Below are positions 1 to 64,000 of a DNA stretch of 64,000 bases, one piece after another; position 1 is the first letter of the stretch; every line of letters begins with the position of its first letter. The stretch spans positions 1,674,001-1,738,000 of the forward strand of contig OZ037834.1 of assembly GCA_964035575.1 (NCBI GenBank), read 5' to 3'. Source of the DNA: Rhynchopus sp. YZ270_cl-10 (taxonomy: Eukaryota). The position numbers and the translations under genes are program-made. The notes beneath the pieces are model-generated. The model worked only from the letters and a program-made list of their open reading frames with translations, did no database searches and was not told the origin of the DNA.

Positions 1-2
1 TG

Positions 3-1805
3 TGCTGCAGCTTTGCGGAGGCGCAGTTTACGTTTCCTTCAAACACATGCCCGGACGGTGCCTCTGGACAGACGCAGCTGTCTGGCAGTGGCACGATCAC
101 GTACCCGGCGGGCTCGGGGAACTACCTGGACAACCAGACGCCGTGCTGGTACGTGCAGTGCGACGGGACGCTGACCTTCACATGGAACTCGTTCCGCACA
201 GAGAGCGGCTACGACCACGTGTCGATGTGGCCTGTCGCCAGCGACAACTCCGTGGACACATCGGTGACCCCGGTCTTCAGCGAGTCGGGAGTGAAGACGC
301 TTGCCCCAACAGTGTTCAACAGCGGGATGCTTGTGCAGTTCAAGTCGGACTATTCTGTTCAGGAGCAGGGGTTCTCTGTGGGGTACCAGTGCGTGTCGAC
401 GCCACCGCCACCAACACCGCCCACACCACCCACACCACCGACGTGCACGGATGTGATGGTCGGGTCGCCTGAGAGGCCCTGGTACGACGCAGACGGGAGC
501 ACCTACACGTGTGCGTGGTACGGGGCTGTGTCGACACGGTGCTCGCAGTACGGGAACAGCTACGAAGCAGACGGCTACACCGCAAACCAGGCGTGCTGCG
601 CGTGTGATGGTGGGGTCACGTCGCCACCCCCTCCGACCCCACCGACCCCACCGACCACATGCCCGTCGCGTGTGCGCAAGGAGTGGAGACAGCTGTCGAC
701 GGCAGAGAAGGCACTCTTCATGAAGGCTGTGCAGCTGCTGAAGACGACGACCGCAGGGTCCGCCACACAGTCGGCAAAGGGCGGCTACGACAAGTACCCG
801 ACGATCCACGGGAAGGACGAGTCGTACCTGCAGGCACACAACACAGGGATGTTCCTCCCGTGGCACAGAGTCTTCATCCAGAAGTTTGAGGACGACCTGC
901 GTGCGCTTGGTGCAGAGTTTGCGTGTGTGACGCTCCCGTACTGGGACTGGTCGATTGAGCAGGCGGCTGGGGCAGCGTGGGACCCGGCCCTGTGGAACGG
1001 CAACACAGACCCCGTCAGCGGCGAGTTCATCGGGTTCGGGTCGGTGTACAACGGACGCACGCAGGCGGAGAAATGCAACCACCCTGTGGGTCCGGGGGCC
1101 AGCGACAGCGATGGGTGCTGTGTGTCGGACGGTCCGTTCCGCGCAGGTGCGTGGGTGCACTCGCACGAGACAAGCGGCTCCCTGCCGGTTGGCGACAAGG
1201 GGGACTGGCCGCTTACTAACAAATGTCTGTTCCGCTACTTTGCGAACGACAACCTGGTGCGCAGCGCCGCAGCCCAGGCAGCCGACTTCCTCCCGCAGGC
1301 GACCTACGGGTACGACACAAACACGAACCCTGGGTTCAGAAACGTCCTTGAGGACAAGGAGCACTCGGAGATCCACGCGCGCATTGGTGGCTACATGATC
1401 ACGAACTGGAGCCCCGAGGACCCGATCTTCTTCCTGCACCACGCGAACATCGACCGTCTGTGGGCGATGTGGCAGGTGTGCCAGGGATACGACAACGCAG
1501 CCAGCAGCTCGCAGTACAACGCAGGCCCGTCCGTGTCCGGCGCCAGCACAGGGCTGAACGACGAGATGAGCTACCACAACTTCTACGACCGTAACGGCGC
1601 GTCGACGGACCCGCAGCCTGCACAGTGGAGCGGCTTCACACCTGCCAAGGTGTGGGACCTCCACAGCGCAGACCTGTACGCACACTCCGGTCCCACCGGC
1701 CCGAAGGTGCAGTACAAGATCAACACCTTCAACGGAGGAAGTGCCTGGTCCACCGCATGCCCCAACGTTGCCGCCACCGGCCAGGCCAACTGGTTCGTCG
1801 CATAG
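3..1805 (+). CDS. Secreted tyrosinase / type-3 copper oxidase with N-terminal CUB domain and Cys-rich module (5'-partial)
   Basis: The frame is open from position 3. CUB-like region SGTITYP..NYLDN..CWYVQC...F.TESGYD.V...SGMLVQFKSDYSVQEQGFSVGY, then Pro/Thr linkers and a Cys module WYDADG..YTCAWY...C..YG...TANQACCACDGG. CuA site IHG...AHNTGMFLPWHR and CuB site EHSEIH...SPEDPIFFLHHANIDRLW. Confidence 0.93.
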   Translation, partial: CCSFAEAQFTFPSNTCPDGASGQTQLSGSGTITYPAGSGNYLDNQTPCWYVQCDGTLTFTWNSFRTESGYDHVSMWPVASDNSVDTSVTPVFSESGVKTLAPTVFNSGMLVQFKSDYSVQEQGFSVGYQCVSTPPPPTPPTPPTPPTCTDVMVGSPERPWYDADGSTYTCAWYGAVSTRCSQYGNSYEADGYTANQACCACDGGVTSPPPPTPPTPPTTCPSRVRKEWRQLSTAEKALFMKAVQLLKTTTAGSATQSAKGGYDKYPTIHGKDESYLQAHNTGMFLPWHRVFIQKFEDDLRALGAEFACVTLPYWDWSIEQAAGAAWDPALWNGNTDPVSGEFIGFGSVYNGRTQAEKCNHPVGPGASDSDGCCVSDGPFRAGAWVHSHETSGSLPVGDKGDWPLTNKCLFRYFANDNLVRSAAAQAADFLPQATYGYDTNTNPGFRNVLEDKEHSEIHARIGGYMITNWSPEDPIFFLHHANIDRLWAMWQVCQGYDNAASSSQYNAGPSVSGASTGLNDEMSYHNFYDRNGASTDPQPAQWSGFTPAKVWDLHSADLYAHSGPTGPKVQYKINTFNGGSAWSTACPNVAATGQANWFVA

Positions 1806-2328
1806 ACACAGGGCATTCTTTCAAAAAATGCAAGGATGAAAGATGACGAGTGATTTCTCTATTTTTTATATTAAAAGCACCCCGCTCCCCCTCCGAAAGG
1901 AAAGTACAAACCAAAAAATGAAAAGTGGTGAATCCCTTGCGCACCATAGCTTTTCATCTTCCTCTTCCACTTTCCACTTCTTCCTCTCACATTTTTCTTT
2001 GAAGCATATTCAGCATTCAAAGTTTTTTTTTTCCTTTCTCCAGAGTTTTTAGAACGGTGTGTTCGGATCGTTTCTGTGTGTGTGCTGTGTGGGGGTCTTG
2101 CAGACGCAAACAACACATACCCATATCTGCCACAATTTGCGGCCGATAGGATACGATGGTCAGAGAGCTGTCTGCAATATCATTTCCAGCCCCTTCACAC
2201 CAAAAAGAAACCCCACACACATGATGACCGAACAAACGCACCGTTCAGGAAAAAAGCTCCCTTTTTTTTTCTTTTTCAAAATTTGCTTTTTACATCTCCC
2301 CCACTTTTTATCCCCCTTTTGTTGCTCA

Positions 2329-2365
<37 letters not shown>

Positions 2366-3613
2366 GTGCATCACCTTCATGTTCATTAACCAATTGAATT
2401 ATTTTACCCTCTCTTTTTTATTTTTTCCAGATATGTTGCGCTTCAAAGGCCTCGCGTCTGTTTTTGAGGGGAAAAAATGCAAAAAAATGAAACAAAAAAA
2501 TGAGTAAACACAGATTGCCCACGAATGATATCAAAATGTCATTTTGGAGAGGCTAAGAGTTGTTACTTTTTTTTTTGCACCCAGTTTTGGGAGAATGGGT
2601 GTATGTGTGTGGCTAGCATTTGTCTTCTGTGTGTTTTTTTTTTTTCTCTCTTTTTTTTTGAATTTTCTCTCATTTGTCTTTTTTGTTCTGAGTACGTAGA
2701 CTGAAAAATATCAGATGCGTTCTAGGTGCAAAATGAAAGAAAATGAAAAGAAAAGAAAAGAAAAGAAAAGAAAAAAAACTGAATTCATTTGTACAGCGAT
2801 ACTATATGTTGGTCGATGCCCCCCCTTTTTTTATGTCTGTACATTTGATGTACATTCATCTTACAAAAAATTCTCTTTTTTTATTTTTATCAATTGGGGA
2901 TAGCGAATTGTGACAAGGCCGTTTGTTCTAATTGGATTTACCAGCGTGTTTCCTGAAATTTCGGTGGTGTTTAAAGGAGTTTGGTGGTATTTAAACCCCC
3001 TAATTTCAGGTATAATAAGGTGCTTCTAGTTGGATGACACAAACACAACCGATTATCACGTTTCAAAGCTACTCTTCATTATTTCACTTTTTTTTGTTTA
3101 GCTACGTCTTGCTTTTTCCACCCCTATTTTTTGATAGTTATTCTACACCACGTTACTTCGAGAGGTGCGCGTGGAGAAGAGGTGCACTTCGTCTTTTTAA
3201 GGTTTCATTTGTGTTTTGCAGTCGACCGACACAAAAACCAAAGGAAATTTTATGGGAACGGAAACGTGGGTGCAGGGCCCGCTACGAATCAAAAACCTAC
3301 CCACACAATACAATGTGCGGGTTTTAGCAAAAAAAAAAAAAAAAAGATCAAACGCAAAAAAAAAGAGCTGCTCTCTTTTTTCCCTTCTCTCTTTGTCAGA
3401 TGCTATCTGGTGAGGTGAGAACGGAACTAGAAAAAAAACCCCCAACAAAACAAAACAAAATTTTACAAAAAAAATCATTTGCCATTACCAATACAATATG
3501 CACATACCCCCCTCTCTCCCCTTCCTCCTTTTTTTTTTGTATCGCATGCCCCCTCACCTTATCCTATTCAATCTTTACCTCTACAGTGGGAAATACCCTT
3601 CATTCACCTAAAA

Positions 3614-6364
3614 ATGGGACACGGAGAGCCGGAACAAGAGCTGAAGAGCAAGGCGACTCTTCTTAACACCCACTTGGAGGAGCTGAAGCAGAAGTACTCG
3701 CTCCACCCGCGTCTCGACTACCGTACGATCCGTGCCGTGAGCGGGCCGCTGGTCATTTTGGAAGATGTGCGTAACCCTAAATTCGCAGAGATTGTGAACA
3801 TCGAGCTTGCGGACGGTGAGAAGAGAAGAGGCCAGGTCCTTGAGGTGGACGGAACCAAGGCAGTGGTGCAGGTCTTCGAGGGAACCTCGGGCATTGACGC
3901 CAAGAACAGCCACTGCGAGTTCACAGGAAAGATTCTTGAGTTCGGAGTCGCAGAGGACATGCTTGGAAGAATCTTCAACGGATCCGGAAAGCCCATCGAC
4001 AACGGTGGTGCCGTCATCCCCGAGCAGTTCCGTGACATCAGTGGTATCCCGATCAACCCCCAGTCCCGCGAGTACCCCCGTCAGATGATCCAGACCGGTA
4101 TCTCCTCCATCGACGTCATGATGTCCATCGCGCGTGGACAGAAGATCCCCCTGTTCAGTGGAGCAGGTCTTCCCCACAACGAGATTGCTGCGCAGATTGT
4201 GCGTCAGGCAGGTCTCGTGCAGCAGCCTGGTGCGGACCAGAAGCAGGAGGAGTTCTGTGTTGTGTTTGCGGCGATGGGAGTCAACCAGGAAACCGCGCGT
4301 TTCTTCAAGGACGAGTTCGAGAACAACGGGTCGCTGTCGAAGTCTGTTGTGTTCCTGAACCTTGCGAACGACCCGACCATTGAGCGTATCATTACGCCGC
4401 GTCTGGCGCTCACCACTGCGGAGTACCTGGCATACGACTGCGGTCTTCACGTGCTTGTCATCCTGACCGACATGTCCTCCTACGCCGACGCGCTTCGTGA
4501 GGTCTCCGCCGCCCGTGAAGAGGTCCCCGGACGTCGTGGATACCCCGGATACATGTACACCGATCTGGCGTGCATCTACGAGCGCGCAGGACGTGTCAAC
4601 GGACGTGCCGGGTCCATCACCCAGTTCCCCATCCTGACCATGCCTAACGACGGTATGCCATTTGGTGGATTAGTTTTGACCCGAAACATTTTTCTCCAAG
4701 GTGACTAAGCAGGCCATATTTACAAAAAAACAAAAACAAAACAAAAAGGATCCAAAAATACAACAAAAAAGATTGATGAATAACCAATGTTCAAAACATT
4801 AAGTAATCTAATCAGACTAAGCAGGCTTAGGTTTATTCTTTACCAACTCTTTTCTCTTTTCTTTTGTACTTTTGTGTGCTTTTTTTCATTTGGCATATTA
4901 TAACTTTTGTCCGACACCACCACCACCACCACCACACACAGACATTACTCACCCTATCCCTGACCTGACCGGATACATCACGGAGGGACAGATCTACGTC
5001 GACCGTCAGCTGAACAACAAGGGTATCTACCCGCCGGTGAACATCCTCCCGTCCCTGTCGCGGTTGATGAAGAACGCCATTGGCAAGGACAGTGAGACTG
5101 GTGAGATGATGACCCGGTATGCACCTATCACTTCCCCCCCATGGTGTCCAACCTGGCCACCCCGAGCACGACGATACGAGAGGGCAAACACCATCTCAGT
5201 GATATGCCATCTTAAACAACTTTTGGTTGCATTTTGTGTAGGCAACCAAGCATGTGCCCTACGTCTGCCCACCTTTTTGCTTTTTTTTTTTTCCTCTCTT
5301 GCGAACATTGTCGACAACAGCAAACATATCCGTTCTTTTGACGAGCAAACACAGTGTCGGTTCATATTACACCCTTTCTTTATGAACGTTTTGATGTTTT
5401 ATCAACTACAACCTACCACCACACAGTGAGGACCACGGAGGAGTGTGCGATCAGATGTACTCCGCCTACGCCCAGGCGAAGGATGCCCAGGCCATGAAGG
5501 CCGTTGTTGGAGAGGAAGCACTGAACGAGGAGGACAAGCGTTTCCTTGAGTTCCTGGGCAAGTTCGAGGAACAATTCCTGAAGCAGGTTTGTCACTCCCC
5601 CTCCCCTCCCCCACCCCACCCTCCATTCTCACAGTGGGACATCTACAGAATTTTTTTTTTTGTCAAATTTGTTGTATTGACACCATCCTCTGGGTAGTAT
5701 GGTTACATAAAGTATTTTTTATTGCGTCACTCTTCTACCACTTTCTCGTCTGACTTGAGGTGACATCTTACCAAATATTTCTCCATTTTTTCCCCTGCAT
5801 TTTTTCAAAAAAAAAACACCTCTTCCTACAGGACTACAACGAGGAGCGGACGATCTTCGACTCCCTTGAGCTGTGCTGGGACCTCCTCAGAATCTTCCCC
5901 AAGGTATGGTGGTTTCTTCTTTCTTGGAAACAAGCCAGGTTTTTTTCAAGCACATTCCCTACACAAACGATACGTTGTAATGATGGGCCACAACTAGACT
6001 CATATACCCAAGTCTTCTTTCCTCCCGCATTACGATATTGGTAACGACATGTACGTGAGAGGGCACATTCTAATCTTACATTTGTTTGGTACACTATCAC
6101 GAGGGCTTTCTATTTTAACTCTACTTTGTTCTCTCTGACGAGAGGGGTTTTATATTTCACGTCAAATTTCTTAATGCCCTTGTTGTACTTAGTATGTGGT
6201 TGTCTTTCTCTGAAGAGGCTTCATTCCCCCCCCTCTGTTACGGGTTTAATTGATATTGTGTCGTTCTCTTGTGTTCCGTTCCTACCCTCCCCTCCTTGCA
6301 GCTTGCGCTTGACAAGGTGAACCCGAAAATCGTTGCCAGATTCTACGAGCGCCGTCGCAAGTAG
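3614..6364 (+). CDS. VMA2: V-type H+-ATPase subunit B; 5 exons: 3614-4652, 4942-5116, 5427-5586, 5832-5903, 6302-6364 (502 aa)
   Basis: Motifs [35 protein letters not shown] and [21 protein letters not shown]. Splicing at GT..AG restores [28 protein letters not shown] and MTR-EDH in frame and ends at ...FYERRRK*. Confidence 0.97.
4715..4814 (+). mobile_element. 100-bp insert with 12-bp target duplication inside a hairpin repeat (V-ATPase intron 1)
   Basis: GACTAAGCAGGC occurs at 4703-4714 and 4815-4826. The last 40 bp (4775-4814) are identical to the insert at 17686-17725. Confidence 0.8.
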
Positions 6365-6994
6365 AAAGGGGGTTGTATTTCTTTTGTGTTTTTTTTTCTT
6401 TTTTTTTTGCGGTCCTCCCCACTCCCTTGGTCCCTCTTCCCCCCCACAAAAAAAAAAAAAAAACAACAACAAAACACACACACCACTCACACTACAAATA
6501 GTCCTTTCCCCCCTTATTTTTTGTGTCGAAATCTTTGTTGCCCTAAGATTTTTTTTAAAAAAGATTACCGAGTGTACCGTTCCCCCCATGCTCCCATTGC
6601 AGATTAAACAAAAGTAAGGTTGGAGGAGGGTGTTTTTTTTATATCTGGAGGCAGGTTGAAACGGAGATAATGCCCCATCCCGTTCGCATAAAAAACCCCC
6701 TTCTCTTCCCTCACTGATGTTTTTTTAAATCTTAGCGTGGTTGATTTTCTATTTAAACCGCTAGGAACCATTTTTCATTAAAAAAAAAAAATGCTGCATT
6801 TTATGTGGGTCCATACCCCCCCCATACCCCCCAAAAAAAAAAAGCGAGAACGATTGTGGAAAAGATGTGTTTTTATGTGTGTACCTTAATCCCTTTTTTA
6901 AGGTGCTCCCCTAGCCCATCTCTTTTTCAAGGTTTGCTTCTACAATGTTCCCCCCCCCCCCCCCTTTTCTTTTGAAAGATGAATGGCGTGTTCA

Positions 6995-7319
6995 TACCGC
7001 GATTGGAAATATTATGGACCGAATTAAGTACCAAATGTCCCGAAAAAATCTCTAACGTACCATAATTAATTCGGTCCAACAATAACCCGAACCAAATATT
7101 AATTCGATTCATATCGTTCTGGGCAAAAAAGTACTTGTCAAAAAAATAAGATTCGCCCTTTCCTCGGGGGACAAGTACAAAAAAAATTGCCCCCCAAAAC
7201 ATCATGAACCGAATTAAGTACCAAATGAAACTCAAAAACCTCAAACGTACCATCATTAATTCGGTCCATAATATTTTGTTTCTTTATTTATTCGGTCCAT
7301 AATATTTCCAAACGCGGTA
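6995..7319. mobile_element. MITE, TA-flanked (Tc1/mariner-like)
   Basis: Terminal inverted repeats TA-CCGCGATTGGAAATATTATGGACCGAAT ... ATTCGGTCCATAATATTTCCAAACGCGG-TA. Internal direct repeats ACCGAATTAAGTACCAAATG and TTAATTCGGTCCA. Confidence 0.75.
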
Positions 7320-8766
7320 TTTCAAATTATTCTTTTTGTTATTTGTTGTTAGAATAAGGCTGCATTTCTCCATCTGGATAACAACGAAGGCTTCCTCTTC
7401 CTTTTTTTCACCCCCTCTATCTTTTTCTTTTCTTTTCTTTCAAAAAAAAAAATGCCCCTTTTATTTCTGCTTCGAACAATTCTATAAGAAGACCAATCTA
7501 ATCCAGAAGGGGAGGTACAATAGGATAAAGAAGAACGGTGCTTTTTTTTTTGAGATTTTTTTTTGGGTATTTTTTTTTTTTTTTTTGAGGGAAAAAAAAC
7601 TAAATTGACAACACAAAGTGCAGTGATCTCCATGTACGATTTCTTCTTTTTTTTTTTTTTTTTGTGTTGGAAAAAATATAGGGAGGGTTTTTAGGGAAGG
7701 TCTTTTCTTGACGTAGGTTGTGTTTTGCTACACCCCTCACCTACTCATACACATATTGTTTTTTTTGTGTGCATTTGTAGGGAGGCATTGTATTTTTCCT
7801 TCCTGCAAGAGGTTTTAGTTGGTTGTCAGGAATGTTCAGACTTACAGCAAATAACTCCCCCCCTTTTTATTATAAAAAAAGCACCCTTTTTGGGAAGGTT
7901 GCTTAAGGGTGACATTATTGTTCTTTCTTCTCGCTCTTTCTCAGAGCGAAAGGTGTCTGGTCTGTTGATTCCCCCCCCTCATCTCATTTTCTTGAGTGTT
8001 ACAAAAAAAAAAAAAAAAATGATGTGGATGTGAGAGGTGTGTGCAAATGTGGACTTATCTCCTAAAGTGTGTTTTTTTCTCTCTTTTTTTAAAAGTTTTG
8101 CTGTGTTTTTTTTTTTCTTTTTTTTTTCGTGACTTTGTGTCCAAAGCAAAGGGTGTTGAGGATGTTTTTAAAATGTTTTTTTTAAAGTGTGCAATTTTTT
8201 TTTACCTTTTTCACGTGTCGAGCAAAGTTTTATTGTTTGCTTGCTTTTGTTAAATAAAAAAAAGGTCGTTGGAAAGATGAGTGGAGTGCAGCCATACTTA
8301 CTTTTTTTTTTGTTTTTTTTTTTTTTAAATGGTCTGCCTCACTCTTCAGGAAGCGCTCAGAGCCAGAGGTAACGATAATGTTTTTTCTTTTTTCTTCCAA
8401 TTTTTTTTTTTTTTTGTACTGAGCTAATATGTTAGTAGCTTCTCTTCGATGGAATCCGAGTGCTAAGCCATGAAAGGCATTTTTTTTTTGGGGGTCCTCC
8501 TAAATCTTTTCTGTGAATGGAGAAGCAAAAGCCAGAAAGGTAAAAAAAGAGAGAGAAGGGTTTTTTTAAAATGGGAGACGGGAAGGAAAAAAAAAAACTG
8601 ATGAAGAGGGGGGCCCTCTTTTAGTGGGCGTGGGTAGAGGAGCAAAAAAGAAGTTTCCTCAAAAACAAAGGCAAAAAAAAAAAAACATTTTAAAATAAAA
8701 CTTTAACAAAAACAAAGGTACTCCCCACACTTCCCTCATTTTTTTTTCTTAACCGGACCCTGCATC

Positions 8767-9379
8767 CAGGGATTTATATACGATTTTTTTCCTTACCAAA
8801 AGTGCAAAAAAAGTGAGGTTGCTATTCCTGAGGGGGCTGCAGGCACGGAGGGGCTTTTTTGAAGAAATGGACTTCAGATTGAAGTATCATCATTGTACTA
8901 GCCCAGGGGGCTTCACTGGCTAGGGCTCCAGCAGGTCCCACATGCACTATGCCTGACTCCAGCACGCAAGGTAGCATTCACAGCACCTTTCACCCCTTCA
9001 GGAGGAGTGCACAAAAGGGCACCCGGATGCAATTTTTCGCCCATATCAGGACTCATGACTCAATTTTTTTTGCGAAGCAAAAAAAAATAATATAATATGG
9101 CGCCGCAGGCGAAAAAAAATTGGGGTACGGTGTAAAAATCTAGCCTTTTACACCACAGAGTCACTCAACGAACCCTTTTTTGCGGAGCAAAAAAGGAAAA
9201 ATGGCGCCGCAGGCAAAAAAAATTTGGGTACAGCCTGTATGGTACGGGATTTCATGGTGCGGTCAGCAACCCAGTTCCCCAAAAAATGCAAAAAACTTTT
9301 TTTCCAAATCTGCAAAAGTTTTTTTTTTTTTTCAAAACTGAGGTTCAGCCTCAGTTCTACTATGGTATATAAATCTCTG
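8767..9379. mobile_element. Non-autonomous hAT-like element with 8-bp target duplication
   Basis: TIR CAGGGATTTATATAC ... GTATATAAATCTCTG. CCTGCATC is duplicated at 8759-8766 and 9380-9387. An uninterrupted copy of the target repeat is at 51512-51552. Confidence 0.88.
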
Positions 9380-9783
9380 CCTGCATCACGCAGACTTAAT
9401 TAACCTGCGTCTCCAATAAGATCCTCGATTATTCCTGATGAATGGAAGCGGGATGTATACCTCGTAGTCGCGATCTCTTCGCTTCCTACTGGATCGGACG
9501 GTACGCTGCGGTGCAGCATTGAAATGGGGGTGGGGCTGCACCTCACCTGCTGCCTTGTACTCCTCTCCTGCTTACTCCTTAATCCCACCCCACGCACACG
9601 ACGGACTGCACACGCTGCGCATTGCATAGCATGCATCAATATCAACGTCACTTCACACTACGGTATACCGGTCAATGCATAGCAATACTGTTTCACGAGA
9701 GCGCTTTTATTTCAAGTACAATTTTTCTGTCTTTCTCCCAACCATCAAAAGAGACCAAAAAAATATAAACACACTAAAACACA

Positions 9784-12210
9784 ATGTCTCTCGACTCCGT
9801 TAAGGACATCACCGCAGGCACTATCAGCGGGATCTGCTCTAAGCTTCTTGAGTACCCTTTCGACACTGTCAAAGTCCGCCTTCAGATGGACACCTCTGGG
9901 GCAAAATACCGCGGGGCCACCGACTGCCTCACCAAAACCTTCCAGGAGGAAGGCCTGAAGGGGATCTACCGTGGTGTGGGCAGCCCTATTGCTGGAGCTA
10001 TGGCGGAAAACGCGACGTTGTTTTGGGCATATGGTCTGGCACAACGGAACATGAAGGAATACATTGGCGCAAAGGGGGAAAACGGGGAGCTCTCTTTGGC
10101 ACAACTATGCGCCTGCGGAAGCATGTCAGGGTTGGCAGTTTCTCATGTGCTATCTCCGGTGGAGAGAATTAAGTGTATTATGCAGACGCAAGCTGGACAT
10201 AAGAACTTTGCAAGCTGTGCGGTCTCTGTTGTGAAGGAGGGGGGTGTAAAGAGTTTGTTTAAGGGGCACAGCTCTATGTTGTTGAGAGAGCTGCCTGGGA
10301 ATGCGGCGTGGTATGGAGGTTATGAGTACTTCCGCAAGCTTTTCTACACACGTCTCGGCTGTGCCAAGGACGACCTCCCCGCACACTACACGGCCCTCGC
10401 AGGCGCCATGGGCGGGTGTGCCTACTGGTCAGCATTCTTCCCCGCAGACGTTGTCGGCTCCCGCATGCGCAGCTCCGACGCATCCTCCTTCTCCGCAACC
10501 TTCAAAGAGATCTACGCCTCCGCCGGGCTGCGCGGTCTCTACAAAGGCTGGGGTGTCACCATGGTATGAGAAAGATTTTTTTTGCAGGAGTAGCACATAT
10601 CAGATGTAAACCACGAAATGGATGTAGTACTGCATGGTTGGGTGTCCACCCAACAGTGTACCAAGGTACACTGTTTACGAGAGGGCTTTGTATTTCAAAC
10701 TCTTTTTTTGGCCCTGATATGGTCGTAACAGACCCGTGCTGTCTTAGAATTCGAGATTGTTTGTAAACATTGCAATGGTGAGTGGAGTTTTCACGAATAT
10801 TCTGAATTTTGGAAGTGTTGTGCACGTTCTTTTGTATCGATCTTTTTATCTATCAGTTTGTGTGTTTGGTTCAGTTCTTGTTTTCAACTTACCTTCCTTC
10901 ACCCCCCTGTAAGGGTAACCGTAGGTGAAGTAAGGTATAGTATTGAAATCGATGTGGGGGGGGAGTAAAGGGTCAATTTTACAAAACCAGATTTTGAGGA
11001 AAATTTTAGCCAAAAATGGGCCCCACGTATAAGGAACCGGGCTCATATTTCTCAAAATTTAAGTGATCAAAAAATTGTCCAATTTTCGAGATTGACCCCA
11101 CCACTGCACGGGCGGAGCCCAAAAATGCAAATAAGGACCCTTTTTCAACTTACCTTCCTTCACCCCCCTGTAAGGGTAACCGTAGGTGAAGTAAGGTATA
11201 GTATTGAAATCGATGTGGGGGGGGAGTAAAGGGTCAATTTTACAAAACCAGATTTTGAGGAAAATTTTAGCCAAAAATGGGCCCCACGTATAAGGAACCG
11301 GGCTCATATTTCTCAAAATTTAAGTGATCAAAAAATTGTCCAATTTTCGAGATTGACCCCACCACTGCACGGGCGGAGCCCAAAAATGCAAATAAGGACC
11401 CTTTTTAATTTGTTCTCTTGAAATGTGTAATTTCATGTTTTCGCGAAAAAAATAACAACTGATCCTACAAGGGTTGAAGGAAGGTGGTTGAAAACAACAA
11501 TAACAACAAGGACAAGTAATTGCTAAGGAAAAACGGGTGTGCTGTGGAAAACTCCGCGCGATTTTCGAAACCACCGTAGCATCCTGGCGATTTGCTGGAG
11601 GTGCTGATGCGCCTGGTGTGATCGATGTGTTGTAGTCTGTGCATTCTGTGTTCCTTCCGCACTGCTCCAACGACGACGACAATGTGGGGAGCCTGTGGGC
11701 AAAAACGAGCTGGACCACGCCGAGCCTGCCGAGCGGGCGTCCAACAACGCTATCGAGCAGATGGTGCTGGACGAAGAGGACAGCCCCCCTTCTTGAACGT
11801 TTCAGATGCTGGCGTGCCAGTGGGTCTGGCAGCGTACGAAGAGCGTTAGCATACCTGCAGAAGAGCAGAATGCTGGGCGTGTTGTAGATTATTTCTACAG
11901 GATGGAGTTCCACACCACACCCCGTTTTTTTTCCGATAGGAATTTTTTTTTTTTTTTTTTTTGGTGCAATATTTTGTGATATTTATTCTGTATTTTTTTA
12001 CGTCATTGATACAGCAATGCACAACATGAATCCTTTTTGGTGGAGCTGTCGATACAAAAAAAATAGTAAGACTGTCTCTATGGCAGCCTTCGCTAATCCA
12101 ACAAATTATCAAAAAAAAATTTCCTACAAACACAGGTGAGGGCCTTCCCCGCGAACGCTGCGATTTTCTCTGTCTACGAGGTTGTGAGAAAGGAGTTGGA
12201 CAACATGTAG
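9784..12210 (+). CDS. Mitochondrial carrier family protein (ornithine/carnitine-carrier-like); exons 9784-10563 and 12136-12210 (284 aa)
   Basis: Three carrier signatures: YPFDTVKVRLQ, SPVERIKCIMQ, FPADVVGSRMR. Splicing ATG|gtatga...cacag|GTG restores GLYKGWGVTM-VRAFPANAAIFSVYE. Confidence 0.94.
10881..11406. repeat. Tandem duplication of a 261-bp unit (2 copies) in the carrier intron
   Basis: TTTTCAACTTACCTTCCTTCACCCCCCTGTAAGGG... starts at 10881 and again at 11142. The identical minus-strand ORFs in the ORF track are offset by 261. Confidence 0.93.
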
Positions 12211-12627
12211 GTGCATGATACGATGTAAGGGGGTATCAGGGGTGATGGTCGCCTGTGTTGTGTGATTTTTTTGGCTGTACGTTAACCGTGAGAATACGTC
12301 AAAACACAAACCAAGTTATGCTCGCATTCTTATGGAAATAACACAGCAGAACACACAACACACACCATCAAAGGTAGGGTTTAGTGAAAAGAAGCGGGGA
12401 GGGGAGGGGAGCTGAGCAGGAGGAGAGAGGCTTTGGTACCCCATATATGACTCCTTTGTGTTCGATCCTTTTGGGGGGTTTTTTTTACCCCTCTTTTTTG
12501 TTTTGTGCATTGGCTGAGCTAGAAAATGTATCCCCCCCTCCCCCATCGGTGCCTGCAGTGCGCCTTGCATGCGTCCCAGAGGCGTTTTTGCACTATCAAG
12601 TTCACCTTTTATTTAACGAATGTTATC

Positions 12628-12670
12628 AAGGTGACTAAGCAATGCCAGAGGCTTAGGGTCATCTTATAAA
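12628..12670 (+). repeat. Short dispersed hairpin repeat, family A (AAGGTGACTAAGC-loop-GCTTAGGGTCATCTTATAAA); representative copy
   Basis: Further copies near 4698, 16336, 17665, 23314, 53445, 62554 and 62721; partial copies near 12968, 38975, 54646 and 57704. All seen in + orientation. Confidence 0.88.
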
Positions 12671-13763
12671 ATTTTTCTTTATTTTTTTTTTGAACCGAAA
12701 TACTATGAAAAATAGCACCTAGTCTACCAACGTTTTCTGCTACTGTGTATAAAGGTGAGTGGTATCTACCTTAATATGCACAACATATTTATTGTACACA
12801 GCAGATGCCAGTCTTCGGAACAGTCAATCATACAAAAAAAAACAATGAGGAAATTGGTATCGTACAGAGGTGAGAGAGAGAGAGAGGGGGCTTTTCAGCG
12901 GTAGTCGGGCAGATATTGTTGTCCTTCTTTCAAGGTAGATGCAAGCCGCTCGTTTTGTTTTTTTAAACAGAGGCTTAGGTTCATCCGACCAGCGTCGTTC
13001 GTCGCTCGTCTGGATGTGAACGAGAGGCTTTCACATTTCAAGATTATTTTTTTCTTTTCTTAAGCAAAGGATGTCTGGTGTTCCCTTGTGGAGTGTGTAT
13101 CAGCAAGTTTTGCTTGTTTTTTTTTTTTTGCCATGCATTTGCGACTATGTGTCCAAAATGACTGTAAACAAATGGCGTTTTTCTTTAACACAATCAGCCT
13201 TTCGCTTTATTTTTTACCTCTGCACTGTTTCAGATGGGGTATTTGTAATTTTTCAGAGGGGCCTTGCAGGAGGAATACAGCATCAATTTTTGTCCACCAC
13301 ACACACACCCCCGCTTTTCCCCAAAAAGATCAAGGAAGAAAAGAAGAAAAAACATAACTTTCATCATCGCAATGTAAATAAAACCATTCGCGACCTAGTA
13401 CCCCCACACTCCAGCAACAGCCAAAAAATCAAACAATTGCACCTAATCAACTTCATTTCCCCCCCTTTTTCCTGGTTCCCCCCCAAAGCCATTCCTGCAT
13501 ATTGCAGGCTTCACACCTCTTCTGCAGACACCCTCTATATGCGTTGCATTCTCCTCCGAACTTTTCCCACAGAAAGTCGAAGCTGAATGTAATCATTGGT
13601 CCTACCATTATCGTCCAATATCCCCATCATGGGGACATATTCTCAAGAATTACCCCTATTTTTGTCAAACACCTACCTACATAACCTCAGAACATACACA
13701 CAAAAAAAAAAAAAAAAAAAAACCGTACAATAGAGTAGAGGCTTACCAAAGAGCTGAGACAAA

Positions 13764-13786
13764 TTTTTGTTTTTCTTTTCACTCAG
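13764..13786 (+). promoter_or_regulatory. Putative trans-splice acceptor (polypyrimidine tract + CAG) upstream of the kinase ATG
   Basis: TTTTTGTTTTTCTTTTCACTCAG ends 8 nt before ATG 13795. Similar Y-tract-AG sites end at 23383, 33780 and ~41064, shortly before other start codons. Confidence 0.55.
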
Positions 13787-13794
13787 GCCTCATA

Positions 13795-15585
13795 ATGCGG
13801 CCCGGTAAGCCGCGCCCACCCGTCAAGCTGAAGGGTGAGTTCAACCCGACACGGCGTGTTCCTTTGACAAAGGCTAGCCCATTGGCGGGTGTTGCTGTGG
13901 ATGATAAAGACTTTGTGGAGGCGAGGGTGACAGCAGGGGGTGCGTCGTCGAGCCCGCAGGTGGAGTTTGGATCGACCAATGTGGAGGAGACGAGCCGCAC
14001 CGCAAAGATGTACTTCGAAGGCAACCACCGTGGTACCGAGGACATCTGCACCGCCGCGCCTGCCCCAGCGACTCCACGCATTTCGTACGACCAATTAACA
14101 AACTTTGCTAAGATAGGTCGTGGCACCTTTGGAGATGTGTTTCGTGTGCAGGTAGACAGCGATCCATCCGCAGTGTACGCTCTGAAGAGGGTAACCTTCT
14201 CGAAGTCTGTGGAGGAGGTGAAGAATCTGAAGTGGAGCAAAAAACCCAAGAGGCACTTGGTGGTTTCGCATACAGCGTTTTGGTCGAAGTCGTTGTCTCA
14301 GGTGTGCATTTTAATGGAGTACATGCCGTATGGGTCGTTGAAGAACTATGTAGCACGCAACCATATGACCTCCTATGGCATTCACATTGTCGCAATCTCT
14401 CTCTTAGATGCGTTGTTTCACCTCTGCTCGCGCCACCTCGTCCACAGAGATGTCAAACCTGCCAATATCCTGATCGGACACAACGGAGTCATCAAACTCG
14501 CAGACTTCGGGATTTCTCGCGTCACCGAGAAAAATGAGGGTTCTCTAGTCTTCTCTCTCGTTGGAAGCGAGAATTGGATGGCCCCAGAACGTCTTCAAGG
14601 TACCGGATATTCTTACCCATCTGATGTTTATTCCTTTGGATTGGTGCTTGGATATCTTGCGTTGGGGGGAAGCCATCCATTGCCGTCGGGTTTAGAGGAA
14701 AACCGGCAGGTAGCTTTGAAAGAGCTGTGTCTGCAGGAAAGCCATCAGACGCATAGTTTGGCGTATGACGAAACGATTGACAGCATTATTTGGCGGACCA
14801 CTTCTATGGATGCTGCAGACCGCCCTACTGCCAAGGCATTATTAATGGAATATTCGGAAAGCGAGCACTTTGGGCCGGTTCTGGCGGCAGGCGACTATGG
14901 GATTGATGTACGCCGTGTACAACCTCTTCACCATGACGACCTAGCCTCCCCCACCACCACCGCCTCCACCTCTGAGAGCAACTCGAGCAACTCCGCCAAC
15001 TCCGAGGACGACAGCAGCGGCAACGGTGGGTCCACCTCCACCTCTTCAGATTCGAAGCGCATGAACAGCTCCTCAAGCTCAAGCAGCTCGAGGACTGATC
15101 CCCTCAATGCACCCTCGACAGAGCGGAGTATGGACATCAGACCATCATCTAAGGTGGCGACAGAAGGGTTGGAGATGAAGAGGTTTGGTGGAGACGAAGA
15201 GGATGGAGACGGAGGGGAGAACGACCCGTTGTGTGCGGTGGAGGAGGATGAGGAAGGGGGAGAGGAGGAGCAGGTGGTGGTACCGTGGTGGCAGTCGACG
15301 GCGCTTGCGAGGGCAGTGGCGTTGTTGTTGGCGGCGTTTGTGGTGTTGGTGGGTGGGGTGACTGTTGCGTCAACGGTTGCGCCTGCACAGTTCTCCCGTT
15401 TGGTTCTTCCATTAACAGTGCTCAGCTTTATCTTCCTCGCCTTTGCGTTCAACACCCAACACACCGTCCCCACAACTCTCCTCCGCAGAGTCGTGAGCCC
15501 TTTCTCCCAATCCAACCCCACCGACCCACTTCTCCCCCTCACAACACAACACCGTACCCCAACCCCTCCATTACCCTCAAAATAA
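13795..15585 (+). CDS. Ser/Thr protein kinase, MAP2K/STE7-like, with C-terminal hydrophobic helices
   Basis: IGRGTFGDV, YALKRV, HRDVKPANIL, KLADFG, GSENWMAPERL and SDVYSFG are all present. Basic/Pro N-terminus MRPGKPRPPVKL, a Ser-rich/acidic linker, and two hydrophobic segments near the C-terminus. Confidence 0.9.
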   Translation: MRPGKPRPPVKLKGEFNPTRRVPLTKASPLAGVAVDDKDFVEARVTAGGASSSPQVEFGSTNVEETSRTAKMYFEGNHRGTEDICTAAPAPATPRISYDQLTNFAKIGRGTFGDVFRVQVDSDPSAVYALKRVTFSKSVEEVKNLKWSKKPKRHLVVSHTAFWSKSLSQVCILMEYMPYGSLKNYVARNHMTSYGIHIVAISLLDALFHLCSRHLVHRDVKPANILIGHNGVIKLADFGISRVTEKNEGSLVFSLVGSENWMAPERLQGTGYSYPSDVYSFGLVLGYLALGGSHPLPSGLEENRQVALKELCLQESHQTHSLAYDETIDSIIWRTTSMDAADRPTAKALLMEYSESEHFGPVLAAGDYGIDVRRVQPLHHDDLASPTTTASTSESNSSNSANSEDDSSGNGGSTSTSSDSKRMNSSSSSSSSRTDPLNAPSTERSMDIRPSSKVATEGLEMKRFGGDEEDGDGGENDPLCAVEEDEEGGEEEQVVVPWWQSTALARAVALLLAAFVVLVGGVTVASTVAPAQFSRLVLPLTVLSFIFLAFAFNTQHTVPTTLLRRVVSPFSQSNPTDPLLPLTTQHRTPTPPLPSK

Positions 15586-16270
15586 TTCTGTGAAATAAAA
15601 CCCCAATGTTTTGCCTGGCCTAAAAAAGGGGGGGGGTCGGGAGGGGAGGGGGAGGGAACGAAAAAGCGAGCCAATCAAATTTTCAAAAAAAAAACCGAGT
15701 GTTATGCGATTTTTTGCTGGCGGGGTTACACAAAAAAGGGGGAGGAAAGAAGGAGGGGGTTTTTTTTTATATTTCTCCAGTGCCTGCTTCCGTCGATGAA
15801 CAGTGAGGAGTTTGCATTTTTAACTTCTCTCTCCCCCAGTCTGCGCCGTTGTTTTAAATGGTCTTTTTCGCCCTCATTAGAAGGGGGATAAAGGGCTGTA
15901 TTCAATTGCCTTTTTTCTTCGTTTTCTTCGTTTTTTTCTTTTTTTCTTTTTTTCATCTTTTTTTTTTTTTTGCATTGTTTGTGAAGGTTGAGGTGACTGA
16001 GCACAAGAGGCTTGGTATCATCTTTGCCAAAACCCCCTCCTTTTGTTTGTTTCTATTATACCATCTATTCAGTAGAATAGTTAGTATATGAAACAATTGT
16101 TTGTCTTTCCCGAGTCTGAATAAAACATAAATCGCAATTTTATTGGTTGGAATTTCTGTGGTGGCTGGGATGGCACATACAATGGAATTTTCTGTTACAT
16201 TGTCGAAAAATCCCACTGCCTTTATTTATATAAACTTCACTTTTGTTTTTGTCGGGGTTTCGATAACCCG

Positions 16271-16328
16271 CGGAGTGTCAGTGCCCTGCTTCCCAGAGGC
16301 GGTTTGCACTATTACAAATAACTTCACC
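16271..16328 (+). repeat. Short dispersed hairpin repeat, family B (CGGAGTGTCAGTGCCTGCGTCCCAGAGGCGTTTTGCACTATCAACTTCAC)
   Basis: Related copies at ~12557-12606 and ~57485-57534. Twice it is followed closely by family A. Confidence 0.8.
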
Positions 16329-17077
16329 TTTGTGTAAGGCGACTAAAGCACGTGAAGTCAAGCTTAGGTTCATCTTATAAACCTCTTCTTCTTTTTTTCC
16401 CCATCCAAATCAGACCGGGGGTTATTGGCTGTGTATGTATGCCTGCATATGCGCTGCTTCACCCCCATCGTGAGAACGCCAACTTTCAAAAAAAATTTTT
16501 ACATTGTGGAACTCATTCTGGGTGTTTACACTAATACAAAAAACCAAGTTTTCAAAAAAAAAGATAATGAGGGGAGAAGTCGGTAGGGTGGGTAGCTACA
16601 CCTCCCTTGCACGATCACAGAAGCCATATTACTGAGGTTTTCTCGATTGATCAAGGGGTTTTAGGGTTCGAAAAGGGAAACGAATAGAGCATGTAAACCT
16701 GTTTGATAAATGCAACAGTGGTTAAAACGTCTCTGCATCAAAGGACGGTCTTTCACATTCTGAAGTTCCCCCGCCCTCTGACACTACGCAAAAAAAAAAA
16801 AAATGCGTTGAGGACTGAAACACGATGTACTGAGCCTTTTTTTTTTTACCGACTACTTCATTTTCTTACATAGAAACGCCCCTTTTTACCCTCGCCCCGT
16901 TCCCCAAATATTGATGAGACAGCTTGTGTATCTACGCTTTCAAAAAAAAAAAGCAAAAAAAAAAAGTTACTTTCTTGAGTTTAGGACGATTTGCGTCTAT
17001 ATCATTTCGGTGCAAATAGCCTTTGGGCGACGGTGAGTGCAATACTACTCGGTTAGTGATTGTCGACACAGCAACAA

Positions 17078-17174
17078 CCACCTGATTTTTACCCCGCGTA
17101 TAGGTGTGTACAGGCCACGTACAGGCGCGTATATGGTCCTGTACGTGCCTATACGCGGGGTAAAAATCTGGTGG
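17078..17174. mobile_element. 97-bp MITE with apparent 5-bp target duplication
   Basis: TIR CCACCTGATTTTTACCCCGCGTATAGG ... CCTATACGCGGGGTAAAAATCTGGTGG, with AACAA on both flanks. Confidence 0.75.
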
Positions 17175-17582
17175 AACAAATAAAAAAATGTACAGATCGT
17201 TATACCAGTAGGTATAACGTGATTGTCGATACAACAAAAAAAAGCAAGAAAAAATAATGCGAAACCCTTAGCTATATATACCGCCCTGAGTTTTCAGTGT
17301 CTGACTTTCAGTGTCTCCCTCCAAGGCGGGAAGGCTGCGTCGCACTGGCAACGTTTCTCTTTCATTTTCATTTTTTTTTCATTTTTAAATGTTTCCTCCC
17401 TCCCTTTTTGCTTCGTCTTTATGTTTTCTATGTTTTGTATTCTGTTCCGTATTTGTTGCGAAAAAAAAAAACCTGTTTTCTTGGTGACTAAACTCATACA
17501 GTTTAGGCTCATTTTTACCATTTTCTTTTTATAGATGCACATTTTATCTGCATTTTTTTTTTTTTTTTTTTTTTTTTGTTTT

Positions 17583-17650
17583 TCATCCGGATGGCTGGCA
17601 TCGTACAGTGGGTCGGAGGTGTGCCTGCATGCAAACCCCCCCTGCATCAA
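17583..17650 (+). repeat. Short dispersed repeat, family C (TCATCCGGATGGCTGGCATCGTACAGTGGGTCAGTCGGAGGTGCCTGCAT)
   Basis: Related copies at ~32191-32238 and ~62781-62836; partial copies at ~30270 and ~36821. Confidence 0.78.
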
Positions 17651-17685
17651 TAACTATTCTTGTCAAGGTGACTAAGCACGAGAGG

Positions 17686-17725
17686 GATGAATAACCAATG
17701 TTCAAAACATTAAGTAATCTAATCA
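17686..17725 (+). mobile_element. 40-bp insert with 16-bp target duplication inside a family-A hairpin
   Basis: GACTAAGCACGAGAGG at 17670-17685 and 17726-17741 flanks GATGAATAACCAATGTTCAAAACATTAAGTAATCTAATCA. Confidence 0.82.
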
Positions 17726-18586
17726 GACTAAGCACGAGAGGCTGAGGATCATCTTATAAACTTTTCTTTCAATTTGATGGAATGTGCCCAATGCACGCGG
17801 GACCTGTTCCCTCTCAAACTGTTTCTGTTATATTTTCCATTCTGGTCTGGATGGGGAAACGTCAGGCTGATACAACACACCCCCTCCCTTCGAGTGAACT
17901 ACAAGGAAATGCCCCAAGGCATTTCACCCTTTTTCCAAGAAGCGTTTTAAAAAAAAAAGCACCCATTTTGCCTCACCCCCCATTTGATGTGTATAGATAT
18001 TCATCAATTTTTCCTTTTTCGCGTACACTGTCAACAAAGGGGGCGTATTTTTTCAAAAATAAAATTTGAAAGGTGGAAGCTTGCACATTTGTGGCAACTA
18101 CACTATTCCAACAATTTTTTTTTCAAAATAAATTTTCTTTTGGGTAGGTTGAAATAAAACCAGGCTTTTGTCTTTATGTTGCAGCTTCTTTCTTCCTCTC
18201 TAAAAAAGGGCAACTGATGTACATTGTGATCACACTGTTGCAATTTTACTAAAAATGGTATTTCTAGCCTTTCAATAGGCAAATAGTTGAGTGCATAAAC
18301 CGACATATTTAGGTAGGTTATTGTCCATAACACATAATGATGAGAGACTGTAATAGCAGAATACACCAAAAAAAAAAACCCCCCTCCTGAAAATATTCAG
18401 GAGATTTGGGGAGAAAGTGGGTCAGCTGACCCATTTTGTTAGGGAATAAGTGAAATAGTGGGTCAGACCAAAAGAAAACGAACTCCCGCTCGGACCCACT
18501 TCATTTTTTTTGACCTACTTTTGGGGGTTTTTTTGTCCTAGAACAGAAATCCTGCCCTGAATATTGTCAAAAGAAAAGGTGTTATT

Positions 18587-18645
18587 AGCTCATCCTCAGG
18601 TGTGTCTACACTACAACCAAGTTTTCAAAAAAAAAAAAAAAAAAA
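18587..18645 (+). repeat. Short dispersed A-tailed repeat, family E (GTGGAGCTCATCCTCGGGTGTCTACACTAATACAACCAAGTTTTC-polyA)
   Basis: Related copies at ~16505-16562, ~19450-19482, ~25873-25921 and ~30454-30495, each ending in an A run. Confidence 0.75.
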
Positions 18646-18760
18646 CATAAGCACCATGTATCGTAGCTGCGAGAACCTGTCTAGAAAGGTTTTCACGACC
18701 CAATCGAGGCGTGCACTTCAAAGTTTTTGCACCCAGACAGGTTTGCTGCGAGCACGATAT

Positions 18761-19360
18761 GGGTCGATTTCAAACCCCCCCCCCCCCCCAAAAGTTCTTT
18801 TTTGTCTTTTTCATGATATAGGCAGTTTTTTTGCAGTCTGAGGTCCGGAACCGCCCCAAAAACGATTTTCTGGGAGGTTTTGGGAGGTTTTGGGGCGAAA
18901 TGGACCTTTTTTGACCATTTTTATGGTATTTTTAGGCTGTTTTTGGCCCTTCTTCTTACACAGCCTATTGGGGGTCAAAATAGCTATTTTTGACCAAAAA
19001 ACACAATTTATTTGACGCCAGGAGGCCTCCGTTGGCCCAAATATATCCCAAAAATGGGCTGTGAGCCCAATCCGACCTGTTTTGGGCACATTTGGCACTT
19101 TTCTTGGTGCTTATTTGATGTTTTTTGGTCAAAAATAGCTATTTTGACCCCCAATAGGCTGTGTAAGAAGAAGGGCCAAAAACAGCCTAAAAATACCATA
19201 AAAATGGTCAAAAAAGGTCCATTTCGCCCCAAAACCTCCCAAAACCTCCCAGAAAATCGTTTTTGGGGCGGTTCCGGACCTCAGACTGCAAAAAAACTGC
19301 CTATATCATGAAAAAGACAAAAAAGAACTTTTGGGGGGGGGGGGGTTTTGAAATCGACCC
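18761..19360. mobile_element. 600-bp foldback element with ~240-bp near-perfect inverted arms
   Basis: 18761-19003 is the reverse complement of 19119-19360 (GGGTCGATTTC ... GAAATCGACCC), with ATAT on both flanks. Confidence 0.92.
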
Positions 19361-19612
19361 ATATATAAAGTCAAATGACTGAGGGTGTGTCTTACGTTAT
19401 CAAACGTTCTTCCTCTTTTTCTTTTTCCTGATGCCCAAAAACCCCTGGTATCTACACTATAAAGTTTTCAAAAAAAAAAAAATTATTCAGCGTGTTTTTT
19501 GAAAACATCCTCCAAAAGAAAAATATTCTTCTCTCTCCCCTTGCCGTTCTGTTTAGTAATCATATCTGTCTTCTGTGGGAGGGTGGCTGGACTTTGTTTG
19601 TTTTCTTTTTGT

Positions 19613-19650
19613 GGTACACTGTTCACGAGAGGGCTTTTGTATTTCAAGTC
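19613..19650 (+). repeat. Short dispersed hairpin repeat, family D (GGTACACTGTCACGAGAGGGCTTTGTATTTCAAGTC)
   Basis: Copies at ~10665, ~19613, ~36762 and ~54186; degenerate copies at ~6088 and ~9686. Confidence 0.85.
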
Positions 19651-19721
19651 AATTTTGGTTTCTTTTTGTGTTGAAATACTCATGGTACTATAATACAATG
19701 TATTCAATTTATTGAATGCAC

Positions 19722-20948
19722 CACGGCATCCATAAGCCCTTACTAAGGGATATGAGCTCCACCTCTTAATTTTTTAAGCCCTTAATTTTGAGATCAGCTA
19801 AAATTAAGGGCTTAATTTCTTACTAAGGGCTTACTAAGGGCTTAGTAAGAAATTAAGGGCTTAATTTAAGGGCTTACAAAAAGCTTACCAAGAGTGTACT
19901 TACCCTAGGCATACTGTGCGGGCGAGTAGAAAAAACTCGCCCATTTTTGGAGGGCGAGTTTTTTTTCGGTGGGGATTTTACCTTGGGAAAAGTGCACCTG
20001 CGAAAATATGAGTGAAATTTCATTTGCCTGCAGGTATGCTATTAACCGGCATGGCGAGTACGTTGTACAGCGAATCTAGCCCCTACTCATGCCTTTGTGG
20101 TCCTCCATATTGTAGTGCATCTTGACAAGATGCACTACAATATGATACATACAGGACCTGAATTTGGGCGAGTTTTGGACGAATTTTGGCCGGTGTAGTC
20201 ATAGACTCGATGCGAGTCGCATTCTCGGACTATTTTTGGTCTGGCGAAAAATTCTTGCACAATTCTCGCACGATTCTCCGTGGTCACGTAACGCTAAAAT
20301 CCTCCGTGATGCGAGAATTACATGCGAGAATGCGATAATGAATCTCGCATGCGAACACCCAAAACCACGAAGGAGGACGCAAGCAAGGCTTTACTGCACT
20401 TATGGTACAGGATACGTTGTCATTTTCAGGTACAAAAAAGGGTACTTTGAAGCAGTTGAGGCACACACCCGTTGCAAAATGCATTTGTACTTCATTTCTG
20501 TGGGACCCACGCTAGACCCCAAAAGCTGTAATACATATATTTCCACCTCGGGACACCAGCGGATGTGGACCGAGGTGTTTTTTGGATGTTGAGAAGGATT
20601 TTTGTCCGATTGTAGAATTTTTTCGGTAAGTGTTGCATTTGTCCCACACTCTGACGATCGGGTGACGGAATTTTGGGTGATTTTTCACAATTATCGCATT
20701 TTAATTTTGCTGAGGTCCAAAACTACCCCTATGGTCTTAGTACACTCTTAGTAAGCTCTTTGTAAGCCCTTAAATTAAGCCCTTAATTTCTTACTAAGCC
20801 CTTAGTAAGCCCTTAGTAAGAACTCTAAGCCCTTAAATTAAGCCCTTAATTTTAGAGTGCCTTAAAATTAAGGGCTTAATGTAAGAGGTGGGAGGTGGTA
20901 TTTTTACCTCCGGAGGATAGGTCCTGGTAAGGGCTTATGGATGCCGTG
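19722..20948. mobile_element. 1.2-kb TIR element with subterminal TAAGCCCT/AGGGCTTA repeats and 6-bp target duplication
   Basis: TIR CACGGCATCCATAAGCCCTTAC ... GTAAGGGCTTATGGATGCCGTG. ATGCAC at 19716-19721 and 20949-20954. Looser inverted similarity extends about 180 bp inward. Confidence 0.85.
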
Positions 20949-21190
20949 ATGCACATATTGCAATAATTTGTTGTGGTGCCATAATACCCTTTTTATCGTG
21001 CATTGGAGAAGATTTGATGGTGTGCACTTTGCGCAAATCTTCACACAAAAAGCAAAGGGGAGGTTTTCTCTTTGGGTTGCTGTGTGAGGTTCAACGGAGT
21101 ACTATAAGATCTCAGGTTCATCCACCAAACCCTTTTTTTTTTTTTTTTTTTTTTTTGTTTTTTTTTGCTTTGCTTTTTTGTCTTTTATTC

Positions 21191-22284
21191 CACAGTTAAA
21201 TAAAGTATACGAAGGATTTGGCACTTTTAGCGTGATTCTTTTTAATGATAATTTCACGCCGTGTTTTTTTCGCAAATAAAAACCACGCTAATTGAACTTT
21301 ATTTATTTCACGCATTTTCGCTTTTTTTCACTGCAATTCCTTAGGAGCGTGATTTTATTTTTGTTTTTTTCACGCTAAAACAGGGGTTTTTTTTGGCGAT
21401 AACTTCACGCTAAATTTTGGTACATCCTGCACCACCACCCGCCTAAAAATTGAAAATTGCGATTTTTTTTTTGCACTTTTCCCATTTTTTTTTTGACACA
21501 CGCAACATGCCGAAGGATCTAAGACGCAAACGGTCCTCCGACAAGAGATGGACGAGCACTACAGTGGTTTTGTTGAAGGACTAGCATCGTCGACACCGTA
21601 CATCCGTGAATGGGACCGCTTTTTAAGGGAAACCCAACGGTAAGCCCACGGAAGCCGACTTTGTTTTGTGCATAGTGCATCAAATCGTCGTCGTAATGGA
21701 CAGCGTTCAGTAAGCTGAGCAGCATATTGGTGAGGAAGTATGGGGTGCAACTGCAAGACCAGTTTCCGAAGCTCGTGTGTCTCTTGAAGCAACACGAGAC
21801 CGGCTACCGACACGACAGTCCAAGACACTCCTCACTTACGAAACAAGAAATCGACTCCTTCATTACCTATGAAGGCGAAGGACACACCACCCCCTTACTT
21901 CATTGTGAGGAAGGCGGTGCTGACATGATATTCTGTGATGGGCGGGGATCTTCTGAATGTCTCTCGCTCTTGCACGATAGCCATTTCCCGACCTCCCGCT
22001 AGCACCCGGGCCCAGTTTACCGGGTTTTTGCAGGTTCCCCCCGCGGGAGGGTAACAGGGCTGGAGGGACCCTCCAGCCTTTTTTAGCCTCCCTCCAGCCC
22101 CTCAGGTACGCCAGCCCCCCCAGCGGGAGTCCCGCTAGCCTAGCTAGGGGTCCCGTGGGATTCCCGGTAGCGCTGGCGGGAGGGTAATGAGAGCTACCTG
22201 GAGGGACACAAACTCGTTAGTTATTGCACAATAAATGAGTCACGCTAAAAGTGCCAAATCCTTTCGTATACTTTATTTAACGTG
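21191..22284. mobile_element. Element bounded by ~45-bp inverted repeats containing a decayed tyrosine-recombinase fragment
   Basis: CACAGTTAAATAAAGTATACGAAGGATTTGGCACTTTTAGCGTGA at 21191 has a near-exact reverse complement ending at 22284. Confidence 0.75.
21507..21900 (+). pseudogene. Degenerate Crypton-like tyrosine recombinase, N-terminal part
   Basis: Across frameshifts and stops: SSTPYIREWDRFL ... KSSS*WTAFSKLSSILVRKYGVQLQDQFPKLVCLLKQHETGYRHDSPRHSSLTKQEIDSFI. This resembles the KSSTLW..YSML...YPKL...LK....GY.PKKS..LT.EEI..FL pattern I recall from Crypton-type recombinases. Confidence 0.55.
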
Positions 22285-23395
22285 AAATAAAATTACGTAT
22301 TCAACGCCTTTTAGCGAATTTTTTTGCGATACTTCACTTATTTTTTTCCCAGGCTCGTGGATTCAATTTGCCTCGCTTCGCTCGGCAAATTAACTACCAC
22401 TCGCCTGGGAAAAAAATGCGTGAAGTTATCGCAAAAAAAAACCACGCTAAAAGGCGTTGAATAAATAGTTATTTTTTGTCCGAAAAAAAGGGTGATTTTG
22501 TTCTGTTGCATTATAGTGAGTTGGGTATGGGTGTATTCTGCGCTACACAGGGTATCACTCATTTCCACTCATTAGGATATCCTTTTTGAGGGAATAGACA
22601 GTATTTCGGGAGGGGGGAAAAAGTTATTTTCAGAAAAATACCCCCCCTGGGAAATTTGGTAGTGTGTATAGTGATTCTCGATGCAGCAACAAACAATATT
22701 GAATGGTACCTAAATGAATGCTGTTAAAGCATGTCAAATGCAGATGCAACAAAACCAATTTCCCCTTGCAAAAAGAGGGGTGGGGTGGGTGGGGCATCGT
22801 TGCGACAGCACAACGTGGCCCTGCACATTTTCCTTTTTTTTTTAGCTAAAAAAAAACATCAAATAAAACAAAACAAAACAACAACAACAACAAAAACGCT
22901 AAGACCATGGAAAGCATGGTCATACATATGCATGCAATCACCTCCCCCTTCCCCTCCCCATTTTTTTTCTTCTCTCCTCATCAACGAAGCCTACCAACTC
23001 AACCGCACTCCGTACTCTGCTGGAAAAAAAAATGTTGTAGCGCGTTTCCCGACCTCTGTCTGGCCTCTGCTGGCGGGTGGCTTTTTCTCTGAACCTCCGG
23101 TGGTTGATCTGGCTAATCACACCGCTTGAGGAAAGCGGACAGGCCAGGTGGGGAGAGGGGATGCGGGGTGGTGCGCGGAAGGTGTGTTGCTCACGCTTAT
23201 ATCAGAGCTACAAAAAAAAACCGATCTCTCGACGCACCCCTCCATTCACAATGATTGAATGATGTGCACCGGGGGAGGGAAAGGAACCCTTCTTGAGAGC
23301 TTTGTCTTTTTTTAAGGTGACTAAGCACGAGAGGCTTAGGATCATCTTATAAACTTTTCTTTTTTTTTAACCCCCCCTCCCAGGGAAAATACACC

Positions 23396-24592
23396 ATGGG
23401 GTTGACTGTCTTCTTCTTGCTCTTGGGGGCTGCCAGCTTCACTAATGCTGAGACGCTTCGTGTTGTTTCTAATATTGAGCTTGCTTCCTATTCTGGTCGG
23501 TATACAAACGTAAAAATCGGTCAAGATGGGCTTCCCTTTGTGGCGTTCAATGATGAGAAGACGGGTGGGGTTTTGGGTGTACACTGCAGCGACGTATTGT
23601 GTACAAACAGTACCAAGGTGGCGATAGACTCTTCAGGGAATGCTGATAACGCGCGCTTTATTTTCATGCGGATGTCCCCTTCTACAGGCTTCCCCCTTCT
23701 CTCCTACTCTGAACAGACGAAGGACCCGCTGCTCTCCTCGTTAAAATTCGTTGCCTGCAACGACGTCGCCTGCAGCAACTACACTGTCACAAAAATCGCG
23801 AAAGGGGGTCTGCTTTCGCAGCCCGCCTACTCCTTTTTTACCTTCGCTGACAATGACATTCCTCTAATAACGTTCTTCGACGAAAACGTTGGGCTTAAAT
23901 ACATCCAATGCAAAAACTCACACTGCAGCACCTTTCATGAAAGCCTCACTATCGCTTCCGGAATCTCCACCGGGAAATACCCTTCTGTTCAGTACGTTGG
24001 AACAGGACTTTTTTTCTCTTATTACGAAGCCGAATCGAAGCGCTACGCGTATTCATCGTGTAAGACCATTGCGTGCGAAAGGGGGGATATTACTCATGGA
24101 AACATTGCTTCAGATAGCGGCAAAGATCTTGGGAAGTACTCATACACGATACAAAATAGGGTCGGTATTTCGACGATGTTTCTTGAAAACAAAAGCGGGG
24201 ATTTGTACTACGCAAACTGTTCTGTTCCAGGTGTAGGAGGGGATCTGCCCTGCAGTTCTGTGGTAGTAGACAATATTGGGGCAGACGCGTATGGGGTGTT
24301 CCCCGAGATGGATTTGTACTATGGGTTTTCAGAGTTTCCGATGTTTTCGTACTTCAATTCAACGTCCGATTCAGAAGGTGCATTGAAAATCGCGCTATGT
24401 ACCTCCCTCGACTGCACCCAACCGTCCATCCAAACATTAGCCTCAGGCACTGCAGGCTATGGCAGGGACTCCTCCATCGCCTACCTGAAGCAATCTTCTC
24501 AGACAGACGCAGGCCCTCTTCTCTATGTAAGCTATCTCTTCTACAATGGAGGTGACGACAAAAAGGCGATGCTAATGATACTGCAGGCATGA
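23396..24592 (+). CDS. Secreted protein with repeated L..(V/I).C.D..C modules (probable beta-propeller), intronless
   Basis: Signal peptide MGLTVFFLLLGAASFTNA. About six repeats: GVHCSDVLC, LKFVACNDVAC, LKYIQCKNSHC, YSSCKTIAC, LYYANCS, LKIALCTSLDC. A Y-tract-CAG lies 12 nt upstream of the ATG. Confidence 0.85.
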   Translation: MGLTVFFLLLGAASFTNAETLRVVSNIELASYSGRYTNVKIGQDGLPFVAFNDEKTGGVLGVHCSDVLCTNSTKVAIDSSGNADNARFIFMRMSPSTGFPLLSYSEQTKDPLLSSLKFVACNDVACSNYTVTKIAKGGLLSQPAYSFFTFADNDIPLITFFDENVGLKYIQCKNSHCSTFHESLTIASGISTGKYPSVQYVGTGLFFSYYEAESKRYAYSSCKTIACERGDITHGNIASDSGKDLGKYSYTIQNRVGISTMFLENKSGDLYYANCSVPGVGGDLPCSSVVVDNIGADAYGVFPEMDLYYGFSEFPMFSYFNSTSDSEGALKIALCTSLDCTQPSIQTLASGTAGYGRDSSIAYLKQSSQTDAGPLLYVSYLFYNGGDDKKAMLMILQA

Positions 24593-24868
24593 ATCTTCTT
24601 TTAAAAAATACTGTTTTACGGTCGATAATTGGTACGAATACGGTAAATGAAAAAAACCAACACTCTCAAAAAAAACATTTTGTTCTTTTCCGCGAAATCC
24701 GGTAAGGCCGTAGTATTCAACTTCTTTTGTTCTTCTCCCCCTCCCTTTTATAAATACACCCCCCCTCATCTACCAACGATATGAAAACCACATACTTCTT
24801 TTCTATCTCCCTCCTACCCTCCTCCCCTCCACCCCTCCACCCCCGCCTCAGAAACAATACACTACACT

Positions 24869-27378
24869 ATGCCCCTTTACTCGCGGTTTGGGAAGGGTGG
24901 AAAGAAGGAGGAGCAGGATGAGTCGAGCGACGGGTCGGCACCTGTTGCGGAGCCCGAGGATGTGCCGTCTGAGGAGCACGCCGTTGAGTCGGGCGACGAG
25001 TCTGAGGAGGAGGCAGGTGACCAGAAGCTTGTCCTCCCAACTGTGCCCCAGGACTGGGCCGAGCGTCTGCAGGTGACGTCGCAGAAGCCCCTAGTGAAGG
25101 GCGACAACTGGAACGCAGACGACGACTCCCTTAGGGAAAAGCTCTTCGAAGAACAGGCCCTTCGCTCTGTCGAGACCGCCCTCCTCCTCCTCAAGCAGCA
25201 CGGCATCCCGAACAAGAGACCTGCCGACTACTACGCTGAGATGATCAAGAGTGATATCCAGATGAACAAGGTGAAAGAGGTATGTGTTTGAAAATAATTA
25301 CCCCAAAAATTCGCCTTTTTTTGAGTGGATATGCAATATACAAGGAAAGTTTCTGTCGCGATGAAGTGGATAAATATCCCTCACCCCTAGCACCTTGTGT
25401 GGATGCTTCAATGCAACACGAAACTTTGAGACAAATAGATTACAAAGTAACTTTTTTGTTAGGTGAGGAAGGAGTGGTTGTACCAAAAAGCAAAAAGCAA
25501 AAATAATAACAACAACAAAAGTCTACCTTTCACCTTTGCGTGAGTAGAATGGTGTGAATGTTGATGCAAACAAAACAAAACACTACACCCTTTCTGCAGA
25601 ACATGGACTACGCAAAAGATAAGCTCAAATCGCAGGCAGAGAGACGGCAGCAGAAGCACGCACAGAAGTTCGGAAAGGCTGTCCAGAACCAGGTGCTGCA
25701 GGAGAGGGAGGCTGAGAAGGCAAAGAGCATACAGAAAATTGAGCACCTGAAAAAGGTATGTCCCTTCAATAACAAACCAGCAAAACAGAGAACTCGCATT
25801 TTTTTGGATAGAGTTTTTCTGGAGGGGAAGGGGGAAGTGGGAAAAAAAGGGAGTGGGGTATTCAGTTGTACAGTGGAGCTCATCCTCGGATGTCTGCACT
25901 AATGCAACCAAGTTTAAAAAATATGTTTATACCTTCCGTAGCCACAGATCTTTATACCAGTATTTTCCCGAAATCTCAGTAACTTCCCTTCGAGGATTAC
26001 CGGGTGCGCCGTGGTCACGTATGCGTCCCAGCCAGCTGGAGAAACCTGCTGAAATGCAGGGAGGGTAGCACATGCTCGCGTGCCCCATTTTTGCCAACAC
26101 GACAGCTTCTGCGATTGGGTCTTGTTACCAGACCCCTCTTCCTTTCAGCCTTCAGCTGGTTGGGGTACGCGTTCGTCGTAATAGACAGGATGCATTATGT
26201 ACATGTGCTGAGTCATTCCTATGACTTTAACTCGCTTGTCGCAAAGGGTACATCGTTCAGTACATGTGCACGGGACTGCGCTGCCAATATGTGCAGCGAG
26301 AGACTCCTCGTTCAGTGTCTTGCTGCAGAAGTCACAGGCTATGTAAACGCTCTCCTCAGACTCCTCCTCTTCAACAGCCTAGCAATGACGTAAAACTCTT
26401 TTCCCGACTCATCCCATCTGGTCCAAAAAATGGTTTTGAGGGCGGGGTTACAGCGGGAGATGGCGGTTACTTCATACGCAACTTTGTGGGACTCCATCCC
26501 CAGACTCTGATCCGAGTACTTCTTGAGAGTAGAGAGGTCACATCAGTGTAAAGTGATTGTCGATGCAGCACAATAGGCTTGTACAGTTTGGTGTTCATGA
26601 AGTGCTTCTCTTTTGTGCGATAATCCGTCCTTTGGTGGTGATCGGAACCCAAATTCTGCTAGCGTCAGGGGTGTCTTGTGGTAGGCCAGGTTTGGGATGA
26701 ACGTCACCACAGAAAAAGATCTGCTCACCCCTCCAACTGTCATCCAACACCCCCTTTCACCCCCCTCCAATGCAAAAACAAAACAAAACAAAACAAAACA
26801 AGAACACAAAGCATCAATATCAAAAAACTTCATAAAATTCCACTCAAACCCCTCCACAACAGAAAGCAAAAGCACACGGAATGGGAGCAGCAAACGACGA
26901 CGATGTTGAGGTTGCGTTTGGCGGGGATGGTGACGACGGTATGCCTCCTCTCCTCGTGTCCTTTTTTTGCTTCTTTTTTTTTGGGGACCTGCTTTCCCCC
27001 CTTGGATGCATTTTTTTAAAATTCTTGCGCTCATCTTTCAACGACCAAAACTGTTAGTGAGAATGGGCTTAAATCCAGTTGCGCAACCAGACAACCAGAC
27101 ACAATCTATGTTCTCTGTCAGACCAGGTCACAGTGGTATACAAAGAAAGGCAATACCCCGTCAAATGGTCACACTACGCCACTATGCACCGTGCTACCTT
27201 CAAAAAAAGTACCTCAAACACATCTTGGGCAGTGTCCCTCTCTAGGAAGTACCTACAGCTGCTTTCAACAATCACAACACACATCCAAATCACAGGTTCA
27301 AAGAAGACGGCAACGAAGAGAAAGCGCTCCTTGACACCCGGGAAGCAAACTAAGAAGCCTAGGACGGGCAAGAAATAA
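24869..27378 (+). CDS. EBP2: rRNA-processing protein EBP2; exons 24869-25279, 25600-25755, 26863-26938, 27296-27378 (241 aa)
   Basis: Motifs W.ERL.VTS, DD..RE..F..QAL, RPADYYAEMIKSD.QM.KVK and ERRQQK..QKFGKAVQ. All three GTATG..CAG junctions keep the frame to a basic C-terminus. Confidence 0.9.
26090..26378 (-). pseudogene. Antisense zinc-finger fragment in EBP2 intron 2, resembling the N-terminus of R2-group non-LTR retrotransposons
   Basis: My minus-strand translation: AVEEEESEESVYIACDFCSKTLNEESLAAHIGSAVPCTCTERCTLCDKRVKVIGMTQHMYIMHPVYYDER. It is preceded by a TAG stop and followed, after a frameshift, by ...EAVVLAKM. Confidence 0.55.
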
Positions 27379-29123
27379 GCAGGTTTCGTGTGTCCAGTCC
27401 TGGGTTTGGGTTTGAGGTGCTTGATATGACACAGCCGTTGGCCGATAATGGCTTGGCCAGCGCAATACGGCACATATGGGAATGAACGGGGAGACGGGAA
27501 AGCGGTGGGGGGAAAATGAGAGAATTATTTTTGCCTCTCCCCTTTTCCATGATGTCCCACAATAAAAAAGCCCCATCAGGGAATTGAAAAAATCGAAAAT
27601 TCCTAGCCTTTTTTTTTTTCGGGGTTGTGGGGGTCTTGTGTGGAGCTATCGTTGTACAATAAATCTACCATTTTTTCCCCCTCTCCAAATGGTGGTTTTC
27701 TTCGATATTTCCGTTTTTGTGGTGATCAGTTTTACTGTTTTTTTTTTCCCTCTTTTTTTTTGTTGCAATTATCAGCTTTGCCCCCTCTTTTTAGTCAATC
27801 AAGAACGTCGAAGCATCACGGGGTGTGTACAAGGGGGGTGTGAAGGAAACCCCATGGGGAACAAACAGGATAGTAGGTAGGTCAGCACAAAAGCCGGCGT
27901 TTTTACGTGACGTTACGAAAAAAGAAAAAATACAGTGTCCCCTTTTCCCTCTATATTTTTTGGTTAATCTCTCTAGATAGATTAAATACAACTATTGTAT
28001 CAGACTCAGGAACTGTAGTAGGATCGGGCATAAATAAAAGATCACAAAATCAACACAACTGTCACACATTCAACTGCGCATTCGTGGTCAGATATTATGT
28101 CCAGGTGTACGTACTCATTGATCTTATGCATATCAACGACAGCACCTCTGGTTCCCAGTTGGATTGCATTAGAAAACTAGCATTTAGTTAGTGAGCCCTC
28201 GTTTGGAGACACCAATCAGATGGGGAGTGCTGGGGGCGGGCACATCTGTTGTACATTATAACGTTAAGTGTACAAAGGTGTCCCAAGCTCAGTGAGAACA
28301 GAACTCTCAAAAGGCAGCAGTTCCCAGCCGTGACGACATCGATCCGCACATTTGAAAGCAAGGACCTTTTTTTTTAGATTGAATCAGCAGGTGTCGAAGA
28401 TGTTGTGCTTCTCTCTGTGCCCTCCGTCCGTCGCATTCAGTGCAGGTATCCGGGCACTTGCTGCACCCGTGGTCTTTACAGTATCCTTGACGGGTCCACT
28501 CGGGATCTGCGAGAGTGTTCAGCAGGCTTTGCACGGTGATGGTGATCTACCGGGTGCTCGTGCCTGTTGGTCTCTTCTGTCTTTGTCTTTGGAAAACAGG
28601 GAATTTGCTTTCATTCAACTGATTGTGATTTGTGGAAATCATGAGCAAGTGGTCCTCAGCAGAGCTAAGTGACCCACGTCTCTTGAGGTGTATGGACAAC
28701 TTTTTAAAGTGTCTCTCAACGGCTGCTTCGGAGTGCCCTTCTTTCCCCTAAACTATTTTTTTTTCTTTCAAAAAAGTTAAAAAGCTGAGTGCACCTATTC
28801 CGGATCATAGGTGCACCCACCCCTTTACAACCCCTCAACCAAAACCCCGTTTCCTCCAGGGGAAAATCATACACACAACCTACCCCATTTAAACACTGCC
28901 TCAGTTTTGATTTCGCCGGAGTGCTTCACATTTGGTTTACTCAAATATCCCTCACAAAACGACCAAATGTCCCGCTAGACCTGGAGTGTGACCTGGGTGA
29001 TCGGGGGTAAAAAGGAACGCACATACCAATACCCCACGACGTACATAAAAGGGTTCCTCTTCCGATTTTTTTGACCTTTTCTCAGTTTCTCTCTCTCTCT
29101 GAGTTTAAAGTCACAAAGGGACG

Positions 29124-30209
29124 ATGCCACTATGGCTTCATCAAGAATTACGGAGCAAACGCACCGCTGTGGCTGCCACCCACACCAAGCCCCCCAGCGT
29201 CAAAGCCCGCCCACATGGTGCGAAACCCATCGCCACCACTACGACTGCTCCGGTACCGACACCGACCACCCGCCCGACCACAGCGAACCCTTCATTGGAC
29301 AATGCCCTCAAGAAGCATAGAACAAAGAGCCCTGGGGTGGAGGAGACTACCAATATATTGGTGTTGGATACGCCGCAGAAGGATGGATCGGAGAACACAA
29401 CAAACGCACCGTCACGCGCCAAACGGAAGCTGGACAGCGACCTCACCCTTGCAGGCTTGATGTTTGCGGAGGACATCCCACACCCTACTCGGGTTGATGT
29501 AGACTTTGGTCTGTCCCCTTTACACCGCAACCGAGCGGGCCATCCTTTGCAGGTGTTGTGGAGTGCACCAGAGTTGGATGCGGGGACGGAGCAGGGCCTG
29601 GCACAGGATGCACTTCTCTCACGCAAGGGTCATCTGCATGCCTCCGAGCGAATACACCGTACCTCCATTGAAAACACCTGGGACACAACACGCACAGCGC
29701 TCCTCCAACCACACACAGATATGGTCGCTGCGCGACGTCTCCTCCAACGAGATGGCTTCCGCACCGCAAATGCAACATATCTCAGCGATACGGCACTCCC
29801 AGCGTTGCAACAGATCATCGAAGAGGAGAGCGAAGCTTTTGCTGTCTTGTCTGCAAAGGCGGAGGTCAAAAGGGAGGATGAAGAGGAGGTGGTGGAGGAG
29901 GAGGAGAAGAAGGAGGAGGTGAAGGCTGAGGAGGAGATGTGGTCTGCATCGGACCAGCATACCCGCGAAGTGGATGAGATGTGCAAGAGAGTGGAGGTCC
30001 GGGGGAGAATTGGGATCACAAATGGTGAAGCAGCAGGACGTGTGTACATAGCGCAGATGATGGCACACATGGTGCCTGTCGTGGAGCGCAATGTAGTGAC
30101 CTGCAAGGAGCAACGCTGTCGGTCAGAGCTCGTCAGCGAGGAAGTGGCCAGACGCGTCGAAGCCTCCACAGCAATGCAGCAAGAGGCCTCCGAAAAAAAG
30201 AAGTTTTGA
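29124..30209 (+). CDS. Hypothetical protein (Pro/Thr-rich N-terminus, acidic coiled-coil C-terminus)
   Basis: 361-aa ORF with GC-rich, gene-like composition and upstream Y-tract-AG sites. No motif recognised. Confidence 0.65.
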   Translation: MPLWLHQELRSKRTAVAATHTKPPSVKARPHGAKPIATTTTAPVPTPTTRPTTANPSLDNALKKHRTKSPGVEETTNILVLDTPQKDGSENTTNAPSRAKRKLDSDLTLAGLMFAEDIPHPTRVDVDFGLSPLHRNRAGHPLQVLWSAPELDAGTEQGLAQDALLSRKGHLHASERIHRTSIENTWDTTRTALLQPHTDMVAARRLLQRDGFRTANATYLSDTALPALQQIIEEESEAFAVLSAKAEVKREDEEEVVEEEEKKEEVKAEEEMWSASDQHTREVDEMCKRVEVRGRIGITNGEAAGRVYIAQMMAHMVPVVERNVVTCKEQRCRSELVSEEVARRVEASTAMQQEASEKKKF

Positions 30210-30760
30210 AAAAGGGGGAGTTTCATTGGATTGGAGGATGATGCGCATATTTTCCTTTGTCATGTATGTGGGTCAGTTGGAGGTGCATTAATAACTTCAC
30301 TTTGGCATTCATTTAGCCGACTCTGTTGTGCAAAAACCCGTCTTCGTACGGAGAGGTGGTTATTGAGTAACAACAACGATGAAAAAGCCACCATCTAGCC
30401 CCTGCGTGCAATGCCTACCTCTTAGTAAGGGTGATTTGTCAATAACAAAAAAAGTGGAGTTCATCCTCACTAATACAACCAAGTTTTCAAAAAAAGAGAA
30501 CAAAAATATCGTTCATTTTTCTCTTCTAAAATTGATGCAACAAAAAGAAGAAAAAAAGGTTGGTTCGTTTCAATCGATTTACATCGAATGAAAAAGAAGA
30601 AAAAGGGGCAAGAAAAGAACTCAACGCAATATTCGAGGGGGGGGAAACTCCTCAACAAAAGAAAAGAACCCAAACTGAGAGAACTGAAAAACGAAATGCA
30701 AACCGAAATAAGTTTCATAAAAAGAGATTTCTTTGGGTTGAGGATGAACTGCATCTATAC

Positions 30761-31843
30761 TAAGGGTCCCCCTTTTCAGCTTTTGAAATAATAAAAGACA
30801 TAAAAGACGTTAAAAGACATAAAAGACATGTTAAAAGACATGCAGTACACTTCCGGCTGTGCCTTGCTGTTGGCCTGAATTACACGGCTGCTGCATACCC
30901 CCTCGTCCGTGAGGAAGTGACCCAACTCAGCAATAACGCCTTCGTGGCCCTCCTCCTTGAACAGCTCGTAACGGCCGTCTCTGGCTTTGCCAGCAGGTCT
31001 GTCTGTTACCCTGTTAGAACACCAGGATGTGGGCCTGAAGCGCAGGCTTTCTCGTTCATATCTGACTCGAACGCGTACGTCGTCGCCAACACCACTGTGT
31101 CATTTCCCAGGTACTGCTTGTTGTTTCTGTCCTTATGTCTTGAACCACGGTAAGAAGTGTCACTTCGAGACACTTCTTACCGGGGTTTGGGTTGAAACTC
31201 GTGGTTTCTGGTGAATAACGCCGGTTTTCCCATATAACCCTTAAGAAACGCACGTTTCTAAGGCATTTTACACCAAAAATCGCTATACGAAAATAGGAAT
31301 TAAGTTGAATTCTAAACACCTCGATTTTTGGCCCAATCTTTCCAACGCCGAAAAAATCTGACATTTGGTGCCTTTGCGTAAGTCGATTTTTGGTGAACCA
31401 TGTATGGGCGAAGGGGTGAGGGGACGATAGCGGAAGCAATTTAGTTTTGCGAATCCTAAAACTCTCTGCCTCGTGGAGTTAACACAAACGAACGGAACTC
31501 AACGAACCGAACCGATCTGAATGCATGGTAAGCTAGATAAAACACGTGTGTGGTGACAAAACGCAACGCTGTTCATAGGTTTCGTTGGCCGTTTTTGCTC
31601 ACAAACGACCCAAAAACGACCTTCTGTGTGACCACACATGGTTCTGACACCCCAGAATCGCTTTTCCCAGCCCACATAGCCAGGTATGGACCCAAAAAAC
31701 CACCCAAAAAGGTGAAAATCCCGGGTTTACAAACGCTGCATGTCTTTTATGTCTTTTAAGCGAAAAAGTGGAATTTTAAAAGACGATAAAAGACATAAAA
31801 GACGTCTTTTAAAAGACATGTTAAAAGACAAGGGGGACCCTTA
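30761..31843. mobile_element. Non-autonomous hAT-like element with 8-bp target duplication
   Basis: TIR TAAGGGTCCCCCTT ... AAGGGGGACCCTTA. ATCTATAC at 30753-30760 and 31844-31851. Subterminal TAAAAGAC repeats at both ends. Confidence 0.88.
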
Positions 31844-32280
31844 ATCTATACCTTTGAAATTCATTAGCCTTCGGGCGACTTTGTGTACAGAACCCGTCCT
31901 CGGACAGGGTGATTGTCGAAACTACAAAAAAATATGAGGTGGTGTGACTTTGTACTGGGGTTTGGGTTATACCCTAGAAGGACCCAAGAAGGATATTTTT
32001 TTTGCACCTAATTTTTGGGGAAAGTCACACCATGAGGGAAGAGAAACAAAACAGATTGGGAAAATGTTGTTGATAACAAAAAAAAGGGAGAAAAGGAGAA
32101 AATAATAGAGAATCGAGCTGTGTCCTCTTAACAGAGTAACACATGTTGCCATATTTCATTTTGATTATTATATTTTTTTTTTTTGTGCTTTCATCCGGGG
32201 ACTGGTATCGCAGTGGGTCACTCAGAAGTGCCTGTATCGATTGTTTTTCTCCCCCCGCCCCCGTCCTAGAATAAGCCCTG

Positions 32281-32384
32281 TACAATGGTGAAGGAAATGA
32301 TTGGTTTGTGGTTTTACTTGTGATTTCACTGTTGGTTTGCAACAGTGAAACCACATGTCAAGTCATTTGCTTCACCGTCGTGTA
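32281..32384. mobile_element. Degenerate small MITE related to 53491-53677
   Basis: The right end CTTCACCGTCGTGTA is identical to the end at 53665-53679. The left end TACAATGGTGAAG is a degenerate version of the same TIR. Confidence 0.5.
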
Positions 32385-33792
32385 CTTTCTAGTAGAACGT
32401 GAGTGTGTGCTGTGGCTTCGCTGGTTGGCAGCCGATGCGCACCGTACTGTCCAAATTCACTCCATTTTTGTTGTTTTAGGGTATCAAGAAAAGAGGGGGA
32501 AAAAAATGTTGTTTCCACACACCGACACCTCCCCCCAATACAACCCCACCTCTACCGCACCTTACAGCGTGTGTTGTGCAGTGTGTATTCCTTATTTGTA
32601 TTATTACCGAATACATGCAGTCGCCATCACACGTTTTCCACCCATTTGAGCGTCCACTTCGATTGCCCGTAGAAGACCTTATTTAGAGAGACATAAGTTT
32701 AGTACACTGTATTAGTACAGTGTATGTATTAGGACAGATAGATTGCACAACTGTGGCAACACAACCGAGGTAACTACACTTCCAACAATTTATCAAAAAA
32801 AAAACATAATTTTAGGACCAGTTTTAGTAATTTTTACTTTCCTAAGGTCCCCTATTTATTTAATTGCGTATGCATTGTTGAAGCTGGGCTGCTGGCGGAC
32901 GAAAAAAGCTACGACGTCTTTAGTAATTAAGTCCTCCGAAAATAAGGTCTGCTACGGTTTTGTGTATTTTTTTTCTTCTTTTTTCTTTTTTGCTTCTTCT
33001 CACTCGAAGGTAGCTCCCTGCCACCTGCCGTGCTCATTTTTATTTGCAAAATAACATTACTGATCCACCCTTTTATTGTGCCCAGGGTGTCATACTGTTT
33101 CCAGATGGAGAGTGTCATTTGCTAGACATTCGTCTCTCTAAATGAAACAGTGAGACATTTGCACTTCTGTTTTTTAGGTCAAGACAGCTAAGCAACCTTA
33201 GAATCCATCAAGACCACAATCCCACCCTTTTTTTTACTTTGCGCCAATTCTGTAAAACATCCCATTTAAAAGGGTGTTTTTATTTTGTCGCCTCATGAAA
33301 TGAAGGAAATAGAAACAAAGCATTTTGAACACACTTTGTGGTTCTGGGGACGAACCGCGCTGCAGAGCCCACGCCTCACCAAAATCGATGGAGGTGTGTG
33401 CGTTTCACAACCTCTCCCATGGGGGGTTTTTCGTGTGATGAGTGTTAAGTTTCTATTTTTTTTTTAGCAGAAGCCCACTTTGTTTTTCCAGATGCATCCC
33501 TCCCCCTCCCCCTTCCCATGCGCGGTTTTTCTCTTGTACCTGCTTTCTATTCACGCAATGAGATGGCCCTTTTTATCCCCCTCCCTCCCCCAACAAAAAA
33601 GCAACGACGGATGTTCGTTGCATGTTCATCCACGTTCAAAATAATCAAAAAAAAAAAAAAAAAAAAGGCTTCCTTTATTTTGTTTGTGAATAGCCCTGGC
33701 GGCTCATGTTGTGTGGGCTAGCCGGGTCTTGCGATCCTACCTTTTTTTTTTTTTTAGCAACCACATTACCCCTCCCTCAGTACAACGGAGCT

Positions 33793-36246
33793 ATGGCTTA
33801 CACAGAAATAATGCTTTTGATGCTGTGTGTCGTGCGATGTGCGACTGGGGAGTGTTATAGCCCGGACATTATTTTTTCATTTTCCTCGTCAGGCGTGCAT
33901 GCTGCTGTGTCAAATTCGGGGCACGACGTTGCCGTGTGCGCGACAAAACCGCTGGCAGGTATTGGTGTGTCGGAGACGGGCGGTCTTGATGGATCTTTTG
34001 GGACAAACTTCGCTGCAGTGCTCCCTTCATCACGCTTTGGGAGTGGTGCTGTCCCTCTGGTCCTCTCCTCCCCCGACCCATGCGTTGGCATAGCCGCTAG
34101 TATCATGCAACGAGTCGTCGTCCTCCGAGACACAGGGTTCCACCCCACCGTCCACGTCTACCACCTCACCGGACAGTCCATCACCTGGGGTTCCATTCCC
34201 GAAATAAATTCTGCAGATCTCCCTGGGGTGGAGGTGCACTTTACTAAGTCAGGAGGGGATGTCTTCCATGTATGGACAAAGGGGGCGAATTCTTTGATAG
34301 TCTTTTATAAGGCAGAGGATATGACGAAGGTAGGGCATTTAGATGGGAAGGGTGTGAAGGGTGTGCAGTACTCTTCAGGCGCTGTGTATATTCTGTATTC
34401 CAGCTTCTATGAGAAGCGGCTTGTCAGTCTATCCATGGAAGGACCACCGGTGTACCGTGTAGATACTCCAGAAGCAACGAACACCGTACTGACGTATGCG
34501 GGGAGGGGGGACTACATCGTGGTGGCAGCAACTACATACTCAATGTACAACGAAGGTGTTCTCAAGTCTAGCACGCCCACGCCGTTAAGGGGACAGTACG
34601 TTTCTGGGGGGATTATGGGGATAGATGGTGTGTGTCCGTACCTCAAGGAGGATGGGTCTGTGGTATTGACGTCTGTTGACGATACAGGCTTGGTTGCAGA
34701 TATATGTGGTCACCAGGCAGCCTCAGTGTCCTTCGGGGGGATGTCCCGGAATATGGTGTTCGTCGCGAAGGGGAGAGAGGAGTTCTGGTTGATGGTGGTG
34801 CCCAGTACTCTGACCCCAAAGGTGTTTCTCACAACGCTTGCGCCTCCCACAAAATCGCCGACAGCCGCACCCACTTCTATGCCAACCGTTGTACCAAAGG
34901 GTTGTACGGCACCACACCCTGTTCATGCTTCAATCAATGCCTCCCGGTCAACTGCAATGTCCCATGACGCTATTGCGGCATGTGAAGGAGGGAAAGGAGA
35001 GTCAGTTCTGGTGTGGTACCCACGCAGTCCACAGGGCAGTCCGACAGAGGATGTAACCTCGTATGACAGCCTGGGTTCTTGCTCGCTGGTTGGCTTTGCA
35101 CCAGATGGCAGTCTCGCGGTGGTGTTTGAGGTGGAAAGGAGGGTCTACACTTTGGCGGTGGGGTCATCCGCATCGTCTTTGGTGGAGGTGGCTGAGGTGC
35201 CGTGTAGTGTGTATGTTGTTGGGGTGCACACGGATGGACGCTTTGTGATAGTGTCGTGCAGCGATAAGATGGTTGTGTTCGATGCGAACTACTCCTATAA
35301 AACTGTTCTCGAGGAGACTATGTTTCCACAAAAGTGGCATTTTTCGACATCTCTTTCCTCTGATTCAAAACTATTCGGTATAGCCAATGAAACAGACGTC
35401 TACATCTGGCAGCTCTACACTCGAGAAAGCGGTCCCTTAAAACCGGTTTTATCAGCGGTCATCAAAGGGTATAATACCCCGATTTTCGCTTTCTCTTCAA
35501 CCGACCCCGATGAGATTGCCGTCGCCACCTCCACCGGCATTGAAATCCTTTACGTTGCATCCCTCCGCGCAAAGTTCTTCATCGACTGCAGCAGACCAAG
35601 CTATTTAGAATACCTTCCGAGAGGGGGGTTTCTTGTTGCAGTGGATTTTGATGCGACGAAGTTGACCTTTTGGAATACCTTCTTTGTAGCGTCGCATACC
35701 ATAGACTTCTGTGTCCCGTATGTATCCACAGAGAGCCAGATTGTACGTGTGTTTAGTGGAGAAGGTGACACTCTGATTGTATCTGGTGACGACGGCTGGA
35801 CAGCGCTTAATCTTAGCTATCTCTACCCCATCCCTTTGATGCGGATTAAAACGGAGGAAATCAAGCAAAGCATTGCACCCACAACACCTCTTCCACCCAC
35901 CCAACCCCCGGTTACAGAGCTGCCAAGTCTGGCCCCAGTAGAGAGTACTAATACACCAAAGGTGGATGTGGTTGTGACCGCTGTTCCGGTTGTTCCGAAC
36001 GTATATTCTCATGCGCCAGTGGTGGATCGGGTGGATGGCAGTGAGAGTGGTGGTGATGGTGGTGGTGTCGACACAGTGTACGTCTTCATCATCGTCGGGG
36101 TGCTTCTTTGCCTTGCCGGGGCCTCGCTCCCTTTTGCCATCATATTCTGTAGAAGAAGCCACGAAAATGACCCCCTTTCATCGCATCTCAGCGAAGAGCT
36201 CAAAGAACGACCCATAGAGGAAGAGGACTTTTGCGTAATTGAATGA
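33793..36246 (+). CDS. Type-I membrane protein: signal peptide, two beta-rich (possibly propeller) domains, Pro/Thr stalks, one TM helix, short acidic tail
   Basis: The ATG lies 12 nt after CCTCCCTCAG. Signal-like MAYTEIMLLMLCVVRCATG, linkers TKSPTAAPTSMPT and PTTPLPPTQPP, TM segment VYVFIIVGVLLCLAGASLPFAIIFC-RR. Confidence 0.8.
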   Translation: MAYTEIMLLMLCVVRCATGECYSPDIIFSFSSSGVHAAVSNSGHDVAVCATKPLAGIGVSETGGLDGSFGTNFAAVLPSSRFGSGAVPLVLSSPDPCVGIAASIMQRVVVLRDTGFHPTVHVYHLTGQSITWGSIPEINSADLPGVEVHFTKSGGDVFHVWTKGANSLIVFYKAEDMTKVGHLDGKGVKGVQYSSGAVYILYSSFYEKRLVSLSMEGPPVYRVDTPEATNTVLTYAGRGDYIVVAATTYSMYNEGVLKSSTPTPLRGQYVSGGIMGIDGVCPYLKEDGSVVLTSVDDTGLVADICGHQAASVSFGGMSRNMVFVAKGREEFWLMVVPSTLTPKVFLTTLAPPTKSPTAAPTSMPTVVPKGCTAPHPVHASINASRSTAMSHDAIAACEGGKGESVLVWYPRSPQGSPTEDVTSYDSLGSCSLVGFAPDGSLAVVFEVERRVYTLAVGSSASSLVEVAEVPCSVYVVGVHTDGRFVIVSCSDKMVVFDANYSYKTVLEETMFPQKWHFSTSLSSDSKLFGIANETDVYIWQLYTRESGPLKPVLSAVIKGYNTPIFAFSSTDPDEIAVATSTGIEILYVASLRAKFFIDCSRPSYLEYLPRGGFLVAVDFDATKLTFWNTFFVASHTIDFCVPYVSTESQIVRVFSGEGDTLIVSGDDGWTALNLSYLYPIPLMRIKTEEIKQSIAPTTPLPPTQPPVTELPSLAPVESTNTPKVDVVVTAVPVVPNVYSHAPVVDRVDGSESGGDGGGVDTVYVFIIVGVLLCLAGASLPFAIIFCRRSHENDPLSSHLSEELKERPIEEEDFCVIE

Positions 36247-37257
36247 TGTTTCTTTAGGGGGGGTGATGACAATTGTGTTGTCCCGTTTTGGGGTGGGGTG
36301 GGGAAGGGGGGGAGAATGTAGAGTAGGTGTGGTGTTCCGCCGAAAAAGGGTGAATTTTCGTGTAGGATTTCTTCAAGCTTTCGGTACCTTTTTTTTTTTT
36401 TATTTGATGTTGTGAAGCTGATGGGTCAAGTTCGGTGGCATTGGTATTTTATTTTATTTTATTTTTGACATGATGTGTGGTTCTTGTTTCATTTTTTCTC
36501 AGTCTTTTCAAGGTAACCCAACATAGGCTTGGAGTCATCGTGCCTGCCTTTTTTTCGTTCCTTTTTTTGTTCTTTTTTTTTTATCAGCTCCTTCACAGTA
36601 TAGTATTTCATTTGTGAACGATAGGATGTGTCTTTGTGCGAATTTCTACGCTCCCCCCAGAAGGTAGTTTCGCTTTATTCCTCTCTCAAGAGAACTGTAG
36701 AGCGTGCAGGACTCAAATATGTATCAGGTGTGTGAGCACGTTCCATCTTACAATTTTTTTAGGTACATTGTCACGAGAGGGCTTTGTATTTCAAGTCAAA
36801 CTATTTTTTTTTTTTCGTGTGGGTCAGTCGGAGGTGCCTGCATCAACACCAACAGTTTTCCCTTTCTTTTTGCATCAACGTGTGCAGGGAAGCCCTCTTC
36901 AATCCCGGACCCACCCTATTGATTTGGCACTGCAAAACGAACACAATGTCCCCCCCTTTTTTGTTGAGATTATTTGCGGGTTTGCCAACCTTTCTCGTCT
37001 GTTGGCTTAGGGTAGCTACCTCAGACAGTCTTTCGATAGTTGCAAAACAGCAGCTCCCTGACACACTTTCTGGCTGCTTCTCATAAACTACCCGCTGTTT
37101 TCAAACACAAGCAGCACTCATCACTTACCCACGTGGCCATCCTCTTTCTTCTCCGCCTTCTGGTGGTAGGTAGAAGGGGGTGGGTCACGACAAGCTTAAC
37201 AGCACTCACCACTTACCCTTCACAGCACAGTACACTCTATGAGGCGTGGGAGATAAT

Positions 37258-40200
37258 ATGGATCGAGCAGGCGGTGGGTTCCGCAAGAGCACCGATAGCA
37301 GCAGACGCTTCGGGACACGCAGTGTGTCGAACACACCGTCTGCGTCTGCGAAGAAGCGTGGGAGCACGCCCACGCCTGCACCGCTAAGCCTGCGGGGGCG
37401 CAGTGCTTCTCCTGTTAGCGCGGCTGCTGCTTCCCGACGCGAGCAACATCAACAACAACAACAACAACAACAGTCCACACGCGCAGCATCGCAACAACAG
37501 GTCCAGCAACATGCTTTGGATCAGATCCCGACGTTGAACCGCTCTGCACCAGCTCCACCACCACCACCACCAGCACCAAAGGCGGACCCCCCCGCTCCCT
37601 CCGCTGTCGCTGTCTCTGCCTCCCCAGAAGCCCCACCATTACCTACCATGCAGGAGGTGGTGTTGGCGCAGTCCGATGAAATGCAGTCGCTCCTGGGGCA
37701 GGTGCTTCCTGGAGGTGAGCGTGCGCTCCGGCAGGAGGGGGATCCGTTCAAGTTCACAGGGACGTTACAGAATATGTACCAGCTACGTCGCCAGATCGAT
37801 GACCTGCAAGAGAGTCATAAGCGTGAGGAGGTGGCGTTGATACACAGTATGAAGCATATGATAGAGACCAATCAAGTGGAGAAGGGGCAGTTGACAGACC
37901 TCGTGGAGAACACAGAGACCAGACTGAGGAAGGAGCAAGAGGAGAAAGTGCAGGCAGTGTCGCTGTACCACCAGTTCAAGGACCAGGGGGATGGGATTAT
38001 TCAGCGATTGTATGGCATTTTTTTTGAGAATCTGTTGTCATTTTAGTGTTCAAGGGTCAAGAGGAAATGTTTACACGCTCACAAAGAGATCCCACAAATC
38101 CGTGTCGTCGTACGGAGCTTGTTTCGTCAGAAGCTCCAGCAATTCCGGGCGTCTCTGGTTTTGTTTTCTTCAAGTGTGCTGTGCCTTTTTTCTCATGTCC
38201 GGGTGAGAACGAAGTCCTCAGCAATTGGGGCAAGCACTCCTTCTTCTACTTTTCCACGAGTAGTTCGGGCATAAGGGCTGTCGCAGCCCTCAACCAACTA
38301 TCGTCATGAGCTCTTATTTTGTTTGTTATCTGCAGTCTCAAAGTTCGAAACGCGTTCTTGGCATTTTTTAAAGAGGTGGGTGAACGCTGGTATGGCATGC
38401 CAGATCGCGCGGCTGATGTTGCATTTGTATTGAGTATCGCCTCCGGAAGTTGCTTGAAATATCCTAAAAATTCTTCAGCATTGTGGGGTTTTTTGGCCTC
38501 AGAGGTTTCCTCTTCACGGCCAGGTAGTGGGAGCGTATTGCATAAAAATATCAACACGGAATATTTATTTCACACTTTACGCACAAACAAACGCACACCT
38601 CTCTGAATGTTCCAGACGAGCATCACATCCAATAACTGCAGGTACAGCAGTTGACCCTTTTTTTTGGGGGGGTTTTTTTTGCTCAAAAAATAGCACAAAA
38701 AATAAGCCTACACGACGGTGGGTTCAACGAAATGCTTCACAATACAATCCTACAGATCCACTTCCTTGACTGACCTTCAGCGGAAGTACGCCGAAGATGG
38801 GAACCGATGTGTCTTTCTCCAAAAGGAGGTCATCCGTCTCCAGCAGGAGCTCCGCACCGAACACCAGAACAGGGCTGGACTCGAAAACCAGGTATCGTTT
38901 CCACACCACCCTCACTACACCTTTCTCTGTGCACTGAGACATACTCATCATTCAAAACGTTTCTCTTTGTGACGACTAAACAACGAGAGGCTTAGCTTTC
39001 ACATACTCCCACCCTTCCCCTTTTTTTGTTCATTTACGAACTAATCATCTCACCTTTCTTTATTTCCCCTCTCCACCCCAACCACCTCCCTTTGTTTTAA
39101 AAAGAAATTCATTTCATAATTATGTTTTTTTTTGTATCCTCTAAAAACCCCTTTTCAGATCACCCAATACCAAATGCGGATGTCCACTGTCCCCGGCATG
39201 GCACACCCTTCTTTGGGTGCCCCACCACAACCACCGCCCCCTTCTTCTTCTGCACCCCTTCCTGTACATGCGATGCAGCTGCAGGACTTGATCCGCGAGA
39301 AGGACGCGACGATTGTGATGCTGGAGCGGCAGATGTCCGCGAACAACAACAACAACAACACCTCCACCCTCTCTGCCCTCAATACAACCCCTGCTGCGTC
39401 TGTGGCCGAATCGTCTGCACCACAGGACCTACACCTTCTCCGTGAGGAAGTGGACCACTGGAAGCGACGATGTGAGGTTCTACAACGCAACACGAATACC
39501 TCTTCATCACCCGACACCACCGCCAACGAGGTCCTCCTCCGCAACGACGTCGAGACCTGGAAATCCCGCTGTGAACAAACCGAGAAGGTTCTCTCCGCTA
39601 AAATGGAGGACTACAAAAACCTTATTGTGCAGCAAGACGCACGGCTCCAAACCCTGCAAAGCAGCTCTGTCGAAAAGGATTTGAAGATCAAAGGGTTGGA
39701 GGAGAAGGTGAGTTTTATTGATGTCGCGGGGCAGAATTTTTCGGGGACGGATTATGATTCTTCGAGGGTTATTGTGAGCAATCTTTTGACGGATAGCACG
39801 CCGACAGACCCGAGGCATGCAGCGTTGATGGAGAATGCGGTTGTTAAGATGTTGGTTGAACAGCTTAAAACAGAGAAACGGCATCGACTCGAAACTGAAG
39901 AGCAAAGCGACCGAATGCTGATGGAAACAAGCAAGCAGATCTCCTCCCTCGAGGACCGCCTCAAAGCCACCGACAGACGCGACCGTGACCGCGACCACCC
40001 CCGCGCAAACCGGACCCCCCGCGGCTACAGCTTCCTCCCCTCCGCCATCTCCCACCCATCGCTTCCTGTATCGCGCTCAACCTCTCCGGATCCTGAAACC
40101 CCTGAAACAGCGTCATCACCCCCACCTCCACCACCACCACCCCAAACACACCGACCGACTACCCCCGCGCCAACTCAGCCTCGACCAACTGCCTGGGAAA

Positions 40201-40895
40201 TTCCGACCCAGCCTACACCCCGTATCCCAAAAGAGGACGATGAAGAAGAGGAAGAAGGGGGCATCCGGGATACCTTATTGAGATGGCAAAGGGTGCGGCA
40301 GAGAAGCCCGCCTGGGGTGCATCAGATGGGGGTGGTCTCTGGGGCCGCTTCCGCTTCTGTTGCTTCTGCTTCTGCTTCAGCACGCCAGGTGCGTGCTGTG
40401 AGGGAGCAAGGCAGGGAGGTGTCTGCGTCGCCGTCAAGCCATTATACGCCGTCTGCTCCGACAGCTTCACCTACACTGTCGCATGCGTCGTTGCCGCATC
40501 AGATGGGGGTGCAGGTGCATGCAAACTTAGGGAGGGAAAAGAAGCGTCCAGAAGAAGATCTGCAAGAGGCAGAAGAAGAGTCGAGTATTCTGAAACGTCT
40601 CAAACGGCATTTGGACGAACCGCTTCCGGGGGTGGGGGTGGGGGTGGTGCAGCAGCGTGAGGTGAGGGCGCCGGTTGCACTTCCAGTACCGGCTGCGGCA
40701 GTGGCGGTTGGGGTAGGTGGGGAGGGGAAGGCGGTTAGTGGGGGTGGAGGAGGAGGAGGTGGAGGAGGTGGAAGCAAGTCCCACTCCCCCCCTTCCTCCC
40801 CAACGAAGGCCTGCAGCGACTCGCTCTGCGAGCTGGAGCGGCTGCTTGAGGAGCTGTCCGTCGATGTGATGCGGTCCCCTGAGAGGCAGAAATGA
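37258..40895 (+). CDS. Low-complexity coiled-coil protein; exons 37258-38009, 38756-38891, 39159-40895 (874 aa)
   Basis: Three coding-like blocks join in frame via TT|gtatgg..tacag|A and CAG|gtatcg..ttcag|ATC. Heptad-like E/Q/K/L segments and poly-P/Q/G tracts. Confidence 0.78.
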
Positions 40896-41104
40896 AAAAT
40901 CACCCTCCCATTTTTGTAAAACGTAGAACTAGAATTTTTTTCGAGCAGTTTTTCAATTATATTTTGCCATTTTTAGAGTCATATTACCAAAACGACACCA
41001 CCCACACACACCCTTTAGTTTCCTTCCTGCCTCTCTCTCTCTCTCTCCCCAACTCTTTCTTCAGAATCCTCCATCATACACGTAATCTCTGGGACTGCTT
41101 CACA

Positions 41105-44100
41105 ATGGAAGCAGAATCAGAGTCCGTTCGCTTCGGCGAGATCCTTGGGAAAAGCGACCTTCTCGGGTCGCCTCTCGCACTGTTCATGACGCTTGACACA
41201 CTTGGCATGCTTTGGCCTAGCTTGGCTTCCCTCTTTGCCCTGGTGGTGTCTGTGATCCAGCCAATCGCCTTTGTTGTGAACACCCGATGGGGCTGGGGAT
41301 GGTTTATGTCAAAGCTGTCGGAGGGTGTGTATGTCTCGCTTATCCCCTTCTGGGATCCGGTATATGTTCATTCGTGGCAGACAGTGGGTGCGGTGACGTC
41401 GTTCTGGTTGGTCACTCTTCTGATCGTTTGTGAGGCAGCGATGTTGGGGACGGTGTTCAATGGAGGTGCGGATCATACACCGAGGAAGCTGCTGGTGGTG
41501 TTGCGGATGATGGTGCATTCGACGGCGACGGTGCTGTTCACACCGATTGTGTGTTTTTTGTTGACAAGTCTTGTGTGTGATAAGGCGGGGGAGAAGCTCT
41601 GGCTTGTCCCCGACGAAGAGTGTGGCTCGCCCGTCCACATCGTGCAGTCCGTGTTGGGCATCACCACACTCGCTCTCGTGACGCTCATCGCCCTGACGGT
41701 GCGCTGCCTGCTCTACTTCCAGTCGCCCCTCTCCCTCCAGAGGTGGAGCCGTGCGCACCCCTACTGCGACGCCGTCGGGATGGTGTACGACCTCGCAACC
41801 CCGGTGCTCTACTTCTGTCTCCTCTCGCAAAGCTACGAACGCCTCTTCGCAACACTGCACTGCATCAACTCGCTAGCAATGGGTGTAATGTACGCCTTTG
41901 TGCAGCCATACTACTCGCAGGATGTGAACCTGATCCGTGCGATGGGCTACTTCACTGCGTCTGGGCTGTCTGCGTTTGTCATCGAACACCAATGGGAGTT
42001 GGTGGCGCGCGGCTACGACACGCCTGTCGTGGTCGGTATCTGTGTGCTGTCGTGGCTGCTGGCGGTCTTCTGTGTTCGGCGTGCGCGGGTGCCGCCGGTG
42101 TACTCTCATGTGATGTCGCTGGTGTACGAAGGGGAGAACCCCACGGGGCACACACCGCTGGAAAGGTTTCCTCTTGGCCTCCCCAGGAAGGACCTGCAAT
42201 TTACCCGCAGCCCTGCCCAGGTGGAGGCGCTGCTCCAGCCAGAGCGCAGCATCGCGAACGATACACCTTCGCATCTGGCCCGCGGGGCACTGTTCTTCAA
42301 CGTGTCGTACCTGCACAAGATCTACCTGCCCACCGACATCGAGGTTGCCTGCAGGTTCCTCAGGGACTATACCCTCAGGGTCGGGTCCATGCCCGCACGG
42401 CAAGACATCGGGTACTACCTGCGCATCATCACAAAGGGCCTCTGCAAGTTCCCCCGCTCTGGCGTCGTGAGGTTCCAGTACATCACCTTCCTCCACTACT
42501 ACTGCAGACACCATATGCTCGCCCTGGAGGAGCTGAGCGATTTTCTTACGTGCCCTCAGCTGGATTTGAGTTTGCTGTACTCTGCGTTCAAGCTGGGTGG
42601 ACGGCTGAAGGCGATTCTTAACATTAAGGAGACGGTGCTGCATAAGACGTTGCTGAAGGCACAGCGCATCCATATTCAGGTGTTGGGGTATATGACGATG
42701 TTTTGGATGAAGCTTATGGCCGAGAGCTTTGACAAGGAGGACCTGGCGGTGCTGGTGGACACTATCTCGGAGAAGCGTGATGAGGGGCTTGCTGCCTTTG
42801 AGATTTCGCTGAGGTCGGGCTTCACCGCGAGCATGGGGATGCGGTATGCACGCTTCCTGGAGCAGGTCATGCTCGACGAATCTGGTGCAGCCAACATCCG
42901 TGCCGCTCTCAAAGACATCCAAGGAGATACCAAACAAGACACCTCCAAAGCCTCGGAACGCGTCATGACACAGCTCGATACAGTAAAGGCCTCCGTCAAA
43001 CGCTCCTCGCGTACGACCTCGACACTTGACATCAAGATGAACATCGTCTTCATACTGTTCTTCTTCATAGTTGTGGGCTTCGGTGTGGTAGAGGTCGTTA
43101 CGTCGGCGGAAAAGCGTAATTTTATTCATAAAATTCATGTTGCAGGAAAGGCACGGAGTTTGTCCGAGTTTGCGTCGTTTGTGAGTCTCGTTTTGGTCAA
43201 GACGGCGGCGAAGGAGAAGATGCGGGACTCGAACTGCCATCGTGCGGTGTGCTCAGCGACGGGGCTGCTTGTCACGGACTATGACTGCTCGGTGTCGCAG
43301 ATCTTCCCCGAAACGATCAAGCTCCGCGACCGTTTGAAGCAGACTGCCTCTGAGTTCCGCACTGAGTTCAACAAGCTCTCCAGTGGTGTCTACAGCAGCT
43401 CGCAGGCTGACTCCGTGCACTACATGAAAGACAAGATACAACAAGTGGAGAGCTTCGAAGGCGCACCAGAAGGCGAGGTGAAGTGGCTCAGCATGTGGGA
43501 CGTCTGCACCACCCTCATGACATCTCTTGAGGCTCTCTTGGAAATTGAGGTATGTAAAGGATGTCAACAGGGATGCTATTTAAGGGCTCAGACCAGTTTG
43601 CCTCATGTCTACCCATCTCGCACTCTTTGTGGTTGAAGTGCGCCGTTCTGTGCCCAGCCTTTGTGATATTTGAGTACAGAACCCTCTTGGCGAGGGCCAT
43701 GGTCAATACAACAAAAAGCTTCAACCCACATTGAGGCGCATATTCTGCGCAAGAAGCACCCCCCCCATATTGGTTATCAAACACACACACACACAACAGC
43801 CACCCTGCTTGGAGTACGGCATCTCGCAGTCGTTTATCTTCACAAATGCAGAGAGGTCGGTATGCGTTATTCCCCTCTCTCTCTCTCTTTTACCTTCATT
43901 TTAGCCATAGATGATACACCCTAGCAATGCTTAAACATAAATAATGCTACACTCAAGAACTCAAAAAAAAAAAACCCCCCCACCATGCCACAGTTTGCCC
44001 CTATGATCAACGCAACGATGGAGATCTATGAAGACGAGTTCACAAGCCTTTTGTACATCTCCGTCTCACTGCACACTGGGCTGTTCATCATTGCGCTGTG

Positions 44101-47100
44101 CCTTCTGTACTGCGCCTGCATGATGCTTGACTTCTCCTTCCTTGAGATGGAGAACACCAAGATGGAGACGCTCAACCTCTTCGCCTTGATCCCCAAGAGC
44201 ACCGTACACTCCATCTACCTTGAGGCCAAGGATCGGCAGGGGCAAGACGAATCTAACGCCCCTAAGACTGAAGACACCGATGCGTCCAGCTCTGAACCAT
44301 CTCAAGGATCTGAATGTGAAGGCGACAAGAAGAGTGTGTCTGGGGCCTTCAAGATGTTTCTTCGCGATACCTCTAAGAGTGAGGGCAAGGTGATCAAGCA
44401 CAATCTTGCTGAACAAAACCAGGACCCAAACAGTGGTGCGACTACCGAAGAGGTCGAGGAGTTGTCTGCCATTGAGGGGGGGCAGGATGAGAAGACGCCG
44501 CTTGTGTACGTACCGGACGAGAGCAGACCACAGCGCCTGCGTGCGATGCTCATGGGGTCGTCGCTGTTGGTCTCCTTTTGTCTCCTGGGAATGCTTATCT
44601 TCGGGTTGATGCTCGCCACCACATGGATCGAGGCCGTGGAGAAGATTCAGTCAGTGCAGGGCATGCAGCATTCTCTTGCCAGTCTGACCTTCGACGGTAT
44701 CGTGTATGCACAGAAGTATCAGGATACCTGCAAAACGGAGTACTTCGGAAGCTACGGAAAGGTGCTGTACACCCTGGAGGATAGCGACCCGCTGGGGGGT
44801 TTGCAGCGGGAGTACGGGCACGAGGTTGCGCATATGCAGGAATTGCATCAAATTATTATGAATGAGCAGAGTGAGCGGATGACGGCTGCGAGGTTGGCGT
44901 GCGCCAAGGGTGAGCAGCACGCGTCAGCTGTGTTACTTCGTTCACACGAGATCACACAGTTCGTGGAGGAGCTGCTTGCGCTTGACCGGCATGCTCCAAG
45001 CGACGAGATCCATACACTGTTGACAGTCATAATAGTGTTCAGCGTGTTGCTTGCTGTTTTGAGCACAGCCAAATCCTTTGCAGGCGACCCTTCTACCCCT
45101 ATTGTGCACACCTACGGACTGCGCCTGGTGTCCCTCCTCTGCTTAGGTGTTCTCGTGATGTGCATCGGTGCGCGGCAGGACCACGAAAACCTTGATGACG
45201 CCTTCCTCAGCAACGATATGCGTATCAGCCTCGAGCAGACGCGCTTCCACTTCATCGTTCTCTTCGATTCCCTGCACAACTGGCTGATCGTGGGTGAGAC
45301 CTCATGGCTGGCGAAGTACTTCAGCATCATCGGCGAGAAGGTGTCCCTCCTCGCACCCCTCGACCACACCTACCAAGGCCTGTCAGAGAACTTCGGGAAG
45401 AAGCTTGAGTTCAACTCTGTCTACGAATCACTCGCCATGGTTGAATACCTCAACGACATTGTCATCGTGTTGAACCTCAACCTGACGCGAGAACTCTACC
45501 TTGAGTACGAGACACGTGACGATCTCGACATCCCGCACTTGTTCAAGGACTTTAGGTGGGACAGTGCGACAGACTACTCGCAGGGCTACCACCCGCCCTA
45601 TTCCAACTACAACACAGACATGAAGTTGAATGCAACAGAGCGCCTGGATCTGTCCTGGAAGATCCTCAAGTCGGGCTACTACCTGCACCAAAGGGACCGC
45701 CTCTGGGAGGACTTCGCAGCGCTCTCAGAGATTCTCAGTGGAGACACGACCCTGGAGGTTGCGGAGACAAAGTACGACTGGGGTAGCACGTTTATAGCAG
45801 CGATCCTGCTTCAGTCCGTTATATCGTTGATTCTACTTGTGGTCACAGTGAGCACAGTTGTGCGTGGGTTTAAGGAGGCGATTGTTGCTAATGGGTCCAA
45901 GGGGAATAAGAGCCCTGTCCTGATCTTTGGAAAACACATGTTCCGTGTGAAGGTGTCGCTCCTGTTGGTGGCGGTCTTTGTCGTATCAGTGTTTGTACTG
46001 CAGGTTGTGACTGTAATTGATTTGGCAACGCTTCCGGCACTGCTGAACAAGGCGTCTGTGCGGTCGTGGTACTCTGCGAAGTGTGCGCTGTCGGGGGAGC
46101 GCTTTTTGCATGTGGACCATGGCGACGACTTGCAGCATGAAGTCACGAAGCATGCGATCATAAAGAGCAGCGAGCTCCTGCGGAGGGGTGTGGACACGTT
46201 CTATTTCAGTGTGCCGGGGTCGACGGCGTCGACGATGTTCGACCCAAGCACGAAGACGGACCACCGTATGCAGTGTGCCTCACCCTACACCGCAGTCAGC
46301 GACTACGGCGACGTGGAGACACGCAAATACCTGCACCTGCTCTTCGCAGCGGAGAACAAGGCCTTCACCACAGAGAAGGAGGAGGCCCTCGCTGTGCGAA
46401 CCAACGTCGACAGCATCCTTGCCTCCCTAGCTGAGTCCACCCTGCAGCTCAAAGACAAACGCCTCAAGGATGTCGACAGCACAGAGTTTGTTGTCCTCGT
46501 CCTCCTCGTTGTCACAGTCCTGACACTCACAGTGGAGGCTATCTTCGTCTTCCGCCCCATGACCTCGAAGCTCCTGCAGCAGCAGGAGGGGACAAAGCTT
46601 ATGCTCAAGATGATTCCAGAAAAGGAGCGGCAGACGGTGGGTGCCATTGTGCAATACCTGGAGACCGGCCAGATCTCGAACAACAAGAAGCTCAGCGAGG
46701 TGAACCAGGTGGTGACGAAGATATCCACGGTGCCTACGATTGTGATTGACCCATATGGGAAGATCCTTCTCTTCAGCAGGGCGTCTGTCGAGGTGTTTGG
46801 CTATGAGGAGCGCGATGCGCTTAACAAGAACGTCAAGATGCTTATGACCGAGGAGCACGAGCCGTACCACGACATGTACCTGGCACGCTACAGGAAGACC
46901 GGCATCAAGCGTATCATTGGGTCGTCACGCAACTCGAAGGCGACGCGGAAGGATGGTAGTGTCTTTCCGATCAATGTTTCGGTGCATGAGTTCCGGCAGG
47001 GCAAGAAGTCTGTGTACATCGGTTTTGTGTCGGACATCTCTCTCGATATCGAGACCGAGCACGTCCACCAGCTCAGCAACGCTACCAGCCGTGCCAGCAC

Positions 47101-50100
47101 GATCCCCGTTGTGTGCATCGATCTCAGAGGTGTCATCGTCCGTTGGAACCATGCCGCTGCAGAAGCCTTTGGATACAGCGCAAAGGAGACTCTCAACCAC
47201 AACGTCAAGATGCTCATGAAGCCGGAGGTCGCTGAGTGCCACGACCAATACCTGGAGAAGTTCAAGCGCACCCCGTGTGGGAAGTCGAAGCTGGTAGGCA
47301 CCGGGACAAAGATCACTCAAGTGGCGGTGCGCAAGAATGGAACGCAGTTCTCAGTCGAATTCTTCCTCGAGGAGGTGCGTCTCGGGCAGGATACTGTCCT
47401 CATCGCGAATCTGCGTGATGTAACGGATGAGTTCAAGATCCAGCAGATCATCTCTGTTCATGAGACCATCATCCAGACCACACCCATCCCGTTGATCGTG
47501 GCCAACACGCTTGGCATCATCCAAAAGATCTCTCCTGCAGCAGAGCGTGAGTTGGGGTGGAAGATGGCAGACCTAGTGGGGCAGAACATCACCGCCATCC
47601 AGGAAGACGAGATCGCGGCCCGTCACGACCAGATCCTTGCGACCTACATGAAGACAGGGAAGAAGAACATCATAGGCTCGACACGCAAGGTCAAGGTGAA
47701 GCGGAAGAACGGTGTTGTCTACACTGCAGCCATTCATGTACGCGATGTGGTGAGCAAGGAGGACAATGTGAAGTTCCCGCCTGTCTTCATTGGGTATCTG
47801 GTGAACCAGACGGAGGAGAACCGGAAGGATGACCTGCGGAACATTGCCTTGGCGACAATTGCGTTGTGCCAGCATCCGGTTATTGTGTCGAACAACGAAG
47901 GTGTCATTGAAATTTTCTCCAAGTCAGCAAGCGAAGTGACCGGCTACGCGAGCGAAGAGGCAGTGGGGCGCAACGTCACGCTCATACAGCCTCTCGAGGC
48001 CGCAGAGAAGCACCCGGGCTACATCGAGCACTATCTGCAAACCGGCGAGCCACGCGTCCTTGGCAAGACAATAGAGGTCCCCGTCAAACGCAGGAACGAC
48101 ACCATCATCACCTGCACCATCGAGGTGCAGGAGCTGCGCACAAAGTACGGACACAAATTCATTGCACAAATGGTCGACATCTCCACAGCGCTTGAAGCAG
48201 AGAAAATCAACAAAATTGTGTCCGTGGTGATTGCCCTGTGTCCCGTCGCATTGATCTGCATCAATGCGTCGGGGCAAATCCGTATCTTCTCCGAAGCAGC
48301 GTGCAAGCTGTTCGGGTGGGAGCAGGAGGACATCATGTACAAGAATGTGAAGGTGCTCATGCAGGAGGAGGTTGCAGAGCAGCATGACGAGGTCCTGCTG
48401 CGCTACAAAAACACCCGCAAGCAGAAGATCCTAAACACCACACAGCACCTGCCTGCACAGCGCAAGGACAACTCGCAGTTCACCGCCGAGCTGCAGGTGA
48501 GTGAGTTCATGCAGGACAGCGAATCCTTCTTTGTTGGCTTCATTACCGACTTCACTTCGCACAAAGCCTTTCTCATAGAGAGCATGATCGCGAAGTCTGT
48601 GATGCAGGGATCACGCAGTGGTATTATCAGCATCAACAGAGTGGGCATCATCGGGTTGATGTCGCAGGCAGCACGCGAGATCTTTGGGTGCAAGGAGGGT
48701 GAGCTTGAGGGACAGAACATCAAGATCCTCATGCCAAGCCAGATCGCAGATCACCATGACGGCTACCTCAAGAAGTACATGAAGACAGGGATCAAAACCG
48801 TAGTCGGTGACGACTTCGTGACTGTCGCGAAGAAGCTCTCGGGTAAGGAGTTCTCCATCACGCTTTCGATCCGCGAGACGCTTCTGACCTCACTCAGTGG
48901 TGCGAAGTACGAGGCCTTTGTGGGCTACCTCACTGACAACTCTTCGCAGTGCATGATCCAGGAGAACACCATCCTCAACGAGGCGTCGGAGGGCCTCGCG
49001 TACTTCCCTATCGTGGTCATCACCATTACCGGGAAGATTGTCAGCTTCAACAAACACGCATGCAACACCTTTGGCTTCAAGGAGGAGGAGGCCGTCGGGT
49101 CGAACGTCAAAATGATCCTCCCACCCGAGATCGCAGAACACCACGACGGCTACCTCGCGCGATACAAGAAGACAAAGGTAAAGCACATCATCGACTCTTC
49201 GCGCAAGGTGACCGGCATGAAGAAGGACGGCACACTGTTCCCCATTGAGGTCTTCGTGCGCGAGGTTGTGCAAGACGGGAAGGCAACGTACTATGGAAAC
49301 ATCCACGACATCTCAGAGCAGCTTGCCATCGAATTCGCAAAGGAGGTGATGGACACAGTGCTGATGCAGTCGAACCAGCCTATCATCTCCATCGACGAGT
49401 GGGGGAAGGTGCTCTGCTACAACAGACGCGCGCAGGCTGTGTTCGAGTACAACGAGAGGGAGGTTATGGGGAAGAACATTAAGATGCTGCAGCCACAGGC
49501 AGTGGCTGATGCGCATGACGAATACCTCGCGGCTTATAAGCGGACTGGTATTGCAAAGGTTGTGAACACGGTGCGCACGGTGACGGGGAAGCGGAAGAAC
49601 GGACGCCCCGTGGGTGTGACGCTGAACGTGAAAGAGCTCTTCTGTGAGGAAAAGCGGGTGTACGTGGGCTTCCTCATTGACGACGAAGAGGAGCGTGCTG
49701 CTAAGCAACAGGAGCTTGCGGGCAAGGCGCTGCTGAAGGGCATGCTCACACCCTGCCTCCGCATCACACACCTGGGCGAAATCGTACAGGCCTCTGACTC
49801 CGTCGCCATCTGCTTCGGTTATTCCGAGGAGGAGCTCCTCACCATGAACGTCAAAGAGCTCCAACACCCCGAGATCGCAGAGAAGCACGACGGCTACCTT
49901 GCACGTTACCTCAAAACAGGCGTGCAGCACGTCCTCAAGCAGGAAAGCCGCACCACAGGGCGGAGACGCGATGGCACAATCTTCCACTGCCTCATCTCCG
50001 TCAAAGAGATTGCGACAAAGAACGCCAAGGAGCCGTTCTTCGTCGGCTTTGTGAAGGACCTCACGAACGAGCTGAAGAGCGCACAGCAACACAACATACT

Positions 50101-53100
50101 CAAGAAGATCCAAGACATCTCCGTGGGAAGCCTGTTCGAGATGGACGAGGCCGGCATCCTGCGTGGCATGAACGCCTCTGCAGAGGCTCTCTTTGGCTAC
50201 ACCAAGGCAGAGCTCGTTGGGAAGAAGGTCAACACCATCCAACCCGACGAGATCGCAGAAGTGCACGACCGCTACCTCGAGGAGTACAAGAAGAACAAAG
50301 TGCGGCACATCATCGGGAAGGAGCAGCTCCTCAAGGGAAAGGCCAAGTCGGGGAAGCTCCTGAACGTCTTCGTTGACGTGCGTGAGATTACCGTGAATGG
50401 CTTCCCGTCGACGTACGTCTCTTTCATCCGCGATGCTGACGTAGCCCTGGAGGCTGCAAAGATGGACAAGGTTATTGAGGTGTCAATTGCGTCGTTCCCC
50501 TTCCCGTGTGTGATCTGCTCCACCACAGGCGACATAGAGAGCTGCTCAAACTCCTTCAAAACTGTGTTCGAATGCGAGTCCCCTATTTCGATGAACATCA
50601 AGGAGTTCATGCCTGTGGAGACAGCACTGAACCACGACGGCTACTTGCAGGCGTACCGCAACACCGGCAAGCAGACCGTCATGAATAAGTTCACAAAACT
50701 GTCTGGTCTCTCGTTCACAAGCAAGGTTATCCCCATTGAGTCGTGGATCACTGAGGTGAAGGTCGAGACCGAACATAAGCTCATTGGGTACCTCCGCGAT
50801 ATGACACCAGAGCTGCTTCAGAAGAAACACGGCCTGTTTACAGAGCACGTTGCACAGTGTGCGCCTGTTGGGATGCTGTGCATCAACAGCGTGGGCGAGG
50901 TTCTTAAGGAAAACATCGCTGCCCTGAAGCTCATTGGGCGGTCTGTGGTGGGGACGAACGTGCGGGAGATCATGCCTGAGCCATACAGGTCGGAGCACAG
51001 CGGGTACCTGCAGCACTACATGGACACAAAGGAGAAGCGGGTGATTGGGAAGACAACGTTGGTGTCCTTGCTGAACGAACAGGGCAAGCAGATTCGCGTG
51101 TCGCTGATGGTGTCCGAGATTGATTTGAACATCTCGGACCCGGTGTTCCTTGGGTCGTTGACGGACTTATCAGATTCGGACTACATGGACTATCTCGAGA
51201 AGTTCAATGCTGGTGTTGAGTCGCTTGTGAACGAAGCTGTCCTCTGCATCGACCTCTCAGGTCGTGTGCTCCGCTTCAACGTGCGTGCCGAAGAGATATT
51301 CGGCTACCGCAGCGACGAGGTGCTCGGGAACAACATAAAAATGCTCCTGAGCAAGGACATCGCAGACAAGCACGATGGCTACCTCGAGCGCTTCAACCAG
51401 GTATGTCTTTTCCTGCGCTTCAATGGTGTCATTTTCCCCCTAGTTTTTTTCTGCCCGGATTAGCGACTCAGGGATGCTCCATTACCTCTCCCACTGCAAA
51501 ACGGGCAGACGCCCTGCATCACGCAGACTTAATTAACCTGCGTTTCCAATAATCCCTGATCAGAGAGAAAAACGGATTTCTGATTTTAGTGCCACGTGGC
51601 GACATCTGTTTTGAGGTTTTTATTTCATTTTATCACTATTTTACAGAGTCGTGCTTCAGCTACAGGGTTGCTGGATACCTACAGGGAAGGTGTTGCGGTG
51701 ACGAAGGACGGAAAAGAATTTAACGCAGTAGTCCGAGTTGTGGTATGCAGCTTTTACCCCCCCCCCCCCCCCCTAGGCATAGTGTGCAGACGAACATTTT
51801 TGGTTCGTCGACGAACAAAATGTTCGTCGGTTTTGTTCGTCGATGTTCGTCGACGAACATCGACGAACATCGACGAGCAGGTCCCTGCCACAAGGGCAAC
51901 CCACGACGAACAACGACGAACATCGACGAACAACGACGAACATCGACGAACATCGACGAACACTTTTTTTTTTTCCCCCCACGACGAACATCGACGAACA
52001 TTTTGTTCGTCTGCACACTATGCCTAGGGGGTTCCACCAAGGGCGTTTTGCTGTCCAAAACCCATTTTTTTGAAATTTCGGTGAAGAAACCCACTAAAAT
52101 GGGCGTGCCTGGCCGCAAATCGCCCTGGGGATCACCCATATATCCCAATAAACCACCTGACGACCTTCACAGAGCATTTCTTGTCTAAAAAAAATCGATT
52201 TTTTGTGAAAAAAAGCCCCAAAACTGCGTAACGCTCGCGTCACGCTTGGTGACCAAAATTTTACACTTGCCAAGAAATTTCTCCAATCAGACAAAACTCC
52301 TTCTGAACACCCGAAAAACACTTCAGTCCACATCTTCTGGGGTCCCGGGGTGGAAATGTATAGTTTTTGCAGCTTTCAGGGGTCCTGGGAGGGTCCCAGA
52401 CGTATTCATGAGGGTCGGAACCGCTTATAATGCCCGAATTTACCTCTTTTTTAGGGTGCTTTTTCACCTTAAAAATTCAAAAAAAAGTGCTCAGACAATC
52501 ACAGAAGTGTCCAAACCCCCTCGGAACTACTCGCCAGACCCCCTGCGGGGTGGAGAATCGTATTTGCGATCACTTTTTGGGCCATTTTGCCCAAAATAAC
52601 CCCATGTTACACTTTTGTTACACTTGCCCCAAAATAGGGTATTTTGGCCTATTTTGGGACAAGTGGGACAAAAGTGGGACACGGGGTTATTTTGGGCAAA
52701 ATAGCCCAAAAAGTGATCGCAAATACGATTCTCCACCCCGCAGGGGGTCTGGCGAGTAGTTCCGAGGGGTTTTGGACACTTCTGTGATTGTCTGAGCACT
52801 TTTTTTTGAATTTTTAAGGTGAAAAAGCACCCTAAAAAAGAGGTAAATTCGGGCATTATAAGCGGTTCCGACCCTCATGAATACGCCTGGGACCCTCCCA
52901 GGACCCCTGAAAGCTGCAAAAACTATACATTTCCACCCTGGGACCCCAGAAGATGTGGACTGAGGTGTTTTTCGGGCGTTTAGAAGGAGTTTTGTCTGAT
53001 TGGAGAAATTTCTTGGCAAGTGTTAAATTTTGGTCACCAAGCGTGACGCAAACGTGACGCAATTTTGGGGTGTTTTTTCACAAAAAATCGATTTTTTTGA

Positions 53101-53858
53101 GACAAGAAATGCTCTGTGAAGGTCGTCAGGTGGTTTATTGGGATATATGGGTGATCCCCAGGGCGATTTGCGGCCAGGCACGCCCATTTTAGTGGGTTTC
53201 TTCACCGAAATTTCAAAAAAATGGGTTTTGGACAGCAAGTCCTTAAGGATTTCCTTATACGTGGAACCCCCTACCCCCCCCCCCCCCCTTTCTTTTGTAC
53301 ACGTCAAGGCACACTCATCTTCCAAGTTTTTTTGATGTGTACATTCTGATGTCAAGACTTCAATTTGGTTGTTGCCGCGCAACTGCTGGTAACATTCCCT
53401 TTCCTTCGTGGGGTTTGCACTTCTCCACTTGGCTCCCTTAATTTAGGTGACTAAGCATGAGAGGCTTAAAGGGGGGTTGACCTGGTATTACACGACGGTG
53501 AAGTATGTTACATTACAAGTGAAGTTACTCGTATCGTTACAAGTGAAAAACCGTTACAAGTACGTTACATGTACCACCTGATTTTGCCTGAAATTAAGTG
53601 AAGTTCAGTGGTTTTTGGTGGTGGTCATGTAACATTACATGTAACCCACTTGTAACACCCGTTACTTCACCGTCGTGTAGTTGTAGTATTCGTTTTCAAG
53701 AAAGTTCTGTTGATGCGAATACACTGGTTCAGTGGAATCGCGTGGTTACTGACAAAACCACATATTCCTCAATATATCGCAACACACCACAGGAAACCCA
53801 GCTAGAAGGCACTAAGGATGTCTGCGTCCTTCTGGGGTTCGTCATGCCAACAACCTAA
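41105..53858 (+). CDS. Giant TmcB-like polytopic membrane protein with 13 C-terminal FixL-type PAS domains; exons 41105-43549, 43800-43859, 43994-51400, 51647-51742, 53793-53858 (~3357 aa)
   Basis: N-terminal multi-TM block, a TmcB-type helical region (KGLCKFPRSGVVRFQYITFL), several TM-loop-TM modules, then 13 PAS repeats (G.I...N.AA...FGY...E..G.NVK.LMP......HD.YL..Y..TG). All four introns are GTATG..CAG, phase 0. The last exon, ETQLEGTKDVCVLLGFVMPTT*, completes PAS 13. Confidence 0.9.
51776..52024. mobile_element. TA-flanked MITE with internal ACGAACATCG repeats
   Basis: TIR GGCATAGTGTGCAGACGAACA ... TGTTCGTCTGCACACTATGCC with TA on both sides. It directly abuts the foldback element to its right. 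Confidence 0.85.
52025..53273. mobile_element. 1.25-kb foldback element (about 600-bp inverted arms, almost no spacer)
   Basis: Ends TAGGGGGTTCCAC ... GTGGAACCCCCTA. ~52047-52640 is a close reverse complement of ~52650-53238; mirror-image ORFs appear on both strands in the ORF track. Confidence 0.92.
53491..53677. mobile_element. TA-flanked MITE with internal GTTACA repeats
   Basis: TA-CACGACGGTGAAGTA ... TACTTCACCGTCGTG-TA. Confidence 0.82.
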
Positions 53859-54793
53859 GGGGACGAATCAGGGGTTTTGGGATCAGGGCCATTTCTCAAA
53901 GTACGTTCAGACCAGTGCGCAGTGGTGCGAAGTGAAGACACCGCAGAGCGAGTATCACTGTAGGCTATGTGAGGTGGATAGGGGTGTGTACCTATTGACC
54001 ACATCCCGAAAAGGGGGTCCGGGGAAGTGGGCGGGTGCGGACACAGTTATTTCCATGGCGTGTCCCCACCCACCCCCTTTCCCTCAGTGTGCTTTTGGAT
54101 TTGGTACATTTGGATGGCTTTCGTTTTTTCATATTTTTTAGGAAAATATGTGTATGCACGAGGCAGCTGTCAATTTTTTTTTAAAGGTACACTGTCACGA
54201 GAGGGCTTTGTATTTCAAGTCAAGTTTAATTTTTTTTTTTTTTTTGTGCAAAAGCCTTCGGAATGAGAGGGCCGCAAATTCAGGTCCCATGAAAAGTTGG
54301 GAATATTTTTGTTGATCCCTATACCTACGCTCTCAATTTATTGAATGCATCTGTTGAAATACTTTTTTGTTCCTTACGCGCAGTGTGGGCTGCGTTCAAC
54401 GAAAATAATCTTCCCTGACATAGTCGTGTTATTAAGACCAGGTGGCGACCGTAAAAGTCCGGTTTTGACCCCAGTCGTCCCAGGAGGTAACCGCCCCCTT
54501 TTAACGAATTCACCCCAGCGGAGACTGCAACGTTTAGTACATTCATGCCATACCTGGTGTTTTTTTTTTATAAACGTTGCGCAAAAAAAAAAAAACGCGA
54601 ATGTGAGAACAAAGTCTGATTTTAAAGTCAGGTATATTTATGCATGAAGGCTTAAGTTCATCCCGACAACCTTTTTTTCCCCTTCTTTTTTTGAAAAAAG
54701 AAACGTGGGTACTTTTTGTTCTGTTTTTTTTTTGTTTTCCCCCAAAACTACCGACCACCACTATCACCACTTTGTTTTAGACATGAGATATAT

Positions 54794-57384
54794 CAGCCAT
54801 TCCATGAAAAACCGTATACAAAACCCCTGTTATTGGTAAAAATACTAGACAACTTCTACTCCACTAATCTTTTCGATTTTTTTTTTATTTGAAAGCGCCG
54901 AGCTCGGATATTCACACTAGCGCATTTTCGACAACAAAAAAATACTTTATATTTCCGCAAACGATGTCGTCTGTGGCCACATAATTTTAACAGGGCCCCA
55001 GGCAGGGCGCGCGCTAACTTTTCGGAAATTTCCCGAAAAAATGGATATCGGGTCCAAAAAAATGTACCTACAGGAAGTATGTGCAGGGGGGCAGAAAAAT
55101 CAGGGTCATGTTACATTTCCGAGAAAATCCCGGGCTGTGGTGGGGGATATACGGAAAAATGGACAAAATTTTGGTGACTTAAATTTTCACAAAATATGAA
55201 CCCATACTCGTAAACAAGGGTCATTTTCAGGTCTTTCGGACAGCCAGTACACAGTACACAGTACACAGTACACAGTACCCATTACCGTGACTTCACCGGA
55301 AAACACCGGCAAACATGGTCAAAATCAGGTGGAATATACATAAGTACATCATGGGGGGTAGGGAACAGGTAGCGCCGCAGGCGCACGGTACCCAACTTTT
55401 TTCTTTTTTCTTTCCCCTTTTCTCTGCTTTCTTTTGATTGCGCGAGCCGATTGCTCTCCACGGTGGGGTCACATGTGTGTCCAAAAACTATCTGAAGTGC
55501 CCTTACTGTACAATATGGGATTCTCTGATTTTCTTAAGGAAATCGTGTAAGGGCACGGTAATTTTTATTTTTGGTAAGCGTCTGCGTGCGTACTTTTTTT
55601 TTGAGATTCCAGGGAAAAAAATTATGTAGAAAAAAAAATTATAAAGGGGGGCCCTCAATAACTCAACTATGTATTTTAGGTAAAAAATGTACATTTTTCA
55701 GCGCAAATTGACCCCATCACAGCACACACAGACTCCCGAGAGCCGAAATCAAAAAAAATTTCCCCCGATTTTTTGTGGGCAAAAATTGGTGGGAAAATAT
55801 TTTTGGTACCTGTATTTCCCCCACTGTAATTTTCCCCTACCTACCCCCCCCCGTGTATATGTCCGGACCCATTTTGATGTGTGTATGTCCGGGACTTTCT
55901 GAAAATTTTCCGGACATATACACAGGTACAGGTGTATATGTCCGTGTGAGAGGTAAAAATCTGCCTTAAGGTGTACCTCCGCGAGCGAAGCGAGCGGGAA
56001 AAATTTTAAGGTGTACCTCCGCGAGCGTAGCGAGCGGAAAATTTTTTGAAGGTGTACCTCCGCGAGCGAAGCGAGCGAGAACAAATTTTAAGGTGTACCT
56101 CCGCGAGCGCAGGGTTACGCGTTCTTTGTATGTACCTACGGCTTGTGACTCACCGGTGGCTACAAAGCTATCAAGGCTGCACAGAGGAGGAGAGGCCTGG
56201 TGGCGGGATGGTTCACAACCGCCCCCTCTCGTATTTGACCCATTTTCCCCCTTCTTCAACCCCATCCCCCGAAAAACCCTCTCCGAAAACATGAGGGGAG
56301 ATGCCCCGCCAACGCACCGGCCGGAAAGCTCGGAATGGGTTTTTGCCACTGTACACTGTATACACTGAACTGTGCATATGTCCGGGATGTGTATATGTCC
56401 GAAAACATGTGTATATGTCCGAGCCTCGGCCAACACGGACATATGCACAGGACATATACACGGGGGGGGGTAGGTATAATTTTTTTCACCACTCATAATT
56501 TTTTTTTACTGCATAATTTTTTTTTGCGTGCGTGCGTACTTTTTTTTGAGAAGTGGTCTGACGCTTACCAAGAAAAAAAATTACCGTGCCCTAATCAAAA
56601 AATTTTTGTACCGCGAAAAAACCTCGAAAAAACCGGGTGTGAGGGTGTGGATTTAGCGCGCGCCCTGGCCCCAGGTCCCCAAAAAAATTATTTTTTCTCT
56701 TTTTTTGGAAGATCGGGTACGAAATCTTTCAATTCCGGGGTCGGACGATTTTTTTTATGCATCTGTTGATGTCTATTATTTTTTGGGCAGTTCTTAGGCG
56801 GAAGGTACCTACTAGGAAGTGCCTTATGGTGACCCTTTTACAGAGGAATTCCTCTATATTTTAAGGCCACGCTTTCGTCAAAAAATAAATTGCCCAAGCA
56901 CGCGTTTGAAAGATGCATTGCAATATCTTGCAATTCCGGGGTCGTACGACCAACGGGTAGACGCAGAAGGCGACCAGGGTACTACCGTATACCAGCGGCG
57001 AACACCCCATTTTCCAAGGTAATTTACCCTGCTATTTATAGCTATAGTGCAAAATTACCCATGGTAAAAAAAGTAGACAACTTCTACTCCACTAATCTTC
57101 TCGATTTTTTTTAATGAAAAGCGCCGAGCTCGGAAATTCACACTAGCGGGGTTTTGGGGGGTTTTTGTGACTGCGAAATTGTTGAGATCACTGGGAGAGC
57201 CGGACCCCAAAGCTCTCCCACACATCCTCGGATGGTATTTTTTTTTTATTTTTTTTTGAAAAAAATATTCTCAGATCCGGGGAGTCAAAATGAATCAAAT
57301 GCGGGGTCGCACGATAAAAAATTTGCATCTGGGTTCTCTGAGTGACTTTTTTGCAAAAGTATACGGATTTTCATGGAATGGCTG
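54794..57384. mobile_element. 2.6-kb composite non-autonomous TIR element with nested insertions
   Basis: TIR CAGCCATTCCATGAAAAACCGTATAC ... GTATACGGATTTTCATGGAATGGCTG with ATAT flanks. Internal direct repeat TAGACAACTTCTACTCCACTAATCT...GCGCCGAGCTCGGA at ~54845 and ~57074. Confidence 0.82.
55838..56476. mobile_element. Nested MITE containing four ~41-bp tandem repeats
   Basis: TIR TACCTACCCCCCCCCGTGTATATGTCC ... GGACATATACACGGGGGGGGGTAGGTA. AAGGTGTACCTCCGCGAGCG units start at 55968, 56008, 56049 and 56090. Confidence 0.8.
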
Positions 57385-58132
57385 ATATAGAAGTCCTTTT
57401 TTCAACTCTCCCCCTTTTCATAACATAAGCTCCGTATATGAGTTGCAGCACTCATTCCCCCCTCCCTTTTTTTTTCCTTTCACGCGGAGTGTCAGTGCCT
57501 GCGTCCCAGAGGCGTTTTGCACTATCAACTTCACTTTCTTTTGATGATGTGCACGAGAGGGCACATGCATCTTTCAATTTTTCTCCTTTTTTTTTTCTCT
57601 TCCCTCCCCCTATTTACAGACGGTGCCTTCTACTCATTCTCACCGTTTTAGGGCTTTTGCATTTCATTTGTTTAATTTCCTATATTGTTCGATAAACAAT
57701 AAAAGGCTTAGGGTCATCTCACTGCCCGCACTAAACCTCTGACCAGTCATTTTTTTTTTTTTTTCATTTACCCTCTTTTTTTTCTGAGTTTTGTTAAATC
57801 TGATAAGGGTAGTGTAACTTTTTCGGTCTGTTACCGTTATTTTGGTGTTAGAAAAATCCGGCGGGCGGCGGAGAAAAAAAAGTTATGAAGAAAAAAAAGT
57901 TTTACCAGGGGGAAAAAAGTTATGAAGAGATTTTCTTACATTTTTCCAGAGTTTTCTTCACAGCAAAATCCTTATTTTCGTGACGTGTATCTTGTTTTCT
58001 GTTACGTGTAGCATTTTGTGTCTTCTCATTATCATGTTGCCTGGGTACCTAGGTTCCTGGACACCGGGTGCCTGGTTCCCAGAATGTCTGGGTACCAGAA
58101 AGTTAGAGGTACTACAGTGTGCACAGTGCACA

Positions 58133-58880
58133 GTGTACTGTGTACTGTGTACTGTGTACTGTGTACTGTGTACTGTGTACTGTGTACTGTGTACTGTGTA
58201 CTGTGTACTGTGTACTGTGTACTGTGTACTGTGTACTGTGTACTGTGTACTGTGTACTGTGTACTGTGTACTGTGTACTGTGTACTGTGTACTGTGTACT
58301 GTGTACTGTGTACTGTGTACTGTGTACTGTGTACTGTGTACTGTGTACTGTGTACTGTGTACTGTGTACTGTGTACTGTGTACTGTGTACTGTGTACTGT
58401 GTACTGTGTACTGTGTACTGTGTACTGTGTACTGTGTACTGTGTACTGTGTACTGTGTACTGTGTACTGTGTACTGTGTACTGTGTACTGTGTACTGTGT
58501 ACTGTGTACTGTGTACTGTGTACTGTGTACTGTGTACTGTGTACTGTGTACTGTGTACTGTGTACTGTGTACTGTGTACTGTGTACTGTGTACTGTGTAC
58601 TGTGTACTGTGTACTGTGTACTGTGTACTGTGTACTGTGTACTGTGTACTGTGTACTGTGTACTGTGTACTGTGTACTGTGTACTGTGTACTGTGTACTG
58701 TGTACTGTGTACTGTGTACTGTGTACTGTGTACTGTGTACTGTGTACTGTGTACTGTGTACTGTGTACTGTGTACTGTGTACTGTGTACTGTGTACTGTG
58801 TACTGTGTACTGTGTACTGTGTACTGTGTACTGTGTACTGTGTACTGTGTACTGTGTACTGTGTACTGTGTACTGTGTAC
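58133..58880. repeat. Perfect (TGTGTAC)n heptamer array, ~107 units
   Basis: Uninterrupted tandem repeat visible directly in the sequence. Confidence 0.98.
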
Positions 58881-59570
58881 AGAGTCCGCGGAACACCCCC
58901 GTTCACCCCGTCCCGGACGGGGGTCAATTATTTTCCAAAAACCGACCCCCGTCCCAAACCCCCGTCCAGGGACGGGGGTTTTGGATTTTTTTTGGGGGGG
59001 GAGGAGGGGCCCATATTATGGGGAATTTTTTGAGATACCATCGAGCCGGACTCAATTGGTCAAACGTCGAAGGAAAAGGAAGCACGCAGCACGGCGAAAG
59101 GAAAAAAGTAGAGTACCGTGCGCCTGCGGCGCAAGCCTGCATCACACCATTCCCGTGACATTGTTTGCCTGTAAAAATGTACAATTTTAAGCGCATTTTT
59201 TTTGAAATGTTGCGTACCGTGGCTTCGCTTGGAACCTTTGGGTGACATACCGCCGTTTCTTTTGTAAAAAAAACTGAGGTTACTGATAATTCGTGCACCA
59301 TGTGTGCCTGGTGCAAATATCAATAAAGTGCCGAACTCCGCCGACCGAGCAATTCTCACATTCCGCCGGAGGCCCCCAACTTGAGCTGGGGTGGGGACCC
59401 GGGCGCGCGAAGCGCGCCCGGGCTCGACCGAGTTTTGATCTTCTTCTTCCTGTGACTAGCTTGTCAGCGGAGAAAGCTCGGGAGAGGTTTTTTTTTTTTT
59501 TGTTTTTTGGGCGGGACGGGGGTTGGAAGGGGGTGCATAATTAATTTTCGGGGGAGGTCCGCGGGCTCTG

Positions 59571-60216
59571 ACTGTGTACTGTGTACTGTGTACTGTGTAC
59601 TGTGTACTGTGTACTGTGTACTGTGTACTGTGTACTGTGTACTGTGTACTGTGTACTGTGTACTGTGTACTGTGTACTGTGTACTGTGTACTGTGTACTG
59701 TGTACTGTGTACTGTGTACTGTGTACTGTGTACTGTGTACTGTGTACTGTGTACTGTGTACTGTGTACTGTGTACTGTGTACTGTGTACTGTGTACTGTG
59801 TACTGTGTACTGTGTACTGTGTACTGTGTACTGTGTACTGTGTACTGTGTACTGTGTACTGTGTACTGTGTACTGTGTACTGTGTACTGTGTACTGTGTA
59901 CTGTGTACTGTGTACTGTGTACTGTGTACTGTGTACTGTGTACTGTGTACTGTGTACTGTGTACTGTGTACTGTGTACTGTGTACTGTGTACTGTGTACT
60001 GTGTACTGTGTACTGTGTACTGTGTACTGTGTACTGTGTACTGTGTACTGTGTACTGTGTACTGTGTACTGTGTACTGTGTACTGTGTACTGTGTACTGT
60101 GTACTGTGTACTGTGTACTGTGTACTGTGTACTGTGTACTGTGTACTGTGTACTGTGTACTGTGTACTGTGTACTGTGTACTGTGTACTGTGTACTGTGT
60201 ACTGTGTACTGTGTAC
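59571..60216. repeat. Perfect (TGTGTAC)n heptamer array, ~92 units
   Basis: Uninterrupted tandem repeat in the same orientation as the first array. Confidence 0.98.
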
Positions 60217-60637
60217 AAGAAAACACTCGTGAAGGCAAACGACTTTTCTCTCGAGAAAAATTGCTTACTCACCAAGTGATCGAGAGGTGCTCTAGGTATG
60301 GGCCCTGTACAGCCGCACGCAGATCTTTCCTATAGAACCTCTTCATAACTTTTTTCCCTAGGTACTTTCTACATAACTTTTTTTTTTTTGGTTTTCAAAA
60401 AATCCGGCGGGCGGTAACGGTAACAGGCTGAAAAAGTTACACTACCCTAACATTAAAAATGCACATTTTTCTTCTTTTTTTTTTTTGATTCCTCCCCACC
60501 ACCCACCTACCCACCCACCCATCCACCCATCCATCCACCACCCCCACTTTCCCAGACATGCTTTTATAGATCCTCAACAACCCCAGCTGTGTGGGGGCAT
60601 TTAATAAGAACGATAAAAAAACACATTTTTTTCCAAA

Positions 60638-62908
60638 ATGGAGTCTTGGAAGGAGGACGTTGCTGGGCAACACCAGCATTACCACCGAATCACCACCACC
60701 ACCACCACCACCACTATTCTTATCACCTTCTTTGTTCTCCTCCAAAGCAGCCTGGTCAGCGCAGAATACGAAGTGAGCAGCTCCTTGACAGGGGGGTTGT
60801 CGGACATCAGAAAAGGGCGGTTTCGATGTCCGTCGTGTAATACTAGTAGGGATTGTGGGGTGCGTGCGTCGCAGTTGTTGCATCAGAAGGATACGGATTG
60901 GAGGATATGGCGTGCAGACAATGGGTATACATCTCCGACACCTTTTGCGGGGATGAAGCTGTGTATTCGGAAGTGGATGGTTGGGTGTAATGGACCGCAG
61001 GGGCCGAATCTCTGTAATAGTTATACAGAAGTGTGTATGCAGTCGAAGTCGCGACCAGAGAGTGGTAGGAATTTGCCGTATGAGGTCTGTTCGTCGCATT
61101 CGTTCATGTCTCCAGCCTCGTTCACGTTGGTGATAACGATACCCATTTTTCTTTGTATCGTGTCCGCGCTGTCGATCGTAGCAACGCTGCATCATTCCTT
61201 TGTAAACGGATACTGCCAATGCCCGCCTTCAATAGAAAAGATTCCTGTGATGCTGTGCAGTGCGGTGCTGATGGTGTTCAGCTTTTTGACCTTCTTTTCG
61301 CCGCATTTCACCTGTGGGGTGGTAGGGATGTTTATTGCGATTCTCGCAATCATATCGCAAACGGTCGCAGCAACCATGGTGGGTGGTGCAGGAGTCGGCG
61401 GCTTCGACGGCGACAAAGACATGACAGAGCGAGCGCAGAGGTGGCTCTTTGCGGCAGGGGGGTCGACGGTGCTTCTCGTGCACCTTGCCTGGGGTGGGGG
61501 GTACCCCGTGACCAGCACGCTTCAGGAGCTCGGCAAGGAGTGCAGTGAGTTTTACAACTTCTTTGTGATCGACCAGAGATTGGTGCCAGGAGGCGCAGAC
61601 CCGTACTGGGGGTACTGCGAGGTGTCGTATCTTGAGGACACCCTGTGGAATGTGACGGCCGTGCTCTGGATAGGGCTGGCCTTGGGTCTCCTCCACTTTC
61701 ACTCCCTGGGAACGCTCTTTGCGCATCGGTTCACACACCGTGAGACGGAAGACCCACCCTCCTTTGGTGCAAAAGGCCCAGGCGCGTTTCTCATGTCTAG
61801 CAAGTCAAAGGTGCACCTCGACTTCACCCATGTCACAGGACGGCACGCAAGGAGAGACCACTTTCACTCCGTAGAAAGGTATGGGGTTTTTTGTACCATT
61901 TTCTTTAGATCAATGTGAACAAACATAACCCTCAAAAAGTTGAGAGAGTTTTGTGTAAAAGGGGGGAATATGGGAGGTTTGTTTTGTGCAAATACATGCC
62001 GTCTCAAGGGGGGTTGGTGCTATAGGAAATGAGTCAACGACCTGTCAGCGACCTGTCAATATCGGGGGGGGGGAGGGTCATTTTTTGATAGTACTTTGCC
62101 ATTTTTTCAGGTACACAGGTACACAGGTACACAGGTACACAGGTACACAGGTACACAGGTACACAGGTACACAGGTACACAGGTACACAGGTACACAGGT
62201 ACACAGGTACACAGGTACACAGGTACACAGGTACACAGGTACACAGGTACACAGGTACACAGGTACACAGGTACACAGGTACACAGGTACACAGGTACAC
62301 AGGTACACAGGTACACAGGTACACAGGTACACAGGTACACAGGTACACAGGTACACAGGTACACAGGTACACATGTGCACAGGTACACAGGCCACCAAAA
62401 AATCGCGAAGGGCCGTTAAAAAATGACCCCCCCCTATGGCAACGACCTGTCAGCGACCTGTCAATATCGGCCCCCCCTGGAGCACCAGGGGTGTTTTTTT
62501 TTTGACAACAAACTTATGGAAATCCACGCAGCTGATGCTCCGATAACGAAAAAAAGGTGACTAAGCAATGAGAGGCTTAGGGTCATCTTATAAAATTTTT
62601 CTTCTTACTTTTTCTCTTATTTGATTGAAATCAAGGTGACCGTGGGAAGCTGAGGGTTTCTCGAGGGTTTTGCACTTTTTCGCAACTTCTCTTCTTTTCT
62701 GTACTCTCCACTTATTCATTAGGTGGCTAAGCACAGAGGCTTCAGGTTCATCTTAAACACTCAAACATTTTCTTCTACTTTCATCCAGATGGCTGGCACC
62801 GTACAGTGGGTCAGTCGGAGGTGCCTGCATTAATAACAACCACAATTTCCATACCATTTCCTTTACCACAGTTACAACGATGTTGGGGTTGATATGCTAA
62901 CAAAATGA
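60638..62908 (+). CDS. Multi-pass membrane protein with Cys-rich N-terminal ectodomain; exons 60638-61878 and probably 62872-62908
   Basis: Signal-like ILITFFVLLQSSLVSA, a Cys-rich segment (CPSCNTSRDC...CIRKWMVGC...C...C) and about five hydrophobic helices. AG|gtatgg ... accacag|T gives ...VES-YNDVGVDMLTK*; the last exon is less certain. Confidence 0.72.
62016..62486. mobile_element. Small TIR element with imperfect 9-bp target duplication carrying an 8-bp satellite
   Basis: Ends GGTGCTATAGG ... CCTGGAGCACC, flanks AGGGGGGTT / AGGGGTGTT. The direct repeat CAACGACCTGTCAGCGACCTGTCAATATCGG lies near both ends. Confidence 0.6.
62108..62390. repeat. (CAGGTACA)n octamer array, ~35 units
   Basis: Tandem repeat visible directly; it degenerates only in the last units. 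Confidence 0.97.
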
Positions 62909-63466
62909 GAGCACGAGACAGAAGAGACTTGCATTAGGGACGGGTTGGTCACGCCGGATATACGTAAGGAGGCTACGTCTGTGTGTGGAAGGGGGGGAAA
63001 GGGGAAGGGAGGGTGTGTGTGTGTTTGTTAAGAGCACGCTGTCTTTTAAAAGGTGTATGCACGCAAGGGATCCATCTTTTTCAACTTATCTTTTCTTTGC
63101 TGATTTTCTGCCACCCCCCGCGCTCTAACTGCCTCCGCACCACTAAGGTTATTTTTTTTTTTTTGCATAAATAGACAAAACTGCCCCCCTTTTAACCCCA
63201 GCGTCACTATCGATTTTTTTGCTGCCACTCCATTTTTCAGATTCTCATTATATATTTTTAAAAAAACTCCTTTCGATGCGTTCAATGTGAGCATCTCGCA
63301 AAAGAGAAAAAAAAAAACAAAAGCAGACACCGTATTGCACGCGTGAGCCTAAAAGCTATTTACTATTTTAATAGCCGTAAAATTATTTCCTCAAGCCAAA
63401 ATCCTTCTAGGAGCGGAGTTTTAAGAATGCCATAATTGACGTCTGGAAATAATTGCAGTGGAGGTA

Positions 63467-63561
63467 TTTTAGCCGGGTTTCCCACACAAAAAATAATTAC
63501 CGTGTAATTATAGGAAATAATTACACGGTAATTATTTTTTGTGTGGGAAACCCGGCTAAAA
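63467..63561. repeat. Perfect hairpin, 45-bp arms and 5-nt loop
   Basis: TTTTAGCCGGGTTTCCCACACAAAAAATAATTACCGTGTAATTAT-aggaa-ATAATTACACGGTAATTATTTTTTGTGTGGGAAACCCGGCTAAAA. Confidence 0.93.
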
Positions 63562-64000
63562 AAAAATCGCGATTTTTTTTCTTTTTTTCTTTTGCAGGGT
63601 TTTTTCTAGGATTTTTTTTTTCAGATCTGGGGGGGGACGCAAAAAAACCACCCAAAAAAATTTTTTTTTCGCAGGTGCAAGCAGGGTTTCCGCTTATCTT
63701 CATGGAAATTTTTTCCAAAACCGTGAAGATATGTCCAAAAAGGGGTCTATAGTTTTCGCGCTCCGCGCAAAAAAGCCCGTTCATTTCACGTAAATACGTG
63801 ATAACGTGGGATGGTAACGAACATCAAGAACCAAACCAACCCTTTTTCTCATGTTCCACATCCTACGGAGTCATGATATCAGAACTTTCTGGCGAAGCCA
63901 CGGTACGCAACATTTCAAAAAATTGTGACCTAAAATTGAACATTTGTACGGCCAAACTATGGTAGAGGGCTGTGGTATTCCGCTCATAAGTTTTGAGTTG

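What the first reader, a model, noticed from the sequence alone, without database searches (positions are those of the whole stretch)
41105..53858. Giant membrane sensor with 13 tandem heme-type PAS domains and no output domain
Seen: five exons splice in phase 0 into ~3357 aa, with a multi-TM N-terminal half followed by 13 consecutive PAS repeats. Every repeat keeps the His of the HD.YL..Y motif (HD in 11, HP in PAS 4, HS in PAS 12). The protein stops immediately after PAS 13, with no kinase, cyclase or phosphodiesterase. Established: this His corresponds to the proximal heme ligand of rhizobial FixL (His200 in Bradyrhizobium), and membrane proteins with FixL-like PAS domains are known as Dictyostelium TmcB/C-like and Chlamydomonas FXL proteins, usually with only a few PAS domains. 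Inference: a membrane-anchored multi-heme O2/NO/CO antenna, gas buffer or scaffold that signals through partners or through its own TM core.
Basis: partly seen in the sequence, partly recalled or inferred. Interest (0 to 1): 0.88.

Follow-up and report, generated by a model that had tools for sequence, protein, structure and literature searches.

The report
Thirteen-haem tail replacing a receptor cyclase
This marine flagellate gene encodes a 3,357-residue membrane protein whose tail is 13 evenly spaced domains of the oxygen-sensor FixL type, placed exactly where related receptors carry an adenylate cyclase, so it is likely a non-catalytic, haem-based gas-sensing subunit of a cAMP signalling system.

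Summary
Five phase-0 exons give 3,357 aa: a TmcB-type multi-pass membrane body, then 13 FixL-type PAS domains, then a stop. The gene belongs to a conserved family in diplonemids and free-living kinetoplastids. Of 61 multi-PAS members, 36 have 13 detectable PAS. Of the 13 with shorter tails, 10 break off inside a PAS. In 30 full arrays the haem histidine is present in 390 of 390 repeats, and the spacing between repeats is exactly 36 residues at 351 of 356 junctions.

New here: the same membrane body carries one of three tails at the same junction, namely 13 PAS, one haem-type PAS, or a class III cyclase. Of 24 cyclases, 22 are complementary half-enzymes, which points to heteromeric receptors.

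Best reading (0.4): an O2-binding, non-catalytic subunit that tunes these cyclases. Haem binding, ligand and partner are all untested, and why the number is fixed at 13 is unexplained. New variant of the TmcB/FXL kind; interest 0.72.

The parts
41040..41104 (+). polypyrimidine tract and AG before the first ATG; likely trans-splice acceptor
   Evidence: sequence; the R. humris protein starts at the matching place; trans-splicing inferred
41105..43549 (+). exon 1 (aa 1-815): N-terminal multi-pass domain, TPR-like region, first half of sensor module 1
41177..42082 (+). N-terminal multi-pass membrane domain (aa about 25-326, about seven helices, with a conserved Cys158/Cys173 pair)
   Evidence: hydropathy finds 5 strong segments; AF2 model, mean pLDDT 86; no clear fold match; Atlas look-alikes are unnamed protist clusters
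42302..42937 (+). TPR-like helical region including Pfam TPR_TmcB (aa 513-611)
43022..44233 (+). module 1 (aa 640-915, spans exons 1-3): TM, helical outer domain with conserved Arg684, TM, junction helix; homologous to module 4
   Evidence: HHalign 96.4%, E 1e-9; Arg in 75 of 99; weak PilJ hit in 3 of 14 cyclase paralogs
43800..43859 (+). exon 2, 60-nt micro-exon (aa 816-835)
   Evidence: GT/AG borders; gap-free match to the R. humris transcript protein
43994..51400 (+). exon 3 (aa 836-3304): rest of the membrane body, PAS1-12 and the first half of PAS13
44546..45868 (+). modules 2 and 3 (aa 1020-1460): two further TM - outer domain - TM units
   Evidence: hydropathy; weak similarity to each other, 51.8%
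45941..46684 (+). module 4 (aa 1485-1732): TM, PilJ/NarX-like outer domain with conserved Arg1525, TM, and the junction after which paralogs carry a cyclase or PAS
   Evidence: Arg in 80 of 99; Atlas PilJ clusters 0.90
46697..53846 (+). 13 tandem FixL-type PAS domains (aa 1737-3354); His codons at 46868, 47240, 47624, 48011, 48383, 48755, 49142, 49514, 49886, 50264, 50633, 50996, 51371
51647..51742 (+). exon 4 (aa 3305-3336), middle of PAS13
51743..53792 (.). intron 4, filled with high-copy inverted-repeat elements
53793..53858 (+). exon 5 (aa 3337-3357 and stop): last strand of PAS13

Best explanation
The gene encodes a multi-pass membrane protein whose 13 FixL-type PAS domains likely bind haem and O2 and would act as a non-catalytic sensing subunit that tunes the related, likely heteromeric, TmcB-type adenylate cyclases. 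Shown: the architecture; the invariant His; the fixed 36-residue spacing; the cyclase-or-PAS swap at one junction; the complementary loss of catalytic residues in the cyclase paralogs. Inferred: (1) each PAS holds haem b through the His, as in FixL; (2) the equal-length helical linkers couple the domains into one rigid rod, so occupancy at 13 sites of unequal affinity adds up and acts on the junction helix; (3) the membrane body pairs with cyclase-bearing paralogs, either as a dead partner that holds a half-cyclase back or as part of a larger complex, so O2 changes cAMP; (4) the outer PilJ/NarX-like modules add a second, external input.
For: PAS7 matches FixL best among PDB sequences (E 7e-21) and the model overlays FixL haem domains at 1.0-1.4 A. 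His in 390 of 390 repeats, the Arg220 position Arg in 284 of 390, spacing of 36 at 351 of 356 junctions and 12 of 12 in this protein; the linkers are predicted helices of about 18 residues. A search with exon 1 alone returned 136 proteins whose tails after the same junction are a cyclase, one PAS or many PAS. Of 24 cyclases, 15 keep both metal Asp but lack the transition-state Asn/Arg pair, 7 keep Asn/Arg but lack one Asp, and 2 are complete (residue roles recalled from class III cyclases). Both half types and a 1-PAS form occur in one species (Apiculatamorpha spiralis), a half-cyclase and 13-PAS forms occur together in Artemidia motanka, and 13-PAS and 1-PAS forms in Hemistasia. One well-supported clade mixes all three tails. 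[quoted passage not shown]
Against: No haem, gas or partner binding was measured or modelled. A 1:1 pair of this protein with a half-cyclase would have no active site, so the model needs decoy action or a higher-order complex. No cyclase paralog could be shown for this organism (no genome held), and none lies in the window. No looked-up species showed all four forms (30 proteins looked up). This protein keeps the distal Arg in only 5 of 13 repeats. The arrangement of the domains is not resolved (pTM 0.41). Nothing in the model explains why the number is 13. The direct NarX comparison is not significant.
Confidence: 0.4

Rival explanations
1. It is a stand-alone homodimeric gas sensor. The haem array signals through the protein's own N-terminal multi-pass domain and TPR region, or through a partner that is not a cyclase, as supposed for output-less FXL/TmcB proteins.
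For: The N-terminal domain and TPR region are conserved in all tail types. Most 13-PAS members form one large clade with many old subfamilies (54 rows, support 0.99). Green-algal TmcB proteins also have PAS and no catalytic domain.
Against: The N-terminal domain matches no known channel or receptor fold (Atlas TRP-domain cluster only 0.84). It does not account for the complementary half-cyclases on the same body.
Confidence: 0.22
2. The array is a fixed-length rod or ruler. Haem-filled PAS domains are rigid building blocks that span a set distance (roughly 50-65 nm if extended; my estimate) from the membrane to a cytoskeletal structure, or close a ring or helical turn of 13. Gas binding would at most modulate its length or stiffness.
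For: Tail length clusters at 1600-1700 aa in 36 of 61 members and only 1 of 61 scored more than 13 hits. Spacing is invariant. The count is kept while repeat identity by position is weak between subfamilies (112 of 390 positions predicted, against 30 by chance).
Against: His and, in most members, the distal Arg are conserved as in working O2 sensors. Twelve of 61 members have longer tails with insertions or decayed repeats. No localisation data exist.
Confidence: 0.17
3. It is a membrane-bound buffer or scavenger: 13 haems store O2, remove NO, or hold and report labile haem.
For: Many equivalent His-ligated sites and no catalytic domain. Kinetoplastids depend in part on outside haem (recalled).
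Against: A 1,700-residue receptor body with external sensor-like modules is a costly anchor for storage. A buffer does not need a fixed count or fixed spacing. FixL-type haem binds O2 weakly (recalled).
Confidence: 0.13
4. The single gene is a modelling artefact: two genes, or a transcript that continues into a catalytic domain.
For: No RNA was available. The protein database holds the locus as two separate predictions of 914 and 2,492 aa.
Against: Clean phase-0 introns; an end-to-end match to a transcript-derived orthologue; many transcript-derived homologues that end 1-21 residues after PAS13; no cyclase or PAS downstream.
Confidence: 0.03

Closest known systems
TmcB/TmcC-like proteins (Pfam TPR_TmcB, PF25474); Dictyostelium tmcB
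   Same: TPR_TmcB hit; N-terminal multi-pass domain; C-terminal TM - outer domain - TM modules ending in a similar junction; a reported link to cAMP and hypoxia for tmcB (PMC12750705, passages).
   Different: In the three green-algal-type TmcB hits examined (P0189-P0191), 1-2 PAS lie mid-protein (aa about 530-940); in the two with a junction match (P0190, P0191) the chain ends 30-100 residues after it. Here there is no PAS after the TPR, and 13 PAS follow the last junction.
Chlamydomonas FXL proteins (FixL homologues; Murthy et al. 2012, recalled, paper not held)
   Same: Membrane proteins with His-ligated FixL-type PAS and no kinase; recalled to bind haem and O2.
   Different: I could not check their PAS numbers; if some carry long arrays the novelty falls. 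No fixed 13-mer or cyclase swap is recalled. No FXL sequence was compared.
Rhizobial FixL haem-PAS (PDB 1d06, 1drm, 1y28) and E. coli DosP
   Same: Sequence E 7e-21, 35-41% identity, overlay 1.0-1.4 A; proximal His and distal-pocket pattern.
   Different: FixL has one haem PAS and a histidine kinase. Here there are 13 and no enzyme, and the distal Arg varies by repeat.
Heterodimeric class III cyclases (soluble guanylate cyclase alpha/beta, mammalian C1/C2; recalled)
   Same: The paralogs split catalytic residues into complementary halves; a haem gas sensor coupled to a cyclase.
   Different: The halves sit on separate giant membrane proteins with adenine-type specificity residues, and the haem module is PAS on a separate, non-catalytic family member.
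NarX/NarQ and PilJ-type periplasmic four-helix sensors (PF13675)
   Same: TM - helical domain - TM layout and an A-G/S-x-x-R motif at the same place in modules 1 and 4.
   Different: Similarity is weak and two copies lie in one chain. Nitrate binding is not implied.

Membership tests
FixL-type haem PAS | PAS fold closest to the FixL haem domain | tested here: met
FixL-type haem PAS | proximal His on the F-alpha helix | tested here: met
   13 of 13 here; 390 of 390 in 30 arrays; 583 of 592 well-scoring repeats in the wider set. The FixL numbering (H200) is recalled; the aligned HD-x-Y motif is seen
FixL-type haem PAS | distal Arg220 that stabilises bound O2 | tested here: inconclusive
   Arg in PAS1, 3, 7, 8, 13 (PAS9 has one a residue away); 284 of 390 in the family
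FixL-type haem PAS | binds haem b and O2 | not testable with these tools
   needs spectra of purified domains
FixL (the protein) | histidine kinase output | tested here: not met
   no kinase family in Pfam; stop after PAS13
TmcB/TmcC-like | TPR_TmcB domain above the Pfam cut-off | tested here: met
   27.8 bits against 27; 30 bits or more in many homologues
TmcB/TmcC-like | N-terminal multi-pass domain and C-terminal TM-pair modules | tested here: met
TmcB/TmcC-like | PAS directly after the TPR region (as in the algal hits) | tested here: not met
   no PAS before aa 1737; the layout differs from P0189-P0191
Chlamydomonas FXL | sequence clustering with FXL1-9 | not tested
   no FXL sequence or paper was obtained
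Receptor adenylate cyclase (class III) | cyclase catalytic domain in the chain | tested here: not met
   present only in paralogs
PilJ/NarX-type sensor domain | significant match to PF13675 or NarX/NarQ | tested here: inconclusive
   E 0.004 at best in 3 of 14 paralogs; none in the window's four modules or 27 other members; NarX/NarQ profile 1.8% and 0.3% with the Arg in register; Atlas 0.90

The most novel reading that the evidence does not exclude
Diplonemids and free-living kinetoplastids run a combinatorial receptor system built on one giant membrane body with interchangeable tails: two complementary half-cyclases, a one-haem PAS and a rigid 13-haem PAS rod. The rod, fixed in count and register since before the two lineages split, sums O2 occupancy over 13 sites of graded affinity and gates cAMP synthesis by its partners. 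That would be an undescribed eukaryotic oxygen-sensing pathway and an unusual multi-haem allosteric ruler.
Probability: 0.3. Interest if true: 0.88.

Novelty: new variant of a known kind. Interest (0 to 1): 0.72.

Why it matters
How protists without HIF sense oxygen is open, and diplonemids are abundant marine flagellates of which one, Diplonema papillatum, is genetically tractable (PMC8611851, abstract listing). This family gives named candidates for sensor and output in that species' group. A tandem array whose repeat number and inter-domain register stay fixed across deep paralog splits, while the repeats diverge to about 35% identity, is unusual for PAS proteins. It makes a direct test of how signals add up along PAS-helix chains. 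The split half-cyclases are a separate, testable finding.

Tried and rejected
Expression: no RNA holder was listed. The 4 of 5 runs laid cover introns 1-3 as evenly as exons and show no intron joints, so they behave as DNA. No genome is held, so paralogs in this organism were not counted. The metagenome scan with exon 1 confirmed no locus (51 pattern matches, 0 relatives), so gene neighbourhoods were not seen. The family-profile search reached only 8 proteins.

The N-terminal model gave no Foldseek match at E 0.001 and only generic TPR or helical-bundle matches (best Z 10.3, rmsd 13). This is no evidence of a new fold. The direct NarX/NarQ test was not significant, and the Tar/Tap control scored as high on other columns. 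No complex prediction was obtained, so partner choice and dimer form are open.

The upstream in-frame ATG at 40892 was rejected as the start, because a pyrimidine tract and AG lie between it and 41105 and homologues start at 41105. Recent tandem amplification was rejected: repeats within a protein are about 35% identical, and all 13 match the same position in R. humris.

Literature: ten searches found no description of this architecture; the library lacks most subscription papers. The D. papillatum hypoxia paper has no mention of PAS domains, FixL or cyclases in its text or in 5 supplements. Three look-ups of earlier findings were empty.
Full report
GENE MODEL. The region holds two long frames (40883-43633 and 43925-51460). 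Five exons with GT..AG borders, all phase 0, join them into 3,357 aa with one stop at 53858. The start at 41105 follows a pyrimidine tract and AG. Two exons looked doubtful: the 60-nt exon 2, and exon 5 beyond a 2-kb intron full of high-copy repeats. Both are supported by the transcript-derived Rhynchopus humris protein P0171 (3,376 aa; name). It aligns at 43.5% identity, without gaps over the exon 1/2/3 joins, and ends on the same last strand. No RNA run was available. The closest named relatives are diplonemids, so the window is taken to be from a diplonemid (inference). Neighbouring genes are unrelated.

ANATOMY. Residues 25-326 form a multi-pass domain: 5 strong hydropathy peaks, and a helical AF2 model with mean pLDDT 86 from 43 sequences. 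A TPR-like region follows, with Pfam TPR_TmcB. Then come eight more hydrophobic segments in four TM - outer domain - TM modules. Modules 1 and 4 are homologous (HHalign 96.4%, E 1e-9), modules 2 and 3 weakly so (51.8%); the other four pairs were not similar. Modules 1 and 4 each carry a conserved Arg (75 and 80 of 99 members) in a motif like the NarX P-box. Evidence for a PilJ/NarX-type domain is weak and mixed: Pfam E 0.004 at best in 3 of 14 paralogs, no hit in 31 other queries, Atlas 0.90, direct comparison not significant. After module 4 come 13 PAS. PAS7 matches FixL best among PDB sequences (E 7e-21, then DosP 5e-9). The PAS1-9 model (pLDDT 74, pTM 0.41) overlays FixL haem domains at 1.0-1.4 A, with a helix of about 18 residues between domains. 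The relative placing of the domains is not resolved. FixL is listed as a haem-b binder in PMC8694187 (passages).

THE FAMILY AND THE NUMBER 13. A search with exon 3 gave 25 other proteins of the same build and no catalytic Pfam. That search favours long arrays, so I also searched with exon 1 alone (136 hits); 16 further proteins from it scored exactly 13 PAS. Pooling both sets and dropping 11 self or near-duplicate rows leaves 61 multi-PAS members, this one included. 36 scored 13 PAS, and 36 have tails of 1600-1700 aa. Thirteen have shorter tails; 10 of these stop inside a PAS, as expected of intron-blind or partial predictions, and 3 stop at a domain edge. Twelve have longer tails with insertions or decayed repeats, and only one scored more than 13 hits. 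Named members come from R. humris, Diplonema japonicum, Lacrimia lanifica, Artemidia motanka, Sulcionema specki, the Hpha (Hemistasia) and the PhM-4 transcriptomes (that PhM-4 is a free-living kinetoplastid is recalled). In 30 full arrays (31 tried, 1 dropped for scoring 12) the His is present in 390 of 390 repeats. The distance from the last strand of one PAS to the first turn of the next is exactly 36 residues at 351 of 356 measurable junctions. Repeats within a protein are only about 35% identical. Position is kept between close orthologues (13 of 13 best matches with R. humris) but weakly between subfamilies (112 of 390 positions predicted). The Arg220 position is Arg in 284 of 390 repeats but in only 5 of 13 here, so affinities probably differ along this array (inference; the role of Arg220 is recalled, and an R220A FixL structure appears).

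THE TAIL IS INTERCHANGEABLE. The only long hit of exon 1 was a protein with TPR_TmcB and a class III cyclase. It aligns along the whole membrane body up to the junction before PAS1. Among the proteins of 1,200 aa or more, that junction is followed by a multi-PAS array, by a cyclase (24 after dropping 2 near-duplicates), or by a helical insert and one PAS (12, all with the His). A few have neither or are cut short. The cyclases fall into complementary classes. Fifteen keep both metal-binding Asp but lack the Asn, and have Ala, Asp, Thr or Lys for the Arg. Seven keep Asn and Arg but lack one Asp. Two are complete, one of them from the euglenid Entosiphon sulcatum. By the recalled chemistry of class III cyclases, the first two classes need each other. 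Apiculatamorpha spiralis has both halves and a 1-PAS form; A. motanka has a half-cyclase and two 13-PAS forms; Hemistasia has 13-PAS and 1-PAS forms. No species showed all four among the 30 proteins looked up. A quick FastTree of 99 membrane bodies (1,105 columns, long branches, midpoint root) puts most arrays in one clade of 54 rows. Eight array-bearing rows lie outside it, neither cyclase class is a single clade, and one clade (support 1.0) holds one protein of each tail type. This suggests tail swapping, but no order of events is claimed.

MECHANISM. Shown: a receptor body shared with cyclases, carrying a register-locked chain of FixL-type domains in place of the enzyme. Inferred: haem and O2 binding, summing along the chain, and action on cyclase-bearing relatives through the shared body (0.4). 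The weak point is that a plain 1:1 pair with a half-cyclase is inactive, so the protein would have to be a regulated decoy or part of a larger complex. Rivals are a stand-alone sensor using its N-terminal domain (0.22), a fixed-length structural rod (0.17), a gas or haem buffer (0.13) and a wrong gene model (0.03). The fixed count of 13 is best explained by the rod idea and is not explained by the best reading; the two could both hold.

COMPARISON AND NOVELTY. It meets the Pfam criterion for TmcB-like proteins but differs in layout from the three algal-type hits examined, whose 1-2 PAS lie mid-chain. It works like FixL at the domain level but is not FixL. Chlamydomonas FXL proteins are the nearest functional precedent; that work is recalled only, and I could not check its PAS counts. 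Papers seen: PMC12750705 (passages: tmcB, cAMP, hypoxia), PMC8611851 (abstract listing, term search of text and 5 supplements), PMC7729029 (passages on kinetoplastid PAS-PGK), PMC8694187 (passages), bioRxiv 10.1101/228015 (passages: Euglena cyclase families linked to PAS, BLUF, NIT and Cache domains; supplements closed and may list such proteins). Ten searches found no account of the 13-PAS family or the split cyclases. Verdict: real, conserved, a new variant of a known kind, interest 0.72.

Noticed in passing
window 52048-53238: A near-perfect palindrome inside intron 4: two 591-nt arms, 96% complementary, 9 nt apart. Summed contig depth is hundreds of times the single-copy level, so it is a high-copy foldback-type element.
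   Followed up: partly
window 51769-52031: A 263-nt element with perfect 28-nt terminal inverted repeats and internal 10-nt tandem units; MITE-like.
   Followed up: partly
P0001, P0051, P0056, P0060, P0064, P0071 and 18 other proteins: Giant TmcB-type adenylate cyclases that split into complementary half-enzymes (15 and 7 of 24; 2 complete), which suggests obligate heterodimers in diplonemids and free-living kinetoplastids.
   Followed up: partly
P0074, P0108, P0111 and 9 other proteins: A third tail type: a helical insert and one His-bearing PAS. The D. papillatum member is annotated only as 'transmembrane signaling receptor' (KAJ9456444.1).
   Followed up: partly
P0085, P0086, P0090, P0101, P0025-P0027, P0094, P0121, P0126, P0160: Subfamilies whose arrays are partly decayed, some with His lost in some repeats or with long insertions; four of them still keep a tail of about 13 repeat lengths.
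   Followed up: no
window 58035-60330: Long arrays of a short tandem repeat, open in all six frames; not a gene as far as seen.
   Followed up: no
window 3-1805: 5'-open frame with a tyrosinase central domain (E 4e-37), unusual company for the repeated segments before it.
   Followed up: no
window 3614-5426, 9784-10569, 13795-15585, 24785-25288: Ordinary neighbours: ATP synthase alpha/beta-family subunit in at least two exons, mitochondrial carrier, protein kinase, EBP2.
   Followed up: no
window 39174-40895, 33706-36246, 37258-38046, 60638-61918: Long frames without a significant Pfam match; 33706-36246 has weak beta-propeller hits.
   Followed up: no
P0044 and P0002: The public protein collection holds this locus as two intron-blind predictions (914 aa from the upstream ATG at 40892, and 2,492 aa), which hides the true architecture.
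   Followed up: yes
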